Shown here: positions 1 through 64,000 of the stretch, in pieces
How positions within the stretch are numbered: position 1 is the first letter of the stretch
Layout: each line of letters begins with the position of its first letter
Origin: Candidatus Kapaibacterium sp.
GTDB lineage: Bacteria; Bacteroidota; Ignavibacteria; Palsa-1295
NCBI GenBank assembly: GCA_038229915.1
Contig: JBBRNY010000001.1
Span: 102,891 to 166,890, forward strand
Direction of reading: 5' to 3'
Length of the DNA: 64,000 nucleotides
Program-made: the position numbers and the translations under genes
Notes under the pieces: model-generated
What the model saw: the letters and a program-made list of their open reading frames with translations, nothing else
The model's database searches: none
Told to the model about the DNA's origin: nothing

Positions 1-1
1 T

Positions 2-988
2 ATTTATTGGGCTTCTGTAAGTCAGTTGTCTCTCAGTAACTACTTTATGGGCGCTGATATTTCTCGTGGTGGTGGTCGTATCGTTGTCACAGACCCACAG
101 GTACCGATCATTCCGCCGATCTATAGTGATCCGTTCGGAACGAACATCGGTCAGGATCTCAACACTGGTGATATCTCTTGCGTCTATGCAATGGAAAATA
201 TTGCTAACAGTGGTAACTGGGCTATTTGGATGCCGGGTAGTGGCTTTTGGCCTCCGATGTATCCATCAGCTTTCAGCAACTACCTCGCATGGGGTACGTA
301 TATCTGTAATCCTTGCGGTGACGGATTCTTTGCACCATACTATTGGAACAATGCAGGTTCGTACAATCCTATGATTCGTGCAATGGTTAGCCAAACTGGT
401 ATCTTGCCAGTCGAACTTACTTACTTGCATGGCAAGAGCGATAACGGCAAAGCTGTTCTCACATGGGCTACCGCTCAGGAAAAGAACAACCAAGGCTTCT
501 TCGTTGAACGCCGCCGTGTTGACCAAGCCGACGGATTCTTCGAAAAGATTTCGTTCGTCAATGGTAAGGTCAATTCGAATACCGAAACCGGATATTCGTT
601 CGTTGATCGCAACGTAACACCTGGTACATATACCTACCGCTTGACCCAAATGGATCTTGATGGTAGCCAACATGTCACCAATACGGTTAATGTTGAGATC
701 GGTGCTCCGACGAACTTCACGTTGGAACAGAACTATCCGAATCCGTTCAATCCGTCAACTGACATCAGCTTCACATTGCCAGAAGGCGCACCAACCAAAC
801 TCGTGATCTACAACACGCTTGGTCAGGTCGTCCGTACGCTTGTCGATGGCTATGTCAAGACCGGTACAACAACCGTTCATTTTGACGCGAAAGACGATGC
901 TGGTAACGAACTCGCAAGTGGTTCGTACCTCTACAAGATCAATAGCGGATCGTACACTGCGACCCGTAAAATGAACTTGTCGAAATAA
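2..988 (+). CDS. Secreted protein with T9SS (Por) C-terminal sorting domain; 5'-partial, since the frame is open to the window start and the listed start at 26 is TTG
   Basis: C-terminal ~80 aa (NYPNPFNPSTDISFTLPEGAPTKLVIYNTLGQVVRTL...SGSYLYKI) matches the type-A T9SS CTD pattern. No stop codon in frame upstream of 26. Confidence 0.65.
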   Translation: MYWASVSQLSLSNYFMGADISRGGGRIVVTDPQVPIIPPIYSDPFGTNIGQDLNTGDISCVYAMENIANSGNWAIWMPGSGFWPPMYPSAFSNYLAWGTYICNPCGDGFFAPYYWNNAGSYNPMIRAMVSQTGILPVELTYLHGKSDNGKAVLTWATAQEKNNQGFFVERRRVDQADGFFEKISFVNGKVNSNTETGYSFVDRNVTPGTYTYRLTQMDLDGSQHVTNTVNVEIGAPTNFTLEQNYPNPFNPSTDISFTLPEGAPTKLVIYNTLGQVVRTLVDGYVKTGTTTVHFDAKDDAGNELASGSYLYKINSGSYTATRKMNLSK

Positions 989-1011
989 TCGGTCAATAGA
1001 TCATTAACAAA

Positions 1012-1047
1012 AAAGCCCCGCTCGTAATGAGCGGGGCTTTTTGTTTT
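1012..1047 (+). terminator. Rho-independent terminator
   Basis: agccccgctc / gcggggct stem followed by a T-run, directly after the stop at 988. Confidence 0.7.
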
Positions 1048-1098
1048 ATAAAAAGAAATGAAATGAGTTGGGTAAGGAAAATAGAACCAAAAAAAAGG

Positions 1099-1911
1099 TT
1101 ATCCGCCAATGACACCACGATCTGAATGACGATAAAAATCGAGGATCACTTGCACCTCAGCGATATTCAGATCCTGATTTGCTTCGATAGTGCTCATTGC
1201 ATCTGTGAAGTTCAGACCCGAGAAATAAATAAGTTTATACGCATCCCGGATCTTCTTGATCGCCTCTTTTGTAAAGCCGCGTCGCTCTAAACCGATCTTA
1301 TTGACACCAACAAAACGAGGAGGTTCATCTGCAATCAGTGAATAAGGCGGCGCATCTTTGGTGAGCATTAATGCTGCGCCGACCATCGAGTATGCACCGA
1401 TCATTGAAAATTGATGGACACCAGTAAGTCCGCCGATCGTAACGAACGAACCGATCGTGCAATGGCCTGCTACTTGAACGGCATTTGAGAGAATGACATG
1501 ATCGCCGATCAAACAATCATGTGCAATATGAGAGTATGCCATGATTAGGCAATGACTTCCGACTTTGGTGATCGAGTCGTGTGTGCCGGCTTTTGAAGTT
1601 GTTGTATGAACGGTTGCTCGGTGGATAGTAGCAAACTCTCTGATGGTCGTATGATCGCCGATCTCGACGTATGTTTTTTCAGAGCCACTAAACTTGAGAT
1701 CTTGTGGGACATTTGCGACAACCGCGCTGTGATGGATCACACATTCTTTGCCAATACGTGCGCCCGAGGCAATAAAAGCATGATGGGAGATGCTGGTCCC
1801 CTCACCGATGGTCACATCGCCATCAATGATCGCATAGGCACCGATCTCGACACCATCAGCAAGTTCTGCTGTTGGATCAATGATCGCCGTTGGATGGATC
1901 TTCGTTGCCAC
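1099..1911 (-). CDS. lpxA: UDP-N-acetylglucosamine O-acyltransferase LpxA
   Basis: Hexapeptide-repeat left-handed beta-helix protein of 270 aa with an LpxA-like N-terminus (IHPTAIIDP) and C-terminal helical domain. GTG start overlaps the lpxC-fabZ stop by 1 nt. Confidence 0.85.
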   Translation of the reverse strand: MATKIHPTAIIDPTAELADGVEIGAYAIIDGDVTIGEGTSISHHAFIASGARIGKECVIHHSAVVANVPQDLKFSGSEKTYVEIGDHTTIREFATIHRATVHTTTSKAGTHDSITKVGSHCLIMAYSHIAHDCLIGDHVILSNAVQVAGHCTIGSFVTIGGLTGVHQFSMIGAYSMVGAALMLTKDAPPYSLIADEPPRFVGVNKIGLERRGFTKEAIKKIRDAYKLIYFSGLNFTDAMSTIEANQDLNIAEVQVILDFYRHSDRGVIGG

Positions 1912-3320
1912 TATTTCGCTTCCTCGCGGTCAACAATGGCTGCCATTAATTCTGCTTCGGCGACAAGTTGATTATCGACGAAGGCTTGTCCGGCAAGTTG
2001 AAAAGATTTTCCTCTATTGCGAATCAACTTTACTTCGAATACCAATTGATCGCCAGGGGTGACAGGCTTACGAAATTTTGCTTTGTCGATCGCCATAAAA
2101 TAGACCAACTTCGAGCTGGGGTCGCCCAACGAACCAAGCATCAGCATTCCACCGGTTTGTGCCATTGCTTCAAGAATGAGCACACCGGGCATAATAGGAT
2201 TGCCGGGAAAATGTCCGGTAAAGAACGGCTCGTTATAAGTTACATTCTTAATGCCGACGATGCGCTCGGCACCGGGCTCAAGATCAAGTTCAAGAATACG
2301 ATCAACGAGTAAGAACGGATAGCGATGAGGCATAATACGCTCGATCGCGGTAATGTCAAAGATCGGTGCACCCGGAGTATATTTCTTCAGATGCTTTTTC
2401 TTCTTGAGGATCGTCCGAAGTTTTTTTGCAAACTCTACATTCGAAGCGTGCCCAGGTCGGGCGGCTAATATCTGTGCTTGCATTGGCGCCCCGACAAGAG
2501 CGAGATCGCCAAGAAGATCAAGGAGTTTGTGGCGAGCAGGCTCGTTCTTGAAACGAAGCGGCTTATTGTTCAGCGTACCATGCTGACCTAAAATAACAGA
2601 GTCTTCGAGCCCCAATCGCTTTGTCAGTGCATCTATTGCTTCTTGTGTCGGATTTCCATCAACGATCACAATCGCATTATCAAGATTGCCACCTTTTATC
2701 AGTCCTTGCTCGCGAAGCATTTCGACTTCGTGTAGGAAACAGAACGTACGAGAAGGAGCAAAATCAGTAATAAATTCTTTTTCGAGTGAGAACAGCCCCG
2801 TATGCTGGCTACCAAGAGCGGGATTGTTATAATCAACCATCACTGTCATCCGATAATTGTCCGGTAATGGCAATGCAACGATCTCTACGCCCTTTTCTTC
2901 GTTGGAGTAGGAGATAGTGCTATCAATGACGAGATAACCCCGTGGTGCGTCTTGTTCATCAAATTCGGCTCGGAGCAATGAGTCAACATACGGTGTGGCG
3001 CTGCCATCGCCGATCGGTGGCTCATTTGCGGTGAGTTCTATCCGTAGGTTATCTATCTCAAGCCCCACGACTGCGGCTAAGACGTGCTCAACGGTATGGA
3101 CACTTGCACCGTTATTTGAGAGGGTTGTGCCACGGGAAACATCGGTGACAAAATCTGCCAGTGCCGGTATTTCGGGTGCACCTTCGAGGTCGCGACGGAC
3201 AAAGCGAATGCCGTAGTCGGCAGGCGCAGGATGAAACTCCATCGTACAGGAATTGCCGGTATGGAGACCCACACCTTCGAGCCGTACGACCTTTTTTATC
3301 GTTCGTTGGTTTGCACGCAT
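1911..3320 (-). CDS. lpxC-fabZ: Bifunctional UDP-3-O-acyl-GlcNAc deacetylase / 3-hydroxyacyl-ACP dehydratase (LpxC-FabZ fusion)
   Basis: N-terminal LpxC ([18 protein letters not shown]...HTVEHVLAA) plus a C-terminal FabZ hot-dog domain ([19 protein letters not shown]). The ATG at 3320 is preferred over the TTG at 3344. Confidence 0.9.
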
Positions 3321-3489
3321 AGTCTTGTCTAACAAAAATACCAATGGAAAGATAACCCCAGATCAAATTCGCAAACAAAGAATTAGGGCTTCTTCACGGC
3401 TGAGTTGGGGTTTTCCTTCGTAGATTTGTTTATCTTTGTTTCATAGGGGCTTTCTGCCCCATAAGAATTTGGTATATTATCGTTACAAT

Positions 3490-4260
3490 ATGACCATCAG
3501 ATCGACTTTGGTATTTGTTACGGCACTGGTTGTGATCACCGGATGCCGCCCTTCGCAACAGACTCGTCGTGGCGATCAATCGCAAACGAAAGTTGCAGCC
3601 GCGTCTCAAACCAAAATGATGGACTCGCTCCTGATGGTGCAAAACAAGCTCATCACTGTTGTCGATACGATGTCGGGCATCATCAGCCAAGACCGCAAAC
3701 GTATAGCCGAGCTTGAGCGCGAGATAATGAAGCTAAAGAGTTTGATCGAAGAGCGAGCACTCAATGGCAATCAGATCTCGCCACCATCGCTTCCACCACC
3801 AAGTTCAGAACCACAAGTTCAGCCTGATCGAAGTGTGACCGGTGCTCCGATACCAACACCACCGCAGCAAGCGGTTGTCACGACCTCGCCGCAAAATGAC
3901 GAATATACATCAGCGCTGAGACAATTCAATAATGGAAAGTATGTTGATGCACTCACAGCCTTTGACGATCTCTCTCATAAAGACGGAAGCTCAGCACTTG
4001 CTCCGAACTATCTCTATTGGAAAGGCGAATCACTCTATGCGATGGGCGAGTATGCCGAATCGATACGAGCCTTTCACGAACTCTTAGATAAATTTCCCGA
4101 GTCAACGAAAACTGATGATGCTGAATTTAAGATCGCCGCAGCATACGAAAAAATGGGCGAACGGACAAATGCAAAAGCTGCCTATCAGCGCTTACTACTT
4201 TCTTTTCCTGATACTGAGTATCGGGCAAGAGCAGAAGCGCGGCTCAAGAAATTAAATTAA
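3490..4260 (+). CDS. CpoB/YbgF-like lipoprotein (coiled coil plus C-terminal TPR)
   Basis: Lipobox LVVITGC, coiled-coil segment (RIAELEREIMKLKSLIEERAL), Pro-rich linker and C-terminal TPR repeats typical of YbgF. Internal ATG at 3490 is used; the track start at 3436 is TTG. Confidence 0.55.
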   Translation: MTIRSTLVFVTALVVITGCRPSQQTRRGDQSQTKVAAASQTKMMDSLLMVQNKLITVVDTMSGIISQDRKRIAELEREIMKLKSLIEERALNGNQISPPSLPPPSSEPQVQPDRSVTGAPIPTPPQQAVVTTSPQNDEYTSALRQFNNGKYVDALTAFDDLSHKDGSSALAPNYLYWKGESLYAMGEYAESIRAFHELLDKFPESTKTDDAEFKIAAAYEKMGERTNAKAAYQRLLLSFPDTEYRARAEARLKKLN

Positions 4261-4269
4261 ATCATAGCA

Positions 4270-5109
4270 ATGAAGAACACCTCGAAATTCATAGTTGCGC
4301 TGACACTCTGCTGTGCGATCATTTCGCTTAGCTCGGTAGCATCGGCACAAGATCAGGGCGACGTGCTCGCCCCCGATGAAACCTCGACACTGCCAACACT
4401 CTTTTCCGTAAAGCTCTCGGGCGGTTATGGGCTTGGTCGTGGCAGACAGCTCTATGGCAATAACGGAGCCGACAAGATCTTTTGGAGTACCGGACAGGGT
4501 GCGAAGATGGATATGGCGTTTGATATTCCGTTGCTGCCTATTGATCTGCTCAACTCGGATGGCGAAGCATACGGACCGGAAAAAATACCCTACGTCGGGC
4601 TAGAACTCGAATTCGCAACTGGCTATCATCTCTCAATCGGTGGCACTACGAATGATCAGCTCCCATCCGGAGGTTTTGTGACAACGACTCGCACCAGTAC
4701 CTATATCCCGATAACGCTTGGCTTCAATGCTCGAACATCGTTCGGTGCAGGTTTGCCATCGGTCTATATTGGTGTCGGTGGTGGCATTCATATCAAAGGT
4801 ATCTATGAAGATAATATTTCTTATTCAAATTCAACCCAGACTGCAAATGTATCCTACGATCCGCCACTACCGTTTGAACTCTACGGCACCATCGGTATGG
4901 AACTGCCACTGCTATATTCACCCGAAGATGGAAACAGCGCGATCGACCTATTTGCCCAACTTCGACTCAGCGAAGTGACAAATTATATCTATCAATATAC
5001 CTATACACCTTCGAGTGGAACGAGTACCGTTGTGAAAACCACCGGCGATCCGGCACGCACGGCATCGAACGTTGCACTTAATCTTGGCTTCAAGATCAAT
5101 CTTTATTAA
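4270..5109 (+). CDS. Hypothetical outer-membrane beta-barrel protein
   Basis: Signal peptide, alternating Gly/aromatic strands, and a C-terminal ...GFKINLY aromatic terminus typical of OMPs. Confidence 0.45.
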   Translation: MKNTSKFIVALTLCCAIISLSSVASAQDQGDVLAPDETSTLPTLFSVKLSGGYGLGRGRQLYGNNGADKIFWSTGQGAKMDMAFDIPLLPIDLLNSDGEAYGPEKIPYVGLELEFATGYHLSIGGTTNDQLPSGGFVTTTRTSTYIPITLGFNARTSFGAGLPSVYIGVGGGIHIKGIYEDNISYSNSTQTANVSYDPPLPFELYGTIGMELPLLYSPEDGNSAIDLFAQLRLSEVTNYIYQYTYTPSSGTSTVVKTTGDPARTASNVALNLGFKINLY

Positions 5110-5123
5110 AGGAGCATACTTTT

Positions 5124-5774
5124 ATGACTATCAATCGCTTTTCTCTTTTGCTCCTTTGTGTTGTCTTGCTCGTCGGCGTTGACTCTTGCCGACCACGCGG
5201 TGCAAAAACTGCAAAGAATACCAAGCAACAACCAAAACCAACGACACCGCCATCAAACTCACCCACTGCGGCACAAGTGATGAATCGTGCTGATAGTGTA
5301 CTTGCAAAAGTGAATGCACTTTCTGCACCGGAGCTTGATGTGGCGAGTATCAAATCAGAAGACTATCCTCGTACTCCGTGGGGCGCAAATTATGTCCCTC
5401 GACCCGACCTGACGGCTTACTCCAATTACGAAGCGGCACTTGCAGCATTTAATGGCGGCGACTACGACAGGTCTATCGGCTTGCTCTCACAGATCGCTAC
5501 CAGCGGACGCCCGCCAGAATTGGTGCCGAACGCTTATTACTGGATCGGTGAAAGCTATTATGCACTCGGCAGATATGCCGATGCATTGCCATACTTTGAA
5601 TACACTACTAAAGCCGGACCAAATTATAAACGTGAACAAGCGTTTTATAAACTTGCTCGTGCCAATTATACTATTGGCAATACTCAAGCCGCTTCGATGT
5701 GGTACGACCGCCTTCGCGCAGAGTACCCGACGACACAATATGGCAAGACGCTCAAGAAATTGGGCGTGCAATAG
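5124..5774 (+). CDS. TPR lipoprotein, paralog of the CpoB/YbgF-like C-terminal domain
   Basis: Signal peptide with Cys (LVGVDSC) and a Pro/Thr linker. Its C-terminal TPR region aligns with the 3490..4260 product (NGxY..A...F......YW.GESYYA.G.Y..A...F). Confidence 0.55.
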   Translation: MTINRFSLLLLCVVLLVGVDSCRPRGAKTAKNTKQQPKPTTPPSNSPTAAQVMNRADSVLAKVNALSAPELDVASIKSEDYPRTPWGANYVPRPDLTAYSNYEAALAAFNGGDYDRSIGLLSQIATSGRPPELVPNAYYWIGESYYALGRYADALPYFEYTTKAGPNYKREQAFYKLARANYTIGNTQAASMWYDRLRAEYPTTQYGKTLKKLGVQ

Positions 5775-5855
5775 ATCGGCGATATGCGGAATGTTCCGTA
5801 GCATTGCGAAGTTACTTTTATCCCAGTTATTATTTTTATTAACGAAGACCATCGT

Positions 5856-7064
5856 ATGAACAGATATTTTTCAATTGTTACCGCTCTCGTCGTTCTCACA
5901 TCAGCGACATTTCTTTCGTCTTGCAAAAAAGAAGGCGCCGCCGAAGGCAATGATATTATCATCGGCGAATATGCTTCGATGACGGGGCAAACTGCCACCT
6001 TCGGGCAGTCGGTTCATGCCGGAGCAGTTCTGGCAATTGATGAGATCAACCAGGGCGGAGGAGTCATCGGCAAAAAGATCGTGCTCAAAAGCGAAGACGA
6101 TCAATCAAAAACCGAAGACGCCACCGCGGCTGTACAGAAGTTGATAAACCGCGACAAAGTGATTGCATTGCTTGGCGAAGTTGCTTCAAGCCGCTCGAAA
6201 GCCGGCGGACCTATAGCCCAGCAAAGCAAGATCCCGATGATCTCACCGGCTTCGACCAACGAAGACGTTACGAAGATCGGCGATTATATTTTCCGTATTT
6301 GTTTTATCGATCCCTTCCAAGGAAATGCCCTTGCGTCGTTTGCAAAAAAATCGCTCGGCGCAAAACGTGCGGCGATCTTGCAAGATACCAAACAAGATTA
6401 TTCGATCGGCTTAGCGAATGCTTTTCGCGAGACGTTCCGTAAGAGCGGTGGCGATGTTGTTAGCGAGCAAGCCTATTCATCGGGCGATAAAGATTTCCGT
6501 TCGGCTCTGACATCTATTCGTGCTACCAATCCTGATGTGATCTTTATTCCGGGATACTATAACGAAGTATCGCTGATCGTCCGTCAGGCTCGTGAGTTGG
6601 GTATTACGGTTCCACTTTTAGGTGGTGACGGTTGGGACTCGGACGAACTGACCAAAGGTGCCGAACAACAGTTCAACAACACCTATCTTTCAAATCACTT
6701 TTCGGTCGAAGATCCCGATGCGGCTGTGCAAAATTTCGTAACGAAATATAAAGCTAAATTCCAAAAAGACCCAGATGCAATGGCAGCACTTGGTTATGAT
6801 GCGGCTCGTATTCTTACCGAAGCTATCAAACGTGCTGGCACGACCGATGCCGCAAAGCTTCGCGATGCGATCGCGGCGACCAAAGATTTTAACGGCGTCA
6901 CCGGCAAGATCACCCTCAATGCTCAACGCAATGCCGAGAAACCCATCACGATCTTGAAGATCGTCAATGGTAAATACCATTTCGCTCAACGCATCGGACC
7001 AAACGGCGAAACCCAAACCGACTTCAAAGCCAACGACGCCCCTGTGACAGCCCCGGCGAAGTAA
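5856..7064 (+). CDS. Branched-chain amino acid ABC transporter substrate-binding lipoprotein (LivJ/LivK family)
   Basis: Lipobox FLSSC. Type-I periplasmic binding fold motifs (IIIGEYASMTG...GGVIGKKIVL..DD) are characteristic of Leu/Ile/Val-binding proteins. Confidence 0.8.
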   Translation: MNRYFSIVTALVVLTSATFLSSCKKEGAAEGNDIIIGEYASMTGQTATFGQSVHAGAVLAIDEINQGGGVIGKKIVLKSEDDQSKTEDATAAVQKLINRDKVIALLGEVASSRSKAGGPIAQQSKIPMISPASTNEDVTKIGDYIFRICFIDPFQGNALASFAKKSLGAKRAAILQDTKQDYSIGLANAFRETFRKSGGDVVSEQAYSSGDKDFRSALTSIRATNPDVIFIPGYYNEVSLIVRQARELGITVPLLGGDGWDSDELTKGAEQQFNNTYLSNHFSVEDPDAAVQNFVTKYKAKFQKDPDAMAALGYDAARILTEAIKRAGTTDAAKLRDAIAATKDFNGVTGKITLNAQRNAEKPITILKIVNGKYHFAQRIGPNGETQTDFKANDAPVTAPAK

Positions 7065-7083
7065 GACTTGTTTTTTTCTTTCA

Positions 7084-7113
7084 AAAGGGCGGTGTAAATA
7101 CTGCCCTTTTTTA
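7084..7113 (+). terminator. Rho-independent terminator
   Basis: aaagggc...gcccttt hairpin plus T-run, 20 nt after the stop. Confidence 0.6.
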
Positions 7114-7261
7114 TTGTGCAAAAAATCGTTTGATACCATCTTTAAAAAATTATTGCTCAAAAATAGTGATTAACTAATAACCCTGTCACTATAAAACCCC
7201 CTCCTTACGACTGATACGTGTTTTATTTTTTGTATCTTTGTTAATTAGAGTTTAACACTAC

Positions 7262-8167
7262 ATGGGAGAAATACTCCAACAGCTGGTAAATGGGATCTCG
7301 CTTGGCGCTATTTATGCGCTTATAGCGCTTGGCTATACGATGATCTATGGTGTGCTCCGATTTATCAATTTCGCTCATGGCGATATTTTTATGATCGGCG
7401 CATTTGCCGGATATTTTGTCGCGAATGCCATCTCGCATATTTTACCGATCGGTAGTATCGGTTCGGTGATCGTCGTCTTTGTTGCTTCGATGACCATCTG
7501 TGCCTTGCTTGGCGCATTGATCGAATACCTTGCGTATCGCCCACTTCGCACCCGCCCGAAACTGACCGTACTTATTACCGCGATCGGCGTCTCGCTCTTT
7601 TTAGAATATCTTTCACAGTTGCTCTTCGGTGCCACACCGCGCGGCTTTCCGGAGATCATCCCGAACCATGCACTGATTAAATCAAAAGCCATCACGATCG
7701 ATGTCGTCGGCGCTGTCGTGATCATCACATCATTTACATTGATGCTCGTGCTTCGATTGATCGTCAAGAAAACAAAGATCGGCACTGCGATGCGCGCCGT
7801 GAGCTTCAACCAACAAGCCGCCAGCTTGATGGGTATTAATATCTCGAAAGTTATCACGTTCACCTTTATGACAGGCTCAGCGCTTGCCGCAGCCGGCGGC
7901 GTACTTTATGCGGCGCAATATCCGAGCATTGATCCATTGATGGGTATCTTGCCCGGCCTCAAGGCATTCGTCGCAGCAGTATTGGGTGGTATCGGAAATA
8001 TTACCGGTGCGGCACTTGGCGGTATGATCATCGGTATCGTAGAGTCGTTTATCGGCGGTACGTTTCTTTCGACCTATCGCGATGCGATCGTCTTTGCGAT
8101 CTTGATCGGAATTTTGATCTTCAAGCCAAGCGGAATTCTCGGCAAGAACGAAGTGGAGAAAGTATAA
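7262..8167 (+). CDS. livH: Branched-chain amino acid ABC transporter permease LivH
   Basis: Polytopic membrane protein with the LivH-type N-terminus (LQQLVNGISLGAIYALIALGYTMIYGV). Confidence 0.85.
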   Translation: MGEILQQLVNGISLGAIYALIALGYTMIYGVLRFINFAHGDIFMIGAFAGYFVANAISHILPIGSIGSVIVVFVASMTICALLGALIEYLAYRPLRTRPKLTVLITAIGVSLFLEYLSQLLFGATPRGFPEIIPNHALIKSKAITIDVVGAVVIITSFTLMLVLRLIVKKTKIGTAMRAVSFNQQAASLMGINISKVITFTFMTGSALAAAGGVLYAAQYPSIDPLMGILPGLKAFVAAVLGGIGNITGAALGGMIIGIVESFIGGTFLSTYRDAIVFAILIGILIFKPSGILGKNEVEKV

Positions 8168-9144
8168 TGCGACCACAACTCATATTCGCATTGATCTTCG
8201 CCGGTCTCATCGGGCTATCGTTTGTGACCGGTAAGATAGATCCTTATTATTACACGGTCATTATTTTTATCGGCATCAACATCACGATGGCGACGAGCCT
8301 GAATCTGATCAACGGTTTCACCGGTCAGTTCTCGCTTGGTCATGCCGGATTTATGGGTGTCGGTGCGTATGTCTCTGCTATCGTTTCGACCTATCTAACC
8401 ACCCACGGTTTAGGTACTGAGGTGATGGGTGGTGTTCCTGTGATGGCAATAGCGTTATTGGTCGGTGGTCTTGCCGCCGCGCTGACGGGTCTTGCTGTCG
8501 GCATACCAAGTTTACGTCTAAAAGGCGATTATCTCGCTATCGTCACGCTCGGCTTCAATGAGATCATTCGCGTGATCATTCAGAATGTCGATTTTAAGAT
8601 CGACGGCATCTCATACGTCGGTGGCGCACGCGGCTTTGCGGTGCCACAGCTTTCGTCGTTCTTGTGGGTGTTTGGTATTGCGCTGGTTGCAATTTATTTT
8701 GTCGAGAATTTGATCAACTCGACCTACGGTCGTGGATTTCTTGCGGTACGAGACGACGAAGTCGCCGCCGAAGCAATGGGTGTGCATACTACTCGTTTCA
8801 AAGTTCGGGCCTTCGTGATCGGGTCGTTCTTTGCCGGAATTGGCGGCGGGCTCTTCGCACATTTCATCCAATACATTACTCCTGACAATTTTACATTCCT
8901 TAAGTCGATCGAGATCGTGGTGATGGTTATCCTCGGTGGTATGGGCTCGACGTATGGTGTCATTCTTGCGGCGATACTGCTAACGATTATGCCCGAAGCA
9001 CTGCGCGAGTTCTCGGAATATAGAATGATCATTTACTCATTGATGCTGATCGTCTTGATGATCGCCCGTCCGCAAGGATTGTTTGGTAGCCAAACATTCA
9101 CACGGTTCTTTGCTAAACGCAAAGCCGCGGCAAACAAAGTATAG
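8167..9144 (+). CDS. livM: Branched-chain amino acid ABC transporter permease LivM
   Basis: Polytopic; LivM-type motifs (GQFSLGHAGFMGVGAY, LRLKGDYLAIVTLGF). Start overlaps the livH stop (TAATG). Confidence 0.85.
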   Translation: MRPQLIFALIFAGLIGLSFVTGKIDPYYYTVIIFIGINITMATSLNLINGFTGQFSLGHAGFMGVGAYVSAIVSTYLTTHGLGTEVMGGVPVMAIALLVGGLAAALTGLAVGIPSLRLKGDYLAIVTLGFNEIIRVIIQNVDFKIDGISYVGGARGFAVPQLSSFLWVFGIALVAIYFVENLINSTYGRGFLAVRDDEVAAEAMGVHTTRFKVRAFVIGSFFAGIGGGLFAHFIQYITPDNFTFLKSIEIVVMVILGGMGSTYGVILAAILLTIMPEALREFSEYRMIIYSLMLIVLMIARPQGLFGSQTFTRFFAKRKAAANKV

Positions 9145-9150
9145 ATAGAA

Positions 9151-9654
9151 ATGGAACGCCTCTATTCGCCCTGGAGAAGCAAATACATCGACACCTTCAA
9201 AGGAAAGTCCGAAGTAGAAAACAGCTGTATCTTTTGTTCGGCTCTCGCCTCCTCGAACGATGAAGAACGACTCGTCATCCATCGCGGAGCCGAAGCGTTC
9301 GTTATTATGAATTTGTATCCGTATAATAGCGGACATTTGATGGTCGTCCCGAACCGTCACACCGCAGATTTTTCATCACTGAGCATTTCTGAGCTTGCCG
9401 AATGTACCAAACTTCTGCAAGTAAGCCAACAAGCGTTGCATACTCTTTCGGCGCCTCACGGATACAATATCGGGATGAATTTGGGTCGCTCTGCCGGAGC
9501 GGGCATCGAAGATCACCTCCATTGGCATATTGTCCCGCGGTGGAATGGTGATACCAATTTTATGCCCACCATAGCTGATATAAAAATGGTCTCTGAAGAT
9601 ATGCAGAGCCAACATACTCAGCTTTCGCAGATTTTTAAGAATATTCTCACCTGA
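9151..9654 (+). CDS. HIT-family hydrolase
   Basis: Histidine triad HLHWHIV near the C-terminus. Confidence 0.75.
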   Translation: MERLYSPWRSKYIDTFKGKSEVENSCIFCSALASSNDEERLVIHRGAEAFVIMNLYPYNSGHLMVVPNRHTADFSSLSISELAECTKLLQVSQQALHTLSAPHGYNIGMNLGRSAGAGIEDHLHWHIVPRWNGDTNFMPTIADIKMVSEDMQSQHTQLSQIFKNILT

Positions 9655-9713
9655 GTGTTGTAACTTTTGGGATAGGAGTGAAGTTATTCAAGGACAAATA
9701 AAATCGATACCCT

Positions 9714-10535
9714 ATGAGAAGTTTATACATTTTTGCATTCCTTTTCGTCACTACGCTATGCTCGGTTGCATCAGCAACGAGCCTGAAGATCGACTCGGTC
9801 TATGCTGATTCGATCTATGCCGAAGGCGTATCCGGTGTGACCTCACCAGAAAGTGCTCTCGGCAAGCCGGATGGTAAGTACGCTCAGATCAGCGGCAACG
9901 CACCCCTGTTTGATCTTGCATTCAGACGTCATAATGGGATCATCGCTAAGCCGATCCTTATTCCAATATTTGCAAAATCAACGATCATTGTTTGGGGAAG
10001 AAAAGACAAAGATGTTGATAGCTCTGCCGGGCAAATGACGCTTTACAAGACCGATCCGTTCGGTGCTCTGGAATACTCAACCGAATTAACTCCGTTCTAT
10101 TTGCAAGACGGCATCAATATCTATCAAGTGCCCGATAGTCAATTTACGTATATGGAGTTTAGTCTCCCTGGTCTTGGCACATCAAACGGCGCAAAGAGTT
10201 ATTCGATCGATGCGGTAGCACTTGTCGAAGACACGTTTGATATTTCAGGTGTCACCCAAAATCAGATATTTGTTCAGCGCTCGTTGGTCAAAGCAAACTA
10301 CCCCAACCCATTCGAGGGCAAGACAACGATCGATTATTCGCTCTTACAAGGCGGGAATATTGAAATGATCGTCGTTGATATCAATGGCATCGAACACGGT
10401 CGCGCCGATCTTGGCTATCAAAACGAAGGCACACATTCTTTCGAGTTTATGACCAATGATCACGGCTTATTCTTCGTCAGATTATTTATTGATGGTGTAC
10501 CGTCAGGCAATCCGCTGAAGATCATTTCGCGTTAA
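9714..10535 (+). CDS. Small secreted protein with T9SS C-terminal sorting domain
   Basis: Signal peptide. C-terminus (KANYPNPFEGKTTIDYSL...IEMIVVDINGIE...GTHSFEF....GLFFVRLFIDG) is a T9SS CTD. Confidence 0.55.
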   Translation: MRSLYIFAFLFVTTLCSVASATSLKIDSVYADSIYAEGVSGVTSPESALGKPDGKYAQISGNAPLFDLAFRRHNGIIAKPILIPIFAKSTIIVWGRKDKDVDSSAGQMTLYKTDPFGALEYSTELTPFYLQDGINIYQVPDSQFTYMEFSLPGLGTSNGAKSYSIDAVALVEDTFDISGVTQNQIFVQRSLVKANYPNPFEGKTTIDYSLLQGGNIEMIVVDINGIEHGRADLGYQNEGTHSFEFMTNDHGLFFVRLFIDGVPSGNPLKIISR

Positions 10536-10556
10536 GTACCGTAGAAGTTCACTATG

Positions 10557-10596
10557 ATCGCAAGCGGTGGCTCACTGCTTGCGATTTTTTATTTTC
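10557..10596 (+). terminator. Rho-independent terminator
   Basis: Perfect 9-bp stem atcgcaagc/gcttgcgat followed by a T-run. Confidence 0.7.
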
Positions 10597-10597
10597 T

Positions 10598-12034
10598 ATG
10601 AGTACATCCATCGTCTGGCTGCGCCGCAATCTTCGTCTTGATGACAACAGAGTTCTTGTTCGTGCAGTGCAGGAATCAGATCACGTCATCCCTGTTTATT
10701 TTTGGGATACCGATCACCTATCGAATCAATGTGCCAATCGCCTCGGATTTATTCTTGAATCGGCTAAAGAATTAACTACTACCTTCGATAGCGCAGGTTC
10801 GCGCCTTCTCATTCGTTGCGGAAACGTTGCCGCAGAACTTGTGAAGCTCGTCAAAGAGACCGGGGCAACGACAGTTCACATTGATCGTAATTACGAAGCA
10901 TACGAGATCAAACGCGATCAAGATTGCAAAAAAGCAATTGCAGAACTTGGTGCCACGTTGATTGAAATAAAAGAGAATGTCCTCTTTGATAGCGGCGAAG
11001 TAAAAACAAAAGAGGGAAAACCTTACACCGTTTTTACACCTTTCAAAAAATCGGTGTGGGAGAGAATTACAACTGAGTCTGTCGAAACAATTACTCCAAA
11101 AGACCTGAAGCCGGCAAAAAATATTTCCTCTTTTGAAAGTCATTCACTCCCTGATCTCGCAGTGTTAGATCGCTCAACACTTTCGCCAGAGAGAATTCAA
11201 TTCGGTGGAAGTAATGAAGCCGAAACACGTTGGGTAATTTTTAAAGAGACGGGAATAAAGAATTACAAAGCGCATCGCGATATACTTGCGATGAGCGTCG
11301 GCACATCGAAACTCTCGCCACATCTGAAATATGGCACCATCTCGATTCGCAAACTTGCTCGTGAAGCATTAGCGCTTTCGCAAGATACTGATTCTGCCGA
11401 GGGGGCGAACACGTATATCAACGAGTTGCTGTGGCGCGAATTCTATTATAATATTTTAATGTCGTTTCCGCAGGTCGAGCACTCGGCATTTCAGAAAAAA
11501 TATGACGGCATTCGTTGGCAGCATAACGATATATATCTTGAAGCATGGAAAGCAGGCAAGACCGGAGTGCCGATCATCGATGCGGCAATGCGCGAACTGC
11601 ACGAAACGGGTTGGATGCACAACCGAGCACGAATGATCGTCGCAAGTTTCTTGACGAAAGATCTTCTCATCAATTGGCAAGAAGGCGAATTGCATTTTAT
11701 GTCGTGGCTCACCGATGGCGACATTGCCCAGAACAACGGTGGCTGGCAATGGTCGGCTTCGACGGGTACTGATGCGCAGCCATATTATCGTATTTTTAAT
11801 CCGTATCTGCAATCAAAACGTTTCGACCCTGATGGAGAGTATATCAAACGATATGTGCCGGAGCTAAAAAACCTTCCGATCAAATTTCTTCACGAGCCGC
11901 ATCTGATGACACCGCTCGATCAAGCGTCGTATGGATGTAGGATAGGCGAAGACTATCCCTTTCCAATAGTTGATCATTATGTGCAACGAGAAAAGGCAAA
12001 AGCGATGTTTGAAGCGTTGAAAGAACGCTTGTAA
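10598..12034 (+). CDS. phrB: Deoxyribodipyrimidine (CPD) photolyase, class I
   Basis: N-terminal photolyase domain plus the FAD-binding domain (WREFYYNIL, GWMHNRARMIVASFL, GGWQWSASTGTDAQPYYRIFNP). Confidence 0.85.
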   Translation: MSTSIVWLRRNLRLDDNRVLVRAVQESDHVIPVYFWDTDHLSNQCANRLGFILESAKELTTTFDSAGSRLLIRCGNVAAELVKLVKETGATTVHIDRNYEAYEIKRDQDCKKAIAELGATLIEIKENVLFDSGEVKTKEGKPYTVFTPFKKSVWERITTESVETITPKDLKPAKNISSFESHSLPDLAVLDRSTLSPERIQFGGSNEAETRWVIFKETGIKNYKAHRDILAMSVGTSKLSPHLKYGTISIRKLAREALALSQDTDSAEGANTYINELLWREFYYNILMSFPQVEHSAFQKKYDGIRWQHNDIYLEAWKAGKTGVPIIDAAMRELHETGWMHNRARMIVASFLTKDLLINWQEGELHFMSWLTDGDIAQNNGGWQWSASTGTDAQPYYRIFNPYLQSKRFDPDGEYIKRYVPELKNLPIKFLHEPHLMTPLDQASYGCRIGEDYPFPIVDHYVQREKAKAMFEALKERL

Positions 12035-12041
12035 AACCGTA

Positions 12042-12260
12042 ATGACATCGAAGCAAATGGTACCACGTCTTGCACTGATCCTGATTTTTCTCTGTGGCTC
12101 GATCTTCGCCTATATCGAGAGCGTCTATATGCGCGACCACGCCGCATTCCTCGGCGATAAAAGCAGTTCGGTCGTTTTTTGGATGTGGGTGTACCGAGCA
12201 ATAGCCGTCGCAAGTTTCTTCGCTGCCTCATTTTTCAGCGGAGCTTTTTTTAGACGGTAG
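12042..12260 (+). CDS. Hypothetical small membrane protein (two predicted TM helices)
   Basis: ORF only; hydrophobic, with no recognisable motif. Confidence 0.25.
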   Translation: MTSKQMVPRLALILIFLCGSIFAYIESVYMRDHAAFLGDKSSSVVFWMWVYRAIAVASFFAASFFSGAFFRR

Positions 12261-12426
12261 CCCTCAACGAAAACTAATACCCCCAATTTGCGGTTTATTA
12301 ACCTGATTATTAAAATATAACGACTATGGTAATATTTTTTGGGGTGATGGTTTTGTCGATGGGAGGCATCGTGTATGTCTGCTTTAAGGACGTGTGGGCA
12401 GAAAAAAAGAAGCTCGCGAAATAAAT

Positions 12427-12813
12427 TTAGAGCGGCAATAGCCCGACCAGGCCGCAAAGGAGCCCAATGAGCGAAGCTCGGACGATCATCGCGTTTCGCT
12501 TTTTTAAGTCCAACTCTTTATAAAGATCATTCACGATCTTAGTTTTTTTCAGATCGATCTCCGTGCTTCTCGTAGTGGCATTGACCACACAAAACTGTTC
12601 TTTTACCTGAAGATAATTCAGTACTGCCCCGAAGCCGAACCCTGCCGCCGCGATTGCCCGAAACACCGGCTCGATGTGCATCACAAACATCCCTACAACA
12701 ACAACAACCCCTGTGACGGCTACGATATAGCCCAGCTTCCTTCGTGCACTGACCCCTGCTGAATCGATATTGCAAACCCCTGGATGATACGTAAATGCTG
12801 TTGCTTTTGCCAT
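12427..12813 (-). CDS. Hypothetical membrane protein
   Basis: Two hydrophobic segments. The internal ATG chosen makes the start abut the upstream gene's stop. Confidence 0.4.
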   Translation of the reverse strand: MAKATAFTYHPGVCNIDSAGVSARRKLGYIVAVTGVVVVVGMFVMHIEPVFRAIAAAGFGFGAVLNYLQVKEQFCVVNATTRSTEIDLKKTKIVNDLYKELDLKKRNAMIVRASLIGLLCGLVGLLPL

Positions 12814-14048
12814 TACTGATAGAGTAAATATTTCTTGCGTTGTATACGAAAACGAGATTCGTCCTGCTTCCATAATGCTATTACGGACTCAGGTGATGTT
12901 GCGGTTTGGAAGGCCTTTAGGATTGCGGTCGTCCCCGTGACCTTCTCGAACATTCGTTTCGATGAAAACACTACAGCCGAATAGGCTTTCGCAAAATTAG
13001 TATCTTTCAGTAATGCTGTGAATATCTTGAATTGTGCTTGATAAAGCGATTTGATCGTGCGAATGTTTTTTGGTAATGTGATCGCAACACCGTGATAGGT
13101 CTTTTGCGAATCGGCATAGGGCACGGTAAAATCTTCCGCATTAATAAATAGCTCCGGTGAGATAGCGCGCTTCGCGGCATCAAGCAACACCTCGGTCGGA
13201 ACAAGTCGCGAGCCGAGTCTGAGAAACGGCGTATCAGAACCGATACCAACCGAGAGCACGCCAAGCTCGCCGATAGCGCCAAACATCGCCGCACCGACGG
13301 CACTTTCGAACGTCGGAATGTTTGGGCTTGGTGCAGTCCAATCAAGTCCGGTCTCGCGCCATGTCATCGTGCGTTTCCAATCGGACATTGCGATCACCGT
13401 TAGCTTGAGTTTTGTAGCTGACTTAAACCACCTCTCACCCACAGCCATTTTCGCAATTTCGCCGAGAGTCATTCCATGAATATACGGGATCGGTACTTGC
13501 CCGACAAACGAGCGAAGTGTTGTATCAAGAATATTACCTTCGATGCGATCACCCCCAATTGGATTAGGACGATCGAGCACTACAAACTCGATCTTGTTTT
13601 CGGCGGCCGCCTCCATCGCAAGGATCATCGTCGAGAGATAGGTATATGGTCTGACGCCAATGTCTTGAATATCAAAGACGAGCACATCAATTCCGCGGAG
13701 CATTTTTTTTGTCGGCTTTCGGGTCGAGCCATACAGCGAATAGACAGGGATGCCGCGATAGCTCGTTGCCGTGTCGCTCGTAGCACCGGCTTTACGAACC
13801 CCCGAAAACCCATGCTCAGGCGAAAAAAGAGCAACCAACTCCAAAGGATTGTCTAAAAACACATCCGGACCAAACTCCCCGTCGTTCGTGCGCGAGGTCT
13901 GGTTACAGATCAAACCGACGGGTTTGGATGACAAGATCGAATGCTCGCTCGATGCCAATAGGTCGAGCCCAGTTTTGGTAAGGCCAATAGCCGAGGACGA
14001 AACAAAGCAGAAAAAAACCGTGAATGCAACAAAGTGAAAGCGTGGCAT
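12813..14048 (-). CDS. DUF1343 family protein (NamZ/YbbC-like exo-beta-N-acetylmuramidase)
   Basis: Signal peptide. Conserved DUF1343 blocks (LFSPEHGF, GIDVLVFDIQDIGVRPYTY, FVVLDRPNPIGG, IPYIHGMTLGE). In-frame ATG at 14048 gives MPRFHFVAFTVFF... Confidence 0.75.
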   Translation of the reverse strand: MPRFHFVAFTVFFCFVSSSAIGLTKTGLDLLASSEHSILSSKPVGLICNQTSRTNDGEFGPDVFLDNPLELVALFSPEHGFSGVRKAGATSDTATSYRGIPVYSLYGSTRKPTKKMLRGIDVLVFDIQDIGVRPYTYLSTMILAMEAAAENKIEFVVLDRPNPIGGDRIEGNILDTTLRSFVGQVPIPYIHGMTLGEIAKMAVGERWFKSATKLKLTVIAMSDWKRTMTWRETGLDWTAPSPNIPTFESAVGAAMFGAIGELGVLSVGIGSDTPFLRLGSRLVPTEVLLDAAKRAISPELFINAEDFTVPYADSQKTYHGVAITLPKNIRTIKSLYQAQFKIFTALLKDTNFAKAYSAVVFSSKRMFEKVTGTTAILKAFQTATSPESVIALWKQDESRFRIQRKKYLLYQ

Positions 14049-14158
14049 TAATTTACTTGATATTTTGTCGTAGTATAACAAGTATAGAGCTTGTGGGTTC
14101 TTTTTGGATGGTTGTTTATCGGGGTGAGATAGCGATTTTAGAAAAACGATAATCACTT

Positions 14159-15154
14159 ATGAATATTTCTTTTTTAGCTATATTTTTTTTAAGTATACTA
14201 TTTGGAAGCTCAACTGCACAATTTCCACGGGTAAGCGGCGCGCCAACTTCAAACAGTTGTTATAGATTTAAAGTGGATCAGCTAACCTATAGTCCACCAT
14301 TAAAAATGGATATGTCGTACCAGACGTTACTAGGGTACATCTATTTTGATAGCCTCTTGAGGAATATTTCAAACTACAAACAGATAGATACCTTTTTAAG
14401 TAAGATCAATAACTTTGATAGACTAAAATATTTTGATGCCTTACTATATGCAATGCAAGATTATGATGCGATCCTTTTCGACGAATTTTGTCTTGCAGCA
14501 AATTCTGTAAATAGCAATTATCACTCCAACCCCCTCGATATTTTGGGGGATTATTATCAGAAAGCAAAAAAAATATCAGTGCCAATTAAACATAAACTGC
14601 TTGTTCTGACCGGGATAATTCAACGGATAAAAATTAAAAACATCACCGAGGATATAGACACATTCTGCCATTCTCCTGTTCATCCATTACCAAAATTATG
14701 TATCACAGCAGAAGTACTGGATACCATAAAAGGAAAACATTTTGTTTCTATAAATTGCAGTACATTAGGGGTGCCTGCAAATCCATGCATCAATTTCTCC
14801 TATTCACCACTTTGGGATTATTCAGGTGAAGAATCAATTGAAATTACACATCTTGTATATGACTCTATTACGGGGACCGCTAGGACGAGGCATCCGTATG
14901 GCTCAAATTTTCTAAAAATTGATTCAGAGTATATATGTTTTCTAGGCGATGTAATGTATGATAATGACGGCCAATTTTCTTATTATAATTATTCGCCTGA
15001 AAGAGCCCCTGGATTACATGGAGGGTTTTTACCTATAAGTTCAAGTGGCTATGTTAAGGACCAAAGCAATATTTTTGGATATGGCACAAGTGTACCCAAA
15101 AGTGTATTTATTGATTCACTCCGCCAAGATATATATTCCATTTTACATCCTTAA
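14159..15154 (+). CDS. Hypothetical secreted Cys-containing protein, encoded in an AT-rich (~33% GC) island
   Basis: Signal peptide (FLAIFFLSILFGSSTAQ). No recognisable family. Strong compositional and codon-usage contrast with neighbours. Confidence 0.5.
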   Translation: MNISFLAIFFLSILFGSSTAQFPRVSGAPTSNSCYRFKVDQLTYSPPLKMDMSYQTLLGYIYFDSLLRNISNYKQIDTFLSKINNFDRLKYFDALLYAMQDYDAILFDEFCLAANSVNSNYHSNPLDILGDYYQKAKKISVPIKHKLLVLTGIIQRIKIKNITEDIDTFCHSPVHPLPKLCITAEVLDTIKGKHFVSINCSTLGVPANPCINFSYSPLWDYSGEESIEITHLVYDSITGTARTRHPYGSNFLKIDSEYICFLGDVMYDNDGQFSYYNYSPERAPGLHGGFLPISSSGYVKDQSNIFGYGTSVPKSVFIDSLRQDIYSILHP

Positions 15155-15159
15155 CAACC

Positions 15160-16701
15160 CTAAACAATCCGCTTCCGCATTCTCGCTACTGGGATGTTCA
15201 TTTGTTCGCGGTATTTGGCAACGGTTCGGCGTGCGAGGTCATAGCCGTCAGCGTGGAGCATATCGGCGAGTTGGTCGTCGGTCAGGGGTTTCATCGGGTC
15301 TTCGCCTTGGATCATTTCTTTGATGCGGCCTTTGACAACTTTGTTCGAGATGAGTTCTGCCGCGACATCAGCGCCATCGCCACCGAGAGGAATAGACTCG
15401 CTGAAGAAATATTTTAATTCATAGACGCCAAAATCACACTGACAATACTTGCCGTTGACCACACGGCAGATCGTCGAAATATCCATCGAGATCTCTTCGG
15501 CAATATTTTTATAGATCAGCGGCTTGAGATACTTTTCGCCTTTGATAAAAAATTCTTCCTGCTTTGCAACGATCGTCTGCATCACCGCCAGCAATGTTTT
15601 GCGTCGCTGATAGTACGCAAGCACAAATGCTTTTGCCGACTCGAATTTCTTATTAATAAATTCTTTTGCATCATCAGAAAGCGGTCTGCCGACTGCGGCT
15701 TTATTCTTCTTCGTCAGCTCTTTATATGACGCATTGATCCTGATAGAAGGCACTCCGCGCTCATTGAGCGTGATAATAAACTCTTTGGAGTCCGGGGTCT
15801 TCTCAATATAAAAATCTGGTGTGATATAACGACGGCTTTCGGCAGATGTTGCCGATGGTGCGCCGGGTTTTGGGTTGAGGCGTTGTACCAGATCAAGCGC
15901 CGGCTTGAGCTCAGCTAATTCTAAATGAAGCTTCTTTGCAAGGAGCTGATAATTCTTTTTAATAAAGAGATCGAAGTGCTCACGAAGAATATTTAATGCA
16001 AGATGTTTTGCCGGATGCTGTTCGCTCATGACCTCAAGTTGCACGAGCAAACACTCTTGCAAATTGCGCGATGCAATGCCGATCGGGTCGAGATGCTGTA
16101 TGCGACGAAGTAATTTTTCCGATTCAGGAATAGTATATTCCTCACCGTAATAGACAGTGGTGTCTTGCACTACTTGATCGAGCGGAATAGCTAAATATCC
16201 GTTCTCGTCAAGCGAGCCAATGATTTCCTCGGCAAGTACGCGTAACCGATTAGAGAGTTCGAGGTGAGAAAGCTGAGTGTTGAGGGATTCTGTTAGCGTT
16301 TCTTCGGCGGCTTGGCCACGATCTTCTCGGTCTTCGTCGTCGTTGTTTCTGAGTCTCGGGGCTTTGAAGCCTTCGAGCTCGTCGTTCATAAAATCTTCGA
16401 GCGAGTAGTCGTTGTCTTTATCGTTATCAGATGAGTCAGCAGTTTGCTGTTGCTCCTGCTCAATTCGGTCGCTGCGGTCATCGGCAGGAGTTGTCGCAAT
16501 GATACTGGATTCGACCGAAGCGCCAAGGGTATCTTCGGGGAGTTCGTCTTCGGGCACTTCTTCGAGCATCGGATTTTCTTCGAGCTCTTCTTTAATGCGC
16601 TCTTCGAGTTGCGCCGACGGAAGTTGCAACAACTTTAAGTATTGCACCTGCACCGGCGTGAGCCGTTGGTGCATACCTTGACGTTGGCGCAATTGGAGCA
16701 T
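15160..16701 (-). CDS. rpoN: RNA polymerase sigma-54 factor RpoN
   Basis: N-terminal Gln-rich activator-interacting region, acidic region, core-binding domain and C-terminal RpoN box (ARRTVAKYRE). Confidence 0.9.
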   Translation of the reverse strand: MLQLRQRQGMHQRLTPVQVQYLKLLQLPSAQLEERIKEELEENPMLEEVPEDELPEDTLGASVESSIIATTPADDRSDRIEQEQQQTADSSDNDKDNDYSLEDFMNDELEGFKAPRLRNNDDEDREDRGQAAEETLTESLNTQLSHLELSNRLRVLAEEIIGSLDENGYLAIPLDQVVQDTTVYYGEEYTIPESEKLLRRIQHLDPIGIASRNLQECLLVQLEVMSEQHPAKHLALNILREHFDLFIKKNYQLLAKKLHLELAELKPALDLVQRLNPKPGAPSATSAESRRYITPDFYIEKTPDSKEFIITLNERGVPSIRINASYKELTKKNKAAVGRPLSDDAKEFINKKFESAKAFVLAYYQRRKTLLAVMQTIVAKQEEFFIKGEKYLKPLIYKNIAEEISMDISTICRVVNGKYCQCDFGVYELKYFFSESIPLGGDGADVAAELISNKVVKGRIKEMIQGEDPMKPLTDDQLADMLHADGYDLARRTVAKYREQMNIPVARMRKRIV

Positions 16702-16768
16702 TCTCTATACTACCCTTCTTTTCGTGTGTTAAGCAAAAATCGTACCAATGTTAATTGATAAATAGGGC

Positions 16769-16804
16769 AAAAAAATTCCGCGATCTATAGAAATCGCGGA
16801 ATTT
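16769..16804 (-). terminator. Rho-independent terminator of the bacilliredoxin gene (minus strand)
   Basis: Perfect 11-bp inverted repeat aattccgcgat/atcgcggaatt, with a run of T on the minus strand. Confidence 0.65.
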
Positions 16805-16828
16805 CGATCATTTCGTAGATCAGCTGAA

Positions 16829-17236
16829 TTATAAAGCGTCTAATGCGCGGGTAATCTCTTCTGCGATCGTTTCGGGCGATTTGCCTTCGATCTGCCAGCG
16901 CTCGAGCATCCAAACAAGCTTGCCATCGCGAATTATCGCCATTTGGGGCGAAGATGGCGGAAAGCCTACGAAGAATTGTCTTGCACGAGCAACAGCTTCA
17001 GTATCGTTGCCGGCTAGTGCGGTGATAAATTTATCCGGCTGTTTGCTATGTTGCATCGCCATTTTCAGTGCCGGTCTGGCACCTCCGGCGGCACAACCAC
17101 AGACTGAATTAATAAACACCAAGGCAGTGCCAGGTGCATTTAATTCGGTTTCAACTCCTTCGGCAGTGCGTACTTCTTTTGCTCCGAGCGAGGTAACCTC
17201 ATCACGAAACGGTTGCACTAAGATCGGGTCATACAT
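16829..17236 (-). CDS. Bacilliredoxin (BrxA/BrxB, YphP/YqiW, DUF1094) thiol-disulfide oxidoreductase
   Basis: CGC active-site motif in INSVCGCAAGGARPA, plus PPSSPQMAII; both align closely with B. subtilis YphP. Confidence 0.8.
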   Translation of the reverse strand: MYDPILVQPFRDEVTSLGAKEVRTAEGVETELNAPGTALVFINSVCGCAAGGARPALKMAMQHSKQPDKFITALAGNDTEAVARARQFFVGFPPSSPQMAIIRDGKLVWMLERWQIEGKSPETIAEEITRALDAL

Positions 17237-17312
17237 ATTAATTTTCCTTTCCTATTTTCAAATATACGGCTCTCTAACAGTAGTATACGTAATTGTGCTC
17301 CGCTGTTACTCG

Positions 17313-17498
17313 CTATTTTTTTATGTAGCCGCCACGCAGTATCCATACAAAGTAATATCCTATCCCAACCGACGCGGCAAGTGATAGAATACCGAGGATC
17401 ATATTACCGTTTTCCCGTGATAATTCTTTGATTCCGAGGAACACAAAGAACACCAGTGCAAAGCCGATCAATATTTTATGTGCCGTTAGTAAACGCAT
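17313..17498 (-). CDS. Hypothetical small membrane protein (61 aa, two TM helices)
   Basis: ORF only. Confidence 0.25.
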   Translation of the reverse strand: MRLLTAHKILIGFALVFFVFLGIKELSRENGNMILGILSLAASVGIGYYFVWILRGGYIKK

Positions 17499-17864
17499 AG
17501 TCGTATAGAGTTAGGTGGTTCTTCACAAGTTCGTGCTTGTCGTATGGATAACATCTGTATCATAATAAATCAATTCATTGATAACTTGTCAGGAACATTG
17601 TGTACGGGTGTTGGTAAAAAAAATGTTAACTGTATAACCTGTAGATAATATCTGTGGATGTGGACGAGGTTCTGTCTATCCACATGTGAACATATACCTT
17701 CATAACTTGTTATCATACTTCTTTAGTGCGGTACTACGCCCTGTGAGTGTTGCGTACACATCGTTATACACATACCCACAGCCTTTATAATAAGTATTAT
17801 TCTTTTTTTAAACTTTTTTAAATAAGAATAATAAATAAGAATACGTTAACAACTCGTCGTTTCT

Positions 17865-19172
17865 ATGAATATATCCATTATCGGTACAGGATATGTAGGA
17901 TTAGTCACCGGAGCAGGTCTTGCTGAAACCGGGCATACAGTAATGTGTATGGATATCGTGCAAGAAAAGATCGAAATGCTTCGCAAAGGCGAAATACCGA
18001 TCTATGAGCCAAGTCTCGAAGAAATGGTACGTTTCAACACGACCGAAGGCCGTTTGAGTTTTACCAATAGTTACGAAGAAGCCGTCGCAAACGCAAAAGT
18101 GATCTTCTTTGCATTACCAACCCCTCAGGGTGATGACGGATCTGCCGATCTTTCGAGGATTATGCAATGTGCCGAAACAATAGCGAAACTCATCACTGAG
18201 CCGACAGTGATCGTCAATAAATCCACAGTCCCTGTCGGAACGGCAGAGAAAGTAAAAAATATTTTTAAAGCACACACCAAGATACCGGTCGAGGTAGTAT
18301 CCAACCCGGAATTTTTGAAAGAAGGTGCAGCCGTACAAGATTTTATGAAGCCCGACCGGATCGTGATCGGCTCTTCGAGCGAAACAGCAATCGAGGTGAT
18401 GCAGGAGCTATACGAGCCATTCGTACGCACCGGAAACCCGATCTATGTTATGGACGAAAAAAGTGCGGAGCTTACCAAGTATGCCGCAAATGCGATGCTC
18501 GCAGTTCGTATCTCTTTTATGAACGAGATCGCAAATATTTGTGATCGTGTTGGCGCTGATGTCGATAAAGTGCGCAAAGGTATTGGCTCGGATGCACGTA
18601 TCGGTCCGCAATTTCTTTTTCCCGGAGTTGGATATGGTGGTAGTTGCTTCCCGAAAGATGTGAGCGCAATTGTAAAGACGGCGCAGGATTATGATTACGA
18701 ATTTAAAATATTGAAATCGGTTCAGGAAGTTAATGTTCTTCAGAAAAAAATTCTGGTGCAAAAAATTCTTGAGCACTATAAAGGGAATATCTCCGGAAAG
18801 ACTTTTGCCTTGTGGGGTTTATCATTCAAACCAAAGACCGATGATATTCGCGAAGCACCAGCAATCGAGATCATCAAAGCATTGATAGCCCACGGAGCAA
18901 AAGTACAAGCCAGTGATCCGGTAGCTATCGAGGCAGTAATGAAAATTTTACCGGAGACCGATCAGCTCCGCTATCGCAGAAGAAACACGAAAACGCTCGA
19001 AGGTGCCGATGCATTGGTTGTCGTGACCGAATGGAATGAATTCCGCAACCCGGATCTTACAATGCTCGCCAGTTCACTCAACGATAAAGTGATATTTGAC
19101 GGAAGAAATATCTATGATCCGGAAAAGATCAAAGAGCACGGATTGATGTATTACGGAATCGGAAGACGCTAA
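17865..19172 (+). CDS. ugd: UDP-glucose 6-dehydrogenase
   Basis: N-terminal Rossmann IIGTGYVGLVTG and catalytic GGSCFPKD motif; length 435 aa. Confidence 0.9.
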   Translation: MNISIIGTGYVGLVTGAGLAETGHTVMCMDIVQEKIEMLRKGEIPIYEPSLEEMVRFNTTEGRLSFTNSYEEAVANAKVIFFALPTPQGDDGSADLSRIMQCAETIAKLITEPTVIVNKSTVPVGTAEKVKNIFKAHTKIPVEVVSNPEFLKEGAAVQDFMKPDRIVIGSSSETAIEVMQELYEPFVRTGNPIYVMDEKSAELTKYAANAMLAVRISFMNEIANICDRVGADVDKVRKGIGSDARIGPQFLFPGVGYGGSCFPKDVSAIVKTAQDYDYEFKILKSVQEVNVLQKKILVQKILEHYKGNISGKTFALWGLSFKPKTDDIREAPAIEIIKALIAHGAKVQASDPVAIEAVMKILPETDQLRYRRRNTKTLEGADALVVVTEWNEFRNPDLTMLASSLNDKVIFDGRNIYDPEKIKEHGLMYYGIGRR

Positions 19173-19218
19173 TTTATATTTGTTGTTACTGTATATCCAA
19201 TAACTGGAAAATTTTCTC

Positions 19219-20157
19219 ATGCCACGCACACTCATCACCGGCGGAGCCGGATTTCTCGGAAGTCATCTTTGTGAACGCTTTGTCGCCGAAGGGCACGAAG
19301 TGATCTGCATGGATAATCTTGTCACCGGCAGTGCGGATAATATTGCGCATCTGATGGCGAAACCGAATTTTTCGTTCGTGCATTATGACGTGACGAATTA
19401 TATTCATATCGAAGGCAAACTCGATTATATTCTTCATTTCGCATCGCCCGCATCACCGATCGACTATCTCAAGCTCCCTATCCAGACCCTCAAGGTAGGC
19501 TCTATCGGCACGCACAAGGCACTCGGACTCGCCAAAGCAAAGAATGCACGGCTCCTCCTGGCTTCGACCAGTGAGACCTACGGCGACCCCGCGATTCATC
19601 CGCAACCCGAGACGTATTGGGGCAACGTCAACCCCATCGGCATTCGTGGTGTTTATGACGAAGCCAAACGCTTTGCCGAAGCACTCACTATGGCGTATCA
19701 TCGCTATCATCAAGTTGATACTCGCATTATTAGAATATTTAACACCTATGGCGAAAGGATGCGCATTCACGATGGCCGCGCTATCCCTGCGTTCGTGACA
19801 CAAGCGCTTCGCAATGAGCCGATCACGGTGTTTGGCAGTGGCGAGCAAACCAGAAGTGTCTGTTATGTCAGCGATCTTGTCGAAGGTATCTATCGCTTGC
19901 TGATGAGCGACTATAACAATCCAGTGAACATCGGCAACCCCGACGAAGTAACAATGCTCGAACTCGCCAGGGAGATCAAAGCAATGATACCCGAATCGAC
20001 AAGCGAGATCATTTTTATGCCCCTACCACAAGACGACCCTCAAGTTCGCCAACCGGACATTACGCTTGCAAAAAGCTTATTAGGTTGGCAACCGACGATA
20101 GACAGAAAAATTGGACTCGAAAAAACGATCCAATATTTTAGAAAAGCACTCAGTTGA
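19219..20157 (+). CDS. uxs: UDP-glucuronate decarboxylase (UDP-xylose synthase family SDR)
   Basis: [10 protein letters not shown] Rossmann and YDEAKR catalytic motif; strong overall UXS-like pattern ([28 protein letters not shown]). Confidence 0.85.
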
Positions 20158-20324
20158 AGAAATTCGCATCACAAGAATAGGGCGAAAAAAATAATTTTTT
20201 TAAACATCCAAAAAATCTATCTCATTGTATAGAGATTAGCAATCTCATTCTTGGTCTATGAGCCGGAATGAAAAGCAAAAGAATTGGTCAAAAAAGGGAT
20301 GAATGGTATCTCATAAGGGTACAG

Positions 20325-20357
20325 AAGCCTCGACAGTGATGTCGGGGCTTTTTTATT
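20325..20357 (+). terminator. Rho-independent terminator ~170 nt downstream of the uxs stop
   Basis: gcctcgaca...tgtcggggc stem (one mismatch) plus TTTTTT. Confidence 0.55.
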
Positions 20358-20438
20358 GCTGAAATTGGTTACATCCGGTACTGTCGAATCAAATTTTGAT
20401 TCTATCCGTTAGAAAAGACTCTTCACATAGCCAATAAT

Positions 20439-22601
20439 TTGAAGCAATTACTGCAATCACTACGCTCCGGTGCTATCACGGTAACCGATGTTGATGCACC
20501 CGACGCACCGAAACGCTCTGGTGTGATCGTGAGAGTGTATGCCAGCGTCATCTCTGCCGGTACCGAAAAAATGTCGGTCGATCTTGCGCGCGCATCCCTT
20601 CTCGAAAAAGCACGCTCGCGACCCGATGATGTAAAAAAAGTACTTGCCGAAGTAAAGCAACAGGGTTTTTGGGCAACCTACAATCGTGTTCGTAACAAAC
20701 TTGATACCCAAAAGCCGATGGGTTATTCTTGTGCCGGCGAGGTGATCGCTGTCAGTGAAGATGTCGATGATCTTCGTCCCGGCGACCGTGTCGCTTGTGG
20801 CGGACAAGGGGCAAATCATTCTGAGATCGTAAGTGTGCTCCGCAATCTGTGTGTAAAGATACCTGAAAACGTCTCATACGAAGATGCTTGCTATACAACA
20901 CTTGGTGCAATAGCAATGCAAGGGGTTCGTCAAGCAGAATTAACATTCGGCGAAGTCGTGGTGGTGATCGGCTTGGGTTTGGTTGGTCAGCTTACTTGCG
21001 CGATCGCTCGTTCAGCAGGATGTGTGGTGATCGGCATTGATCTTGATGCAAATAATATCGAGCTTGCATCAAAACATCATGCACAATTTGCATTTAGTCG
21101 AAAAGAGGATAACCTTGTTAATAAAGTCCGCGCCATTTCAAACGGTCACGGAGCCGATGCAATAATTATCACCGCTGCGACAAGCTCAAACGACCCGATC
21201 GATCTTTCTGCCCAGGTCGCTCGTGATCGTGGGCGGATCGTGATGGTCGGGGTGACGAAGATGGACATTCCGCGCGACCCGTTCTTCCTCAAAGAGTTAG
21301 ATTTTCGTCTTTCCCGTTCATACGGACCCGGACGCTACGATAGTAATTACGAAGAAAAAGGCATTGACTATCCGATAGGATATGTCCGTTGGACCGAGCG
21401 CAGAAATATGCAAGAGTTTGTCCGCTTGCTTGGGGCAAAACAGATCGACCCGTCAACGCTCACGACCCACACGATCGCCATCACCGATGCGAAACGCGCG
21501 TATGATATGATCGCCGGTGAGATCAAAGATCGATTTCTCGGAATTGTGCTGACCTACCCCGAGACTGATCCAACGACGCGAAAAATAAAGAAAGATGAGC
21601 ATCACCCTATCGTATCGGCGCAAGAACCGACTATCGGTTTTATCGGCGCGGGTAATTTTGCTCAGGGCTTTTTATTGCCGACACTCAAAGAACAAAGCAA
21701 GCTGATAGCCGTTGCTAATGAGACTGGCGCATCGAGCGATGAGGCAAAAACAAAATTTGGTTTTGCTCGGGCTACCACCAGTGCTGATGAGATCATTCAT
21801 TCATCGGATATCAATACGATCTTCATCGCTACCAGACATAATAACCATTCTGAACTGATCACCAAAGCACTCGAAGCCGGTAAAAATGTTTTTTGCGAAA
21901 AACCGATGGCGTTAGACCTGCAAGGTGCGATGAGCGTTGCGCAAGCATATCAAAAAAATTCTCAGAAGAACGGTGCGAAATTCTTGATCGGCTTCAATCG
22001 CCGGTTTTCTCCTTTAGTTGTAAAAACCAAAGAATTGTTTGGCGAGCCGCACGAACCCAAGCTGATCGTCTATCGTGTCAATGCTGGCGCAGTACCAGCA
22101 TCAAACTGGGTTCAGGATGAAGAAATCGGCGGCGGACGCATTATCGGCGAAATATGCCACTTTATTGATACGGCGGCATATTTTGCAAATGATAGTCTTC
22201 CGAGATCGGTCGTTGCAAAACAGATCTCGACAGGTCGTGCTGATAGCATCGACCACGATACGGTTTCGATCACCGTTGATTATGAAGACGGCTCGATAGC
22301 AACGATACTCTATATTGCAAACGGAGACAAGAATCTTCCGAAAGAAGAGATACAAGTATTCTCGGGTGGGCGAACGGCAATTATGAAAAATTTTACCGAA
22401 CTGGAGTTCTATCGTGGTTCGAGCAAACCGCATATCGAAAAAGCACAAGGCAAAGGCCACGCCGAAGAGATCAAAGCATTTCTTACTGCAATTAAAATGG
22501 GGCAGCCATCGCCAATACCGTTCGATTCGATGCTCGCGACGACATTGCTCACCTTTGCTATTCACGAGTCGCTCTCAAGCGGCGAGACGGTTCGGTTCTG
22601 A
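20439..22601 (+). CDS. Bi-domain oxidoreductase: N-terminal MDR/alcohol-dehydrogenase-like domain fused to a C-terminal Gfo/Idh/MocA NAD(P)-binding oxidoreductase
   Basis: N-terminal GroES-like MDR fold (VRVYASVISAGTE..., GLGLVGQL). C-terminal IGFIGAGNFAQ Rossmann of the Gfo/Idh/MocA family. TTG start. Confidence 0.7.
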   Translation: MKQLLQSLRSGAITVTDVDAPDAPKRSGVIVRVYASVISAGTEKMSVDLARASLLEKARSRPDDVKKVLAEVKQQGFWATYNRVRNKLDTQKPMGYSCAGEVIAVSEDVDDLRPGDRVACGGQGANHSEIVSVLRNLCVKIPENVSYEDACYTTLGAIAMQGVRQAELTFGEVVVVIGLGLVGQLTCAIARSAGCVVIGIDLDANNIELASKHHAQFAFSRKEDNLVNKVRAISNGHGADAIIITAATSSNDPIDLSAQVARDRGRIVMVGVTKMDIPRDPFFLKELDFRLSRSYGPGRYDSNYEEKGIDYPIGYVRWTERRNMQEFVRLLGAKQIDPSTLTTHTIAITDAKRAYDMIAGEIKDRFLGIVLTYPETDPTTRKIKKDEHHPIVSAQEPTIGFIGAGNFAQGFLLPTLKEQSKLIAVANETGASSDEAKTKFGFARATTSADEIIHSSDINTIFIATRHNNHSELITKALEAGKNVFCEKPMALDLQGAMSVAQAYQKNSQKNGAKFLIGFNRRFSPLVVKTKELFGEPHEPKLIVYRVNAGAVPASNWVQDEEIGGGRIIGEICHFIDTAAYFANDSLPRSVVAKQISTGRADSIDHDTVSITVDYEDGSIATILYIANGDKNLPKEEIQVFSGGRTAIMKNFTELEFYRGSSKPHIEKAQGKGHAEEIKAFLTAIKMGQPSPIPFDSMLATTLLTFAIHESLSSGETVRF

Positions 22602-22651
22602 GTCCTGTAACATTCCTCCGATGAGCGTGTTCTCTTTATAGAGATCGTATT

Positions 22652-25600
22652 ATGCTATACCGGAAAAAAACGTCATATTATTTTGCAGTTCTCGCAGTTA
22701 TTTTTCTACTGCTTGCCGAGACACGTACTGTTGATGCTTCGTGGCAACGCATCGCAAAATTGCCGACGACGGTGGGTTGCTGTTTTTTTACAAATGACCT
22801 CACCGGTTGGGCTGGCTCAGGTTCGACAGGACAAGACTTGCCGTTACAAATTTGGTTTACGACCAACGGCGGGTATTTTTGGTCTGCGGCAAACGTCCCT
22901 GTCGGTAGCGGACAAGTGACACAAATTTCCATTCGTGCTGATGGTGTGGGGTATGCCTCGATATACTCTCAAAAAAATCCGACGATCAATCTTTGGAAAA
23001 CTATTGATGGTGGATATTCCTGGGCTGATGTTTCAACGGGCTCTCATCTTGGTACCGGTGCCGGTATCACGCCTACATTGCAAGGCTTTGCTTCATGGGT
23101 GTTGCCTGTCAATTCGGGCGGCAATACAAATGGCGTGTTCTTTATGGATGATAACACGATGCTCATCACGCTCGGACCAAACTCAGGTCAGGAAGCTTGG
23201 GGTGCTTATGGCGACCCGCAAACAAGAATTTGGTACCGCGTTACTGAACTGAGTAGATCAATAGATTTTTCAAAAAATGGCGGCAGTAATTGGGTTGGTC
23301 GCTTTGGTCTCGGACCATTTCTCACTTCGGGTCTTCCGACAGGCTATATTCACGGCAAAGGCGGAGTGCTCTATGTTCAAACGGAGCGTGACGGAATGTT
23401 CAGGAGCGGTGTCGGAGATTCTGGGCGAACATGGTTTCCTATTGGTGGTCCATCGAATTATGTCGATACTCGTTCGTTTTATGTTGGTGGTTGTCGTGGC
23501 GAAATGGCATTAGCATTTGATGAGGTCGGTGGTCTTTGGAAAACAACAGATGGTGGTGATGGGAATCTTGGTCAGATCGCGCCACTGAGTTTTACCCATC
23601 CTAAATTTCAACAGATACCTTCGTGTCAGAATGAAATACGTACGATTAAGTTTACGAATTATCATTGCTATGATTACGTCGTCAATGCGATCACGTTTGT
23701 CAATAATACAGCAGGCGCGTTTTCATTGCAACTCCCAACATTACCCGATACACTCAAGAGCGGTGAAACCGATTCATTCAAAGTATTTTTTGATCCATCC
23801 AAAAAACCGGGCGGCTATAATGCTCGCATCCAATTGAGTGGAGTGTTCTTATCCTCAATAGGACCGATCAAAGTTGATAGTCTCATAGACATCACCGCAA
23901 GCGCGTCAGCCGAACAACCAGATATGGTGATCAAGCCATTGAAAATAAACTTTGATAGCGTGTCGGTCTGTGGTGGTTTTGCCGATTCGTTTTTTACGAT
24001 CAAAAACACCGGCTGTGATACGATCACGATCACTTCCGGTCCGGGCGGAATATCATCTGATTTTACGATCGACCCACTCTCACTTCCCTACCGAATTTCT
24101 CCTGATAGTGAGATCATTATTCGCTGTCACTACAAACCAAGCTCAAAAGGTTTGGTGCAAACCTATCCGTCATATACTGCAACCCAACAGGGACTCAGCA
24201 CTTCGCAAATGATCGAGTTCGATGGTTTTGGCGAAGACGGGCGCGGGGAGCTTGCGATCAAACCTTTATCAATTGATCTGGACACACTTTCGATCTGCGG
24301 AAATGGCGACTCGGCACTTGTCACGATCTATAACATCGGCTGTGGTGCGCTTCTTGTCGATGGAGTTACGATCTCTGGGGCTCCGGAATATTCTGTGGTA
24401 AGTGTTGGTGCAAGACGTTCGATCGCTCCTTCAGATTCAGTAACGACCTGGGTTCATTTTGTGCCATCAATCAAAGGTAAGCGAACGGCTTTAGTAAATA
24501 TAACGACACATAGTAACTCGGCTGATTCGACGGTAATGCAGAAGAGCATTCCGGTGCAAACAGAAGTGATCTCCGGTAAAGGTATTTTTTCGTCGCCGCT
24601 TTCGATCGTCGATCTCGGTACACTTTCATTTTGTGAAACACGCGACACGACGTTAACTTTTACCAATATCGGTTGTGATACATTAGTCATCACCAGCGGA
24701 AGTATTATCGGCAACGGGTTTATTCTTACTGGAAGTTTTCCGATCATCGTTCCGCCAAATAAGATCGTGAGTATTGCTGTTCGCGCAACTCCTGATGCAT
24801 CCTCAGGACAGAAGAATTTTTCGGCAACGGTAATATTATTGATCGATGGTGTCACGACCGTAAAACCTGTGATACTATCATACTCCACCAAGATAGCGCC
24901 GACACTGGCACTTTGGCTCACGATAGACCAACCTCGAGCCACCGTTGGTGATATTGTTACGGTCAGACTCAAAGCTGATCCGGCGCAACTTCCGATCTGT
25001 TCATCGCTTGATGTCTCGATCGGCTTGAATGATGATCTGCTCAGCTTTGTAGGTTCTCGCGGAGCCAATACCATTACGAAAAATTCGTTAGGAAAATATA
25101 CGATCAAAAATGCTTCGAGAATTCAAGCCGCGAGTGATAGCTCGATCGCTGTGTTTGATTACGAGGTGTTCGTGACAAAAGATACGATAACCGATATCGT
25201 ACTTACGCCGATCCTAATAAACAACGCTGTGCCTGGCACCGACCCTTGCGCACCACAAGCGACGGCCCAAGGAGCTTCGTTTCAATATACCGATCAATGT
25301 GGCGACGCACTCTTGCACCATAGTATGCGTGGCGACTTAGCTAGTCTTCGTGTTTTTAGTATTGCACCAAATCCAACGGCTGGTAATACGCAAATAGAAA
25401 TAGGTTCTACTGAAGAATCGGACGTTGAACTAACAATATTTTCTTCTATTGGAGTTGAGCTTCACCGGCAACAACAGCATCTCCAGATCGGAAATACTAC
25501 CGTCACTCTTGAGAGTAACCAATTACCGAACGGTGTTTATACGCTGGTGACAAGATCAAATAATTCGAGAGTGATAAGCCGACTCGTGATCATAAAATAA
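22652..25600 (+). CDS. Large (982 aa) T9SS-sorted surface protein: BNR/Ycf48-like beta-propeller, three Cys-bracketed Ig-like repeats, T9SS CTD
   Basis: Signal peptide. Repeated xTxDGGxxW motifs (WFTTNGGYFW, WKTIDGGYSW, SKNGGSNW, WKTTDGGDG). Three repeats with CGG/CG...NxGC (SVCGGFADSFFTIKNTGCDTITITS, SICGNGDSALVTIYNIGCGALLV, SFCETRDTTLTFTNIGCDTLVITS). C-terminus FSIAPNPTAGNTQIEI...GVYTLV is a T9SS type-A CTD. Confidence 0.65.
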   Translation: MLYRKKTSYYFAVLAVIFLLLAETRTVDASWQRIAKLPTTVGCCFFTNDLTGWAGSGSTGQDLPLQIWFTTNGGYFWSAANVPVGSGQVTQISIRADGVGYASIYSQKNPTINLWKTIDGGYSWADVSTGSHLGTGAGITPTLQGFASWVLPVNSGGNTNGVFFMDDNTMLITLGPNSGQEAWGAYGDPQTRIWYRVTELSRSIDFSKNGGSNWVGRFGLGPFLTSGLPTGYIHGKGGVLYVQTERDGMFRSGVGDSGRTWFPIGGPSNYVDTRSFYVGGCRGEMALAFDEVGGLWKTTDGGDGNLGQIAPLSFTHPKFQQIPSCQNEIRTIKFTNYHCYDYVVNAITFVNNTAGAFSLQLPTLPDTLKSGETDSFKVFFDPSKKPGGYNARIQLSGVFLSSIGPIKVDSLIDITASASAEQPDMVIKPLKINFDSVSVCGGFADSFFTIKNTGCDTITITSGPGGISSDFTIDPLSLPYRISPDSEIIIRCHYKPSSKGLVQTYPSYTATQQGLSTSQMIEFDGFGEDGRGELAIKPLSIDLDTLSICGNGDSALVTIYNIGCGALLVDGVTISGAPEYSVVSVGARRSIAPSDSVTTWVHFVPSIKGKRTALVNITTHSNSADSTVMQKSIPVQTEVISGKGIFSSPLSIVDLGTLSFCETRDTTLTFTNIGCDTLVITSGSIIGNGFILTGSFPIIVPPNKIVSIAVRATPDASSGQKNFSATVILLIDGVTTVKPVILSYSTKIAPTLALWLTIDQPRATVGDIVTVRLKADPAQLPICSSLDVSIGLNDDLLSFVGSRGANTITKNSLGKYTIKNASRIQAASDSSIAVFDYEVFVTKDTITDIVLTPILINNAVPGTDPCAPQATAQGASFQYTDQCGDALLHHSMRGDLASLRVFSIAPNPTAGNTQIEIGSTEESDVELTIFSSIGVELHRQQQHLQIGNTTVTLESNQLPNGVYTLVTRSNNSRVISRLVIIK

Positions 25601-25630
25601 AAAAAGGGAGCACGAAGCTCCCTTTTTTTG
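25601..25630. terminator. Bidirectional rho-independent terminator between convergent genes
   Basis: A-tract, gggagc acgaa gctccc hairpin, then T-tract. Confidence 0.7.
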
Positions 25631-25650
25631 GTCTCAGATAAAATATCTAC

Positions 25651-26055
25651 TTACCACCAACCGTTGCGGTTTCCGTAGCTACGTCCCGAAGTATCGGTAC
25701 CTGAAGGATCGTTGTACTCATACTTCTTATGAAGCATCGAGTCTTCGCCGCGTGAGCGTTTTTCCATATTCGGACGGGCCTCGCGTACTGTCAGCGGGCG
25801 TCCTTCAACTTCTTTGCCATTCAACTCACCCATAGCTTTTTGAGCTGAGTCAGGGGTATCCATTTCGACAAAACCAAAGCCTTTCGACTTTTTGGTGATC
25901 ATATCACTGACGATCGCAGTGCTCGACACACGTCCGTACGGAGCAAAAAGCTGCTCAAGCTGTTCGACGGTCCAAGTATAAGGCAGACTGCCGACGTATA
26001 GCTTCTTTCCTACAGCTACTACTGGTTGTTGCTCTTTTTCGGTAACTTCGCTCAT
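25651..26055 (-). CDS. RRM-type RNA-binding protein (glycine/Arg-rich tail)
   Basis: RNP-2 (LYVGSL) and RNP-1 (KGFGFVEM) motifs. Confidence 0.8.
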   Translation of the reverse strand: MSEVTEKEQQPVVAVGKKLYVGSLPYTWTVEQLEQLFAPYGRVSSTAIVSDMITKKSKGFGFVEMDTPDSAQKAMGELNGKEVEGRPLTVREARPNMEKRSRGEDSMLHKKYEYNDPSGTDTSGRSYGNRNGWW

Positions 26056-26172
26056 TCCATTCGTTCCTTTTTGAATAGGTGGTTGTTTTTAGTTTTGAGT
26101 CAGATGCAAACGAAGTCGGCTCTGAAGTAGTTCGGGGCTTCGGAGGGTGTGTTCTTAGGATCGGTATTCTCG

Positions 26173-26643
26173 CTATCGGCTCTTTTTCCGGTTTTGAATT
26201 GCTTCAGCGTCCAGAATAATTATACCTAAGGCTATCTGCTCCTCGATCATTGGGAATAATTCGCGCTCCTCGCGGCGGATATGCTTCTCCAGCAATTCGC
26301 CAAAGAGCCTCAGTTTTTCTACTAATTCCGCCGGATCAATCGTCTTGAGCATTTCCAACGATGCTCGCATCGTTGAATGTTCTTCTAATAAAGAAAATAT
26401 TAACACATCTATAGATGGTACTTTATTTATTGATGCCGGGAAAAGGATCTCTTCTTCTAAAAGAAAGTGGGGGTAGAGTTCAGCCTCGGCAAAGCGAAGT
26501 AAAGCCTCGGATTGCTGTCTAGGTTCAATAGGCCAAACGGTATCGTGCGGCGATGAAGGTGCGCCTTTCTTTAAGCGCAGGGCGACAAGAAGCGCTTCGT
26601 GATGGTCATGAGAGAATGGTACGAGAGCCGGATTCCTTGGCAT
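26173..26643 (-). CDS. Hemerythrin HHE cation-binding domain protein
   Basis: H..HH...E near the N-terminus and a later HxxxE pattern; all-helical 156 aa. Translationally coupled to terC. Confidence 0.6.
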   Translation of the reverse strand: MPRNPALVPFSHDHHEALLVALRLKKGAPSSPHDTVWPIEPRQQSEALLRFAEAELYPHFLLEEEILFPASINKVPSIDVLIFSLLEEHSTMRASLEMLKTIDPAELVEKLRLFGELLEKHIRREERELFPMIEEQIALGIIILDAEAIQNRKKSR

Positions 26644-27488
26644 TATACTGCTTCCTTTGCTTCCTTTTTTTCAGGTAACAGCAGAGAAAGTAATATACTT
26701 CCGAGCAGAATACCGATGATGACGACTAATGAGACTAATATACTGGGGTGGATGCTCTCGGAAATCAGTGGCGCCAGCATCTTAAAACCCACAAACCAAA
26801 GGATGATACCCACACCTTTTTTGACAAATCGAAAGGCCTCTTGCATCCGTTCGAGCAAGAAATAAAGCGAGCGAAGCCCGAAAACGGCGAGGATGTTTGA
26901 ACTGTAAACAATAACTGGGTCCCTCGATACGGCGAAAATGGCCGGGATCGAATCCACCGCAAACAGCACATCGGTTAGTTCGATGATCAAGAGGACAACA
27001 AATAACGGTGTGGCAGCAAGCTTGCCGCCATATCGTACGAAGAACTTCTCGCCTTGAAAGTCATCGGTGACATGAATAAATTTCCGGGTCAGCTTGATAA
27101 TCGTGCTTTTCGAGGGGTCAAACTCTTTTTCTTTTCCAAACGACATCACCACACCAGTATAGATCACTATAGCCCCAAAGACATACATCAACCATTCAAA
27201 TTGATTAACGAGGCCGATACCGGCAAAGATCATCACTCCTCGGAGAATCAGTACCCCAACAATTCCCCAGTTCAAGACTCGTCGCTGTTGTTTTGAATTG
27301 ACCTTGAAATGGGTGAAGAGCATTAAAAAAACAAAGAGGTTATCTACCGATAACGCTTTTTCAATGGTGTATCCTGCAAGAAAAGCGAGGGCATGGTCAT
27401 GGCTAAAAAACTCCCAGATCACCAATGATGTGGCAAGTGATAAGCCTATCCAAAAGATACTCCAGAGCAGTGCGCGTTGAAATGACAT
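26643..27488 (-). CDS. TerC/Alx-family integral membrane protein
   Basis: TerC signature (GYTIEKALSVDNLFVF, AVDSIPAIFAV) in a polytopic protein. Confidence 0.85.
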   Translation of the reverse strand: MSFQRALLWSIFWIGLSLATSLVIWEFFSHDHALAFLAGYTIEKALSVDNLFVFLMLFTHFKVNSKQQRRVLNWGIVGVLILRGVMIFAGIGLVNQFEWLMYVFGAIVIYTGVVMSFGKEKEFDPSKSTIIKLTRKFIHVTDDFQGEKFFVRYGGKLAATPLFVVLLIIELTDVLFAVDSIPAIFAVSRDPVIVYSSNILAVFGLRSLYFLLERMQEAFRFVKKGVGIILWFVGFKMLAPLISESIHPSILVSLVVIIGILLGSILLSLLLPEKKEAKEAV

Positions 27489-27737
27489 TGACGATTTAGT
27501 CTCGTGAGAATGCTCTTAATGCTTGAATTTTATGTGCTATCCCAACAGCTTCATGGAATGAAGAATTGCCAAATTTGCAACCAAAACGGAGAGAATTCGA
27601 GGAAAGTATCATCCTAAAATATTTATGTTAAGCGCCGTTAACTTACACGATCAAAGGATATAGCAACATTAACAAAGTTTTTTTCTATGGACGTGTAACA
27701 GAAGGAAATTTGGCGAGTTTATACTGAGCGGACAAGT

Positions 27738-28018
27738 GTGTTCGTATATTTGCCCATTGAAATATATGCTTTTACGACGGGAGGCCCCATCTCTGACGTA
27801 TATTTGCATAGCGCGGTAGTGTGACCCCCTCCGCAGAATCGAGCAATAAGTACATTTATTTGCATTCGCGAAAGTTATTGCTTATATTTGTATTGTTCAG
27901 TTTGAAGGATTTTGTGCATAAGTGCTTTTTCCACGAAACGGAAATTATGGCGCGGCGCATTTTTCTTCGTATATTTATATTTCCGACTTCAGCCGGGAAA
28001 TCTTCGTATATTTGTGGA
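27738..28018 (+). promoter_or_regulatory. Array of six copies of YTCGTATATTTGY (embedding the Bacteroidetes -7 box TAnnTTTG) upstream of the giant repeat-protein gene
   Basis: Copies at about 27740, 27794, 27849 (degenerate), 27879, 27965 and 28001, within a 636-bp non-coding region. Confidence 0.45.
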
Positions 28019-28124
28019 GATTACTATCTGAGGGTGTGCCACGAAGGGGGCACGAGTCGGAAAAAAAGTTTACTAAATAGAAACGTTTCGTTCAATTAAT
28101 TTAAAATCAATAGGAGACGAAGGT

Positions 28125-31100
28125 ATGACTTCACGTCGTTCAATTATGTTAAGCTTGATGCTCGGGGCTTTCCTGAGTGTTACTGGTCTTAACACTGCTT
28201 ATGCCCAAGTCCCGCGTAGTATATCCTACCAGGGGCTATTGATCAAAGCCAATCAGCCTGTTACAGCACAGGTCAATGTCAAGATCAATGTATACAATGC
28301 AGCGGGTCAGGTTCTCTATACAGAGACCATGAATCAGGTGCAGGTAAACAATGGTATTTTTAATGTGCTTCTCGGCGGCAACGCAGGTAACTTGCCATCA
28401 AACTTGAAGTTTGATGAACAATACTACCTCGGCGTTGATGTCGATAACACCGGTGAAATCTCGCCGCGTACTCCTTTCACTGCTGCTCCGTATGCCTTGA
28501 ATGCGCAGACGGTCGGTGGTGTTGGTGTTTCTGTTACTCCGCAGCCTGGCATGTTGTTGCCATTGGATGCTAACGGAAAGATCCCTGCTTCGGTATTGCC
28601 ACAGGCAACCCAGGCAATTGACAACATCAACGGTGTGACCGGTGATGTGTCAGGCAAACTCAATCTTACAGGTGATGGCACTATTACCGTTACCAGCAAC
28701 CCTGCAACAAACACCATTAAGTTGGGTTTTGCTGGCGGAACTGGCAATGGCATTAAGCACATCATGACAGGACCAGGACTCACCGGCGGCGGATCTGACA
28801 CAACTGTCGAGATTCACGTTGCTGATAACGGTATCGTCACCAACATGATCGGAACCGGCGTAGTAACCGGAATGAAACTCGATCAGTATGTTGCTGGTAT
28901 CGGACTTGGCCAAGATATTCTCGGAAACTTGAATATCAACTATAACAAGACCTTAACCATCGTTGGTAGCAACTTAGACACTTTAGGTCTAAATCTTGCT
29001 AATCCAAACACATGGACTGGTTTGCAGACCTTCAATGGCGGTATCACCGTAGGTGGTACAACGACACTTGTAGGACCTGTAATCATTACTGGTAACACAA
29101 CTCAGACTGGCAACTACTCATTGAACGGTAATTTCTCCGTCAAAGGTATTGCTGAGCCAAATGCTCTTAACGGCGCTGCAGTTGCCAATTACGAGATCAT
29201 CGATACCGGTGATTTACGTGTGTTGGGCTTCTCGTACTTGAATGGTAACACCGACATCAATGGCTCGATCCAAAACTCGTCAGCCAATAACGGTGGTGCA
29301 GTATTCATTGCAGACCCACAAGGTTTGACAAACAGCACTGGTAATATCACCAACACTGCTGGTAACATTGTCAACACACTTGGTAACATCAACAACCTTG
29401 CTGGTAACATCAACAACACTGGTCAGATCAACAACACCGGTGCTTTGAATGAAATCGGTATTTCTACTTTGAATGGCAACCTCATTCAGGGTAACGGTAC
29501 TGGCACAACAGCTACTTTCCAGAACAACAGTGCTATCTTTAACTTGACAAACTCTGGTACCAATGGTAACAGTGTTATCGTTAATGGTACTCCTGAGCCA
29601 AACGTTGGAAGTGCTGCTCTTGTACAGAACTATGATCTTACAGACAATGGTGACCTTCGCGTCACAGGTACTTCTAACCTTATTGGTAATACCTTCTTGA
29701 ACCAGACATTGACTGTCGCTGGTGTAACAACCACCAACATTTTGACCAACACTGGTGCATTCACCAACACTGGCACATTTACCGAGACTGGTGCTTCGAC
29801 CTTCAATGGTACGATCAACCAGACTGGTGCTGCTAACACTGTTACTTTCGCTGGACCAACAACGATCAATAACACATTGAACGTCACAGGTCTTTCGACA
29901 TTGACTGGTGTAACCAACAACGGTACATTGACCCAGAGTGGTGTCATCACACAAACAAGTCTTGGTGTCGCACCGAACAATACATTGCTTTCAACTAACT
30001 TCACTGGTAACGTTTTGATCAGTGGTACACTTAGTAACGCAGGTAATGCAACACTCGGAACAGGTGCTGGAACAACAAACACGCTCGGTAATGCTGGAAG
30101 CAGCACCAACACGATCACCGGTTTGAACAACCAGATCATTGCAACCAATACCAATACGATCACCGGATTGATCAACAATATCAACGGTACAACGAATATC
30201 AATGGTAACACACAGATTAACGGTACACTTGGAACTACAGGTAACGTTACTCTCGGTACAGCAAGCACAACAAACACCTTCGGTGCTGTTGGAAGCGCTA
30301 ACCGCTTTAACGGTGTATCGAACTTCGGTTCACTTCCAGCTGGTAACGGTAATAAGTTGATCGTTGATGGTATTCCTAATACCTTGGCACCAACTGCACC
30401 GACAAACTTGCCTCCTGGCTTTGTACAGCCTACTGATTACGAACAGATCATCAATGGTGACCTCTTAGTAACCGGTTTCTCAAACTTGAGAAGCGCAACG
30501 ATCGGTGATCTCTTGGTCACAAACTCTTTCACACTTCCTGCTTCAGCAAGCTTCTGCGCAAACAACATTCAGGTTGCTCAGTTGTCTTCATGGTGCGGTG
30601 GTGCAGCTGGTGCAGCGATTGCTGTTAATACAGCTTTCAACCAGAACAGCCTCGGAACAAGTGCTTTTAACACATTCCTTGGTACGAACTTCACAGGTAA
30701 TGTTGCTATCACAGGTGGTTTGTCTTCAACTGGCAACACTTCGCTTGCAACTCTTCCTGGTTCTTCAGCTACACTCGGAAATAGCACAGGCGCAACAATC
30801 GTCAATGGTAGCACTGTTACTGTAAATGGTCCAACGACCATCAATGGTACAACCGCTCACAATGGTAGCATCACTCAGACTTCAGGTAGTGCTCAGTTCT
30901 TGAATACTCAAGTTAACGGTACACTTGGTTCGACTGGTAACGTTACTCTTGGTACAGCGAGCACGACCAACACGATCGGTGCTGCTGGTGCAACGAACAC
31001 CTTGACCGGTTTGAACAACCAGTTGCTTGCTACTGCAGCAAACACATTGACTGCACCTCAGAATAACCTCAACGGTGTTTTGAACCAAACTGGTAGCTCA

Positions 31101-31580
31101 AACTTCACTGGTGGTACAACAACGTTCACCAACAACCCTGTTGTCTTGAACAACTCGAACATCAACGGTAGCAATAACAGTAATATCAGCAATGTAACTA
31201 CTGTTCAGGCTAACGTCAGCATGACGATCGGTGTTGGTACACAGGCAACTACATTGACAAGCACCAACACAACGGGTGCTGCCATCAACCAGCAGTTGGC
31301 TTCAGTTGGCGGTAAGATCCCGGTTTATCTCCGTCAGATCTCGCAGTTCACTGGTGTCGGTGGTGGACCAAACGGTGGTGCAGTTACACCTGTCATCAAC
31401 TTTGGTGCTAATGGCTTTGATAACAACGATGCTATCACAGTTACCTACTACACACGTAACGGTGCACAGTTCGGACAAATGTATCCGGTTAACATCAACG
31501 CTGTAGCAGGAACGCTTCAGGTTGAGTCAACCAATCCATTGGATGTCAACACTGTACAGGTTGTAATCTTAAGAGACTAA
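28125..31580 (+). CDS. Giant (1151 aa) secreted Thr/Asn/Gly-rich repetitive beta-rich fibrous protein (surface fibril, S-layer or adhesin candidate)
   Basis: Signal peptide ending AYAQ. About 150-aa N-terminal globular domain. Hundreds of NxTG/NTxTGxxN short repeats, including five tandem 7-aa (21-nt) units, three larger modules starting ..NY(D/E)...GDLRVTGxSNL, and a ~75-nt internal duplication. Globular C-terminal ~90 aa. Codon use strongly biased (GGT, AAC, ACT/ACC, GTT). Confidence 0.7.
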   Translation: MTSRRSIMLSLMLGAFLSVTGLNTAYAQVPRSISYQGLLIKANQPVTAQVNVKINVYNAAGQVLYTETMNQVQVNNGIFNVLLGGNAGNLPSNLKFDEQYYLGVDVDNTGEISPRTPFTAAPYALNAQTVGGVGVSVTPQPGMLLPLDANGKIPASVLPQATQAIDNINGVTGDVSGKLNLTGDGTITVTSNPATNTIKLGFAGGTGNGIKHIMTGPGLTGGGSDTTVEIHVADNGIVTNMIGTGVVTGMKLDQYVAGIGLGQDILGNLNINYNKTLTIVGSNLDTLGLNLANPNTWTGLQTFNGGITVGGTTTLVGPVIITGNTTQTGNYSLNGNFSVKGIAEPNALNGAAVANYEIIDTGDLRVLGFSYLNGNTDINGSIQNSSANNGGAVFIADPQGLTNSTGNITNTAGNIVNTLGNINNLAGNINNTGQINNTGALNEIGISTLNGNLIQGNGTGTTATFQNNSAIFNLTNSGTNGNSVIVNGTPEPNVGSAALVQNYDLTDNGDLRVTGTSNLIGNTFLNQTLTVAGVTTTNILTNTGAFTNTGTFTETGASTFNGTINQTGAANTVTFAGPTTINNTLNVTGLSTLTGVTNNGTLTQSGVITQTSLGVAPNNTLLSTNFTGNVLISGTLSNAGNATLGTGAGTTNTLGNAGSSTNTITGLNNQIIATNTNTITGLINNINGTTNINGNTQINGTLGTTGNVTLGTASTTNTFGAVGSANRFNGVSNFGSLPAGNGNKLIVDGIPNTLAPTAPTNLPPGFVQPTDYEQIINGDLLVTGFSNLRSATIGDLLVTNSFTLPASASFCANNIQVAQLSSWCGGAAGAAIAVNTAFNQNSLGTSAFNTFLGTNFTGNVAITGGLSSTGNTSLATLPGSSATLGNSTGATIVNGSTVTVNGPTTINGTTAHNGSITQTSGSAQFLNTQVNGTLGSTGNVTLGTASTTNTIGAAGATNTLTGLNNQLLATAANTLTAPQNNLNGVLNQTGSSNFTGGTTTFTNNPVVLNNSNINGSNNSNISNVTTVQANVSMTIGVGTQATTLTSTNTTGAAINQQLASVGGKIPVYLRQISQFTGVGGGPNGGAVTPVINFGANGFDNNDAITVTYYTRNGAQFGQMYPVNINAVAGTLQVESTNPLDVNTVQVVILRD
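29340..29445 (+). repeat. Five tandem 21-nt (heptad GNIxNTx) coding repeats inside the giant gene
   Basis: ggtaatatcaccaacactgct / ggtaacattgtcaacacactt / ggtaacatcaacaaccttgct / ggtaacatcaacaacact... Confidence 0.7.
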
Positions 31581-31690
31581 TTGAACGACGTTCCACGGTT
31601 TGAGATCTCGGGACACTACTTTGCAGTATGCCCCGAGAGCTCAGCCGGGAATTAACAAACAGATTTTTCTACGTCAGAGAGAGTTCACGA

Positions 31691-31718
31691 AAAACCCCGT
31701 CAATGCGACGGGGTTTTT
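31691..31718. terminator. Strong bidirectional rho-independent terminator
   Basis: aaaa ccccgtc aatgc gacgggg ttttt. A second weaker hairpin (tctcggg...cccgaga) lies at ~31596-31630. Confidence 0.8.
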
Positions 31719-31744
31719 CATTTAATACGATTTGTGTTAATAAA

Positions 31745-32575
31745 TTAGGAAAGAAGGATATTCCAGGCAGCTTCTATATCATTATGCTCGATCAACTCTT
31801 TTGCGCGTAGATGGCGATTCTCGAGTGTTTCGCTACTTTGAGGAAGGATTGATGCACTAGGGATTTCATCTACTTCTAAGAGCCTTGCAAGGTCGTTTCC
31901 TGTGAGATAGGCACTCGTCTTGATCTCCTGAGGTAAGCTATCAAACCCATTCCGAATTGCGGTAGGTTGACTGAGTTCAAATAAGCCTTGTGCGGCACGA
32001 GTGTACCACGAGCCACCCATTCTTGCAACCTGATCCATTGCTCGGGGGTCTATCTGATCTTTATCGTTGATCACATCCTCACGAACGTGTATCATCATCA
32101 CCTCGCAGATCAACATATTTGCGCTGCCGGGCCTGTGATCAAAATCTATATGTTGCAGTAACTTTGCTTCCATAACAAAAGGACTTTCAGCAACTCCCGG
32201 AGGTTTTACTTTCAGGGAGGGGAGTTTGGTAAATCCTGCTTTGACAAATTCATCCACACCACGTTCATATGGAGCTGAGGCCAGGCTCATTTGATGAACC
32301 ATATCATAACTGACGATAGAGATCGTACATTCTTTCGTTTCAAGGATATTCAGAAGTGTGTCTTTCGCAGCGCCGGTCTTTCCGCTATAGGCGGGACTAA
32401 AACAAACTACCGGAGGGTTGGCACCGAATGCATTAAAGAAACTGAATGGCGCAAGATTCACATTTCCATTACTATCTATCGTTGAAACAAATGCTATGGG
32501 TCTTGGGGCAATGCCACCGAGAAGCAATCGATGAGCTTGTGGAAATGGTAATTGGGAAAGATCAAATGTTTTCAT
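31745..32575 (-). CDS. Flavin reductase-like (FMN-binding split-barrel) protein with C-terminal extension
   Basis: Flavin_Reduct pattern (LLLGGIAPRPIAFVST.D..G..NLAPFSFF). Confidence 0.65.
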   Translation of the reverse strand: MKTFDLSQLPFPQAHRLLLGGIAPRPIAFVSTIDSNGNVNLAPFSFFNAFGANPPVVCFSPAYSGKTGAAKDTLLNILETKECTISIVSYDMVHQMSLASAPYERGVDEFVKAGFTKLPSLKVKPPGVAESPFVMEAKLLQHIDFDHRPGSANMLICEVMMIHVREDVINDKDQIDPRAMDQVARMGGSWYTRAAQGLFELSQPTAIRNGFDSLPQEIKTSAYLTGNDLARLLEVDEIPSASILPQSSETLENRHLRAKELIEHNDIEAAWNILLS

Positions 32576-32597
32576 GCACTACAATTTTGTAATGCAA

Positions 32598-33362
32598 TTA
32601 AAGCGACAATGCGGTAATAAGAATTCCCCTTAGCACCAGAGAAGGATCGACATAATTAATAATACTTGTCCTTCCCGAAAATAGTTGTGAGAGGCCTCCA
32701 GTGGAAACGACAATTATTTCCTGGCCAGTAAAGACTTCCTCGTGCAAGCGCGCGACCAACCCTTCGATAGATGCGAGCGAACCATAGAGGATGCCGGATT
32801 GCATAGACTCGACCGTATTAGTACCGAGAACGTGAGGTGGGAATTCTAACGTAATGTTCGGCAATTGGGCGGCTATTGAAGAGAGATGTCTTGCGCTTGA
32901 TTCGACACCAAGAGAAATAATACCGCCAAGATATTCGCCACTCTTATTGACACAATCAAAGGTTGTCGCTGTTCCGAGATCGATAACGATCAAAGGTTTA
33001 TTTTTCGACCTCGCATACAAATGATACCCAGCAAGCGCAGAAAGTAAGCGATCAGTACCGACTTGTTCGGGGTGTCGGTAACGATTGACGATCGGTACAT
33101 CGTTATTGTGAATCACTGTGATCGTCGCCGTAATGAGAGAAGTGGTAATAACAAGACGCAAATTATCAACGGCATCAGGTACAACGGAGGCGATGACTAC
33201 ATTCTTGATCTCGTGTAACGTTTTTAGCTTTTGCTGTAGCTCCTGCGCATTTACTCCGAAGATGATCTCACTCGTGGGAAATGCAAACGCGCTGATAAGC
33301 TCAGTAGCGTCGAAGACTCCGAAGGTGACCGACGAGTTGCCAATATCAACAGCTAAGATCAT
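32598..33362 (-). CDS. coaX: Type III pantothenate kinase
   Basis: MILAVDIGNS...N-terminus plus the GTATTFD and ASIEG motifs of the Bvg accessory factor/CoaX family. Confidence 0.85.
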   Translation of the reverse strand: MILAVDIGNSSVTFGVFDATELISAFAFPTSEIIFGVNAQELQQKLKTLHEIKNVVIASVVPDAVDNLRLVITTSLITATITVIHNNDVPIVNRYRHPEQVGTDRLLSALAGYHLYARSKNKPLIVIDLGTATTFDCVNKSGEYLGGIISLGVESSARHLSSIAAQLPNITLEFPPHVLGTNTVESMQSGILYGSLASIEGLVARLHEEVFTGQEIIVVSTGGLSQLFSGRTSIINYVDPSLVLRGILITALSL

Positions 33363-34120
33363 AAAGGGAAAGTAATAGTTGCGGTTTGTAGCGTATGTTC
33401 TTCACCAGTTGCAGTGCGAATGATGATCGCGCCGTTATCGCTCACTCCGCGAATCGTTGCGCTCTCATAAGTTCGATCATCGGATGTAGTGACGGTGATC
33501 GCAACATCGCCCATCCAAGCAAGCTCTGCTCTGAGATCATGGAGTAGTCGCTGACGATCATGATAATGTTGTAGTGTATATTGCATGGTGGCAAGCAACA
33601 GATCGCGAGCATCATTGAGGGGTAATGTATATTGCAAAACCGATTTCAAGCCGATGGCTTTTGTCGCGACCGATGTAGCAAAATAATCCTGATTGACATT
33701 TATCCCGATGCCGATCACGATTCCGCGCAATGAGTTTCCATTCCAGACAGCCTCACTGAGGATACCGGAGATCTTTTTCCCGTCGAGCAAAATATCATTT
33801 GGCCATTTGAGTTGAACTCGTGACGGGTCAAAAAATCGGAGTTCACGTTCGAGTAGCGACCGTATCGTTGCAAGGACTGTTAGTCCGGTCAGAAACTGCA
33901 TCAGGTCGATTATTTCGAGTGCTACTTCGGTTAAGACGATCGAAAGAAGAAGATTTGTGCCGGGCTCGTCATACCATTCTCGCCAATGATATTGTCCTCT
34001 GCCGCTGGATTGATGTAGCGCCACAAATACATCACCATGGCGCGCAATGCCACCGTCAAGCTGCTCGCGGGCTAGCGTTTGGGTCGAAGGAAGCTCGGAG
34101 TATGTTTGGACATTCCACAT
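33359..34120 (-). CDS. birA: Biotin--[acetyl-CoA-carboxylase] ligase
   Basis: Catalytic GKKISGILSE and GIGINVNQ motifs. No N-terminal HTH, so a group I BirA. Overlaps coaX by 4 nt. Confidence 0.8.
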   Translation of the reverse strand: MWNVQTYSELPSTQTLAREQLDGGIARHGDVFVALHQSSGRGQYHWREWYDEPGTNLLLSIVLTEVALEIIDLMQFLTGLTVLATIRSLLERELRFFDPSRVQLKWPNDILLDGKKISGILSEAVWNGNSLRGIVIGIGINVNQDYFATSVATKAIGLKSVLQYTLPLNDARDLLLATMQYTLQHYHDRQRLLHDLRAELAWMGDVAITVTTSDDRTYESATIRGVSDNGAIIIRTATGEEHTLQTATITFPL

Positions 34121-34196
34121 TATAGATTAATAAAACACCATTTTCCGAAAGCCGTGCCGAACTAAAGAGGCTTTCAATCTATTATTTTACACGAAT

Positions 34197-35642
34197 ATGA
34201 TAGTGTATAAATTCGGCGGAGCGACCACTCGCTCGATCAGAGGCTTGCAGCGGATGGTGCAGATCATTCGCCGTACTTATGATGAACAAGAACGTAAACG
34301 TGCACGCTCACGCAGTGCAGACCCACATATTGGGTTGGTAGTCGTTGTCTCCGCAATAGGCCACACGACACGTCGTCTGCGTTCAATTGCCGAAGACGCA
34401 GAAGCGGGAAAAGGTCTTTTTGCCGGCGAAACTCTCGAACGCCTCGTTGAACGACATTTACAGCTTGCCGAATCTCTCGAGCTTTCCGACAAGGCGTATG
34501 CAAGTGTCGTGAAGAATATCAACCACCTTGCAGAAGAGATCGCAAAGCTTGTCGAAGGGGTCACCATCACCAAAGAACTTTCGAATCGCACCCTCGACGC
34601 TTTTCTTTCAAAGGGAGAATACTTTGCTTCGGCGCTCATTGGTGCAATGCTTTCCGATGGTGAAATATCAACCGAAGTAGTTGATGCCAAAACGATCGTC
34701 ATTACTGATGCGCAGTATAGCTCGGCGATACCGAACAATCTAGCGATCAAGGAGCGATGTAACTCGCGACTCTTGCCACTACTTCAAAAAGGGAAAGTGG
34801 TCTTGACACAGGGCTTTATCGGTGGCACGACCGATGGTGATGTGACGACCATGGGATCGGAAAGTTCTGATCTCACAGCGACACTTCTCGGCAGAGCACT
34901 CGCAGCGGAGGATGTGGTGATCTGGAAATCTGTTTCCGGTATTTATACTGCAGACCCTGAGTATATAGCTCGTGCAAAGCCGATACGACATCTTTCGTTC
35001 GAAGAAGCCGATGAACTTGGTCGGCGGGGTGTGCGTGCGTTATTTCAAAATGTTGCACAACCGCTTCTTGATGAAGAAGCACGAGAGAAGACCATCGTTC
35101 GGGTTACTTCTGCCGGACCTAAATCGCTTCGCGGTACGACAATTTCTTCGTCGATCGGAAGCGGAGTTCGTACCCCACGACCGATAGCTCTCGCGCTCGA
35201 ACAAAACATTACAACGGTCTATGTAAAAGCAGCTTCTGATCAGGATTCGAAGCGCAAAAAAATTTCGCGAGAAGCGCAGATCGCCTATAATAAAACGCAA
35301 GGCATTCCATCGTTTGCGCTCAATCGCGCATTTTATTATTGGGCAAGCGACACCGAACTCACCATCTGTTTCCGTCGTGACGAACGGCGTTCACTCTTTC
35401 GTGAACTCAAAGACGCCGGTTATGAGTTGCAGGAAGAACGACCGCTGGCGGCACTTTCGATGTTGGTCAGGACACGTGATGCGGCGCAAGATCTTACTGC
35501 TATTCGTGCAAAACTATTTCGGTCATTAAGAAATTTCCCGGTTCGTGCGGTACTTCCGGTTGAAAGCAGTTTGGTAGTACTGCTTGACGAACATCGAGCG
35601 GTAGAAGCATTAAAAAAACTCCATCGCGATTTTTTTGAATAG
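34197..35642 (+). CDS. Aspartate kinase
   Basis: Amino-acid kinase fold (VYKFGGATT; GSESSDLTATLLGRALAAEDVVIWKSVSGIYTADP) with C-terminal ACT-like region. Confidence 0.7.
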   Translation: MIVYKFGGATTRSIRGLQRMVQIIRRTYDEQERKRARSRSADPHIGLVVVVSAIGHTTRRLRSIAEDAEAGKGLFAGETLERLVERHLQLAESLELSDKAYASVVKNINHLAEEIAKLVEGVTITKELSNRTLDAFLSKGEYFASALIGAMLSDGEISTEVVDAKTIVITDAQYSSAIPNNLAIKERCNSRLLPLLQKGKVVLTQGFIGGTTDGDVTTMGSESSDLTATLLGRALAAEDVVIWKSVSGIYTADPEYIARAKPIRHLSFEEADELGRRGVRALFQNVAQPLLDEEAREKTIVRVTSAGPKSLRGTTISSSIGSGVRTPRPIALALEQNITTVYVKAASDQDSKRKKISREAQIAYNKTQGIPSFALNRAFYYWASDTELTICFRRDERRSLFRELKDAGYELQEERPLAALSMLVRTRDAAQDLTAIRAKLFRSLRNFPVRAVLPVESSLVVLLDEHRAVEALKKLHRDFFE

Positions 35643-35647
35643 AATTG

Positions 35648-36289
35648 ATGATAGAGATAAAAAAATATTTAGTATTGGTATTGCTGATGGTACTTGGTTG
35701 TCAAACGTCTTCCGAGCCGCCAGCAACGGCTACTTCTTCAGACTATTTACCGTTAGAAATAAATAACCGGTGGATATATTTACGTGAGAGATATTATCGT
35801 GGTACTCTTTTAAATACGGATACGCTGACGGTAACGGTTGTCAGTTTTGATAGTGTGCTCAAAGCATGGAAGGTTGCGCGTGTTTCGCCTACGGCAACTG
35901 ATACATTAAGTATTCAAAAGATAGATGATAGCCATTATCGTTTTGCTCGATCGGGTACAAATGTATTTTTATCATTGATCTCGATCTCACCCACATCAGC
36001 ATCGGCAATGCTCTTGCCGACGAAGGCTGATGGCATCAACTCAAGCCAAGAAACATCGTTAATTTCGGACTCGTCATATAATACCAACACCAGTAAACGT
36101 ATTCATCAACACTTTATGCTTTATGGTGTCGATAGTGTTACGACGTTACAATTAGATTTTGAACATAGCTTTGTGCGCGGAGTCGGACAAGTACATGCAG
36201 CGTTTATTTCGGATATCAATCAGTGCTTAGTCTGCTCGCTCCGTTCGGAATTTTATACATATCGTTTGATAGATCATACCATACAATGA
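35648..36289 (+). CDS. Hypothetical lipoprotein
   Basis: Lipobox LVLGCQ. No family recognised. Confidence 0.4.
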   Translation: MIEIKKYLVLVLLMVLGCQTSSEPPATATSSDYLPLEINNRWIYLRERYYRGTLLNTDTLTVTVVSFDSVLKAWKVARVSPTATDTLSIQKIDDSHYRFARSGTNVFLSLISISPTSASAMLLPTKADGINSSQETSLISDSSYNTNTSKRIHQHFMLYGVDSVTTLQLDFEHSFVRGVGQVHAAFISDINQCLVCSLRSEFYTYRLIDHTIQ

Positions 36290-37149
36290 GCCTAGAAGAA
36301 CTTTCTATTATTGTTTCAGCGCTTGACGAAGATACCGGAAGCGGCGACCCGACGACTGAGGCAACGGTCGATCCAACCATCAACGGCACAGCTTTTTTTC
36401 TTGCAAAAGAAAATGGTATGCTGTCGGGGATAGAGTATGCTTGTGAAGTTTTCAATGTATATGCAAAGCGAAGTGATCGCGAGGCGGCCGTTACGCATCA
36501 AATAATCATTCAAGATGGAACACCTGTTAAAATTGGTGATAGAGTTGCCGTTATATCCGCACCGCTTGATATTATTCTTACAGCGGAGCGTGTCGCACTG
36601 AATATTTTACAACGAATGTGCGGCATTGCCACTATGACCGCACAGTTTGTTGAAGCGATCAGAGGAACAGGAGCAACAATTCTCGATACTCGAAAGACGG
36701 TGCCGTTGCTACGCCCATTTGATCGGTATGCGGTCAAGAGCGGCGGCGGAAGCAATCATCGTTATTCACTCGGTGATATGATTCTTGTCAAAGATAATCA
36801 CATTGCTGCCAACGATATGAATATTATGTTGGTCATCGAAAAGCTCCGAACATATTTCAGTACTCGAACGAAGATCCCTGTTGAGTTGGAAGTGACAAGT
36901 CTTGCTCAGTTTGCTATCGTGCAAGAATTTGGAGTAGGAATAATAAATAGGGTATTGTTCGATAATTTTAAACTTGAAGACTTACGCCAAGGCGTCGTTC
37001 TCAATAATGGAGTGTTTGAAACAGAAGCCTCGGGCGGAGTGAATCTTTCGACAGTTCGCGAGATCGCCGAGACGGGTGTAAACTATATTTCGGTCGGTGC
37101 ATTGACTCACTCGGTCAAAGGTCTTGATATTTCCTTAGAGGTCGAATAA
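36286..37149 (+). CDS. nadC: Nicotinate-nucleotide pyrophosphorylase (quinolinate phosphoribosyltransferase)
   Basis: QPRTase N- and C-terminal TIM-barrel domain pattern (ILDTRKT.P, VKDNHI, EASGG). ATG at 36286 overlaps the upstream stop (ATGA). Confidence 0.8.
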   Translation: MSLEELSIIVSALDEDTGSGDPTTEATVDPTINGTAFFLAKENGMLSGIEYACEVFNVYAKRSDREAAVTHQIIIQDGTPVKIGDRVAVISAPLDIILTAERVALNILQRMCGIATMTAQFVEAIRGTGATILDTRKTVPLLRPFDRYAVKSGGGSNHRYSLGDMILVKDNHIAANDMNIMLVIEKLRTYFSTRTKIPVELEVTSLAQFAIVQEFGVGIINRVLFDNFKLEDLRQGVVLNNGVFETEASGGVNLSTVREIAETGVNYISVGALTHSVKGLDISLEVE

Positions 37150-37154
37150 AAATA

Positions 37155-38156
37155 TTAACTGGCGTTCTCAATATCTTCGTAAAGTGCTTCAAGAAGAGCC
37201 TCTTTATTAATTGGGATAATTCCTAATTCTTCTACGACCAACCCAGCGGCACGGTTGGCGATCATCGCGGCTTCGCGGACCGATGCGCCGCAAGCTTTCG
37301 CGACAGCAAGCGTGGCGATCACCGTATCTCCTGCGCCTGACACATCAGCAACTTCTCGGGCTGTTGTCGGTATCGAAAATGGCTCGCTTTCGCCGCGCTC
37401 GAAGAGCAACATCCCTTTTTCACTTAATGTCAAAAGAAGATTGTCGGCGTTAAGCATATCGAGTAATTTAATACCCGCTTTTTTAATTTGATCATCGTTC
37501 GATAACCGAATACTCAGTGCGTCCTCGATCTCTTTTTTATTCGGCTTGAAGACACAGACCGATTTGTATTCAAAAAAATTATCGTGCTTCGGATCAACAA
37601 AGATCGGCACGTTATTTTTTTGTGCAAGTAAACAGATCCGACCGATCAACGCTGCCGATAACACCCCTTTGTTATAATCTTCGAGTATGATACCATCGAG
37701 GCTTTCGATCTGATCATGAAGAATGCTAAATAATTTTTCTTCGACCGTTGCCGATATCGGATGTTTATTTTCATGATCGACTCGAAGCATTTGCTGTGAA
37801 CCAGCGATGACCCTTGTCTTAACCGTCGTTGGTCGGTCTGGGTCGGAAATGATACCTTCGGTCGATAGACCTATTTCTTGCAACAGTGTACGAACCCGAT
37901 CACCTTTGGAGTCATTACCGACCACACCAAGTAATAGAGGCGTTGCCGAAAGTGTATGAATGTTGTGACCAACATTTGCGGCACCACCGAGGCGTGCTTC
38001 TTCGCGGTGAATATCAAGCACCGGCACCGGAGCCTCGGGCGACATTCTCGAGACTGTACCGAATAAGTAGCGATCGAGCATAAGATCGCCAACAACGGCG
38101 ATTCGAGCCTTGGAAAAGGCTTTTGCAAGCGATTCTATAAGTGTTTGTGACAACAT
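37155..38156 (-). CDS. hldE: D-glycero-beta-D-manno-heptose-7-phosphate kinase (HldE/RfaE domain I, PfkB family)
   Basis: IAVVGDLMLDRY..G...R.SPEAPVPV N-terminus and C-terminal DVSGAGDT motif; kinase domain only. Confidence 0.7.
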   Translation of the reverse strand: MLSQTLIESLAKAFSKARIAVVGDLMLDRYLFGTVSRMSPEAPVPVLDIHREEARLGGAANVGHNIHTLSATPLLLGVVGNDSKGDRVRTLLQEIGLSTEGIISDPDRPTTVKTRVIAGSQQMLRVDHENKHPISATVEEKLFSILHDQIESLDGIILEDYNKGVLSAALIGRICLLAQKNNVPIFVDPKHDNFFEYKSVCVFKPNKKEIEDALSIRLSNDDQIKKAGIKLLDMLNADNLLLTLSEKGMLLFERGESEPFSIPTTAREVADVSGAGDTVIATLAVAKACGASVREAAMIANRAAGLVVEELGIIPINKEALLEALYEDIENAS

Positions 38157-38320
38157 TGAGATAGCATTTCCCCAAAAAACACCACGAATATGACTAAAAT
38201 TGCCTAATTGGGGCTTCGGTCAAATCTATTTGCCCTACTGTCGGCTCCCGTAACCTTAACGGTTCTAATACGTTGTAACGAGCTACGGTAATAAGGGTTT
38301 CGGGAAGGTTTTGAATCCCT

Positions 38321-39706
38321 ATGCTGTTCTATTACGCTTTGGCACAAACACCAATGAATCAATACGCGCAAGCACTTGAAGAGAAGATCAGAGCAAAGAC
38401 CGCACGCATCGGCGTTGTCGGTTTGGGCTATGTCGGCTTGCCGTTAGGGGTCGAATTTGCCGTAAAAGGTTTTCGAACCGTCGGTATCGATCTTGACCCA
38501 AGAAAGATCGACTCCCTCGCTAAAGGTAAAAACTATATTCAGGATATTGACGATGTCGTCGTAGCTCGTGTGCTGAGCGAAGGATTATTTTCGGCTCAGG
38601 ATAACTACTCAGGTTGCGAAGAGCTTGATATCATCTATATCTGTGTTCCGACTCCATTTACCGATAACAAAGAGCCTGATATTTCCTATATCAAAAGTGC
38701 ATCAGAAGCAATTGCTTCTCATCTGCGCGCTGGGCAGTTGATCATTCTTAAATCAACGACCTACCCGAACACGACCGAAGGTCTGGTGCAGCCGATCTTA
38801 GAAGCAACCGGCAAAAAAGTTGGCACCGATGTTTTTCTCGCTTTCAGCCCTGAGCGTATCGATCCGGGTAATCAAAAATTTACCACAGCCAATACTCCTA
38901 TCGTTTGCGGAGGTGTCACACCTGATTGTACGAAGCTTGCGGTGCTTGCCAATCAGCAGATCATCACGACCGTGATAGCCGTTTCGAATCCGAAAGTGGC
39001 GGAGATGGAAAAACTGCTCGAAAATATTTTCCGATCAGTAAACATTGCACTGGTCAATGAACTTGCAAAACTCTGCGACCGTATGGGTGGCATTAATATG
39101 TGGGAAGTCGTCGAAGCCGCGGCCACAAAGCCTTTTGGCTTTATGCCATTCTTTCCGGGACCGGGTATTGGTGGGCATTGCATCCTCATCGACCCATATT
39201 ATCTCTCTTGGTATGCTCGTGCGTATGACTTCGAAACTAATTTTATCACCTTAGCCGCCGAAACCAACGAGTCAATGCCGTTCTATGTGCGTGATATGGT
39301 GATCCATGAAGTTGCACATTTGCCGAAGAGCATTACCGATGTCAATGTGCTCGTACTTGGTGTGGCCTTCAAGCGTGATGTTGATGACACCCGGCACTCG
39401 CCGGCACTAAGAGTGATCGAACTCTTACTGGCCGAAGGATTAAAAAATATTTCATATAACGACCCGTTCGTGCCACAAATTTCTATCAGTGGCAATGACT
39501 ACCAGTCGGTAGAACTATCGGAAAAAATGCTTGCGCAAACCGATATTATTCTCATCACCACTGATCACACCGGATATGATTATCCGTGGATCATCGAACA
39601 TTCTTCTTGTGTCATTGATACCCGTAATGCGACCAAGAACATCACCGATCCGACGCTTTGCAAAAAGATCGTACTGCTTGGCTCGGGAAACACAAAGAAG
39701 AACTAA
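38321..39706 (+). CDS. Nucleotide-sugar dehydrogenase (UDP-N-acetyl-D-glucosamine/mannosamine 6-dehydrogenase; WbpA/WecC/TviB-like)
   Basis: IGVVGLGYVGLPL Rossmann and catalytic GGHCI motif; length 461 aa. Confidence 0.8.
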   Translation: MLFYYALAQTPMNQYAQALEEKIRAKTARIGVVGLGYVGLPLGVEFAVKGFRTVGIDLDPRKIDSLAKGKNYIQDIDDVVVARVLSEGLFSAQDNYSGCEELDIIYICVPTPFTDNKEPDISYIKSASEAIASHLRAGQLIILKSTTYPNTTEGLVQPILEATGKKVGTDVFLAFSPERIDPGNQKFTTANTPIVCGGVTPDCTKLAVLANQQIITTVIAVSNPKVAEMEKLLENIFRSVNIALVNELAKLCDRMGGINMWEVVEAAATKPFGFMPFFPGPGIGGHCILIDPYYLSWYARAYDFETNFITLAAETNESMPFYVRDMVIHEVAHLPKSITDVNVLVLGVAFKRDVDDTRHSPALRVIELLLAEGLKNISYNDPFVPQISISGNDYQSVELSEKMLAQTDIILITTDHTGYDYPWIIEHSSCVIDTRNATKNITDPTLCKKIVLLGSGNTKKN

Positions 39707-39724
39707 GCGCTCTGAGGAAAACAA

Positions 39725-40843
39725 TTGTCAATTAAGAAGATCATCATCGTAGTCGGAGCGCGCCCCAACTTTATGAAGGTAGCGCCAGTATTAGGCGCGT
39801 TAAAACGTCTTGCATCACAGCAGTTTCAAGCGATCTTGGTGCATACCGGGCAACACTATGATGCAAATATGTCAGACGTGTTTTTTAATGATCTCGAAAT
39901 GCCACATCCCGATACATTTCTCAATGTCGGAAGCGGCTCTCATGCCGAGCAAACCGCACGAGTAATGATCGAGATGGAGCGTTTGGTTGCCCAGGAGCAA
40001 CCCGATCTTGTGCTCGTAGCAGGAGATGTAAACTCGACACTTGCGGCGGCGATCGTCGCGGCGAAAGCCGGCGTAAAACTTGGGCATATCGAGTCGGGCT
40101 TACGATCGTTTGATCGTTCGATGCCCGAAGAAATTAATCGTATCGTTGCCGATGAATTTTCTGATTTTTGTTTTGTGACCGAGCCAAGCGGCTTAAAAAA
40201 TCTTGACCACGAAGGCATTGATAGCAACCGAGTGTTTTATGTGGGTAACACGATGATCGACTCCGTCGTGAAATATCGTAGTGCAGCGGAAGCAAAATTT
40301 CCTGCGCTTTCAGCGCGCTTAGGCATCGATAAAAAACAATACGTCTTAGTAACGCTTCACCGACCGAGTAACGTCGATGATAAAGCGAATCTTACATTGC
40401 TGGTCGATCTATTCGAAAAGATGTCAGCAACGGTAAAAAAAATAATTTTTCCGGTGCATCCGCGTACCCTCAAACGCATCGAAGAATTCGGACTTGGCGA
40501 GCGTGTTGCAAATAATACGGCACTGACACTGATCGAACCGCTTGGCTATCTTGATTTTCTTGCATTGCAAGATGGCGCGACCGTCGTACTGACCGACTCC
40601 GGTGGCGTGCAAGAAGAGACGACAGCGCTTGGTGTGCCGTGTATCACGCTTCGCGAAAACACCGAACGTCCGGTGACGATCGAAGTCGGTACTAATGAAA
40701 TGACCGGTCTTGACACCGAACGAATTTTAACGCTCACCGCATTAGCGATCAGCGGAGGTTGGAAACCTGCTTCGATCCCCGAGCTTTGGGACGGAAAAGC
40801 GAGCGAGCGGATCGTTTCGATATTAAAACAACATATCGTTTAA
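39725..40843 (+). CDS. wecB: UDP-N-acetylglucosamine 2-epimerase (non-hydrolysing)
   Basis: IIIVVGARPNFMKVAP, HTGQHYD, and HIESGLRSFDRSMPEEINR are classical WecB blocks. TTG start. Confidence 0.9.
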   Translation: MSIKKIIIVVGARPNFMKVAPVLGALKRLASQQFQAILVHTGQHYDANMSDVFFNDLEMPHPDTFLNVGSGSHAEQTARVMIEMERLVAQEQPDLVLVAGDVNSTLAAAIVAAKAGVKLGHIESGLRSFDRSMPEEINRIVADEFSDFCFVTEPSGLKNLDHEGIDSNRVFYVGNTMIDSVVKYRSAAEAKFPALSARLGIDKKQYVLVTLHRPSNVDDKANLTLLVDLFEKMSATVKKIIFPVHPRTLKRIEEFGLGERVANNTALTLIEPLGYLDFLALQDGATVVLTDSGGVQEETTALGVPCITLRENTERPVTIEVGTNEMTGLDTERILTLTALAISGGWKPASIPELWDGKASERIVSILKQHIV

Positions 40844-40852
40844 GGAACATTG

Positions 40853-42601
40853 ATGAAGCAACTTAGTCTTATTTGTTGTATATTTTTTCTCACGGCAACA
40901 GCTGCATTTGCGCAGCTTACAAGCCCAGGGGGCTCGGCAACGACACAGCCTGTCCCGTCGATCACCGGCTCGCTTCCTGATAGGAGTGCGCCGACGCTCT
41001 CGCAAGATGCGATGATCTTTGATGGTGCTGTCGATCCGAATGAGTATCGTCTTGGTCCCGGAGATATTTTGCAGTATCGTTCTTGGACAAATAATGATGC
41101 ACAGCTATTGATGGTCTCAGCAGATGTGATGCTCATGGTGCCTCGTATTGGACCCTTCTCGGCAAAAGGAAAAACACTTGCACAGATCCAGCAAGAAGTA
41201 GGCGAAGCCGTAGAAAAAGGCTTTCAGCGCAAAGCAGGCTCAGACAAACCATTTTTTTCTTTAACACTGACCCAGCCTCGCCGCATTATGGTGAATATTC
41301 TGGGACAGGTCGAACTGCCCGGCGCTTATGCATTCACGGGCGGGACACGGGCAGCATTTGCAGTTGCCGTCGCAAACAAACCATCTCAGCACACGTCGCT
41401 TATAGGTGATCAAGCATTTCAGCGCGAAGAAGAAAAACGTAAACGCGAAGCCGATCGCCTTAAACCATATCTTGGCGAAGGTACAGAAAAAGTCTCGAGT
41501 CTTCGGAATATCATCGTCTCACATGCCGATGGCACGACCGATCGCGTAGATCTCTTTCGATTCAATGGTACACACGATCCGCGTTTTTCGCCGTTGCTTC
41601 GTGAAGGGGATGTAGTCTATGTTCCCTATAAAAAAGCGAATGAAGGTATGGTGGGTGTCTATGGCGCAATTCGATCTCCGGGTGATTACGAATTTGTGAT
41701 GGGCGATTCACTGTGGCAGATCATTCGCTCGGCCTTCGGACCCAGTGACAACGCCGATCTGAGCAAGGTCGAACTTGTTCGAATGAATCCTGATGGCTCA
41801 AGTATCGGCAATCAGACCATTGACTGCAATGCGATCAGAGCCGGAGCCGCGTCTGATGTTGCATTGCAATCGGGTGATAGAATTTTTGTCCGCGATCATC
41901 CAGATCTTCGCGAGCTTTCGCGAGTTATTGTGAAAGGGGAAGTTGCGTTTCCGGGTGTGTACCCGATCGGTCGTTCGAATACAAAACTTTCTGATGTTAT
42001 TAAAATAGCCGGTGGATTTACACCATACGCCTTTATTGGTGGCGGCACTGTGACGCGCAAACGAATTGATATTGATAACAAAGATATTATGATGGACGAC
42101 GAACGCAAGCTGGTCGGTCGTCTTTCAAATCTTGAAGTCGAAGATACCGCAAACTTTCGCGCCATGACCGAATCGCGTCAGGGGTATGTCGCAGTAGATA
42201 TGCATCAGCTGTTCGAAAAAAATAATGCCTCGGCAGATATTACTCTTCGTGACGGAGATGTCGTCTCGATACCGCCGGCATCAAACAGTGTGTATGTTTG
42301 GGGATATGTTGGAAGCTTAGGATACATCCCATATCAGCCGGGCTGGAAAGTTGATGACTATATTGCAGCCGCCGGTGGTTATGCCGAAGGTGCCGAAAAA
42401 TCTCGAACCAGAGTCATCAAAGCACGCACTCGCAAATGGGCAGAACCGGACAAAACTATTGTCGAAGCAGGCGATGAGATCTATATACCGAAAGAAGCTA
42501 CTTATCCTGAAGGTTATTCATTACAAAAAGTGGCGATCATTGTTGGTATATTAACTGGCGTTCTGTATGCAGTTAGTATTGTTGTTGCACTAAGAAAGTA
42601 A
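40853..42601 (+). CDS. wza: Polysaccharide export outer-membrane protein (Wza-like; Poly_export plus SLBB domains, C-terminal helix)
   Basis: Signal peptide, Poly_export motif (PEYRLGPGDILQYRSW), repeated SLBB-like GDxV segments, C-terminal hydrophobic helix. Confidence 0.7.
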   Translation: MKQLSLICCIFFLTATAAFAQLTSPGGSATTQPVPSITGSLPDRSAPTLSQDAMIFDGAVDPNEYRLGPGDILQYRSWTNNDAQLLMVSADVMLMVPRIGPFSAKGKTLAQIQQEVGEAVEKGFQRKAGSDKPFFSLTLTQPRRIMVNILGQVELPGAYAFTGGTRAAFAVAVANKPSQHTSLIGDQAFQREEEKRKREADRLKPYLGEGTEKVSSLRNIIVSHADGTTDRVDLFRFNGTHDPRFSPLLREGDVVYVPYKKANEGMVGVYGAIRSPGDYEFVMGDSLWQIIRSAFGPSDNADLSKVELVRMNPDGSSIGNQTIDCNAIRAGAASDVALQSGDRIFVRDHPDLRELSRVIVKGEVAFPGVYPIGRSNTKLSDVIKIAGGFTPYAFIGGGTVTRKRIDIDNKDIMMDDERKLVGRLSNLEVEDTANFRAMTESRQGYVAVDMHQLFEKNNASADITLRDGDVVSIPPASNSVYVWGYVGSLGYIPYQPGWKVDDYIAAAGGYAEGAEKSRTRVIKARTRKWAEPDKTIVEAGDEIYIPKEATYPEGYSLQKVAIIVGILTGVLYAVSIVVALRK

Positions 42602-42606
42602 TAACT

Positions 42607-44328
42607 GTGAAAATATTTTTAGTCATCGTTCTTTTTATTACTGTTTGTGCTTCAGTTTCCGATGCACAGCTGAACTCAAGGCCACACGTCGGCATAGCAC
42701 AAGTGCCGATCGGTGAAGAGGTGTATGCCTTTCTCAGACATCTCAGTGTGAGAGGCTTTATTCAAGGATACAGCGAAACACAATTACCCATCTCGGAATT
42801 TGATGTTGTTCGCTTTTTGCGTCAGGCAAATACAATATTACTTTCCGATGGTGAAAAGGCGTTGCGAATAAAATTTCTTCGTACCTACGAGCGTGAGCCA
42901 TACGAAGCGGTAACAATGTTTCCATCTGAAAATGCAGAGCCCCTCTTTTTTAGCGGCATACCCACTGACAAAGATAAATATCTCTATCGTTGGCGCGATG
43001 ATTCTACGCTTTCGGATTTTCAAGTTCATGGAATTGCCAGTTTAGAATATCGTCGCCGAAGCAAACCAACCCCCGGCACTGCAGAGCTTGGGTTGATCGG
43101 CGGAAGATTTACCGGTTCGCTCAGCGGACACGTTGGTTTTTTTATGGAAACAACCAACGGGCAGGATTTCGGTGACTCTACGATCGCCCTTGAAGATCCG
43201 ATCATCGGAAAAAATAAAAATTTTACATTATTCTCGCACAGTTTTTTTGATCAGACCACCGGTGAGTTAGTCTATAACAATGACTGGTTCACAGCGAAGA
43301 TCGCTCGTGAAGCTATTGCGATCGGCGGAAGTTATCAGGGAAATAATGTTATTATCTCGCCAAATATTCAAACGCCCGATTTTATCAGTTTGCAGGCGCA
43401 CGTCGGTGCCGTTCGATATCAGGCCACCGTTGCATCGCTCCTTGGTGACCCAAGATTTAGTGAGCGCCCGACATCGGCAGGAGAGTTTACCGCGGGTCCG
43501 GGTTCATATATTGATTCAAAATATCTTGCCTTCCACGACCTGACATTCTTTATCGGCAACGATGTTGAATTTGGTTTTACTGATATGACGATCTTCTCTC
43601 GACGCTTTGATCTTGCGTATGCCAACCCATTCACATTCTATAAGTCGGTCGAGCATTCGCTCAACGACCGCGATAACGGCTTGCTCGCGGCTCACGCACG
43701 TTGGAGGATCACCAATAATCTTGAGATCAGAGGTCAAGGTTTAGCCGATGACATTCTTGCCAGCAAGATCGGGACCGGATTTTGGGGAAATAAGTTTGCA
43801 TGGCAGATCGGCGGAATGTGGTCTGCACCGTTTGGACTCAATGATGTCGATGTTTCTCTTGAACATACTCGTGTCGAGCCGTTTACATATTCGCATTTTA
43901 ATCCGCAAAATACATTCGCGACCAGTGGGCAGATCATCGGTGCAGGCATCGGACCAAATGCGCTCAGTTGGTGGGGACAGATCCGTTGGGCACCGAACGA
44001 AAAACTAACGCTCGAAGCAACGATGACACTCGTCGAGCGTGGCGAGAATATTTATAACAGTGCCGACTCATTATTAGAAAACTTCGGATCAAACTTTGAA
44101 TACTCTGTCCGTAGTGAGGACGAGAAAAATCATATTATTCACCTTCTCGATGGACGAAGAGTCAATACGATGACAATAGAAGCCACCGTTCGTTATGAAT
44201 TGTGGCGCGGGCTCGGGTTCTATGCAAAACTTTTAAACAAGAGCGTAAACTATCTTGCCGGTACGCCGGAAAATCCGATAGAGAAACCCTATGGACTGAT
44301 TACCATTGGCGCCAAAGCACTCTTTTAG
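42607..44328 (+). CDS. Hypothetical outer-membrane beta-barrel protein in export position (Wzi-like?)
   Basis: Signal peptide, C-terminal ...GAKALF, Gly/aromatic-rich strands. GTG start. Confidence 0.4.
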   Translation: MKIFLVIVLFITVCASVSDAQLNSRPHVGIAQVPIGEEVYAFLRHLSVRGFIQGYSETQLPISEFDVVRFLRQANTILLSDGEKALRIKFLRTYEREPYEAVTMFPSENAEPLFFSGIPTDKDKYLYRWRDDSTLSDFQVHGIASLEYRRRSKPTPGTAELGLIGGRFTGSLSGHVGFFMETTNGQDFGDSTIALEDPIIGKNKNFTLFSHSFFDQTTGELVYNNDWFTAKIAREAIAIGGSYQGNNVIISPNIQTPDFISLQAHVGAVRYQATVASLLGDPRFSERPTSAGEFTAGPGSYIDSKYLAFHDLTFFIGNDVEFGFTDMTIFSRRFDLAYANPFTFYKSVEHSLNDRDNGLLAAHARWRITNNLEIRGQGLADDILASKIGTGFWGNKFAWQIGGMWSAPFGLNDVDVSLEHTRVEPFTYSHFNPQNTFATSGQIIGAGIGPNALSWWGQIRWAPNEKLTLEATMTLVERGENIYNSADSLLENFGSNFEYSVRSEDEKNHIIHLLDGRRVNTMTIEATVRYELWRGLGFYAKLLNKSVNYLAGTPENPIEKPYGLITIGAKALF

Positions 44329-44351
44329 ACAGCACGTTTTATTTTACTATT

Positions 44352-45551
44352 ATGACTGATCAATCTTCACCGAATAGTGTGCATCATCTTGAGCCAGCTC
44401 GCAAAGCATGGGTTGAAGCGATGGCACTGTTGCTTCGCCACAAGACGCTAATTTTGCTGACTTCGATCGCTGTAACGATCGTCACGGTAGTGTATATGTT
44501 TTTTGTTGCGAAAATTTGGTTTAAAGCAGAGGCGAATATTGTACCGGCAAGAAGGCAGGGTGGAATGTTTGACAATATTACTGCTGGTATTTCGAGCACG
44601 ATCAAAGATCTCGGTCTGACTCAGCTTGCAGGAAAAAATAAGAGTGATGGTGTCTATAGTCCGCTTGCTATTGTCGGCAGCAGAACAGTTGGCGAGAAAA
44701 TGGTGAAAGATTACGGTTTGATGAAAGTCTATGAAACCGAAAATATCGATGATGCCATAAAAGAATTTGGCGAGCATACTTCTGTTGCAGTTCTTGAAGA
44801 AGGGAACATTGGAGTATCATTTGAAGATACCGACCCCAAGCGTGCTGCCGAGGTTGCAAACCGATTAGTGGGGATGCTTAATGAAGTAAATTCAAAACTC
44901 GCGAACGACGAAGCAAAGTTCAACCGAACATATATTGAAGAACGATACAGCAATATGATCGCTGATCTTGATTCGTCAGAAAAAGCACTCGGTGTGTATC
45001 AGCGTAAGTATGGTGTCTATGAACTCAAGGCGCAAGCCGCCGCACAACTTTCGGTCTTGAGCACGCTCGAGCAACAGCGCTATCTCTCGGAGATACAACT
45101 TGCCAGCGCAGAACAACTCTACGGCACTCAGTCCCCCGAAGCAAACACCATGCGGACACAGATGGCTGAGCTTGGGAAAAAACTTGAAGATCTGCGTACC
45201 GGAATGGATCAAAATGCAAAAAGTTATTTTCCGGCTATGAATGTAATGCCCGACGTGGCATTAGATTATCTTCGCTTGACGCGCGAAGTCGAAATACAAT
45301 CAAAATTGAAAGCGTTTATGCTTCCGTCGTACGAGCAAGCGAAAATGGATGAAAACAAACAGTCTTTATCGTTCATTATGCTCGATTCGGCGCAGGTGCC
45401 TTTTAGAAAATCAAGACCAAAACGCTCGGTTGCGATCTTGATCGCTTTTTTTGGAAGTATAGTACTTACTTCGCTCACAGTGATCGTCGCGACTCGTGTT
45501 GGCGAAGCCCGCGAACGCTTCCGTCGTGATCGCAAATTGTTGGGAGTCTAA
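44352..45551 (+). CDS. Polysaccharide chain-length determinant protein (Wzz/PCP family, no kinase domain)
   Basis: N-terminal TM (LILLTSIAVTIVTVVYMFFVA), long coiled-coil periplasmic region, C-terminal TM (VAILIAFFGSIVLTSLTVIVA). Confidence 0.6.
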   Translation: MTDQSSPNSVHHLEPARKAWVEAMALLLRHKTLILLTSIAVTIVTVVYMFFVAKIWFKAEANIVPARRQGGMFDNITAGISSTIKDLGLTQLAGKNKSDGVYSPLAIVGSRTVGEKMVKDYGLMKVYETENIDDAIKEFGEHTSVAVLEEGNIGVSFEDTDPKRAAEVANRLVGMLNEVNSKLANDEAKFNRTYIEERYSNMIADLDSSEKALGVYQRKYGVYELKAQAAAQLSVLSTLEQQRYLSEIQLASAEQLYGTQSPEANTMRTQMAELGKKLEDLRTGMDQNAKSYFPAMNVMPDVALDYLRLTREVEIQSKLKAFMLPSYEQAKMDENKQSLSFIMLDSAQVPFRKSRPKRSVAILIAFFGSIVLTSLTVIVATRVGEARERFRRDRKLLGV

Positions 45552-45561
45552 AACCATAGTA

Positions 45562-46890
45562 ATGAACCTACTCTCGAGATTGATCTTTCGTTCTTCGAGA
45601 TCGCAGTTTCTGTGGTGGGGTTTTATTGTTGCACTTGTTATTCGTATCGCGATCGTTATTTCATTTGGGAATGCAGAGCATCCACAAATGTATGAACATG
45701 GCGATATAGCAAATAACTTGTATCAGGGCAATGGCTATACCATGCACTGGCCTTATGAATCGCTCGATAGTGCGCGTCGCGCTGTGATGAGCAAGCCTCC
45801 CAACCATGAAGGGGCGTTTATTCCGCCACTCAACCCCTATCTTATTTACGTGTCGTATCTATTGTTTGGTCAGACATCACTGGCCATTACTGCTCTGATG
45901 TTGTTCTATGCAATATGTAGCGCGTTAGTAATACCTATTGTGTATCAATCATCGAGATTGTTATCATCGGAGACTGGTGCGCGTTGGTGTGCGATGATTG
46001 CGTCACTTTTTGTTCCTGCGGCGTATTCGGTGACAACATTTTCAGGTTCACCACTATATCATTTGTTCGGAGCGTTAATAGTATTATTCGCGATTCGAGT
46101 AATACAATTCTGTCAATTCAGTGACGTTATTTGGCTTGGCGTATGTTGCGGAATAATGACATTACTTCGAAGTGAGTTTTTCCTTCTCAGCTTTCTTCTG
46201 ATTGCGCTTGTCGTTCTCTATTCTCGTCAGAAATATTCATTTTCACAAAAATTTAAATCGCTTGCTATTTCGGCAGGGGTGTGTCTGTTAGTTATTACTC
46301 CCTGGACGGTTCGCAATTATAAATTGTTTAACCGTTTTGTGCCGGTGCTTAGCCATCCGTGGTTTGAAATTTGGCGCGGGAATAATGCTGTGGTTGCCTC
46401 TGGCTCATTATTTTCAGCCGAGCCTTATGTCTGGGTTAGCCCTGTGCAATTTCCGGAGATCATAAAAAAAATGGATGCTCTTCCGTATGATCGTTTTTTT
46501 GAGGTCGGCGTGAATGATATGTTTCAGGCATCTGCTTTAGAGTTTATGAAAGCCAATCCGGGGCAAGTACTATATCTAAGCACAAAAAAAATATTCTATC
46601 TTCTAACAATAGATATGGCTGACCATTCAGTCCGAAACCCGATCTATATACTTTCGATGCTCGTCGTCATACCCCTGACGCTATTCGGACTTTACAAAAT
46701 ACTTACATCAAAAGAAAGACAAGTAGAAGGAATGCTATTTCTTTTGATATTTGGATATTATCTCGCGATCACCGCCGCAACCTATTCGTTGCCGAGGTAT
46801 CAGATTTATCTTTTTGTGCTACTGCTACCATTAGTAGGGGTGTCGCTTTCATCTAAAATTGAAGAGCAAGCTCTTAAATCTCGTGTATAA
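45562..46890 (+). CDS. GT-C fold membrane glycosyltransferase (ArnT/PMT-like, GT39/GT83 family)
   Basis: More than 10 TM helices. TM1 is followed by a periplasmic loop rich in E/D/aromatic residues (GNAEHPQMYEHGDIANNLYQGNGY). Confidence 0.55.
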   Translation: MNLLSRLIFRSSRSQFLWWGFIVALVIRIAIVISFGNAEHPQMYEHGDIANNLYQGNGYTMHWPYESLDSARRAVMSKPPNHEGAFIPPLNPYLIYVSYLLFGQTSLAITALMLFYAICSALVIPIVYQSSRLLSSETGARWCAMIASLFVPAAYSVTTFSGSPLYHLFGALIVLFAIRVIQFCQFSDVIWLGVCCGIMTLLRSEFFLLSFLLIALVVLYSRQKYSFSQKFKSLAISAGVCLLVITPWTVRNYKLFNRFVPVLSHPWFEIWRGNNAVVASGSLFSAEPYVWVSPVQFPEIIKKMDALPYDRFFEVGVNDMFQASALEFMKANPGQVLYLSTKKIFYLLTIDMADHSVRNPIYILSMLVVIPLTLFGLYKILTSKERQVEGMLFLLIFGYYLAITAATYSLPRYQIYLFVLLLPLVGVSLSSKIEEQALKSRV

Positions 46891-48508
46891 AGTACGTCCG
46901 ATCATAAAGTATTGTTTTTTTGCAATAACAACGTTGTTGTTATTGACGATGCTTGCTTTTCCGATGGGCAACGACCAAGCAATTTTTGAAGTTTGTGGGG
47001 CGCTGATTGCCAGAAAGTCTGCCATCCCCTTTCGTGATTTTCTTGAGATGAAGCAACCGTTGATATTTTATATATATTCTTGGTCAACAATATTGTTTGG
47101 CAGACATGAGTATTCAATACGAATACTGGATGTAGTATATCATATTATTTCATTGGGGTTGTTTTATAAAATAATTTCTAAAATTTATAACAATGAATTC
47201 ATAGGCTTGTTAACGATATTTATCTACACTATCTATTTTCTTAGTGGAGGGTATTGGAGCACCGCCCAAACGGAGTCATTTGCTTTGCTTCCTCAACTTG
47301 GGATACTCTATGCAGTTGTCGGATCATTCAAAGCCACGGATAAGCGTAAAGTAATAGGGTATGCGCTACTCGCCGGAGTTTGTACTATTTTAATAATATC
47401 TATTAAAGTAACTCTGGGTTTGATTGCATTGCCGGTAATTTTTTCTACAGTATTGTTTTTTCGTAAGCTAGCGCTTCGAAGTTCAACGTTTTTGGTCCCG
47501 TATATTTTGTCATCCATCTTTTTTTTATCCATAGAGGTATATTGGCTTTGGGCCTCGAATGCACTCCAAAATTTAATTTTGACATTCCAGTGGTTGGCAA
47601 ATTACGCTTCAACCTTTTCTCCGCTATTTAGCACAATAACGTTTAAGGATATATATTATAAGCTTGTCCCAGAACAATTTTTGGTAACTTTTACTCTTTC
47701 ACTGATCGCTCTTGCTTGCTATGCAGTGTGTACTGAAAAACTTCGGTTCATTACCACTAAAATTACGACTCGAGAATTCTTCCGAATTTTTTGTTTACTA
47801 TGTGTTGGATTTGGACTGGTCGGCATACTGATTGAGCGAAAAGCTTTTACCTATCATTATACTCGAATTACCTGGTGCATTGTACCCTTTGTTGCCGAAG
47901 GAATATTTACACTTTGGAATAAACGCAGCACATTCAGTGAGTGGTTTAGCCAATGGCATGGATTACAACGATTTGTGTTGAGTGTGTTTTTCGGTTTAGC
48001 AGTTGTTGTATTTTTCTTATGGTCGCCCTTGCCGAGAATAATAGATCAATCCTTTGGGTGGTCATTTATTGCAATCAACGGCGATGCAAATGCTCGTGCA
48101 AAGAAGATCGAATCAAGCAAGTACGATCTTGTAGATGCGATCTCCCTTGCCCAACATTACGCTCCTTCGCTCACCCCTACAGATCATATATTTCTTTGGG
48201 GAAACACCGTACAATTATATTATGAGTTTGATCAGTTACCAACGACACTCTGTGTTGCGAATCCACAATTGATCTCGCCTTGGACGCCAAAGGTTTGGAT
48301 CGACACGTTGGTTTCGCAATTGAAGAACGCTCCACCAACTTATTTTTTGTGTGAGCTGAAGGATGAGAGACCATTAATTACTGGAACACCAGATGAATCC
48401 TATGCAGCATTGTTGAAGATTTCACCATTGAGAGAGTTCCTCTTCTCACACTATGCGTTGGTTGATAGTAATGCGCATTTCAAAATGTTTAAGTACATCC
48501 GCTCGTGA
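46859..48508 (+). CDS. Second GT-C fold membrane glycosyltransferase (ArnT/PMT-like)
   Basis: Polytopic, with N-terminal TM1 then a PMGNDQAIFEV loop. The start is uncertain (TTG at 46859, GTG at 46883 or ATG at 46949). Overlaps the upstream gene. Confidence 0.5.
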   Translation: MKSKLLNLVYKVRPIIKYCFFAITTLLLLTMLAFPMGNDQAIFEVCGALIARKSAIPFRDFLEMKQPLIFYIYSWSTILFGRHEYSIRILDVVYHIISLGLFYKIISKIYNNEFIGLLTIFIYTIYFLSGGYWSTAQTESFALLPQLGILYAVVGSFKATDKRKVIGYALLAGVCTILIISIKVTLGLIALPVIFSTVLFFRKLALRSSTFLVPYILSSIFFLSIEVYWLWASNALQNLILTFQWLANYASTFSPLFSTITFKDIYYKLVPEQFLVTFTLSLIALACYAVCTEKLRFITTKITTREFFRIFCLLCVGFGLVGILIERKAFTYHYTRITWCIVPFVAEGIFTLWNKRSTFSEWFSQWHGLQRFVLSVFFGLAVVVFFLWSPLPRIIDQSFGWSFIAINGDANARAKKIESSKYDLVDAISLAQHYAPSLTPTDHIFLWGNTVQLYYEFDQLPTTLCVANPQLISPWTPKVWIDTLVSQLKNAPPTYFLCELKDERPLITGTPDESYAALLKISPLREFLFSHYALVDSNAHFKMFKYIRS

Positions 48509-49983
48509 ATACACTATTTGAATATAGTGGATTTCCCTACTCACAACTTTCTAAGAAGGTGCAGTGGGTTGTCGCGATTGCGATAGTCCTGCTTGCATTT
48601 GTCAGCCAGCTCTTATTCGGTATTGAATATTTTATTATTGCTGGAATTGCGGCAATACTGTGTACTGTATTTTTTCGAAATGAATTCGTTCTTCTTGCAT
48701 CTTACATTTTGGTATTGATTGTTGTCGGGCTTCACGAACGTGAAGAAGCGATGAGTGTAGGCCCGATCGAAATACTCACGGCCTTCATTATGATCGCGGT
48801 ATTGCTGTATGTGGTCTACAAGAAATTAATTTACAAGAGAGATCTTTCTTTTCATCCATCATTATTGTTGATTATTGGATATGTCTTCTGGGCAGCTACC
48901 AGTAGCATCCTCAGTATTGCAAACGAAGATAACACGTTCAATTATGCATTTCGAGAGTTTCTTTCCTTTTCTTCACTGGTAGTATTGCCAGTGCTTATCC
49001 GAGATGTACGAAAAAAATATGATTCATTTGATAAGTATATGTTTTATCTAATGATATTTGGTTGGCTCCTTATTTTAGTGGTTTCTGTACAACATATACG
49101 ATCAACGGTTGCCCAGGCTACATATCTATATGAAACAGGGTTTGCCAGATATGATGTAATGAACAGTTCGGTATTGCTATTACTGTTTCTTGGAATGCTA
49201 ATGCTTGAAGTTAGTTGGAAAAAGCGGATACCATTTTTTATAGGAATGGTGATAGCTGTGGGCGGCATCCTTATTTCATTTGCCAGAACAAGTTGGGTTG
49301 GGATCGTTTTTAGTATTCCTCTGCTAATCTTGGTCTCACCTCGAATGCAAAGAAAAAGAGGGTTTCGTGCAATCCTACTGATGGGAGGAGCCGGATTATT
49401 GGCTTTTGGTATTGTATATTTTTCCTTCCCGTTAATAAAAGCCATAGTTCAATTTTCATTTCAACACTTCACCTCATCCTCAAAAGTTGGTACTGATCCT
49501 TCTTTGGTGAATCGCTACATTGAGTGGGGATATGTATTTAAGCAGATTTTCCAAACCCCGATTACGGGAGTTGGTTTTGGCGGAAGATTTACACTCTATA
49601 ATTGGCTTGGTGGCGTGGTCTATCGAACCGGATACACGCATAACGGAATGATGGTCTTGTTGCTCAAAGGTGGGATTGTTGGTTTGTTCTTGGTGATGAC
49701 AGCATTCATTTCTTTTTTCGTGCTTGGTATTCGCGTAATGATATCCAAAGTGTTGACCGATAAAGAACGAATGATCGCACGGGTTGGGGTAATTTCCATC
49801 GTGTTTATGTTTTTTCACATGATGACATTAGGATTATTCATTCATCGTGAGGTTATGTGGTATCTTGGATTGATCTGGGGGTACTTCATTGCATTTTATG
49901 AGCAAATACAGTCTCATAAGAATGTGCCCAATGCACTCGCTGAGACGGCAATGTTGCTTCCGCCACATGAAAGTTCAAAGTAA
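48505..49983 (+). CDS. O-antigen ligase/polymerase family membrane protein (Wzy-like)
   Basis: About 12 TM helices, with the Wzy_C-like segment (FARTSWVGIVFSIPLLIL) and a large periplasmic loop. Confidence 0.55.
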   Translation: MNTLFEYSGFPYSQLSKKVQWVVAIAIVLLAFVSQLLFGIEYFIIAGIAAILCTVFFRNEFVLLASYILVLIVVGLHEREEAMSVGPIEILTAFIMIAVLLYVVYKKLIYKRDLSFHPSLLLIIGYVFWAATSSILSIANEDNTFNYAFREFLSFSSLVVLPVLIRDVRKKYDSFDKYMFYLMIFGWLLILVVSVQHIRSTVAQATYLYETGFARYDVMNSSVLLLLFLGMLMLEVSWKKRIPFFIGMVIAVGGILISFARTSWVGIVFSIPLLILVSPRMQRKRGFRAILLMGGAGLLAFGIVYFSFPLIKAIVQFSFQHFTSSSKVGTDPSLVNRYIEWGYVFKQIFQTPITGVGFGGRFTLYNWLGGVVYRTGYTHNGMMVLLLKGGIVGLFLVMTAFISFFVLGIRVMISKVLTDKERMIARVGVISIVFMFFHMMTLGLFIHREVMWYLGLIWGYFIAFYEQIQSHKNVPNALAETAMLLPPHESSK

Positions 49984-51496
49984 AGCAAATAGCTCGGGTT
50001 CTTCCCTTCGTCGCACGCTTGCGGGTGGTTTGTTGCTTACGGTTTTGGCGAATGCCTTTTTATATATCGGGCATGTGGTTATCGCGCGTCGGTTGAGTCG
50101 GGAAGAATATGCGATTTTTACAGTAGTCGTTAGTTTTGTATCGCTGATGGCTTTATTTGCCGATCTTGGTCTGACGTTGTTGTTTGTCCGAAAATTTGCT
50201 GAAGCCGATGAGCGCACCCGTGCCGGTGAACATGAGCGCCGTGGCGAACTGCTTGGATCGATGTTGGTCTTACGGATCGGACTTGCCATACTTGTCTCAG
50301 GCGCCGTCTTTGTGATCGCTCCGTTATTAGGATACCCGAACGAGACACAAAAGCTGATGCACATTATGTTGCTGACACTTTTTATTTCTTCTCGGTTGAT
50401 GGTCGTGCGCTCAGTAGGTGAAGCATTTATCAGGGGGCATAACAAATATCATTTCATAGCACTCTTTGCACTGATCGATGCGGCTGTATTCTCATTGGCA
50501 TTGTTTTTTTATGGTGGTGGGAAAACCCTTGACCTCGAAGGCGCAGTATGGATCTATAGTTTATGTCATATCCCCGGTTTCTTGTTGTTGATCTGGCTGA
50601 TCGGTTCATCTGCAAAAGAAATAGGTTTTCGTTTGAGTGTTCATTTCGGAATGTTGTGGGGAATGATACGTGAAGGGCTGCCATTAATTTTTAGTACAGC
50701 ATTTCTTACCATTCATAATTTTGCGGATGCATTGCTTCTTGATAAATTGAGTACACCTCAACAAGTGTCAGCCTATGGAGCAGGCATTAGAATTTTGACA
50801 GCGGTCATTTTCTTGCCAACAGTATTCTCTGCAGTGATCGGTCCTCAAGTCACCCAAGCTATCGTCAGAGGTAATTCAGAACATATCCGAGCTATTGTTG
50901 ACCGAGCATTGCGGCTCTTGTTAGTAACCGCTTTGATAATAGGTCTTTCGCTTACCTGTGCGTCAAACACTATTATCGGTATATTATTTGGTGGTGATAA
51001 ATATGGCGATGCGGCACCGATCGTAATAATGTTTGGCTGGACGTTCTTTCCCATTGTGTTTGCGACGTTTTTATCGGAGCTCGCTATCGCAGAAGGAAAA
51101 CTTTGGATCTCTACACTCTATATGTGTGTGATAATGATCGTTTCAGTCTCGATGGATTTTGTATTGATACCATCATTGGGCGCCTTTGGGGCAGCTACTT
51201 CGAAGTGTATCGCAGTCACGGTTGGTTCGTTTGTACTTCTTATTGCATCAAGACAAATGCACGTCATCGAAGCACGCCGATTTCTTGTGTTCTTGTTAAA
51301 GTGTTGTGTTGCTCTCGGCGTAGCACTATTGGCATATTTTGGTATTCGATCTGCTGTTGAACTCAATGAAATTCTAATGTTAATAGTCGTTCTTGCCGTA
51401 TTCTCGGGTGTGGTGATGGCTTCACGAGCAATAGGATGGGCAGAGGTTCAAAATTTCTTCCAACCTAAACTGGTCAATGATCAGGGTAACGGATGA
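49967..51496 (+). CDS. wzx: Oligosaccharide flippase (Wzx, MOP superfamily)
   Basis: Polytopic ~500 aa with Polysacc_synt-type N-terminal region. In-frame ATG at 49967. Confidence 0.6.
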   Translation: MKVQSKANSSGSSLRRTLAGGLLLTVLANAFLYIGHVVIARRLSREEYAIFTVVVSFVSLMALFADLGLTLLFVRKFAEADERTRAGEHERRGELLGSMLVLRIGLAILVSGAVFVIAPLLGYPNETQKLMHIMLLTLFISSRLMVVRSVGEAFIRGHNKYHFIALFALIDAAVFSLALFFYGGGKTLDLEGAVWIYSLCHIPGFLLLIWLIGSSAKEIGFRLSVHFGMLWGMIREGLPLIFSTAFLTIHNFADALLLDKLSTPQQVSAYGAGIRILTAVIFLPTVFSAVIGPQVTQAIVRGNSEHIRAIVDRALRLLLVTALIIGLSLTCASNTIIGILFGGDKYGDAAPIVIMFGWTFFPIVFATFLSELAIAEGKLWISTLYMCVIMIVSVSMDFVLIPSLGAFGAATSKCIAVTVGSFVLLIASRQMHVIEARRFLVFLLKCCVALGVALLAYFGIRSAVELNEILMLIVVLAVFSGVVMASRAIGWAEVQNFFQPKLVNDQGNG

Positions 51497-52470
51497 ATAG
51501 ATTTGAACAGCTACATATAGACCCATGGTCACCAGAACGGTGGGCGGGGGCAAGCTCTCCATCGGCCCATACTCTTCCTCTGGTAACGATCGGCATTCTA
51601 AATTTTAATAGATGCGATGAATTGCGAAGAACACTCGATGCCGTTACAACAGCAATAGATTATCCATCAATAGAAATTATCGTTGTTGATAATGCTTCGA
51701 CCGATGGAAGCGTTGAGATGGTTGAAAAATTTTTCCCGAACGTTCGAGTTATTGTAATGCCCGAGAATATTGCCACTGCGGCAAGGAATGAATTTTATCG
51801 TGAGGCAAAGGGTAAATATATTTTTTCGTATGACGATGATTCATTCCCGGCAACACCGGCTACCGTCCTCGATGTCGTTCAAATGTTAGAAGAGCGACCC
51901 GAAATTGATGTAGCATCGTTCTATTGTTATCAGCCACTCACATCATTTGTCGAAAGCGGTGGTCTCGAAAAATTCAGCTTTTCGGGTAACCCTCAACATG
52001 GGTATGAGGGTCTTTTTTTTGTTGAAGGCGGTATGTGTGTTCGTCGTGATTCTTTCAAGCGTATTAGTGGCTATGACAAAGAATTTATTTGGGGTGCAGA
52101 AGGTGCAGATCTCGTGCTGCAATTCTACCAGCTCGGAATGAAAACTCTCTATTATCCTGCTTGCGCCACATTACATATGAAATCGCAGCAGAATCGAAAT
52201 ATTGTTCAGAATGTCAAGTTCTTCACTAGAAATTATATTTGGACCATAGGAAAGCATTTCCCGATCGTCATTGCGATCCCATTAGTAGTCTTATATATTC
52301 TCCGCCGTATGGTTGCGATTCTCCTACATCCTTCTTTTGCTTCGGGATATATTCAAGGTATTGTTGATGGGGTTATCGGTTTTGCTAAACAACGCAAGAA
52401 AACCGAAAAATTAACCTTGCGACAAGTTATTGGTTTGAAGCGTTGGTATCTTTTTCTTCTTCGCTGGTAA
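51493..52470 (+). CDS. Glycosyltransferase family 2
   Basis: VTIGILNFNR...VVDNASTDGS, DDD-type motif and C-terminal hydrophobic segment. Confidence 0.75.
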   Translation: MNRFEQLHIDPWSPERWAGASSPSAHTLPLVTIGILNFNRCDELRRTLDAVTTAIDYPSIEIIVVDNASTDGSVEMVEKFFPNVRVIVMPENIATAARNEFYREAKGKYIFSYDDDSFPATPATVLDVVQMLEERPEIDVASFYCYQPLTSFVESGGLEKFSFSGNPQHGYEGLFFVEGGMCVRRDSFKRISGYDKEFIWGAEGADLVLQFYQLGMKTLYYPACATLHMKSQQNRNIVQNVKFFTRNYIWTIGKHFPIVIAIPLVVLYILRRMVAILLHPSFASGYIQGIVDGVIGFAKQRKKTEKLTLRQVIGLKRWYLFLLRW

Positions 52471-52474
52471 CGTC

Positions 52475-53677
52475 TTGCGTATTCTTCAACTTGCCCCCCG
52501 GTTTCCTTTTCCGCTGATCGATGGCGGTGCGATCGGTATTTTTAAACCGACCGAAGCCATTGCTCGGCTCGGACACGAAATTACATTCGTTACTTTTCCT
52601 GATACTGACCAGCAGGTCACAAATGCAGGACTCGAACAACTTCGGTCGTTTGCTCGGGTTGAATTAGTATCGAAGCCGTTGCCATCGAGAAATGCAACGT
52701 TACTTCGGACAATGTTCAAAGGCGCCTACCCGATCGAGCGTCGTATGATGCCAGAAGTGTATGGGTTGCTTGAGCGATTGTTACAAGAATCGAAATATGA
52801 CATCGTTCATATCGACGCCTGTCACATGGGGAAGTATGGGATGTGGCTCAAGGAGAAGTATGGACTTCCGATCGTACTTCGGCAACATAATTTTGAGACG
52901 CAGATCTATCGCCGCTTTGCATCGACCACTTCGAACCCTATTGCGAAATTCGTAGCTTCGATCCATGCAAAAAGGATGCTTGTCGAAGAGACGAAGATCA
53001 TCGCTGGGCATGACCGGGTGATCGCTATCAGCACTGAAGACGAAGCTGAGATGGCTCGATATGTACCAAATGCGCACTACCGCGTTATTCCGGCAGGTGT
53101 TGATACGGATTATTTTAAGCCGCAACAGATTGAAAACAAAGGAAATAGTGTCCTTTGGGTCGGTGGTATGGATTGGGAGCCAAACCGTGATGCCGTTACT
53201 TTTTTTGCGAAGGATATTCTTCCGCTTATTGTTGCAAAGCACCCAGATATAGTCTTTGACATTGTGGGTTCAGGTACTAAGGAGCTTTCAGGAATAGAGG
53301 CAGAATCGGGAGGCAGAATCAGACTTCACGGTCGTGTCCCGGATATTCGACCATATCTTGCCTCGGCAAGTGTTATGGTTTGTCCGCTTCGTGTGGGCGG
53401 TGGGATGCGATTGAAACTTCTTGACTTTTTTGCCGCTGGTAAAGCAGTCGTTTCGACCCATATCGGAGCCGAAGGCAATCTCGGTATTGATAACGAGCAT
53501 ATTTTGCTTCGCGATGAACCGAAGGCTTTTGCCAGTGCAATACTACAGTTATTAGACGATCAGGATTTTGCTCAGCAGATCGGTCGTAATGCGAGAATGC
53601 TCGCAGAAAAGGAATACTCGTGGCAACGGATCGCTCGTGATTTTGTCGGAGTCTATGATGAATTGTTGGGACGTTAA
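52475..53677 (+). CDS. Glycosyltransferase family 4 (GT-B, RfaB-like)
   Basis: N-terminal Glyco_trans_4 and C-terminal Glycos_transf_1 pattern (EGNLGIDNEH...). Confidence 0.8.
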   Translation: MRILQLAPRFPFPLIDGGAIGIFKPTEAIARLGHEITFVTFPDTDQQVTNAGLEQLRSFARVELVSKPLPSRNATLLRTMFKGAYPIERRMMPEVYGLLERLLQESKYDIVHIDACHMGKYGMWLKEKYGLPIVLRQHNFETQIYRRFASTTSNPIAKFVASIHAKRMLVEETKIIAGHDRVIAISTEDEAEMARYVPNAHYRVIPAGVDTDYFKPQQIENKGNSVLWVGGMDWEPNRDAVTFFAKDILPLIVAKHPDIVFDIVGSGTKELSGIEAESGGRIRLHGRVPDIRPYLASASVMVCPLRVGGGMRLKLLDFFAAGKAVVSTHIGAEGNLGIDNEHILLRDEPKAFASAILQLLDDQDFAQQIGRNARMLAEKEYSWQRIARDFVGVYDELLGR

Positions 53678-53679
53678 CA

Positions 53680-54858
53680 ATGATATTGCTCAATGTTGCT
53701 ATCATATTTTGTGCGCTCGTCGTTGGTTATAGCTACTTGCTCTATCCGATGCTTATTCGTGTGCTCGCAAAAAAATATCCTGAGCCATCTATTATAGACG
53801 AGAACTACCTCCCAAGTATTTCTATTATTCTTGCCGTGCACAACGAAGAGCGCGTCATCGAAAGCTGTCTGGCTTCGTTGTTAGCATTGGATTATCCTAA
53901 AGAAAATATTGAGATCCTTATTGGATCTGATGGTTCAAGCGATAGGACCAATGAGATACTCCTGCGATATCAGAGTCAATATCCATATATCAAAGCATTT
54001 TGTTTTTCGGCACAACGAGGAAAGATCGCAGTGCTTAATGATCTCATTACGACCACAACCTCCGAGATACTATTTTGTCTCGATGCTGATATTGAGCTTA
54101 CTCCGAATACGTTACGCGTTCAAGTGCGCCATTTCGCTGATACAAAGATCGGTGCAGTGGCCGGATTATATAAGATCGAAAGCCCTGAAAGTTCTACGCT
54201 TTCACAATCGGAAGTAGAATATGCATCGCTTGATCAGAAAATTAGAACAGCAGAAAGTATTTATCATTCAAGTGTCGGTTTAGGCGGATGCAATTATACA
54301 TTGCGGCGCTCATTGTGGAAGCCATTTCCTGATAACCTCATTCATGATGATCTGTTTGTGTTGCTGTCAGTTCTCGACCAAGGATTTCGTGTTTTTTTCG
54401 AGCCCCTTTCGATTGCTTCCGAGTTATTTGCGCGGAACATTCGAGAAGAATTTCGTCGTAAATCACGATCGGCATCGCGGGGTTTTCATACCTTTTCGTT
54501 TTTTCCGGCGTTGATGTTTCCACGTTCAGGTAAGAGCGCACTACTCTTATGGTCACATAAATTACTTCGTTGGCTTAGCCCGCTATTTGTGATCATTGCT
54601 ATTGTGCTTGCATTGGTTGGATATAATGCCACTTCTGACCTATTTTATCAGATCATTCTCTTAGGAGTTGTCTTCGCGGCTATTATTCTGCTTGTCGGGT
54701 ACGTTGCTGAACGGCGTGGGATCGCGATACCGTTGGTGCGACAATTATCGTGGTTAATTGTTATGAATGCGGCGTATGTTGCCGGTGCGATGAAATATCT
54801 GACCAAAAGCGATCATCAGGTCTGGATGTCTTCGTCACGACCGGAGTTAGAAAAATAA
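53680..54858 (+). CDS. Membrane-anchored glycosyltransferase family 2
   Basis: N-terminal TM, then SIILAVHNEE....LDYP...IEILIGSDGSSD GT2 core; C-terminal TM helices. Confidence 0.7.
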   Translation: MILLNVAIIFCALVVGYSYLLYPMLIRVLAKKYPEPSIIDENYLPSISIILAVHNEERVIESCLASLLALDYPKENIEILIGSDGSSDRTNEILLRYQSQYPYIKAFCFSAQRGKIAVLNDLITTTTSEILFCLDADIELTPNTLRVQVRHFADTKIGAVAGLYKIESPESSTLSQSEVEYASLDQKIRTAESIYHSSVGLGGCNYTLRRSLWKPFPDNLIHDDLFVLLSVLDQGFRVFFEPLSIASELFARNIREEFRRKSRSASRGFHTFSFFPALMFPRSGKSALLLWSHKLLRWLSPLFVIIAIVLALVGYNATSDLFYQIILLGVVFAAIILLVGYVAERRGIAIPLVRQLSWLIVMNAAYVAGAMKYLTKSDHQVWMSSSRPELEK

Positions 54859-54868
54859 TATTGTTTAT

Positions 54869-56302
54869 ATGAGCAGAAGAAAAGAACTCATCAGTCTGTT
54901 GCTTGGCGATCTACTCGCCATCACCGGCTCGTGGTTCTTATTCTATTGGCTGCGTTTTTTTTCCGGGTTATTTATCGTGCGTCCTGGGTTGGAATTTGAT
55001 GTTCCGCACGTACTTCAAAGTTCGATCTTTATTTATTTTTTCTGGTTTGTTGCATTTTTATTTTTTGGTCTTTATCGGTCGTGGTACGTTCGCCCGATCT
55101 TTGATGAGATCGTCACGGTTTTAAAAACAGAAGCATTCGGAACAGTCGTGTTTATGATCGTGGTACTTTGGGATCCACTAACACCGAACGAAATCTCCAC
55201 ACCGACTCGCAATGATCCGAGGTTATTAGGTTTGTTATACTTCGGGTGTATTACCGTTTTAACAGTTTCTGTTCGGTTGCTTGTTCGATATACCCAACGG
55301 AGATTGCTTGAAGCAGGTATTGGTCTCCGTCCAGCAATTATTGTCGGCGAGGGTATAAAAGCCCAGCAACTGGCGCACAATCTTTCTCGGGCAAAACGTC
55401 TCGGCTATGAGGTCTTGGGCTACGTGAGCGCGAACGGAATTGATGATACGCAACCTGTTCAGGAATTACAGCGGCTTGGTACATTTGCAACGCTTGAGCA
55501 AGTGATCAGCGAAAAAAACATTAAGGAAGTATTGATCGCATTAGATTCGGGAGAGCATCATCGTCTTCTCGATCTTCTCGGTAGGCTTTCGGCACAGAAT
55601 GTCGGGATGAAGATCGTCCCCGATCTCTATGATATTATCTCGGGGCAAGCACGCACGAGAGAGATCTATGGCTTTCCGCTGATCGATATTAATCCCGAGA
55701 TCATGCGCCCTTGGGAGGAAGTGACCAAGCGTATCATGGATATTGTGATCAGTGCTGTTATTATTGTTGTTGGGTTTCCTGTTTGGGTTCTTGTTGCACT
55801 TGCGGTCGGGCTTACCTCAAAGGGTCCGATCTTTTATACGCAAGAACGTGTCGGAAAAAATGGCGAGGTATTTGCGATCTATAAATTTCGTTCGATGACC
55901 ATTGATGCCGAAAAAGATGGGCTACCTCAATGGGCACAAAAAAATGACCCCCGGGTGACAACACTCGGAAAATTTTTGCGTAAGACACATCTTGACGAGG
56001 TACCACAGTTTTGGAATGTACTCAGTGGGGATATGTCATTAGTGGGTCCAAGACCGGAACGTGAGTATTTTGTACTTCAACTGACAAAAGAATTACCATA
56101 TTATCGTCGCCGCCTCAAAGTTCGTCCCGGTATCACGGGGCTCTATCAGGCAATGGTGCATAAGTATGACGAAAATATGGACGATGTGCGAAACAAATTA
56201 AAGCATGATCTGCTCTATATCGAGTCGATGTCGTTTCGGCTCGATATAAAAATTCTATTTCGTACGGCATATATGATGATCAAAGGGAAAGGACAAGCAT
56301 AA
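54869..56302 (+). CDS. Undecaprenyl-phosphate sugar phosphotransferase (WbaP/EpsE-type polyprenyl glycosylphosphotransferase)
   Basis: Four or five N-terminal TM helices, a CoA-binding-like linker, and the C-terminal catalytic domain (KGPIFYTQERVGKNGEVFAIYKFRSM...DEVPQFWNVLSGDMSLVGPRP). Confidence 0.85.
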   Translation: MSRRKELISLLLGDLLAITGSWFLFYWLRFFSGLFIVRPGLEFDVPHVLQSSIFIYFFWFVAFLFFGLYRSWYVRPIFDEIVTVLKTEAFGTVVFMIVVLWDPLTPNEISTPTRNDPRLLGLLYFGCITVLTVSVRLLVRYTQRRLLEAGIGLRPAIIVGEGIKAQQLAHNLSRAKRLGYEVLGYVSANGIDDTQPVQELQRLGTFATLEQVISEKNIKEVLIALDSGEHHRLLDLLGRLSAQNVGMKIVPDLYDIISGQARTREIYGFPLIDINPEIMRPWEEVTKRIMDIVISAVIIVVGFPVWVLVALAVGLTSKGPIFYTQERVGKNGEVFAIYKFRSMTIDAEKDGLPQWAQKNDPRVTTLGKFLRKTHLDEVPQFWNVLSGDMSLVGPRPEREYFVLQLTKELPYYRRRLKVRPGITGLYQAMVHKYDENMDDVRNKLKHDLLYIESMSFRLDIKILFRTAYMMIKGKGQA

Positions 56303-56305
56303 GGG

Positions 56306-57457
56306 ATGAGCACTATAATAGATCAACAAATAGTAAGACCCGTACACATGGTTGATGTGATCGGTCAATATAAACGCTATCAAAGTGAAATTGATGAAGC
56401 GATGATGTGTGTCGTCAAGAGCGGTGCGTATATTAACGGACCCGCTGTTAAACAATTTGAGAGAAATATGGAATCGTATCTTGGTGTGAAGCATGCTATT
56501 GCTTGCGCCTCGGGTACCGATGCATTACAAGTTGCGCTGATGGCGATCGGTATTAAACCGGGTGATGAGATCATTACATCTCCGTTTACTTTTGTTGCAA
56601 CAACCGAGACGATCGCATTGCTTGGCGGAATTCCGGTCTATGTTGATATTGATTCCGAGACATTTAATATCGATGTTGAGCGCATAGCCGAACGGATCAC
56701 ACCTCGTACCAAAGCGATATTACCGATCCATATTTTCGGGCAGCCAGCAAATATGACTCGAATTATTGAGATCGCAAAAGCACACAACATTTATGTGATC
56801 GAAGATGCTGCACAAGCGGTTGGTGCAAAATGGGATAACCAAAATGCTTGTACGTTTGGAGACATTAGCTGCATCTCGTTCTATCCTTCAAAAAATCTTG
56901 GTGCTTTTGGCGACGCTGGGATGATCACCAGTGACAATGACGAACTCGCCGCAATTATTCGTTCGATCTGTAATCATGGCGCATCGGTCACCTACCATCA
57001 CGATAGGCTTGGAGTGAATTCGCGTTTAGATTCGATACAGGCGACGATCCTTGACGTGAAATTAAAATATCTTGATGAGTGGAATGCTCGCCGCCGCGAA
57101 GTGGCTGATCTCTATTCATCGCTGTTCGCTCCGTATGCTGATCTGATCACGACTCCGGTTACTGACCCGAGCGCAACGCATATTTGGCATCAATATTCAA
57201 TTCTCCTTGGGACCAATCGTGACGCGGTGATGGCGGCACTCAAAGTAAAAGGTATTCCAACGAGTATTTATTATCCGATCCCGCTTCATTTACAGCCGGC
57301 ATATTCATCATACGGTTCGAAGCAAGGGGATTATCCTCATTCTGAAAACACTTCTGCACATATCCTCGCACTGCCGATGCACTCGGAGCTCAGTGATGAC
57401 GATGTGCATTATATTGCAGATCATATCATTCAAACGGTCAACGAACTATGTCGCTAA
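56306..57457 (+). CDS. DegT/DnrJ/EryC1/StrS-family PLP-dependent sugar aminotransferase
   Basis: Typical blocks (AIACASGTDALQVALMA, ITSPFTFVATTE, SFYPSKNLGAFGDAG). Confidence 0.85.
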   Translation: MSTIIDQQIVRPVHMVDVIGQYKRYQSEIDEAMMCVVKSGAYINGPAVKQFERNMESYLGVKHAIACASGTDALQVALMAIGIKPGDEIITSPFTFVATTETIALLGGIPVYVDIDSETFNIDVERIAERITPRTKAILPIHIFGQPANMTRIIEIAKAHNIYVIEDAAQAVGAKWDNQNACTFGDISCISFYPSKNLGAFGDAGMITSDNDELAAIIRSICNHGASVTYHHDRLGVNSRLDSIQATILDVKLKYLDEWNARRREVADLYSSLFAPYADLITTPVTDPSATHIWHQYSILLGTNRDAVMAALKVKGIPTSIYYPIPLHLQPAYSSYGSKQGDYPHSENTSAHILALPMHSELSDDDVHYIADHIIQTVNELCR

Positions 57458-58197
57458 CACGAGCTCTGATCATCATTCCAACCTACAACGAGATCGACAA
57501 CGTCGAGAATATCGTTCGTGCAGTGTTGGAACAAGAAAAAAATACACCTGATGTACAACTCTCTGTCCTGATCGTCGATGATAATTCGCCCGACGGGACT
57601 GCTGCTGTTGTAAAAAAACTCCAGGAAGATCCGGCACTCGGACCGGAGCGAGTACACTTACTTTCACGCCCCGGAAAGATGGGACTTGGGACAGCGTATG
57701 TTGAAGGTTTTCGATATGGCTTGTCTCATACGTTCGATTATATTTTTGAAATGGATGCCGACTTCTCACACGACCCCGAGGAGATCCCAAATTTTTTACG
57801 CGAAATAAAATCGTATGATGTCGTACTCGGCTCGAGATACATTACCGGTGCCAATGTCGCTAATTGGCCGCTGAGAAGATTACTACTTTCGTATTATGCC
57901 AATAAATATGCACGTATTGTTACAGGACTGAAAGTCTATGATACGACGGGCGGCTTCAAGTGCTTTCGTCGTGAAGTGCTCGAGTCTATTGATCTTAATG
58001 GTATTCATTCGAACGGATATGCCTTTCAGATCGAAATGAATTTTAGGGCTTGGCGCAAAAAATTTCGCATTAAAGAAATTCCGATCGTTTTTGTTGATCG
58101 CCGCGCCGGTACCAGCAAGATGAACAAGTCTATCGTTCGTGAAGCAGTATTGTTGGTCTGGAAGCTAAAACTGAAAACGATCTCCGGTGAATTATAA
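57448..58197 (+). CDS. Polyprenol-monophosphate sugar synthase (DPM1/ArnC-like GT2, soluble form)
   Basis: IIIPTYNE.DN, VDDNSPDGT and GSRY motifs of the dolichyl/polyprenyl-phosphate mannose/glucose synthase family; 249 aa without TM. Confidence 0.75.
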   Translation: MSLTRALIIIPTYNEIDNVENIVRAVLEQEKNTPDVQLSVLIVDDNSPDGTAAVVKKLQEDPALGPERVHLLSRPGKMGLGTAYVEGFRYGLSHTFDYIFEMDADFSHDPEEIPNFLREIKSYDVVLGSRYITGANVANWPLRRLLLSYYANKYARIVTGLKVYDTTGGFKCFRREVLESIDLNGIHSNGYAFQIEMNFRAWRKKFRIKEIPIVFVDRRAGTSKMNKSIVREAVLLVWKLKLKTISGEL

Positions 58198-58231
58198 AGT
58201 GAATTGTCATCATCGTTACGATTAGCCCTTA

Positions 58232-60256
58232 GTGGATATTTCGATCATCATTGTCAATTACAACGTGCGCGAGTTTCTTCGCGGCGCGCTCGAAAGCGTG
58301 CGCCGTTCGCTCGCGGGTGGTGGTTTGACGGGTGAGGTATTCGTTGTTGACAATGCTTCTCGTGATGGCAGTGTCGATATGGTCAGAACTTCCTTTCCGG
58401 AAGTCAAGTGCGTTGCGCTCGAACAAAATCTTGGCTTTGGCAAAGCAAATAATATTGCGATGCGCGAAGCAACCGGCGATTATTTGCTCATCCTCAACCC
58501 TGATACTATTCTCGGTGAAGATACACTTCGCGTGATGGTCGATTTTATGCGAAAGAATCCGAATGCGGGGCTTTCGGGATGCAAGCTCTTGAATGCTGAT
58601 GGTTCATTTCAGGTTTCTTGTCGTCGTGGTTTTCCTACACCGTGGGCAAGTTTTACCAAGCTCTTCGGATTGTCGTCGTTCTTCCCGAATTCGCCACGAT
58701 TCGCACAATATAACCTGACCTATTTGCCTGTTGACGAGACGTATGAGATCGACGCATTAGCTGGTGCATTTATGATGATGTCTCGTAAAGCCTATGAGAC
58801 TGTGGGTGGTTTCGACGAAGAATTTTTTATGTATGGTGAAGATCTCGATCTTTCTTTCCGAGTAAAAAAATCTGGGTTCGGAGTATTTTATGTCCACTCC
58901 ACTTCGACGGTACATTTTAAGGGAGAATCCACTCGTCGAAGTGCGATCAACGAGATAAAAGTTTTTTACGAAGCGATGCATATCTTTGTGCATAAGCATT
59001 ACGGATCAAACCCGTTCTTTACCATCCTCCTTCGCTTGGGCATCAGTCTTCGCTCGCTCGTCGCTTTGCTGAAAAAACATCGTGGCGCATTGGTGCTTGC
59101 ATTTGGTGATCTGATACTGACAATGCTTACGGTTCTGGGTGTAAGCAAATATTTGCTTGGAGATTGGTTTGGGCTTCCGTCGATAGATTATCCTTGGGCA
59201 TTATTAGTGCCGGCATTTCTTGTGCTGTTGGTATTGATGCTTGTCGGCTCCTATTCTCAGGGCGAACGTCGCAAAGCCAAGCCCGTATTAGTCGCGATGC
59301 CTGCGGCTCTCATTATGCTTTCGTCGATCACGTTTTTCTTTAAGGAAATACCTTCGAGTCGAACACTTCTATTATTGATGACCGGCTCTTGGTCGGTGGC
59401 GATGATATTCTATCGGTATCTGCTTCGTGGTGCTGACCGTATTCGTTATGGCGGCGAGGGTACGGCACAACCGATGCTTCGCAATACACTGATCGCAGGG
59501 ATCGGGGCGGAGTCAGAACGTATCGCAACACTATTGCTCTCATCAGGTTTTATCCGTCGTTATCGTTTGGTTGGTTTTGTTGATTCTGATCTCTCGCGTC
59601 TTGGTCAAGAAGTGGTGGCTGGCATTCCCGTCAAAGGCGACCTTGCGATGCTTGCAAGAATAATCCGTGAAGAAAAAATATCACAGGTGATCTTTCCGGC
59701 AGATGCTTTTTCGTATTCGGATATGTTGTTAGCAATGCAAGCTGTTTCGGGCGATGAATTGACAGCTGAAGTAAGTTTTAATGTCGTACCACAAGCGAGT
59801 GATGTGTTGCTTTCACGATCGAAGATCGAACTGATCCGTCCGGCAGAAAGCCCGGAGTCGCTGGCACTAATGCCGCTTGAATATAACATTCAACGAATGA
59901 GCCATCGTGTGGCAAAACGGATCCTCGATATTTTCGGTAGTGTGGTCGCATTTCCATTGGTATGGCTCGGATCGATACTATTCCGTAAAGCTGATTTGCG
60001 AGAATTATTAGGAAAATTAGGGTCAGTTTTTATGGGGAAGCAATCTTTAGTAGGTATCAGATCGACAGGTGCTGACGACCGAAAATATGCCAAAATCGGG
60101 CTTGTAAGCCTCTCTGACGTGACTTCCGGACCTGTTTCAGGCTTGCTCAGAAGCGAGGATATCGACCAAATGAATCTCTATTATGCCCGACACCACTCAA
60201 TTTCTATGGACATCGAGATCTTATTAAGAAAATTGTTTACGAACAAAACGGTCTAA
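58232..60256 (+). CDS. Fusion protein: N-terminal GT2 glycosyltransferase, central polytopic membrane region, C-terminal degenerate WbaP-like sugar-transferase domain
   Basis: GT2 core (ISIIIVNYN, VVDNASRDGS, YGEDLDL). Four to six TM helices. The C-terminus aligns to both ends of the PGT domain (RILDIFGSVVAFPL... / ...GKQSLVGIRS...DIEILLRKL) but lacks the ~60-aa catalytic core present in the bona fide WbaP at 54869. GTG start. Confidence 0.55.
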   Translation: MDISIIIVNYNVREFLRGALESVRRSLAGGGLTGEVFVVDNASRDGSVDMVRTSFPEVKCVALEQNLGFGKANNIAMREATGDYLLILNPDTILGEDTLRVMVDFMRKNPNAGLSGCKLLNADGSFQVSCRRGFPTPWASFTKLFGLSSFFPNSPRFAQYNLTYLPVDETYEIDALAGAFMMMSRKAYETVGGFDEEFFMYGEDLDLSFRVKKSGFGVFYVHSTSTVHFKGESTRRSAINEIKVFYEAMHIFVHKHYGSNPFFTILLRLGISLRSLVALLKKHRGALVLAFGDLILTMLTVLGVSKYLLGDWFGLPSIDYPWALLVPAFLVLLVLMLVGSYSQGERRKAKPVLVAMPAALIMLSSITFFFKEIPSSRTLLLLMTGSWSVAMIFYRYLLRGADRIRYGGEGTAQPMLRNTLIAGIGAESERIATLLLSSGFIRRYRLVGFVDSDLSRLGQEVVAGIPVKGDLAMLARIIREEKISQVIFPADAFSYSDMLLAMQAVSGDELTAEVSFNVVPQASDVLLSRSKIELIRPAESPESLALMPLEYNIQRMSHRVAKRILDIFGSVVAFPLVWLGSILFRKADLRELLGKLGSVFMGKQSLVGIRSTGADDRKYAKIGLVSLSDVTSGPVSGLLRSEDIDQMNLYYARHHSISMDIEILLRKLFTNKTV

Positions 60257-60297
60257 GGTGTGTTGTGTTTGTGTTCACTTTCACTACAAAAACGACT

Positions 60298-60996
60298 ATG
60301 CAACTACGGTCATTCATTCTATTGGTAATGTTGGCATTATGCCCGACATTGGTACTTGCACAACGGACGATCACCGTGATGGGTGATGGCCATGCAGAAG
60401 CAAAGCCTGACTATGCCACCGTCACAATGATGCTTTCGGCACAAGACTTCACTGCGCAGGGAGTATTTGATAAAGCCGGTGAAAACACGACTCGTTTATT
60501 GAAGTCGTTCGCCGATGCGGGAATTGCGGCAGCAGATGTTCAGCAGCAGGGAGTCGCACTCAACCCAAGCTATGATTATTCCGGTGGCGGCGGAGCCCCA
60601 CCTCGATTAGCAGGCTATCACTTGATGAGTACCTATGTTATTAAAGTAAGGAATCTGAAACAACTTCCGAAAGTCATCGATCTTGGTACCCTTGCCGGAG
60701 CATCGAATGTTGCTCTATCGGGTTATGGTGCTGCTAATAACGATGAGTTAGAAGAAAGTGCGACAAAAAAAGCACTTGCCGAAGCTCGCGAAAAGGCAGA
60801 AAGACTTGCCGAACAAATGGGCGGCAAACTTGGCGAAATACTTTCGATCACCGATGCTGAAGCCGCTGGTGGTATGGGGGCGATGGGCGGTGGTGAACGT
60901 GAGGAAGAAGAGCACCGTGGAATGATCGTTGCAGGATCGAACTCGCAAAAGATCAGCAAATCGGTTGAATTGAAAGTGACATTCTTAGTAAAGTAA
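60298..60996 (+). CDS. SIMPL/DUF541 (YggE-like) periplasmic protein
   Basis: Signal peptide; general SIMPL pattern with C-terminal ...[10 protein letters not shown]; Gly/Glu-rich insertion. Confidence 0.6.
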
Positions 60997-61013
60997 GCAG
61001 GACAACGTTTTTT

Positions 61014-61982
61014 ATGGCGACTACTACGCTGGAATTTGAAAAGCCGATCACCGATCTCGAAGCAAAGATCGAAGAGATGCGCTCGCTTGGCGAGTCGGTT
61101 GATCTTTCCGAAGAAATTGTAATGATGGAGCAAAAAGTCGAAGGGCTTCGTCAGGAGATATTCGATAATCTTACAAGGTGGCAGCGTGTACAGCTTGCGC
61201 GACACCCCGAACGCCCATATACATTAGATTATGTAAACGCCTTAACGCCTGATTTTATGGAGCTGCATGGTGATCGTGGCGTTCGCGATGATCCGGCTAT
61301 CGTTGGCGGGTTTGGTACGATCGAAGGTATTGGGAGTGTGTTATTTGTAGGGCATCAAAAAGGACGAGACACCAAACAAAATGTGTATCGTAATTTCGGA
61401 ATGCCAAATCCTGAAGGCTACCGAAAAGCATTACGTCTGTTTAAATTAGCCGAAAAATTTCGTCGCCCGGTCATTTGTCTTCTCGATACACCCGGCGCAT
61501 TCCCTGGGCTTGAAGCCGAAGAGCGCGGACAAGCCGAAGCGATCGCGAGAAATCTTTTCGAGATGTCGAAGCTTGAAGTGCCGATCATCATCGTTGTTAT
61601 CGGCGAAGGCGCATCAGGTGGCGCACTTGGTATTGGAGTTGGTGATCGAGTACTGATGCTCGAAAACTCTTGGTATTCGGTTATCTCACCCGAGTCTTGT
61701 TCGTCGATCTTGTGGCGTAGCTGGGGCTTTAAGGAGCAAGCGGCTGAAGCATTGAAGCTGACAGCACCTGATCTGCTTTCGATCGGTGTGATCGATCGTA
61801 TCGTGCCCGAGCCTTTGGGTGGCGCGCACCGCGACCCCGACAAGATGTTTGCGACACTTCGTGATGTGCTTGTCGATGAGATCAACAGCCTCAGAACCAA
61901 CGAGCAGTTCGAGCACGGGAAGGCATTAGAACGCCGCGTCAAAAAATTCTCGAAGATGGGATATTGGAAAGACGAAAATTAA
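61014..61982 (+). CDS. accA: Acetyl-CoA carboxylase carboxyltransferase subunit alpha
   Basis: LDFEKPI..LE N-terminus and the carboxyltransferase [21 protein letters not shown]...[15 protein letters not shown] signature. Confidence 0.9.
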
Positions 61983-62003
61983 GTTGTCGTTTTCTGTTTA
62001 TTT

Positions 62004-62402
62004 ATGACGCAACATACCACCCGACTTCGAGTTCGATATGCTGACACTGACAAAATGGGTATTGTCTATTATGCAAAGTATCTCGAATATTTCGAGGTAG
62101 CCCGAACAGAATTATTGAGAGAACTCGGCTTGCCGTACCGAGTACTTGAAGACCAAGGCTTTGCGCTTCCAGTTGCTGATGCTTCAGTCAAATATTTCAG
62201 AGGAGCTGTCTATGACGATGAACTCCTTATTACCGCGACCATCACGCCAAACAACTCGCCAAGACTTGAGATCAGTTATACCATTCTTCGTTCGGATGAT
62301 AATACGTTGATCGCTGAGGGAACAACAACACTTGTTTTTACTGATGGCAAGAGCGGCAAACCGGTTCGCCCACCGAAGAGCTATCTTGACGCTGTTTTAT
62401 AA
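62004..62402 (+). CDS. ybgC: Acyl-CoA thioesterase (YbgC/4HBT hot-dog family)
   Basis: VRYADTDKMGIVYYAKYLEYFEVARTE pattern with the conserved Asp. Confidence 0.75.
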   Translation: MTQHTTRLRVRYADTDKMGIVYYAKYLEYFEVARTELLRELGLPYRVLEDQGFALPVADASVKYFRGAVYDDELLITATITPNNSPRLEISYTILRSDDNTLIAEGTTTLVFTDGKSGKPVRPPKSYLDAVL

Positions 62403-62417
62403 GATATTAGCGTTTGT

Positions 62418-62470
62418 GAATGTAAGCTCTGAATGTTAGCTCTGAATGTAAGCTCTTTTCAGAATGTTAT
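62418..62470 (+). repeat. Three tandem 13-bp direct repeats (TGAATGTAAGCTC, one with a T substitution) plus a partial fourth copy
   Basis: tgaatgtaagctc tgaatgttagctc tgaatgtaagctc ttttcagaatgtta. Confidence 0.7.
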
Positions 62471-62496
62471 TAGAGATAATATAAAAAAATAAAGTT

Positions 62497-62697
62497 ATGG
62501 AAATCGCAGGAAAAGAATATGAGATACTGGTTCGCCGACGCGGTGAAACCGGGTATTCGGCATTTTGTCCCCAATTGGAGATCATCGTCAATGGCACAGC
62601 GCACCAACAGGTTGAAGAGAAAATGAAACTGTTGATCGTTGAAGCGGTTGCGAAACAGCAAGGCGCGACGGTTACACCTGAGAAGTCAGCATCATAA
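62497..62697 (+). CDS. Small HicB-like (UPF0150/YcfA-fold) protein, orphan
   Basis: 66 aa. The pattern EYEILVRRRGETGYSAFCPQLEIIVNGTAHQQVEEKMKLLIVEAV resembles HicB-family antitoxin N-domains. No HicA partner is visible. Confidence 0.35.
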   Translation: MEIAGKEYEILVRRRGETGYSAFCPQLEIIVNGTAHQQVEEKMKLLIVEAVAKQQGATVTPEKSAS

Positions 62698-62715
62698 CGC
62701 GCTACGCCGCGAACA

Positions 62716-64000
62716 ATGACCCATACACGCTATGCAACGGTTGCGCTCCCGCTTACCTTTAAATATCATAGTGGTGGTTTCGACGGACTGACCTATTCCA
62801 TCCCCGAAGAATTTTTTTCTCTCGCACTCGTCGGCACTCGTGCCGTTGTTCCGCTTGGCAAACGTTCGGTCACCGGGGTGATCGTTGCTATTGCCGATAC
62901 TGCTCCATCAGATATTAAAAATATTCGTCCGCTGATCGATATTCTTGATAAGCAACAAGTCTTCGATCAATCATTTCTTGCCTGGAGCAAATGGATAGCG
63001 ACGTATTATTTATCGTCGTGGGGCGAGGTGCTCGAAGCCGCATTGCCACAGGGTTTGCGAGCTGAGACAAAAAGCAAGGTGATCGCGATCACGCAAGATA
63101 TGTCCCGCGAGATCATCGAGGTGTCTGACCGCTCAAAAAAACGCGCGGAAGTACTAAAACGGGTAGTACAATATCCGAACGGTGTTTTTATTACACACCT
63201 TGCGAAGCAAATAAAAATTTCCGGTTTGTACGCACATATTCACGCACTCGAAGCAGAAGGGTATGTTCGAGTTGTTTCCCAAGAGAATATCCACTCAAAG
63301 CCAAAGATTGAGCGTGTCGCATTGCTTGGCGAGCAACTTGTTGGTAACTCGGCGGCACTATCGAATGCATTAGTCGAGCTCGAACGATCACCAAAGCAAG
63401 CGAAGGTATTATTAAAACTGCTCGAACAGCACCAGCTCTCGCCCGATGAGCCGCATAGTGTAAAATTACTCGAAGCAGAAACAGGGGCAACCGCAACGGT
63501 AATAAATACACTCGCAAAAAAAGGATATATCCGTTTTGCTCAACGCGAGATGCGATATGAACTCAAGCATAGTCTTGTGAGTGATACTATTGAAACGCTT
63601 GAACATATTTCGCTTACCGGTGAACAACAGGCCGCAACTGATGCGATCGCGAGTTCATTGACCAAGAATGAAGCAAGAACCTACTTGCTTCACGGTATTA
63701 CCGGTTCGGGAAAAACCGAAGTGTATATCACCCTTGCCAGACAAGTGCTTGAGCGCGGCGGCGGTGTATTAGTGCTGGTGCCAGAAATATCACTCACGCC
63801 TCAATTGATCGAGCGTTTTCAAAAACGACTCGCACAAGTCGGTGCAACAAAAATATCAGTTCTGCATTCAAGAATGTCGAACGCAGACCGAATTGCTTCT
63901 TGGAATGCATTAGCCCGAGGTGAAACAAAGATCGCTATTGGTGCCAGAAGCGCGGTCTTTGCGCCGGTGCAAAATCTACAACTCATTATTGTTGATGAAG
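62716..64000 (+). CDS. priA: Primosomal protein N' (PriA helicase), 3'-truncated by the window end
   Basis: Manual translation of frame 1 gives the PriA N-terminal 3'-DNA-binding domain (VALPLTFKYHSGGFDGLTYSIPEEFF...VPLGKRSVTGVIV) and later the Walker A motif LLHGITGSGKTEVYI at ~63690. No stop before 64000. Confidence 0.8.
   Translation, partial: MTHTRYATVALPLTFKYHSGGFDGLTYSIPEEFFSLALVGTRAVVPLGKRSVTGVIVAIADTAPSDIKNIRPLIDILDKQQVFDQSFLAWSKWIATYYLSSWGEVLEAALPQGLRAETKSKVIAITQDMSREIIEVSDRSKKRAEVLKRVVQYPNGVFITHLAKQIKISGLYAHIHALEAEGYVRVVSQENIHSKPKIERVALLGEQLVGNSAALSNALVELERSPKQAKVLLKLLEQHQLSPDEPHSVKLLEAETGATATVINTLAKKGYIRFAQREMRYELKHSLVSDTIETLEHISLTGEQQAATDAIASSLTKNEARTYLLHGITGSGKTEVYITLARQVLERGGGVLVLVPEISLTPQLIERFQKRLAQVGATKISVLHSRMSNADRIASWNALARGETKIAIGARSAVFAPVQNLQLIIVDE

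Follow-up and report, generated by a model that had tools for sequence, protein, structure and literature searches.

Probable stacked promoters in a conserved, folded leader upstream of a secreted-protein gene of Candidatus Kapaibacterium

The locus

The DNA considered here (the window) is a stretch of 64,000 nt, positions 102,891-166,890 of contig JBBRNY010000001.1, from Candidatus Kapaibacterium sp. (assembly GCA_038229915.1). Relatives of the locus of interest are classified as Kapaibacterium, in the phylum Bacteroidota. The locus consists of a gene for a large protein and, in the spacer before it, a short motif that recurs in a single orientation. The motif copies in this first list were read from the sequence.

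27741-27752, + strand: motif copy 1, TTCGTATATTTG
27795-27807, + strand: motif copy 2, GACGTATATTTGC
27850-27863, + strand: motif copy 3, GTACATTTATTTGC
27880-27890, + strand: motif copy 4, GCTTATATTTG
27966-27977, + strand: motif copy 5, TTCGTATATTTA
28003-28014, + strand: motif copy 6, TTCGTATATTTG
28125-31580, + strand: gene for a 1151-aa secreted, beta-rich protein of an unannotated family

An earlier note on this DNA described the motif as a six-fold reiteration of a -7 promoter box before a giant gene. The copies are indeed there, every one on the + strand and within 1-3 nt of where they had been placed, but six is too high a count. Only four fit TAnnTTTG. Copy 5 ends in A, and copy 3 (within it, TTTATTTG) fails as a -7 box: it is the -33 element of box 4 and not a sixth promoter. 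Boxes 1, 2, 4, and 6 share the octamer TATATTTG, while box 5 reads TATATTTA. "Giant" also overstates the gene, whose product of 1151 aa is large yet short of that.

The clustering is far beyond chance. The octamer TATATTTG occurs seven times on the two strands of the window, and four of the seven lie within 27738-28018, where 0.0066 would be expected from the rate in the rest of the window (Poisson P = 8e-11). The looser TAnnTTTG is found four times in the same segment against an expectation of 0.11 (P = 6e-6).

The protein has a signal peptide, a conserved stretch of about 300 aa at its start, and a variable middle. Comparison with Pfam, NCBIfam, and PDB sequences gave zero matches. Its AlphaFold model is poor (pLDDT 46), and no PDB structure was found below E = 0.07. 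It is probably located at the cell surface.

Conservation of the leader

The locus was compared with those of 20 Kapaibacterium-like lineages (labeled L001 and so on), in which identity of the downstream protein falls as low as 42%. Against L001 and L002, the block 27693-28124 is 93-94% identical, while the adjacent 27489-27692 is only 55-75% identical and third codon positions 54-73%. The whole leader of 430 bp is in fact conserved to the same degree as first and second codon positions, and the comparison argues for purifying selection on the block. The parts that can be made out within it are these.

27693-27701, + strand: GTGTAACAG, invariant upstream element; candidate -35 (GTAAC) of an ECF-type promoter, P0, or an activator site
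27715-27722, + strand: GAGTTTAT, near-invariant element (from the alignment, upstream profiles, and spacer counts)
27743-27752, + strand: box 1, CGTATATTTG, putative -7 element of P1; in all lineages, -368 to -399 from ATG
27797-27806, + strand: box 2, CGTATATTTG, extra -7 box with a weak -33 (TTTA at N24)
27813-27834, + strand: hairpin GCGG-loop-CCGC with C-rich loop GACCCCCU, in the P1 leader (from the sequence)
27855-27862, + strand: "box 3", TTTATTTG, putative -33 element of P2, its TTTG (27859-27862) 20 nt upstream of box 4
27881-27890, + strand: box 4, CTTATATTTG, putative -7 element of P2; in all lineages, -221 to -267 from ATG
27904-27968, + strand: three-tier RNA stem-loop of 65 nt in the P2 leader (predicted fold, covariance model)
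27968-27977, + strand: box 5, CGTATATTTA, variant -7 box (from comparison of lineages)
27980-28000, + strand: hairpin TTTCCG...CGGGAAA between boxes 5 and 6 (from the sequence)
28005-28014, + strand: box 6, CGTATATTTG, putative -7 element of P3, -118 to -148 from ATG
28036-28053, + strand: leader hairpin GTGCC-N8-GGCAC downstream of P3; in L001 and L002 the stem is kept and the loop varies
28061-28124, + strand: sequence-invariant proximal leader containing AGTTTACTAAA, AACGTTTCGTTCAATT, and the Shine-Dalgarno sequence AGGAG (28112-28116)
28116-28137, + strand: possible hairpin GACGAAG / CUUC-ACGUC with the start codon in its loop (from the sequence)

Three boxes hold their place across the 20 lineages, with approximate distances to the ATG of -380 for box 1, -245 for box 4, and -125 for box 5 or 6. 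Box 2 is limited to the window's own clade (the window, L001, L002, and L007); L004, L005, and every more distant lineage lack it. L004 and L005 have box 5 as their sole proximal box, and in the other lineages it is degenerate. Box 6 is kept in the window clade, L008-L015, L028-L033, and others. No small ORF is conserved in the leader, the longest open frames differing among lineages in both frame and position.

Differences among orthologous boxes fall only at positions 3, 4, and 8, that is, at the "nn" and the final G of TAnnTTTG (TATCTTTG, TATTTTTG, TACATTTA, TATATTTA). Upstream of all three conserved boxes, across lineages, stands a -33-like TTTG or TTTA at a distance of 20-24 nt (mode 23 nt), and in 17 lineages it is TTTG that is found at N20-24 before box 4. 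In the window itself, box 4 has TTTG at N20 and box 1 has TTTA at N23, while boxes 2, 5, and 6 have weak candidates.

The sequences that flank the boxes do not behave in this way. They had been thought more conserved than promoter function needs, but they vary, while variation within the boxes sits at the free positions. A G before the TA is common. CG is not universal, as TTG, TAG, TCT, and GCT flanks are also seen in relatives, and one flank, the TTC of box 5 (27966-27968), is the 3' strand of the P2 stem. Nor are the boxes spaced by multiples of the helical turn, as had been suggested. Their start-to-start distances of 54, 56, 28, 87, and 37 bp amount to 5.1, 5.3, 2.7, 8.3, and 3.5 turns, and the distances between conserved boxes in relatives vary over 128-163 bp and 101-124 bp.

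Transcript-like contigs

Contigs of about the size of the gene (3.2-3.7 kb) turn up repeatedly, in at least 25 samples or assemblies (among them IMG 3300034659-3300034676, 3300065467, 3300065468, and 3300065476; SRA SRR27362735 and SRR30829068). One protein alone accounts for 19 contigs from differing samples, and the ten of these that were read are 3449-3490 nt long. Leader sequence in the contigs amounts to as much as 340-400 nt, and 3' UTR to about 100 nt. Some contigs run from box 1 through the end of the gene, and in all of them the leader is contiguous with the coding sequence. To judge from their recurrent gene-sized length and shared ends, they are presumably transcripts. A literature search by JGI sample identifier, to confirm that the samples are metatranscriptomes, found no papers. 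The protein of the window itself has no record in the contig index, hence no transcript-like contig comes from its own clade. Taken as a whole, the contigs show that the leader is transcribed, and the recurrence of full-length examples suggests an abundant mRNA.

Their 5' ends fall into groups. Eight contigs of one lineage begin 14-24 nt past the final G of box 1, and contigs of L024, L026, and L022 begin 10, 17, and 17 nt, respectively, past the final G of box 4. Eight others, which represent at least five lineages, have their first nucleotide at box 1 itself, between -9 and +3 relative to its TA. One contig begins 4 nt before the P3 box; no contig 5' end supports a start at P3, and no contig reaches the GTGTAACAG element.

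Proposed tandem promoters

What sort of promoter might the boxes be? In Bacteroides fragilis and B. thetaiotaomicron, the primary sigma factor of Bacteroidota (sigma-ABfr) recognizes a -33 TTTG and a -7 TAnnTTTG (PMC7366714). Outside the spacer considered here, 9 of the 51 instances of TAnnTTTG in the window fall in the intergenic 7% (P = 0.009), and TAnnTTTG lies 15-72 nt before five other start codons. This enrichment, together with the placement of the host within Bacteroidota, supports the view that the host uses promoters of this type. Like the sigma-ABfr promoters, those proposed here have the exact -7 consensus, a TTTG-like element upstream, and a variable A/T-rich spacer. They differ in that three to five are stacked before one gene that has a clear Shine-Dalgarno sequence, and they are predicted here from sequence. 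For Bacteroides a -33 spacing of roughly 20 nt is implied, which the 20-24 nt (mode 23) seen here exceeds, and the proposed leaders of 110-365 nt compare with a median of 32 nt in B. thetaiotaomicron (PMC7366714).

I propose that the boxes are -7 elements for the Bacteroidota primary sigma factor, in nested tandem promoters before one monocistronic gene. Three of these promoters would be ancestral: P1 (box 1, with the TTTA of GAGTTTAT, 27718-27721, fitting as its -33 element 23 nt upstream), P2 (box 4, with the TTTG of "box 3" as its -33 element), and P3 (box 5 and/or box 6). The window clade would have kept both proximal boxes and gained box 2, giving up to five sigma-A starts. The resulting mRNAs would carry leaders of roughly 365, 230, and 110-145 nt, depending on the promoter. 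In this scheme both the exact start sites and the relative strengths of the promoters are inferred. Each start would be closely followed by a stem-loop of its own, the best supported being the 65-nt hairpin after P2, and by analogy with S-layer mRNAs these stem-loops may protect the 5' end, bind a factor, or both. Since the upstream promoters would transcribe through the downstream ones, the spacers would face constraint at the DNA level (-33, spacer, -7) and at the RNA level, and this double constraint would explain why 430 bp are conserved at the level of first and second codon positions.

Altogether, I consider it probable that the locus is a set of stacked consensus promoters of the Bacteroidota type, within a conserved and folded leader, that drive very high expression of a secreted protein. 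That protein is probably the most abundant secreted protein of its family. Of the two options left by the earlier note, tandem promoters or an array of sites for a regulator, it is the first that the evidence favors; the second has found no support.

The strategy is already known; what is found here would be an elaborate form of it. S-layer genes, for example slpA of Lactobacillus/Levilactobacillus, are expressed from promoters P1 and P2, and a stem-loop in the 5' UTR stabilizes their mRNA (PMC10221546). As with slpA, two or more predicted promoters in the same sense precede one monocistronic gene, with a long 5' UTR and a predicted stem-loop at the 5' end of each transcript. The slpA product is an abundant secreted protein of the envelope, a likeness that for the window protein depends on its presumed location. 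Unlike slpA, the present case concerns a different phylum and sigma factor and more promoters, and the product has no detectable similarity to S-layer proteins. Ribosomal RNA operons, to which the earlier note likened the locus, also have tandem promoters, P1 and P2. There too, promoters are reiterated for high, differentially regulated output, but the transcript here is a protein-coding mRNA and each promoter would have a leader module of its own.

Predicted structure in the leader RNA

Among the structures predicted for the leader RNA, the best supported is the stem-loop after box 4. Its outer stem is GAAGGA/UUCUUC, followed by a paired UGUGC and an inner hairpin UUUCC/GGAAA, and it encloses an invariant internal loop (UGUGNAUAAG; UGUGCAUAAG spans 27913-27922). 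Minimum-free-energy folding gives this structure in 20 of 20 lineages (mean z = -2.6). The stem-loop was scored by means of a covariance model (R1), which matches once per locus. Changes on both sides of the stem are found in 11 of 21 pairs, and the covariation score is 0.306, where shuffled controls score 0.20 and slid controls 0.10-0.14. Plain MAFFT alignments of the spacers gave RNAalifold few pairs or none, because those alignments were out of register. A search of Rfam gave zero matches at the gathering score in the whole window and zero at E <= 10 in 27400-28250. This covers the yybP-ykoY riboswitch, an element that often precedes TerC genes, which was thereby rejected as an occupant of the spacer.

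The other hairpins are less uniform. That in the P1 leader (GCGG/CCGC) is found also in L005; its analogue in distant lineages is a GUCGG...CCGAC stem, with GCCCC in the loop and compensatory changes. The C-rich loops of the P1 leader were considered as anti-Shine-Dalgarno sequences and rejected, their duplex energies with the initiation region being no more favorable than those of shuffles (z near 0). The place between boxes 5 and 6 is occupied by a hairpin of differing sequence in L004 (CGCA/TGCG) and L005 (TTCCGC/GCGGAA). The inverted repeat GTGCC-N8-GGCAC, reported to lie between the last copy and the start codon, was found there at 28036-28053. In the window clade it makes a weak hairpin (z = -0.5); in distant lineages the same place holds a longer one, UAUUCC...GGAAUA (z = -2.7 to -4.1). 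The possible hairpin around the start codon is conserved in sequence only, and its GAAG/CUUC core appears in the minimum-free-energy fold. The stability of the window's leader overall is ordinary (z = -1.1 and -0.03).

A different sort of pairing may join the two ends of the message. Pairing of 5' and 3' regions within one bacterial mRNA is known from Staphylococcus aureus icaR and Bacillus subtilis hbs, where the 3' UTR is perfectly complementary to the initiation region of its own mRNA. Here, two arms could do likewise.

28134-28147, + strand: ACGTCGTTCAATTA, 5' arm of a 14-nt complementarity with the 3' UTR, within codons 4-8
31578-31591, + strand: TAATTGAACGACGT, 3' arm, consisting of the stop codon and 11 nt (from the sequence)

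Complementarity of 11-15 nt is found in 21 of the 22 sequences examined, the exception being L032, which has a truncated frame of 210 aa. Both arms are invariant, without covariation. The putative pairing differs from those of icaR and hbs in the placement of its arms, one within codons 4-8 and the other beginning at the stop codon.

These features allow a broader reading, which I think possible but not likely: that the leader is a modular region for post-transcriptional control, specific to Kapaibacteriaceae-like bacteria. It would combine a cis-regulatory RNA motif of a new kind (the three-tier stem-loop of 65 nt, whose internal loop UGUGNAUAAG is invariant and which has no match in Rfam), a conserved closed-loop pairing of codons 4-8 with the first nucleotides after the stop codon, and a choice among promoters (an ECF-like P0 and the sigma-A promoters P1, P2, and P3) that would set which RNA modules each isoform carries and thereby its stability or translation.

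Alternative explanations

The candidate promoter P0 has so far been mentioned only in passing. The 5' ends that lie at box 1 itself call for something of the kind: no start downstream of box 1 could yield them, so they need either an additional start upstream or an artefact of assembly. Every locus whose upstream DNA extends far enough has a single copy of the element GTGTAACAG, always in the same relative place, and its distance from GAGTTTAT is fixed at 13 nt. Group IV sigma factors recognize an AAC motif (PMC1540707), and in Corynebacterium glutamicum the -35 and -10 elements are GTAAC(A/G) and GAT for sigma-D and GGAA(T/C) and GTT for sigma-H (PMC6338062). Scored against an AAC-core -35 with GTT or CGT as a -10 located 16-17 nt downstream (consensuses drawn from distant phyla), the window has GTAAC at 27695-27699, N17, and GTT at 27717-27719 (within GAGTTTAT), invariant in all lineages. 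The eight contig ends lie 9-21 nt downstream of the start predicted for this candidate P0. As in known pairs of ECF and housekeeping promoters, GTAACAG-N-GTT immediately precedes a putative housekeeping-type promoter, that of a gene presumably for a cell-envelope protein, but the match is to consensuses from distant phyla, and the element could equally be an activator site, in which role it would sit about 60 nt upstream of the box 1 start site. A scan of 27 ORFs of the window turned up no gene for an ECF sigma factor.

Might P0, about 15 nt before box 1, be the only promoter, producing one long leader in which the boxes act as RNA? The U/A-rich boxes would then be sites for RNase E/Y-type cleavage or for an RNA-binding protein, and the contig ends would be processed. 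Such a view makes sense of the invariant bipartite element with its fixed spacing and its fit to ECF promoters, of the eight contigs in which box 1 itself is transcribed, of the contig that begins 4 nt before the P3 box, and of leaders contiguous with the coding sequence in every contig. I nonetheless think it unlikely. The boxes are exact matches to the sigma-A consensus, and each has a -33 partner at a fixed distance, a partner that an RNA element would not require. They vary at the "nn" positions only. Other genes, too, have this box a short way upstream, and the contig ends 10-24 nt past boxes 1 and 4 would fit new starts. P0 may, of course, coexist with P1-P3, the two models being compatible.

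It is more unlikely still that the spacers are separate genes for small RNAs of about 120 nt (from P1) and about 75 nt (from P2), each ending at a hairpin and U-rich tract before the next box, with mRNA coming from P3 only. Hairpins with compensatory changes do stand just before box 4 (UUUUGC...GCAAA, then UUUCUU) and before box 6. The P2 stem-loop, with an A-rich 5' strand, a U-rich 3' strand, and then more U, resembles an intrinsic terminator, and each distant locus has one weak terminator-like site. But the stems are short and A/U-rich, scans for terminators did not exceed the shuffled expectation in relatives and found none between boxes in the window, and the contigs read through from box 1 to the end of the gene. 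Partial attenuation may occur.

Finally, an operator array, in which a DNA-binding regulator recognizes YCGTATATTTG overlapping the -7 boxes, would explain the G, often CG, before TA in most copies and the rarity of the full 10-mer outside the leader, but it is very improbable, given the lack of helical phasing and the differing spacing among lineages, flanks that are not invariant (TTG, TAG, TCT, GCT) and in one instance explained by an RNA stem, a motif without dyad symmetry, and, apart from the brxC-rpoN promoter, no regulon-like distribution in the 64 kb and about 0.2 Mb of related loci.

Uses of the locus and a possible second site

Returning to tandem sigma-A promoters, there is some practical interest in them, as promoters in uncultured lineages of Bacteroidota are essentially unmapped. 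The locus offers what appear to be full-consensus sigma-A promoters and a candidate ECF promoter, conserved over deep divergence, and this conservation would make them a natural reference set for promoter prediction. Genetic tools for the group could also draw strong expression signals from the leader. The covarying stem-loop and the 5'-3' complementarity may control stability or translation of the message, and both ideas are directly testable.

As to distribution of the motif, the 10-mer YGTATATTTG is absent elsewhere in the related loci that were fetched (about 0.2 Mb, beside the 64-kb window) and has one further exact copy in the window. Being nearly absent outside the leader, the boxes would be exceptional, full-consensus instances of their kind. 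A post-hoc pattern, GTAACAG + TATAYT + TATTTG, has a second site before brxC-rpoN, with internal spacings that differ by 3-7 nt. This match is only a lead.

Boxes in the spacer

The boxes lie in a spacer of 636 bp (27489-28124) between a TerC-family gene and a large open reading frame, whose protein has no match in Pfam, NCBIfam or PDB sequences.

26643-27488, minus strand: TerC-family membrane protein gene, one flank of the spacer
28125-31580, plus strand: ORF of 1151 aa with a signal peptide, the other flank
27745, 27799, 27883 and 28007, plus strand: four exact copies of TATATTTG (boxes 1, 2, 4 and 6)
27970, plus strand: one copy of TATATTTA (box 5)
27855, plus strand: TTTATTTG, the third copy of the earlier note, outside the TAnnTTTG consensus

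All six copies listed in the earlier note were found, on the plus strand and 1-3 nt from the positions it gave. There are only 7 copies of TATATTTG in the 64-kb window, both strands counted, and the Poisson probability of finding 4 of them within 281 bp is about 8e-11. The copies are thus real, though calling the array six-fold over-counts it, since the third does not fit TAnnTTTG. Nor do the measured spacings fit multiples of the helical turn, as had been suggested. The longer YGTATATTTG has one further copy in the window, before a bacilliredoxin-like gene and rpoN, and is absent elsewhere in about 0.2 Mb of fetched loci.

Of the 51 copies of TAnnTTTG that the window has beyond this spacer, 9 are intergenic, where intergenic DNA makes up 7% of the sequence (P = 0.009), and 5 of the 9 face a start codon 15-72 nt away. 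The arrangement is like that of the Bacteroides sigma-ABfr promoter, in which an A/T-rich spacer of variable length joins elements with their centres at -33 and -7, and leaders are typically short (PMC7366714). Kapaibacterium belongs to the phylum Bacteroidota (NCBI taxonomy), and the metagenome-assembled genomes that supply the nearest public relatives of the 1151-aa protein bear the labels Bacteroidota, Ignavibacteriae or Candidatus Kapaibacterium. The window has a G+C content of 45.6%, and type IX secretion sorting domains occur among its encoded proteins. One locus with the same leader and full synteny with the Kapaibacterium-like loci (L006, CAYOJJ010000001.1) is titled 'uncultured Alphaproteobacteria bacterium', probably a taxonomic mis-assignment.

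Conservation of boxes and spacers

Syntenic loci were recovered from the relatives L001 and L002/L003, in which the counterpart of the 1151-aa protein is 85-88% identical. Identity in these loci is 93-94% over the block 27693-28124, 55-75% over the TerC-proximal half of the spacer and 54-73% at third codon positions of the flanking genes. The block exceeds the third codon positions, so the spacers between boxes are under selection as well as the boxes themselves. An RRM-domain RNA-binding protein gene nearby (25651-26055, minus strand) is also conserved far above its neighbours: against L002 its DNA is 96% identical, and its third codon positions 88% vs 62-73% in neighbouring genes. The TerC-proximal half-spacer (27489-27692) gave no match to the Mn2+ (yybP-ykoY) riboswitch, often found before TerC genes, and its minus strand lacks a perfect TAnnTTTG; near the TerC start it holds short conserved blocks (GCTCGTGAGAATGCTCTTA).

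Sampling was deepened until it covered about 20 distinct lineages, the most distant with a protein only 42% identical. Three boxes keep their position in all of them:

-368 to -399 from the ATG: box 1
-221 to -267 from the ATG: box 4
-118 to -148 from the ATG: proximal box

The proximal box is box 6 in most lineages and box 5 (TATATTTA) in loci L004 and L005; the window's clade has both, and it alone has box 2. Each conserved box is preceded by TTT[G/A] at 20-24 nt, most commonly 23 nt. Box 1 has the TTTA of the near-invariant GAGTTTAT (27715-22). In the window, the TTTG that precedes box 4 (27859-27862, N20) lies inside what had been counted as box 3, which is thus a -33 element and not a sixth -7 box. 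Differences between lineages are confined, within the boxes, to the final G and the two free 'nn' positions, 3 and 4; the variants are TATCTTTG, TATTTTTG, TACATTTA and TATATTTA. This is the pattern of substitution predicted for a sigma-A -7 element.

Transcript-like contigs and a candidate upstream promoter

Many homologues are found on contigs barely longer than the gene. One protein, P0025, is on 19 contigs, each from a different JGI sample, and the 10 that were read (3449-3490 nt) hold the gene with 339-372 nt ahead of it and about 100 nt behind. JGI and Logan also have contigs of this type, 3.2-3.7 kb long, for other lineages. That sizes and ends recur among these contigs suggests metatranscriptome assemblies of an abundant monocistronic mRNA. 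The 5' ends fall in three clusters:

-9 to +3 from the TA of box 1: 8 contigs, at least five lineages (cluster 1)
14-24 nt past the G of box 1: 8 contigs, one lineage (cluster 2)
10, 17 and 17 nt past the G of box 4: 3 contigs, three lineages (cluster 3)

If assemblies lose some 10-20 nt of the 5' end, clusters 2 and 3 would fit starts a few nucleotides after boxes 1 and 4, and cluster 1 would require a start about 15 nt before box 1.

Upstream of box 1 is an element that none of these contigs reaches:

27693-27701: GTGTAACAG, invariant, once per locus, a fixed 13 nt from GAGTTTAT

The whole of GTGTAACAG-N13-GAGTTTAT (27693-27722) is invariant, with fixed spacing, in all lineages. The distance from GTGTAACAG to box 1 is constant and that to TerC varies, from 136-140 nt in L004 and L005 to 205 nt in the window, which assigns the element to the big gene. 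Taken as GTAAC-N17-GTT, it matches the consensus of group IV (ECF) promoters, which carry an AAC motif in the -35 (PMC1540707); the consensus examples are from C. glutamicum, where the sigma-D -35 is GTAAC(A/G) and the sigma-H -10 is GTT (PMC6338062). The start predicted from this reading fits cluster 1, whose 8 ends lie 9-21 nt downstream. It is a candidate for a fourth, stress-responsive promoter, P0; alternatively, GTGTAACAG might be an activator site.

A similar layout is found elsewhere in the window:

17259-17309, minus strand: GTAACAG...GTATACT...CGTATATTTG, that is, GTAAC-N15-CGTA and then CGTATATTTG

This site holds the window's only other exact CGTATATTTG and stands about 23 nt before the start of the bacilliredoxin-like (PF06491) gene, followed by rpoN. 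Its spacings and those at the main locus differ by 3-7 nt, and as a possible second copy it is only a lead.

Predicted structure in the leader

Directly after box 4 the same three-tier stem-loop folded independently in all 20 lineages (mean z = -2.6):

27904-27968: P2 stem-loop, with outer stem GAAGGA/UUCUUC, paired UGUGN, invariant internal loop AUAAG and inner hairpin UUUCC/GGAAA

Each locus gave exactly one hit to a covariance model made from six sequences, and the 64-kb window gave no second. In the resulting alignment, 11 of 21 pairs are changed on both sides and the covariation score is 0.306 (shuffled controls 0.20, slid controls 0.10-0.14), figures that carry the caveat of an alignment fitted to that model. 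TTTTTCTTC, the 3' strand of the outer stem, runs into box 5, and so part of the 'conserved flank' ascribed to the boxes is RNA structure.

The hairpins after box 1 also show compensatory changes. Two hairpins in this leader (27779-27834) have C-rich loops (GGCCCCAU, GACCCCCU), and a GCCCC-type loop on a covarying stem is kept in all lineages; pairing of these loops with the ribosome-binding region was tested, with a negative result. Most lineages have a long hairpin after the proximal box (z = -2.7 to -4.1), of which the window's clade retains only the GTGCC/GGCAC stem described previously.

A proposed nested stack of promoters

I propose, as the best-supported model, that nested tandem sigma-A promoters all drive a single, highly expressed gene whose product is secreted. 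Three would be ancestral (P1 at box 1, P2 at box 4, P3 at box 5 and/or 6) and this genome would have as many as five, perhaps with the ECF-type P0 ahead of them; each would be followed by its own 5' stem-loop. The earlier reading of tandem promoters was largely right: boxes with -33 partners stand at conserved positions in all lineages. Dense overlap of DNA signals (-33, spacer, -7) with RNA signals would account for the near-invariance of 430 bp.

That there is only one start and the boxes act in RNA is less likely but possible; this reading is compatible with the promoter stack if P0 exists. Attenuated small RNAs made from the spacers also rank lower. Scans for intrinsic terminators in the leader stayed at chance level and no conserved ORF was found there, so the spacers look more like modules of the leader than like independent genes for small RNAs or small proteins. 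An array of regulator sites, the other option first raised, ranks lower too and, like helical phasing, is unsupported.

A promoter stack as such is a known kind of system. Ribosomal RNA operons, with their P1 and P2 promoters, resemble the stack proposed here. S-layer genes resemble it too: they carry two promoters and a 5' UTR hairpin that stabilises the message, and their mRNA is long-lived (PMC10221546). There is a modest chance that the leader holds new RNA regulatory elements.

Complementary ends of the gene

From 65 nt before the ORF to 20 nt into it (28061-28145), the DNA is identical across all of the roughly 20 lineages. One reason is complementarity to the region of the stop codon:

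28134-28147: ACGTCGTTCAATTA, codons 4-8
31578-31591: TAATTGAACGACGT, 14 nt from the stop codon on, exact reverse complement of ACGTCGTTCAATTA

Of the 22 sequences examined, 21 have complementarity of 11-15 nt between the two regions, with proteins down to 42% identity (chance expectation about 2e-6 per locus); the exception, L032, has a truncated reading frame of 210 aa. The most economical reading is that the 5' and 3' ends of the mRNA may pair. An inverted repeat acting at the level of DNA is possible, but gene orientation is identical in all loci. A third copy of the complementary sequence, direct and imperfect, is in the leader (28084-28098), and the direct repeat TCGTTCAATTAATTTAA (28084-28104) / TCGTTCAATTATGTTAA (28136-28152) flanks the ribosome-binding site and start codon.

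The 3' UTR (31603-31645, 31686-31712) holds a conserved long hairpin, GAGATCTCGG...CCGAGAGCTC, and a clear stem with T-run, CCCCGTC-AATGC-GACGGGG-TTTTT. The latter was not among the calls of the terminator scan; it could terminate both convergent genes.

Follow-up and report, generated by a model that had tools for sequence, protein, structure and literature searches.

A candidate cell-surface fibre with a phage tailspike-type knob, encoded by a core gene of Kapaibacterium-like bacteria

The protein of 1151 amino acids encoded at 28125-31580 (+ strand) in a Candidatus Kapaibacterium genome is best read as a cell-surface fibre built on the plan of a phage tail fibre, and as a member or close analogue of the "mosaic adhesive trimer" (MAT) type, a reading to which we give a probability of roughly 0.6. 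Its likely roles would be to attach the cell to surfaces, particles or other cells, or to form a fibrillar coat. Within the Bacteroidota-Chlorobiota radiation, Kapaibacteria and related bacteria are widespread but uncultured, and nothing, to our knowledge, is known about their cell surface. Proteomics, imaging and glycan-binding tests gain a defined target in the fibre gene, and two unannotated domains, the N-terminal base domain and a divergent K1-lyase_C knob, gain a family context.

The coding sequence opens with ATG and ends with a stop codon after 1151 codons, in agreement with the reading frame given in a preliminary description of the window (the whole 64-kb stretch of DNA that was analysed); features of the gene and of its upstream region are all located on the + strand. 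The protein consists largely of Thr (15.9%), Asn (14.6%) and Gly (13.9%), with Lys, Arg, Asp and Glu together amounting to only ~5% and missing altogether from residues 601-700 and 801-1000. Searches with the whole protein gave no match in Pfam, NCBIfam or PHROG, and a sequence search of the PDB gave none for the whole protein, its N-domain or its C-domain. Its 47 homologs all lack annotation; the JGI label on one homolog reads "predicted acyltransferase (DUF342 family)".

The cleavable signal peptide that had been proposed for this protein occupies residues 1-27 (28125-28205), with a conserved MTSRRS n-region and a predicted cleavage site at AYA|Q (MTSRRSIMLSLMLGAFLSVTGLNTAYA|QVPRS). This boundary is supported by the paralogs, since their dissimilar signal peptides all stop just ahead of one shared motif, Q-[VI]-P-[RQ]-x-[IF]-[ST]-Y-Q-G. 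Additionally, the Gln at position +1 of the predicted mature protein agrees with the Bacteroidetes Q-rule (PMC5837995).

The N-terminal globular domain anticipated in the preliminary description was modelled by AlphaFold2 as a confident beta-sandwich over residues ~28-132 (28206-28520; pLDDT 81-89), and is followed by the best-conserved stretch of the protein (75%), the segment GVGVSVTPQPGMLLPLDANGKIPASVLPQ at residues 133-165 (28521-28619). What that description overlooked is that the protein is one of a large mosaic family with a common N-terminal domain. Hundreds of FCB-group proteins possess this domain and have Peptidase_S74, DUF7452 or other tips; in those with Peptidase_S74 at the C-terminus, whether or not YadA_head is also present, the N-domain is 37-38% identical to that of the fibre. 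The domain was found at 185 loci in species-representative genomes of Kapaibacterium, Ignavibacteriota, Chlorobiota, Saprospiraceae, Cytophagia, Calditrichota and KSB1, where a genome has several paralogs. The tips of the paralogs form a mosaic (DUF7452 in three, S74 in two, WD40 in one and an unknown type in four), and the S74-type relatives, of which there are more than 2700, carry the name "tail fiber domain-containing protein".

In Kapaibacterium-like bacteria the fibre gene itself belongs to the core genome, as a single copy that is inherited vertically. In each orthologous genome examined it is present once, between the genes for TerC and flavin reductase, and the TerC / fibre / Flavin_Reduct order is kept in orthologs down to 38-46% identity. 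That all of these genomes have the gene at one conserved place in the chromosome makes its product a candidate for their principal surface structure. Mean identity among orthologs is 68% in the N-domain, 68-75% over residues 1-165 and 51% over residues 166-345; in the shaft it is 38-44%, with gaps at 27-46%, and in the C-terminal knob, where gaps are few, it is 39%.

The shaft begins with a moderately conserved proximal part (residues 166-338; 28620-29138; 51%) that carries the motif NPNTWTxLQTF. Beyond it, the heptads and three larger modules reported earlier were recovered. The heptads GNIxNTx are encoded by an array of 21-nt tandem units at 29331-29437 (4-5.4 copies, 71-78% matches), the copy number of which varies among close relatives, and the modules form junctions at residues 339-376 (29139-29252; VKGIAEPN...NYEIIDTGDLRVLGFSYLNGNT), 486-523 (29580-29693; VNGTPEPN...NYDLTDNGDLRVTGTSNLIGNT) and 747-792 (30363-30500; VDGIPNTLAP...DYEQIINGDLLVTGFSNLRSAT), within which a GDL[RL]V.G motif begins at residues 362, 509 and 778, respectively. 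Gly recurs in the shaft with a dominant period of 6-7. A hexad-periodic part at 29745-29939 includes an 18-nt tandem array (29745-29794), and in the AlphaFold2 monomer residues 545-605 form 3-residue strands at a spacing of six residues (pLDDT ~70). An internal duplication between 30222-30298 and 30918-30994 is indeed present, but it is not near-identical as had been stated, with 61 of 77 nucleotides (79%) and 21 of 25 residues matching. Taken more widely, the two copies (30207-30314, ...NGTLGTTGNVTLGTASTTNTFGAVG..., and 30903-31010) agree at 77% over 108 nt, and the first is similar to the GNVGIGTxxPxxKL loops found in S74-type fibres. The sole two cysteines of the protein, C811 and C824, fall in a conserved loop, FCANNIQVAQLSSWC (30555-30596). 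Most of the shaft has a pLDDT below 50 in the monomer model, which is compatible with an obligate trimer and proves nothing.

The non-repetitive C-terminal domain was also borne out by the model, in which residues 1047-1151 (31263-31577) fold independently into a confident beta-sandwich (pLDDT 86.9) like that of tailspikes and lectins; its last strand is conserved. What had been missed is that this domain is a module of phage tailspikes and a homologue of K1-lyase_C. Its BFVD matches are mostly K1-lyase_C proteins. A profile of the C-terminal family searched against 1.84 billion proteins recovered P0186 and P0188 at ~1e-5, both of which bear PF24146 (K1-lyase_C) at 1e-14 to 1e-15, and hhalign gave the link to K1-lyase_C a probability of 93% (E = 3e-7). 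PF24146 itself matched three of seven family members weakly (20.4, 13.9 and 9.7 bits, all below the gathering score of 27 bits) and gave no match to the fibre protein. Among the 1.84 billion proteins, just 33 representatives have the domain, essentially the fibre family and phage-like K1-lyase_C proteins. The Peptidase_S74 model with its SDxxxK chaperone (PF13884) found no match in the fibre protein; some paralogs elsewhere carry S74.

In the mechanism that we propose, the signal peptide, recognised from sequence, would direct export of the precursor by a presumed route and leave an N-terminal Gln on the mature protein. The N-terminal beta-sandwich and the invariant LPLDANGKIP segment would then act as a cell-proximal base that docks onto some envelope component, a role suggested by the gradient in conservation and by the analogous MATs. 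The ~900 residues of Gly/Asn/Thr-rich repeats of 6-7 residues, broken up by the three conserved junction modules, would make up a thin beta-helical shaft in which three identical chains probably intertwine. At the distal end, the K1-lyase_C-type beta-sandwich would serve as a knob that may nucleate or lock the trimer, bind a glycan ligand, or both; its fold and homology are established, and tailspikes, R-pyocin fibres and H-type lectins suggest its function. The earlier idea of an exported, phage-tail-fibre-like protein holds up.

The closest known system is the non-S74 subgroup of the Bdellovibrio bacteriovorus MATs (Bd2133, Bd1334; Caulton et al. 2024, PMC10769870), with which the comparison was made by published description. 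MATs are defined by a signal peptide, a conserved beta-rich N-domain of ~130 aa, proposed to lie at the cell surface, and an intertwined trimeric beta-helix, and they end in S74 or in non-S74 beta-sandwich/lectin tips (PMC10769870). Our protein resembles them in its length of ~1000 aa, in a signal peptide followed directly by a conserved beta-rich N-domain of ~100-130 aa, in a long beta-helical shaft (here predicted) with recurring loop motifs, and in having multiple paralogs per genome with exchanged tips; as in the non-S74 subgroup, a C-terminal beta-sandwich/lectin-like tip replaces the S74 chaperone. Like the MAT N-domain (PMC10769870), that of the fibre has no relative in the PDB. MATs have been listed for Saprospiraceae, Flavobacteriia and Omnitrophica (PMC10769870), and Saprospiraceae, Omnitrophica and the FCB group are common to that list and to our N-domain matches. 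A capping-loop motif, V-G-G/N-pi-x-x-P-x-x-x-L, is regarded by the authors as a common MAT feature and not as the definition of the family (PMC10769870). Its strict form is missing from the fibre protein, in which relaxed forms occur at residues 339 and 486 (V.G[small]..P) and at 708 and 940 (VTLGTASTTNT[FI]G). The two systems differ in their tips, which in the MATs are described as TNF-like, C-type lectin or two novel sandwiches and in the fibre are K1-lyase_C. Moreover, unlike MATs, the fibre family consists of a syntenic core gene in one copy that shows signs of very high expression; its signal peptide has a conserved RR, and its host, unlike Bdellovibrio, is no known predator. Should the MAT link hold, "base-shaft-tip" fibres derived from phages would be in general use among FCB-group bacteria and not a predator speciality, and one paralog would apparently have been raised to a core, probably highly expressed role with a tip borrowed from phage capsule depolymerases.

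Other systems are similar in part. The tailspike depolymerases with a K1-lyase_C domain (PF24146), such as the K1 lyase of Klebsiella phage NTUH-K2044-K1-1 (PDB 7W1C) and S2-4 of phage K64-1 (PDB 9K4A), have a catalytic right-handed beta-helix and a particle-binding N-domain that are lacking in the fibre, which, unlike them, has a signal peptide, is encoded by a cellular core gene and gives no tblastn match to phages. The "tail fiber domain-containing proteins" of the FCB group and candidate phyla, which combine a signal peptide and the same N-domain with YadA-head-like repeats and a Peptidase_S74 intramolecular chaperone, have in common with the fibre the homologous N-domain (37-48% identity) and a GNV.[LI]GT... 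loop motif. The fibre differs from them in its signal peptide type, in lacking the S74 chaperone/protease, and in a far longer shaft with more Gly, Asn and Thr. As with the YadA-family trimeric autotransporter adhesins, the protein would be a repetitive beta-rich surface fibre (its trimer predicted) with a head-and-stalk logic; however, Pfam YadA gave no match, the C-terminus offers neither a membrane anchor nor a translocator, and the polarity is reversed, the conserved presumed anchor being N-terminal. The likeness to R-type pyocin and phage tail fibres and to H-type lectins (discoidin I, Helix pomatia agglutinin) is structural only.

Several alternatives need to be weighed against a trimeric fibre. 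The shaft could be a monomeric beta-solenoid, e.g., a left-handed helix of hexapeptide type, making the protein an adhesin, an ice- or mineral-binding protein or a spacer with no phage-like trimer, as the period-6 repeats, the short strands at 545-605 with pLDDT ~70 and the JGI name quoted above might suggest. We consider this unlikely, given that Pfam Hexapep and bactofilin found no match, that AlphaFold2 is usually confident on monomeric solenoids whereas most of this shaft stays below pLDDT 50, and that both end domains derive from trimeric fibre proteins. A K1-lyase_C domain usually terminates capsule depolymerases, and the protein might thus be a secreted, tailspike-like polysaccharide depolymerase with a hidden catalytic right-handed beta-helix, as in K1 lyases. 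This reading is highly improbable: Pectate_lyase, Beta_helix and other enzyme families gave no match, the AlphaFold2 model contains no right-handed beta-helix, residues 601-700 and 801-1000 offer no candidate catalytic residues, and coils of 22 residues would not fit into a repeat period of 6-7. The chance that the gene is a structural component of a prophage, tailocin or phage remnant is close to negligible in spite of the phage-type knob and the tail-fibre-like composition. The protein has a signal peptide, no phage genes lie near the locus, its place between TerC and flavin reductase / PanK / BirA is identical in orthologs to ~40% identity, and there was no PHROG match and no tblastn match to the protein in 50,697 phage genomes. 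By its synteny with TerC and Flavin_Reduct and its lack of a phage DNA match, the gene is cellular and not phage.

The evidence likewise points to neither an S-layer nor a type IX secretion cargo. An S-layer-like structure had been suggested in the preliminary description, and monomers tiling a 2-D lattice over the outer membrane, as S-layer or sheath and not as separate fibres, would suit a core gene that is present once, has apparently strong signals for expression, and encodes an exported product with very few charged residues. That suggestion found no support, and we regard it as quite unlikely, since the base-shaft-knob layout and the conservation gradient suit a fibre, both terminal domains come from fibre and tailspike families, and no S-layer family was matched in Pfam or NCBIfam. 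The genome does use type IX secretion (T9SS), with Por_Secre_tail proteins in the window at 22652-25600 and 26-988, and a small beta-sandwich at the extreme C-terminus, its last strand conserved, could be a divergent sorting domain (CTD) followed by LPS anchoring. This is very unlikely. The domain had been said not to look like a type-A CTD, and Por_Secre_tail (PF18962) and TIGR04183, as well as the type-B model TIGR04131, were all silent at E<=10 in seven family members; furthermore, with 33 representative proteins it lacks the spread over many unrelated cargoes that is expected of a sorting tag.

High expression of the fibre gene is something that we infer only from codon usage, a conserved Shine-Dalgarno site and a conserved leader. 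By these same features, its expression is probably the strongest within the multi-paralog fibre repertoire. The extreme codon skew noted earlier was confirmed, with a C-ending fraction of 0.68 for Phe/Tyr/Ile/Asn codons that is the highest among 49 window ORFs (mean 0.40, sd 0.10), and with an effect of GC3 (0.45) excluded. GGT, CGT and CAG are used at 0.68, 0.64 and 0.82 versus 0.34, 0.29 and 0.37, the comparison set being window ORFs, none of them a reference highly expressed gene. The statement that Gly is almost always GGT was too strong, as GGT makes up 68% of Gly codons. The GGT preference is retained in orthologs; their Phe/Tyr/Ile/Asn bias is high, yet matched by some neighbouring genes.

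The upstream intergenic region (27489-28124), divergent from the TerC gene, measures exactly 636 bp, as described before, and would contain the promoter(s) and a long leader. The repeated -7-like boxes were found as well: five GTATATTTG-like boxes of TAnnTTTG type lie on the + strand within a 270-nt stretch of this region, and three of the four exact GTATATTTG copies in the 64-kb window are among them. Across 10 species-level orthologs, the blocks that are kept are GTGTAACAG (27696-27704), boxes 1 and 3, GTTTGAAGGATTTTGTGCATAAG and the ribosome-binding region. Box 1 (CGTATATTTGCC, 27743-27754; TAnnTTTG) is invariant and a candidate -7-like element, which we take to be of Bacteroidetes type by its match to the Bacteroidetes sigma-A consensus. 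Box 3 (TATATTTGT, 27883-27892) is also invariant, with TTTG 20 nt upstream as a candidate -33 and a conserved leader start downstream. Box 2 (27798-27806) is unconserved, and boxes 4 (27969-27977) and 5 (28006-28014) are partly conserved. A strong Shine-Dalgarno sequence, AGGAG (28112-28116), is accompanied by a small candidate hairpin, GACGAAG/CUUCACGUC, with the AUG in its loop (28112-28137 in all). This region is unchanged in 11 orthologs, synonymous sites included; the hairpin remains a candidate because these 11 orthologs show no covariation in it.

The signal peptide motif S-R-R-S-I-M is kept family-wide and missing from paralogs with the same N-domain. It is conceivable, though doubtful, that MTSRR[ST]-phi-phi marks a Tat substrate, in which case the fibre would be folded and trimerised in the cytoplasm, exported folded and handed on to the cell surface as a dominant, class-wide appendage, its synthesis governed by the leader and start hairpin. 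If true, bacterial surface fibres would have an assembly route that is new; phage fibres likewise fold in the cytoplasm. Tat signals combine a Z-R-R-x-phi-phi motif with a moderately hydrophobic h-region. The Tat models PF10518 and TIGR01409 were silent at E<=10, and the h-region is rather hydrophobic (~2.1 Kyte-Doolittle). The absence of a tatC match in the 0.92 Mb of genome sequence searched is uninformative.

Downstream, the strong bidirectional terminator of the preliminary description corresponds to a hairpin at 31690-31718 (AAAAACCCCGTC-AATGC-GACGGGGTTTTT), an intrinsic terminator with a 7-bp GC stem extended by A5/T5. The gene was also correctly described as a monocistronic unit with no adjacent export partner, its syntenic neighbours in other genomes being housekeeping genes only. 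A simple terminator scan did not list the 31690-31718 hairpin, which was revealed by reading and folding of the sequence, the 153-nt 3' region having a folding z of -8.1.

The fibre ORF occupies positions 28125..31580 on the + strand, where the ORF call gave an ATG start and 1151 codons, in agreement with the preliminary description. The encoded protein is dominated by Thr (15.9%), Asn (14.6%) and Gly (13.9%), with charged residues making up about 5% of the sequence and some entire 100-residue stretches having none at all. The combined evidence supported the interpretation of this protein as a base-shaft-knob fibre, probably of the mosaic adhesive trimer (MAT) type, with a K1-lyase_C tip; its trimeric state, anchoring and export are inferred. 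Of the two roles proposed initially, the fibre or phage-tail-fibre reading was supported by an N-terminal domain held in common with S74 fibres and a C-terminal domain corresponding to the K1-lyase_C module, while no support was obtained for an S-layer-like structure.

Residues 28-128 share 37-38% identity with the N-domains of proteins whose C-terminal domain is Peptidase_S74, some of which also carry YadA_head repeats. The S74-type relatives number >2700 and carry the NCBI name 'tail fiber domain-containing protein'; no Bdellovibrio proteins were among the best 120 of these matches in a search seeded with S74-type paralogs. A strict pattern for this domain, Q[VI]P[RQ][STN][IF][ST]YQG, detected 185 confirmed loci in species-representative genomes, distributed across Kapaibacterium, Ignavibacteriota, Chlorobiota, Saprospiraceae, Chitinophagales, Cytophagia, Calditrichota and KSB1. 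The N-domain has neither a Pfam model nor a PDB relative, and its profile recovered short fragments only from the 5.8-billion-protein index. The N-terminal domain thereby defines a large mosaic fibre family. Single genomes hold the ortholog of the fibre gene together with several paralogs sharing the N-domain, as in CAYOJJ01 (ortholog locus L007; paralogs L024 and L029), Co_metawrap_2078 (L009; L048, L056 and L062) and JANYDV01, the closest relative of the window (L005; L080). These paralogs range from 341 to >2195 aa, and their tips comprise DUF7452 (3), S74 (2), WD40 plus CarboxypepD_reg (1) and unknown types (4). The DUF7452 (PF24249) tips, located in L029, L062 and L080, share the conserved C-terminus ...W.IFNE.....P....FN[VI]L[VI]I[KR]Q, and represent a further kind of tip in this fibre family that is still uncharacterised.

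The C-terminal end of the protein was identified as a phage tailspike module and not a secretion tag. When the last 105 residues were modelled separately (pLDDT 86.9, pTM 0.72), the BFVD matches were mostly to proteins named 'K1 capsule-specific polysaccharide lyase C-terminal domain-containing protein', and sub-threshold matches to PF24146 were present in 3 of 7 family members. The matches to the C-domain profile included P0186 and P0188, two phage-like proteins lacking a signal and containing bona fide PF24146 (1e-14 and 1e-15). An hhalign comparison of the C-domain gave 93% probability (E = 3e-7) with the shared motif ND.I.V.Y...G.L...[TV].[IV]ES[ST]..D.NTV...I.R. The C-terminal domains of tailspikes function in trimerisation and/or host recognition (PMC10653864). 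Identity with a T9SS CTD, which the preliminary description had already doubted for the type-A form, was rejected, as none of the T9SS CTD models matched this domain at E<=10 despite clear Por_Secre_tail domains in two neighbouring genes of the window. Across 1.84 billion proteins, the C-domain profile matched no more than 33 representatives, nearly always at the extreme C-terminus, and because of this rarity a general sorting signal is unlikely. A 982-aa T9SS cargo with ASH/HYDIN-like Ig domains and Por_Secre_tail is encoded at 22652-25600 (+); in L001 and L002, its syntenic counterparts (1117 aa and 1018 aa) lie close to the fibre gene.

Structure prediction at both ends, suggested earlier as a check, yielded two confident beta-sandwiches in the AlphaFold2 model, at residues 30-120 (pLDDT 81-89) and 1066-1150 (81-92). 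The full-length monomer (44 sequences) was otherwise poor (mean pLDDT 54), and Foldseek of this model, poor outside both end domains, retrieved generic beta-sandwiches only from the PDB (E >= 0.012). In the shaft, residues 545-605 were modelled as 3-residue strands at every 6 residues (pLDDT ~70), and Gly autocorrelation peaked at lags 6, 7, 12 and 18. The 21-nt units encoding GNIxNTx heptads were located by Tandem Repeats Finder at 29331-29437 (+), along with an 18-nt array at 29745-29794 (+), and the three larger modules described previously correspond to copies of the motif [V.G..EPN...]NY[DE]....GDL.V.G.S.L.GNT at residues 339-376, 486-523 and 747-792. The 75-nt internal duplication was also recovered, though it is not near-identical (61/77 in DNA, 21/25 in protein); since the differences are mostly synonymous, it is an old repeat maintained by protein-level selection and not a recent duplication. 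Heptad unit number varies among close relatives: the array has one unit fewer than in P0002 and P0003 (88% and 85% identical relatives), and therefore repeat number shifts over short evolutionary time.

The MAT superfamily was defined in Bdellovibrio with 21 proteins of ~1000 aa, in each of which a beta-rich domain of ~130 aa, conserved among them, comes straight after the signal peptide (Caulton et al. 2024, PMC10769870). The shaft of these proteins is an intertwined beta-helical trimer in which capping loops recur; the C-terminus is either an S74 chaperone or a swapped tip of beta-sandwich, TNF-like or C-type-lectin type (PMC10769870). MATs are located on the cell surface, where a surface element is the proposed binding partner of the N-domain, and are also listed for Saprospiraceae, Flavobacteriia and Omnitrophica (PMC10769870, Supplementary Table S3, with A0A7Y5J594 and A9E803 among the entries), taxa that also yield the N-domain considered here. 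This architecture recurs in the window protein, in the non-S74 type, but the strict capping-loop motif is not present in it. Membership of the MAT superfamily is probable, and it is clear enough that the protein would work like a MAT-type fibre, a kind of bacterial fibre recognised only recently. Scaled from Bd2133, in which 370 residues cover about 150 Å, the predicted fibre length is ~40-50 nm.

The homolog count suggested in the preliminary description gave 47 relatives among 5.8 billion clustered proteins, none of them annotated and all from MAGs labelled Kapabacteria/Kapaibacterium, Ignavibacteriota or Bacteroidota. Searches of the whole protein with Pfam, NCBIfam and PHROGs returned nothing at E<=1, PDB sequences gave nothing meaningful with a whole-family profile or with a profile of either end domain, and nothing usable was found on Kapabacteria proteomics in the literature. 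Orthologs at 61%, ~50%, ~45% and ~40% identity share the same position, with divergent TerC (and hemerythrin) on the 5' side across a 520-570 bp spacer and a convergent flavin reductase, often followed by PanK and BirA, on the 3' side. Because this locus is constant from 61% to ~40% identity, the fibre gene is single-copy, vertically inherited, monocistronic and without a conserved partner gene, in line with the monocistronic unit and the lack of an adjacent export partner noted initially, and it is the single, syntenic, core member of the fibre repertoire. The same shared locus ruled out a prophage gene, and the mature protein had no tblastn match in 50,697 phage genomes. Mean identity to the window protein declines from base to tip, from 68-75% in residues 1-165 (almost no gaps) through 51% in residues 166-345 (few gaps) to 38-44% in the shaft (27-46% gaps) and 39% in the C-terminal domain (few gaps).

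Gln at +1 of the window protein fits the Q-rule of Bacteroidetes signal peptidase I substrates (PMC5837995). The N-terminus MTSRR[ST][IW][ML]L is kept even in 28-33%-identical relatives of the fibre family (P0038-P0042 included), and its S-R-R-[ST]-phi-phi sequence (28125-28205, residues 1-27) fits the minimal Tat motif, which the ordinary signals of the paralogs sharing the N-domain lack. Tat export of the fibre is a possible, though unlikely, reading; the Tat signal HMMs were silent on the family, and a TatC search over 0.92 Mb of DNA came back empty, an uninformative result. Alternatively, the invariant MTSRR[ST] may reflect constraint at the nucleotide level: within 28112-28144, 11 orthologs show no difference in AGGAG or in the initial 20 nt of the CDS (ATGACTTCACGTCGTTCAAT), even at synonymous sites, whereas later codons vary freely. 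A full AGGAG precedes only 2 of 49 window ORFs, and a 7-bp hairpin, GACGAAG/CUUCACGUC, is predicted whose loop would contain the AUG. This invariant hairpin was the sole element found by RNAalifold in the leader, with no covariation, and Rfam had no match in the window.

The 636-bp upstream intergenic region and its repeated -7-like boxes were borne out: GTATATTTG occurs there five times on the + strand within 270 nt, either exactly or with one mismatch. Three of the four exact copies in the 64-kb window are upstream of the fibre gene, and the 29 window matches with <=1 mismatch exceeded every one of 100 shuffles. Boxes 1 (27743-27754) and 3 (27883-27892), whose TAnnTTTG sequence we take to be the Bacteroidetes -7 consensus, and a 23-nt block 3' of box 3 are invariant across 10 species, so that the leader is deeply conserved. 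The proposed bidirectional terminator corresponds to a GC-rich stem-loop, bordered by A5 and T5, between the fibre gene and the convergent downstream gene, an obvious hairpin that the consensus terminator scan did not report. A longer imperfect second hairpin (GAGAUCUCGGG...CCCCGAGAGCUC, 31598-31645) lies directly 3' of the stop, upstream of the terminator; with both hairpins, the 153-nt 3' region folds at a z-score of -8.1.

Codon usage of the fibre ORF is distinct from that of the other 48 long window ORFs and is the most strongly biased in the window. The extreme skew described initially was confirmed by the C-ending fraction of Phe/Tyr/Ile/Asn codons (0.68 vs a mean of 0.40, sd 0.10), but Gly is not almost always GGT (0.68 vs 0.34); CGT (0.64 vs 0.29), GCT (0.54 vs 0.20) and CAG (0.82 vs 0.37) are likewise preferred, at an unremarkable GC3 of 0.45. 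GGT preference in orthologs is 0.67, 0.43 and 0.42 vs <=0.33 in their neighbour genes. The skew runs in the same direction as translational selection in most bacteria and suggests high expression, in a window that holds no reference highly expressed gene for calibration and where the runner-up in bias is another secreted protein. The latter, a small protein with FlgD_ig and T9SS Por_Secre_tail domains at 26-988 (+), has a C-ending fraction of 0.61, GGT 0.61 and CGT 0.60.

Elsewhere in the window, a long block of same-strand genes extends from 38321 to ~62000. Synteny with L001 and L003 puts UDP-glucose/GDP-mannose dehydrogenase, UDP-GlcNAc 2-epimerase and a Poly_export/SLBB protein at the start of this block; on account of this gene content it is a putative surface polysaccharide cluster. 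At 46-51 kb, GC falls to 0.37-0.41 and AT skew reaches -0.14..-0.23, which suggests a horizontally exchanged serotype-like segment. Another local GC dip (0.35, 14001-15154) includes a 331-aa ORF at 14159-15154 that had no Pfam match and is flanked by a NamZ exo-muramidase gene and a sigma-54 gene.

Follow-up and report, generated by a model that had tools for sequence, protein, structure and literature searches.

Lipid-carried sugar addition outside the cytoplasm is a known kind of system. Actinobacterial Ppm1 pairs with PMT-type or PPM-dependent GT-C mannosyltransferases. In the Arn pathway, Ara4N is added to lipid A. Gtr-type O-antigen glycosylation (Salmonella, Shigella) has three components, the flippase GtrA, the Und-P-glucose synthase GtrB and a GtrC-type GT-C, a concept presented in PMC11127046. 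The same paper also covers the pentofuranose systems of Citrobacter youngae O1/O2, in which a GT136 GT-C, a MATE flippase and a polyprenyl-phosphoribose synthase are encoded inside O-antigen loci; they are a precedent for post-polymerisation modification by a GT-C encoded within a polysaccharide locus. The CsbB/GtcA/YfhO systems of Firmicutes use a GT2 synthase and a GT-C for extracytoplasmic glycosylation of an envelope polymer (teichoic acids; PMC7389260).

The locus described here is a Wzx/Wzy-type gene cluster for a cell-surface polysaccharide. It comes from an uncultured Kapabacteria-like bacterium and was analysed within a stretch of 64,000 nt (the window). The locus encodes a GT2 of the GtrB/DPMS class (57448, below called the synthase) and two GT-C proteins (GT-C1 and GT-C2), whose presumed role, as in Gtr systems, is periplasmic modification of a glycan made by the Wzx/Wzy route. 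However, the window has no GtrA-like gene, the genes belong to the chromosomal core and lie inside the locus instead of on a phage-borne cassette, and the two GT-Cs are unrelated to each other. The synthase differs as well: it lacks a transmembrane anchor and scores far higher with Dol-P-Man synthase (103 bits) than with GtrB (27.5 bits). Its closest relatives are polyprenyl-phosphate-mannose synthases (PfDPMS, human DPM1), whose partner enzymes are likewise of the PMT_2 family. Human DPM1 (type II) also has no transmembrane helix (PMC5526996). In contrast to these systems, no DPM2/DPM3 or Lnt-like partner was recognised, the downstream gene being a GT2-pseudoPGT fusion, and the presumed acceptor is a polysaccharide, not a protein. 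The pairing of a GT2 synthase with a GT-C is shared with CsbB/GtcA/YfhO, and in Gemmatimonadota, Zixibacteria and other phyla, translational coupling links orthologues of the locus synthase to YfhO-family proteins. The locus GT-Cs are, however, PMT_2-type (442 and about 541 aa, versus about 800 aa for YfhO), and the window has no GtcA-like flippase. The pentofuranose systems differ in their donor synthase (a UbiA-like phosphoribosyltransferase using PRPP, where the locus has a GT2), in their GT-C family and in having a dedicated MATE flippase of their own.

Gene content of the polysaccharide locus

The tightly packed Wzx/Wzy operon spans 38321-60256 and holds both GT-Cs, the DegT aminotransferase and the synthase (Table 1). 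From 38321 to 62402, the gaps between genes range from -127 to +34 nt, and the genes therefore form one operon-like block. An earlier note, made from the sequence alone, had listed the standard parts (WbaP, Wzx, Wzy-like, Wzz-like and Wza-like proteins plus GT2, GT4 and GT2) together with the two GT-Cs, the DegT and the additional GT2. Profile scores recovered every one of them, at or within a few codons of where the note had placed it. The operon is conserved across the Kapabacteria/Ignavibacteriota lineage, and its gene order is fully syntenic in relatives. Elsewhere in the window, LPS genes were found (LpxA, LpxC-FabZ and RfaE kinase).

Table 1. Genes of the locus, with window coordinates and the matches or features that characterise them.
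Position	Strand	Product	Characterising features
38321..39706	+	Nucleotide-sugar 6-dehydrogenase (UDP-ManNAc/UDP-GlcNAc dehydrogenase-like), first locus gene	Three UDPG_MGDP_dh domains
39725..40843	+	Non-hydrolysing UDP-GlcNAc 2-epimerase (WecB/WbpI type)	Epimerase_2 343.8 bits
40850..42601	+	Outer-membrane polysaccharide export (OPX/Wza-like) protein	Poly_export and three SLBB stretches
42607..44328	+	Conserved 573-aa protein, unknown family	Signal-peptide-like N-terminus; C-terminal "...GAKALF"
44202..45551	+	Wzz/GNVR polysaccharide co-polymerase, without kinase domain	Wzz 26.0 bits, GNVR 25.0 bits
45562..46890	+	GT-C1, minimal 442-aa PMT_2-type GT-C glycosyltransferase	PMT_2 36.7 bits (gathering score 26.1)
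46859..48508 (likely start 46883)	+	GT-C2, second PMT_2-type GT-C	PMT_2 30.3 bits
48505..49983	+	Wzy_C-family membrane protein	Wzy_C 50.4 bits; 13 hydrophobic segments
49889..51496	+	Wzx (MOP-family) flippase	Polysacc_synt 63.6 bits; MurJ and MatE matches
51493..52470	+	Cytoplasmic GT2 (repeat-unit assembly)	Glycos_transf_2 87.3 bits
52475..53677	+	GT4 (repeat-unit assembly)	Glyco_trans_1_4 93.2 bits, Glyco_transf_4 54.9 bits
53680..54858	+	Membrane-anchored GT2, distantly PgaC/IcaA-like	Glycos_transf_2 88.8 bits
54869..56302	+	WbaP/WcaJ-type polyprenyl-phosphate hexose-1-phosphate transferase (initiating PGT)	Bac_transf 224.5 bits; CoA_binding_3
56306..57457	+	DegT-family nucleotide-sugar aminotransferase, WbpE-like	DegT_DnrJ_EryC1 409 bits
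57448..58197	+	DPM1-type polyprenyl-phosphate (probably mannose) synthase, 249 aa	Glycos_transf_2 109.7 bits
58232..60256	+	GT2 fused to a WbaP-like membrane/CoA_binding_3 module with degenerate PGT catalytic domain	GT2 83 bits, CoA_binding_3 39 bits

The dehydrogenase scores 385.7 bits with TIGR03026; its closest equivalog, UDP-ManNAc dehydrogenase (252 bits), stays under its cut-off. Identity in syntenic relatives is 79-83%. The epimerase exceeds the cut-off of the wecB model TIGR00236 (324.9 bits, cut-off 210). The 573-aa protein had no match in Pfam and NCBIfam profile searches. In relatives, its gene always adjoins the Wza-like gene, and the protein may partner the OPX protein in the outer membrane. 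The homologues of Wzz measure 398-399 aa, which makes 44352 its probable start, and homologue lengths put the probable start of Wzx at about 49967. The Wzy_C protein may be a polymerase or a ligase, and its gene is the one that diverges most within the locus (37-42% identity). The membrane-anchored GT2 is under the cut-off of TIGR03937 (93.5 bits), while the PGT is above that of TIGR03025 (426 bits). The fusion protein can be aligned with the PGT, but its partial Bac_transf match is sub-threshold (22 bits), and it has GIRST where the PGT has KFRSM, and IDQMNL where the PGT has LDEVPQ. The fusion gene is a conserved downstream companion of the synthase gene: the order synthase-fusion-AccA is retained in about 20 loci.

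The synthase and the two GT-C enzymes

The hydrophobic-segment prediction found no transmembrane helix in the synthase. For PfDPMS, the roles of the donor and lipid-phosphate residues have been described, and a DPMS catalytic domain devoid of its transmembrane part retains activity and still localises to the membrane (PMC5526996). The best solved-structure match of the locus synthase is the Dol-P-Man synthase from P. furiosus (1.4e-28), followed by ArnC (2.6e-09) and GtrB (1.6e-05). Its best NCBIfam matches are without exception polyprenyl-P-sugar synthases (AglJ, Dol-P-hexose transferase, PgfS, PpgS and ArnC); none of the NCBIfam equivalog cut-offs was reached. In its family, the equivalents of PfDPMS E12, D39, D89, D91, H94, R117, R131, S135, F177, R202 and K208 are all invariant. 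The phosphate-binding triad R117/R131/S135 corresponds to R130/R144/S148, the donor-binding residues D45, D103, D105, H108, R218 and K224 are kept, and so are both interface helices. Two contact residues of PfDPMS are changed (Q93 to S107 and K178 to Q194). Closest relatives and lipid-phosphate triad indicate, in agreement with the earlier note, a DPM1/ArnC-like member of the polyprenyl-phosphate-sugar synthase class rather than an ordinary polymer-forming GT2. Because the protein bears DPMS (GDP-mannose) signature residues, a neutral hexose is likelier than an amino sugar; we predict that the lipid carries a hexose, most likely mannose derived from GDP-mannose. With more than 8000 close homologues, and 50-62% identity across Gemmatimonadota, Zixibacteria, Ignavibacteriota and Bacteroidales, the synthase gene belongs to the housekeeping genes of the FCB group (Fibrobacteres-Chlorobi-Bacteroidetes) and is not specific to the locus.

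GT-C1 is the core GT-C of the locus. It lacks a large periplasmic domain and has an AlphaFold model (pLDDT 93.9) that matches AglB, ArnT, PglB, STT3, AftB, DPY19 and PMT in Foldseek searches. E45 is invariant directly after the first transmembrane helix, as are R203-S204-E205, R251-N252 and E269/W271/G273/N275 further on. In relatives, its gene is located between or beside those for Wzz and Wzy_C, and it stays beside them in places outside the full locus as well.

At its C-terminus, GT-C2 carries an alpha/beta domain (about 110 aa). Translation probably starts from the GTG at 46883, since homologues also have 541 aa, the length that results from this start; the overlap with GT-C1 would then be 8 nt (GTGTATAA). 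The database call (519 aa) would cut away the conserved first transmembrane helix, after which D39-Q40 is invariant. The model (pLDDT 69.9) matches STT3, ArnT, AglB, PglB and AftA. Any relationship to GT-C1 is remote (hhalign probability of 27% only). GT-C2 is accessory and variable between relatives; it is missing from a locus that encodes the GT-C1 homologue P0015 and is otherwise syntenic. Its family has 56 cluster representatives at E<=1e-30.

Both membrane proteins had been proposed as GT-Cs from the sequence, and this assignment stands. Both exceed the PMT_2 gathering score, their top Foldseek and significant PDB matches are exclusively GT-Cs, and each has an invariant acidic residue after the first transmembrane helix (E45 in GT-C1, D39 in GT-C2). 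Transporters and WaaL-type ligases are ruled out by the same scores and matches.

Donor, partners and acceptor

Gene neighbourhoods in other lineages support a partnership between this class of synthase and GT-Cs. In 22 of 80 genomes of other phyla, the gene for the synthase orthologue overlaps (3-7 nt) that of a YfhO-family GT-C of about 800 aa. In one locus (L089), the direct neighbour of GT-C1 homologues is a small GT2 from the same class as the synthase, and in another (L092) such a GT2 is flanked by two GT-C1-family genes. That partner GT2 is a different orthologue, 28-31% identical to the locus synthase, which is one reason to ask if synthase and GT-Cs are partners at all. The synthase might serve GT-Cs encoded elsewhere or the adjacent fusion protein, with GT-C1 and GT-C2 using another lipid-linked donor. 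In this lineage, its conserved neighbours are the PGT, the fusion and AccA, and the GT-Cs are 9-11 kb away; in many Ignavibacteriota the PGT-synthase-fusion-AccA block is conserved with no GT-C gene close by, no PMT_2 gene was found within 10 kb in several such loci, and in Bacteroidales the synthase stands alone. We nevertheless consider such a separation quite unlikely: the synthase is the sole synthase-class GT2 in the window, gene order indicates co-transcription with the GT-Cs in all close relatives, and GT-C enzymes can be promiscuous for whichever donor is at hand (discussed in PMC11127046).

The acceptor could be something other than the polysaccharide, with envelope proteins (PMT-like O-mannosylation), lipid A/core or another glycolipid being glycosylated and the operon position serving co-expression only. 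PMT_2 is indeed the family of protein O-mannosyltransferases and ArnT, ArnT is the weak NCBIfam match of GT-C2, and the window contains the LPS genes mentioned above. Moreover, two other loci (L088 and L090) have a GT-C1-Wzz-Wzy_C trio apart from any glycosyltransferase cluster, beside a PBP2-type gene and with no synthase nearby. On the other hand, the place of the GT-Cs between Wzz and Wzy_C is strictly conserved, they diverge fast alongside Wzy_C, GT-C1 has neither the MIR nor the periplasmic domains found in PMTs, and the ArnT equivalog gives 16 bits only (cut-off 567). This reading is unlikely, though it deserves consideration. An oligosaccharyltransferase-like role, with GT-Cs that polymerise or ligate an Und-PP-oligosaccharide and a GT2 that is an ordinary cytoplasmic transferase acting on the Und-PP-linked repeat unit, is highly unlikely. 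Oligosaccharyltransferases are among the top Foldseek matches of both GT-Cs, and GT-C1 is tightly linked to Wzz and Wzy_C, but both proteins belong to PMT_2, lack the C-terminal periplasmic domain of STT3/PglB and have no WWD motif. In addition, the closest characterised relatives of the GT2 are all lipid-monophosphate sugar synthases, with which it shares the triad.

The earlier note had drawn a parallel to ArnB/ArnC/ArnT, and thus to an Arn/Gtr-like route in which an amino sugar made by DegT is loaded onto undecaprenyl phosphate by the GT2 and passed by a GT-C to lipid A or the polysaccharide, fed by Ugd and a UDP-GlcA decarboxylase 18 kb upstream. The aminotransferase-then-GT2 order is that of arnB-arnC, the two genes overlap by 10 nt, their adjacency is retained in Kapabacteria-like relatives, and the GT-Cs are of the PMT_2 family. 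Nevertheless, the locus proteins fail every Arn equivalog test (DegT with the ArnB model, 222 bits, cut-off 631; the synthase, with its DPMS signatures, with ArnC, 44.6 bits, cut-off 529). DegT is WbpE-like, its PDB matches being the 3-aminotransferase WbpE (317 bits), DesV (274), QdtB (273) and ArnB (165-176). The proposed triad of GT-C, DPM synthase and DegT is not conserved, as DegT is missing between PGT and synthase in about ten related Ignavibacteriota-type loci. The upstream genes do exist (Ugd at 17865, an SDR at 19219), about 18-20 kb before the locus start and 26-28 kb before the GT-Cs, with unrelated genes on both strands in between. However, the SDR resembles human UXS1 (355 bits) and not the ArnA-type oxidase (ArnA 83 bits); it is a UDP-xylose synthase, not linked to the locus, and such an enzyme would reduce the 4-keto intermediate needed by ArnB. 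In the window, there is no formyltransferase, deformylase, ArnA, ArnD, ArnE/F or GtrA-like flippase. An Arn/Gtr-like route is thus scarcely tenable and is largely refuted. DegT, Ugd and UXS are not in the lipid-carrier module; DegT probably supplies an amino sugar of the repeat unit. From the earlier proposal of an (amino)sugar on polyprenyl phosphate for periplasmic decoration, the pairing of synthase and GT-C is retained, while the amino sugar gives way to a neutral hexose as the likelier sugar.

Proposed pathway and variability

With moderate confidence, we explain the region as the variable centre and conserved 3' end of one Wzx/Wzy-type envelope-polysaccharide operon with a GT-C side pathway. 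According to the protein families, assembly of the repeat unit on undecaprenyl diphosphate would fall to the WbaP-type PGT together with the GT2, GT4 and GT2 transferases. Among the nucleotide sugars, a ManNAcA-type uronic acid would come from the dehydrogenase and the 2-epimerase, and an amino sugar from the WbpE-like DegT. The unit would be flipped by Wzx, polymerised or ligated by the Wzy_C protein with Wzz, and the glycan exported via the Wza-like protein. In parallel, at the inner leaflet, the synthase would load polyprenyl phosphate with a hexose (most likely mannose, with GDP-mannose as the donor), and a flippase would carry the lipid-linked sugar outward. In the periplasm, GT-C1 as the core enzyme and GT-C2 as the accessory, variable one may each transfer the sugar to a different site on the glycan, either lipid-linked or nascent.

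The genes for GT-C1, GT-C2 and Wzy_C are the fastest-evolving ones (37-48% identity in relatives versus 53-83% for the other locus genes). GT-C2 and Wzy_C also have the lowest GC, with GT-C1 tied with the GT2 at 51493 next (0.39-0.42 versus 0.456 for the window). Most likely, the GT-Cs add a hexose, probably mannose, to the glycan of the locus in the periplasm, and the joint fast divergence and low GC fit enzymes that all recognise one variable periplasmic glycan.

Gene content and conservation of the polysaccharide locus

Nineteen genes on the + strand, spaced by -127 to +34 nt, occupy positions 38321-62402 of the window. Their identities were assigned by Pfam and NCBIfam. An initiating phosphoglycosyltransferase (PGT), Wzx, a Wzy_C-family protein, a polysaccharide co-polymerase (PCP, Wzz) and an OPX protein (Wza) are clustered together, which identifies a Wzx/Wzy-dependent assembly locus. 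The gene inventory of the earlier note proved correct, with minor corrections to the starts of GT-C2, Wzz and Wzx. A promoter and terminator scan of positions 37000-56900 did not rise above shuffled controls (32 vs 39.7 and 25 vs 20.0); the consensus is probably unsuited to this phylum. An Rfam scan of the whole window gave no match.

Features of the polysaccharide locus, of the rest of the window and of homologous loci (positions preceded by an L number refer to genome loci of relatives or homologues; the last column gives identity to relatives)
Feature	Gene in locus	Position (strand)	Identity
Nucleotide-sugar 6-dehydrogenase, closest to UDP-ManNAc dehydrogenase	1	(+)	79-83%
WecB-type UDP-GlcNAc 2-epimerase	2	(+)	
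Wza-like OPX protein	3	40850-42601 (+)	
573-aa conserved protein, no known family	4	42607-44328 (+)	
Wzz/GNVR co-polymerase	5	most likely start 44352 (+)	
GT-C1, PMT_2-type	6	45562-46890 (+)	45-48%
GT-C2, PMT_2-type	7	most likely 46883-48508 (+)	37-39%
Wzy_C protein	8	48505-49983 (+)	37-42%
Wzx	9	most likely start about 49967 (+)	53-58%
GT2, GT4 and GT2 transferases	10-12	(+)	
WbaP/WcaJ-type PGT	13	54869-56302 (+)	67-73%
DegT aminotransferase	14	56306-57457 (+)	70-77%
249-aa GT2 (synthase)	15	57448-58197 (+)	81-82%
674-aa fusion of GT2 and WbaP-like membrane module	16	58232-60256 (+)	
SIMPL, AccA, thioesterase	17-19	(+)	
Ugd, UDP-xylose synthase (SDR at 19219), 720-aa fusion (from 20439)		17865-22601	
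Two proteins with T9SS C-terminal sorting domains; 1151-aa ORF		26-988, 22652-25600, 28125-31580	
LPS genes: LpxA, LpxC-FabZ fusion, RfaE domain I heptose-7-phosphate kinase		1099-3344 and 37155-38156 (-)	
YfhO-family GT-C genes overlapping a synthase gene (examples)		L011 7533-9989; L016 7630-9999; L044 7527-10004	
GT2-pseudoPGT fusion in relatives		L004 8754-10760; L005 10766-12781; L006 10749-12791; L007 10748-12790	
Trio of GT-C1 homologue, Wzz/GNVR and Wzy_C		L088 10001-13918; L090 10001-13933	
Second MOP/Wzx-family flippase		L008 12482-13990; L017 15156-16655; L056 14169-15656	

The 573-aa protein has no Pfam or NCBIfam match. Its N-terminus resembles a signal peptide, and its C-terminus reads ...GAKALF. 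The gene is always located directly 3' of the Wza-like gene, also in the homologous loci L001-L003, L008, L032 and L047. A role as a beta-barrel that partners the OPX protein in the outer membrane is possible.

The nearest named homologues come from MAGs of Candidatus Kapabacteria/Kapaibacterium, Ignavibacteriota and "Bacteroidota bacterium", and the loci L001-L005 of relatives reproduce the complete gene order. Sequence identity to relatives is very uneven along the locus (see table). The GC content of GT-C1 (0.418), GT-C2 (0.386) and Wzy_C (0.395) is low compared with that of the window (0.456) and of Wzx (0.443). GT-C2 and Wzy_C have the lowest values in the locus, followed by GT-C1, which is tied with GT2_51493. 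Given the uneven identities and the low GC, the locus thus resembles a conserved one for a "common" glycan, with a variable periplasmic core consisting of GT-C1, GT-C2 and Wzy_C. Positions 45562-49983 look like an exchangeable, serotype-like centre within an otherwise conserved locus.

Elsewhere in the window are genes for T9SS-tail proteins and for an LpxC-FabZ fusion. One of the two proteins with a T9SS C-terminal sorting domain carries a choice-of-anchor D domain, and the 1151-aa ORF has no family match. The gene of the RfaE domain I kinase (370 bits, above cut-off) and the polysaccharide locus are divergently transcribed, and the two do not adjoin in relatives.

The synthase and the two GT-C enzymes

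The best solved relative of the synthase is the Dol-P-Man synthase of Pyrococcus furiosus (PfDPMS; 1.4e-28 over residues 6-240); ArnC and GtrB come next. In NCBIfam, the synthase matches foremost lipid-phosphate sugar synthases throughout, none at the equivalog cut-off (AglJ, 58 vs 325 bits; Dol-P-hexose transferase, 55.6 vs 375; PpgS, 48.8 vs 370), and close homologues are named "polyprenol monophosphomannose synthase" in their sources. Residue roles reported for PfDPMS (PMC5526996) were mapped onto the synthase by pairwise alignment, and invariance was judged over 25 family members. D103-A-D105-F-S-H108 aligns with 89-DADLQH-94 of PfDPMS; D103, D105 and H108 are invariant, and Gln93 is replaced by S107. 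The lipid-phosphate triad Arg117/Arg131/Ser135, described as "conserved in bona fide DPMSs" (PMC5526996), corresponds to R130, R144 and S148, which are all invariant. Among the eight GDP-mannose contacts compared (Glu12, Asp39, Asp89, His94, Phe177, Lys178, Arg202, Lys208), seven are retained (E15, D45, D103, H108, F193, R218, K224), and only K178 is exchanged (Q194). E15 (Glu12) and D45 (the guanine-binding Asp39) are invariant in the 25 members, as are F193, R218 and K224. No hydrophobic segment is predicted in the protein. The catalytic domain of PfDPMS devoid of its transmembrane part is membrane-targeted and fully active, and human DPM1 has no transmembrane helix (PMC5526996). Assignment as a polyprenyl-phosphate hexose synthase is well supported at the level of enzyme class by these alignments, and we infer that the sugar is most likely mannose. 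A literature search on Bacteroidota orthologues found no functional characterisation.

The two GT-C candidates of the earlier note are indeed GT-C enzymes. Both exceed the Pfam gathering score for PMT_2 (26.1), GT-C1 with 36.7 and GT-C2 with 30.3 bits. The AlphaFold model of GT-C1 (442 aa; pLDDT 93.9, 65 homologues) is all-helical and lacks a sizeable soluble domain. In that of GT-C2 (pLDDT 69.9, from an alignment with only 8 homologues), about 110 residues at the C-terminus form an alpha/beta domain. In Foldseek searches against the PDB, all matches of either protein at E<=1e-3 are GT-C enzymes (AglB, PglB, STT3, ArnT, AftA/B, DPY19, PMT, ALG9), with neither transporters nor WaaL among them. 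Models and matches agree with a polytopic GT-C fold of 7-13 transmembrane helices, the first followed by an extracytoplasmic loop. The two refuting outcomes named in the earlier note, a transporter and an O-antigen ligase, did not arise. Identity as an O-antigen ligase of the WaaL type was rejected, WaaL being missing from the structural matches and the Pfam family being PMT_2. The same family assignment, together with the lack of an STT3/PglB-type C-terminal domain or WWD motif, led us to reject oligosaccharyltransferases.

Both proteins have a conserved acidic residue just after the first transmembrane helix, as expected for the first extracytoplasmic loop of GT-C enzymes. In GT-C1 it is E45 (motif YEHG), invariant in 65 sequences; in GT-C2 it is D39, which is followed by Q40, and both are invariant in 8 sequences. 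An arginine-rich N-terminus and the modelled helix 13-35 would place the acidic residue on the extracytoplasmic side. Other conserved residues of GT-C1 are R203-S-E205, R251-N252 and E269-x-W-x-G-x-N.

The relationship between GT-C1 and GT-C2 is remote (hhalign probability 27%), so that they are distinct families, and a recent duplication was rejected. Among 1.84 billion proteins, the GT-C2 family numbers 56 cluster representatives at E<=1e-30; at E<=1e-10 the number rises to 571. The otherwise syntenic locus of the GT-C1 homologue P0015 is devoid of GT-C2, having in its place a methyltransferase and a 520-aa protein of no assigned function. GT-C1 is thus core and GT-C2 accessory. From sequence comparison, translation of GT-C2 most likely starts at the GTG at 46883, giving 541 aa as in its homologues and an overlap GTGTATAA with the GT-C1 stop codon. 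The public gene call (P0081, 519 aa) begins at Met31 and would lose a first transmembrane helix that every homologue keeps; the stretch concerned is 46859-46951. This database gene model is probably truncated.

Gene neighbourhoods and comparison with the Arn, Gtr and Wbp systems

Homologues of the synthase are numerous (more than 8000 at E<1e-20), and its orthologues in Ignavibacteriota, Gemmatimonadota, Zixibacteria, Eisenbacteria and Bacteroidales are 50-62% identical to it. It is a housekeeping gene. Three contexts were drawn from 80 genome loci. In 22 of these, a gene for a YfhO-family GT-C of about 800 aa runs 3-7 nt past the start of the synthase gene (Gemmatimonadota, Zixibacteria, Eisenbacteria, Goldbacteria and some Ignavibacteriales). 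These overlaps are strong independent evidence that the orthologous group of the synthase feeds GT-C enzymes. The pair of YfhO and DPM1-like synthase has the look of a two-gene glycosylation cassette that is widespread among Gram-negative phyla and apparently not described before. In genomes of the Ignavibacteriota type, the order is PGT, (DegT), synthase, GT2-pseudoPGT fusion, AccA and thioesterase. In Bacteroidales, the synthase gene stands alone.

Homologues of GT-C1 give the reverse view. In L089, a 240-aa GT2 with DPMS, ArnC and GtrB as best PDB matches directly precedes the GT-C1 homologue, and in L092 two genes of the GT-C1 family flank an orthologue of this GT2. In the rearranged locus L091, both GT-Cs lie at most 9 kb from the synthase. 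From gene neighbourhood, namely the small GT2 genes of the synthase class adjoining GT-C1 homologues, polyprenyl-monophosphate sugars are putative donors of the GT-Cs. Taken together, the contexts of the synthase and of the GT-C1 homologues support the core idea of the earlier note, a lipid-carrier donor used by GT-C enzymes. They show too that pairing of synthase and GT-C within the window locus is not exclusive.

The N-terminal GT2 of the 674-aa fusion is followed by a WbaP-like module with transmembrane helices, CoA_binding_3 and a re-entrant helix. The catalytic core of the PGT has degenerated in the fusion (KFRSM to GIRST, LDEVPQ to IDQMNL). In Ignavibacteriota-type genomes, the gene is always found between the DPM1-like synthase and accA. 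The protein may serve as a scaffold, itself a pseudo-enzyme, from which the GT2 receives the Und-PP-sugar; alternatively, it may anchor the synthase in the membrane.

The Arn analogy that the earlier note had drawn does not hold. For the Arn system, the ArnC model gave 44.6 bits against an equivalog cut-off of 529 and the ArnT model 16.2 against 567. DegT, taken as a counterpart of ArnB, reached 222.5 bits with a cut-off of 631; it matches the 3-aminotransferase WbpE (317 bits), DesV and QdtB far better than ArnB (165-176). The supposed UDP-GlcA decarboxylase is a UDP-xylose synthase (human UXS1, 355 bits; ArnA, 83). Neither formyltransferase nor deacetylase/deformylase domains occur among the scanned window ORFs. 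Beyond the known genes, no GtrA- or ArnE/F-type flippase was found among window ORFs of at least 60 aa with at least three hydrophobic segments. The Arn-like reading was rejected because its three models failed, DegT is optional, the SDR is a UXS and no flippase was found in the window. The flippase and the membrane-anchored GtrB of a Gtr-type three-component system are lacking too: no ORF of the GtrA family was found, and the synthase, itself free of transmembrane segments, matches GtrB with only 27.5 bits. The proposed triad of GT-C, synthase and DegT is not supported. In about 10 related loci, the PGT is directly followed by the synthase with no DegT between them. DegT is therefore attributed, with the dehydrogenase and the 2-epimerase, to nucleotide-sugar supply for the repeat unit and not to the lipid-carrier module.

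These three proteins, DegT being WbpE-like, were also compared with the Wbp pathway (UDP-GlcNAc3NAcA/ManNAc3NAcA). The set compared comprised WbpA (dehydrogenase), WbpB (3-oxidase), WbpE (aminotransferase), WbpD (acetyltransferase) and WbpI (epimerase). The window has no WbpB-like protein, the GFO domain of the gene at 20439 matching inositol dehydrogenases, and no WbpD-like acetyltransferase, the sole hexapeptide-repeat protein being LpxA. A literature search for the PDB codes 7B0D, 8E75 and 8E77, covering the two best structural relatives of DegT, returned nothing relevant.

The gene at 20439 encodes a Zn-alcohol-dehydrogenase-like domain fused to GFO/IDH/MocA and follows Ugd and the UDP-xylose synthase. 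The latter two imply xylose in some glycan of the organism. Between them and the polysaccharide locus, both strands carry unrelated genes, those for T9SS cargo, TerC, hemerythrin, biotin ligase, pantothenate kinase, aspartokinase, NadC and the RfaE kinase.

Proposed mechanism and its significance

From family membership, an Und-PP-linked repeat unit would be assembled in the cytoplasm. Its translocation, its polymerisation or ligation, and export would fall to Wzx, the Wzy_C protein, Wzz and the Wza-like protein. In parallel, the synthase would make polyprenyl-P-mannose, its enzyme class being supported and the sugar presumed. Gene anatomy and comparative data suggest that this lipid would be flipped by some further activity, and that GT-C1, plus GT-C2 where present, would move the sugar onto the glycan in the periplasm. 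We consider the chances of this five-step scheme as a whole to be evenly balanced. In some Ignavibacteriota-type genomes, the synthase gene is followed after about 4-5 kb by a gene for a second MOP/Wzx-family flippase. As the MATE flippase of the Citrobacter system offers a parallel, this protein is a candidate for flipping the lipid-linked monosaccharide; up to the PriA-like gene in which the window ends, no counterpart is seen.

The system belongs to the known extracytoplasmic glycosylation systems that combine a GT2 synthase with a GT-C (Gtr, CsbB/YfhO, Ppm1/PMT, Arn). The pentofuranose systems, which lie within O-antigen loci, are counted with them (PMC11127046). Features particular to the system in the window are a DPM1-type synthase without transmembrane helices, the lack of a dedicated flippase gene, two unrelated minimal GT-Cs, and a locus that is phylum-conserved and not strain-variable.

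Where the remainder of the locus is missing, the trio of GT-C1, Wzz and Wzy_C is still kept. In L088 and L090, it is compact and lies beside a gene for a PBP2-type transpeptidase, with no synthase nearby and distant from any glycosyltransferase cluster. It is tempting to speculate, improbable as we consider it, that GT-C1 might be an integral, obligatory third partner of a Wzz/Wzy_C machine making a phylum-wide "common" envelope glycan, perhaps a T9SS-cargo anchor, and might draw on polyprenyl-P-mannose in the periplasm to insert a sugar of the main chain or of a linkage. Wbp-dependent A-LPS of Porphyromonas is an analogue for such an anchor glycan (PMC7468200; PMC4031482).

No new principle is revealed. 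If the five-step model is true, an uncultured FCB lineage sets the final structure of a conserved surface polysaccharide partly outside the cytoplasm, using two unrelated minimal GT-Cs supplied by a DPM1-type synthase, a near relative of the eukaryotic/archaeal enzyme. The growing list of lipid-carrier "post-assembly" glycosylation systems would gain an example related to Bacteroidota. The model would also provide a testable function for two uncharacterised GT-C families and for the very large, uncharacterised "polyprenol monophosphomannose synthase" family of Bacteroidota, Ignavibacteriota, Gemmatimonadota and Zixibacteria.
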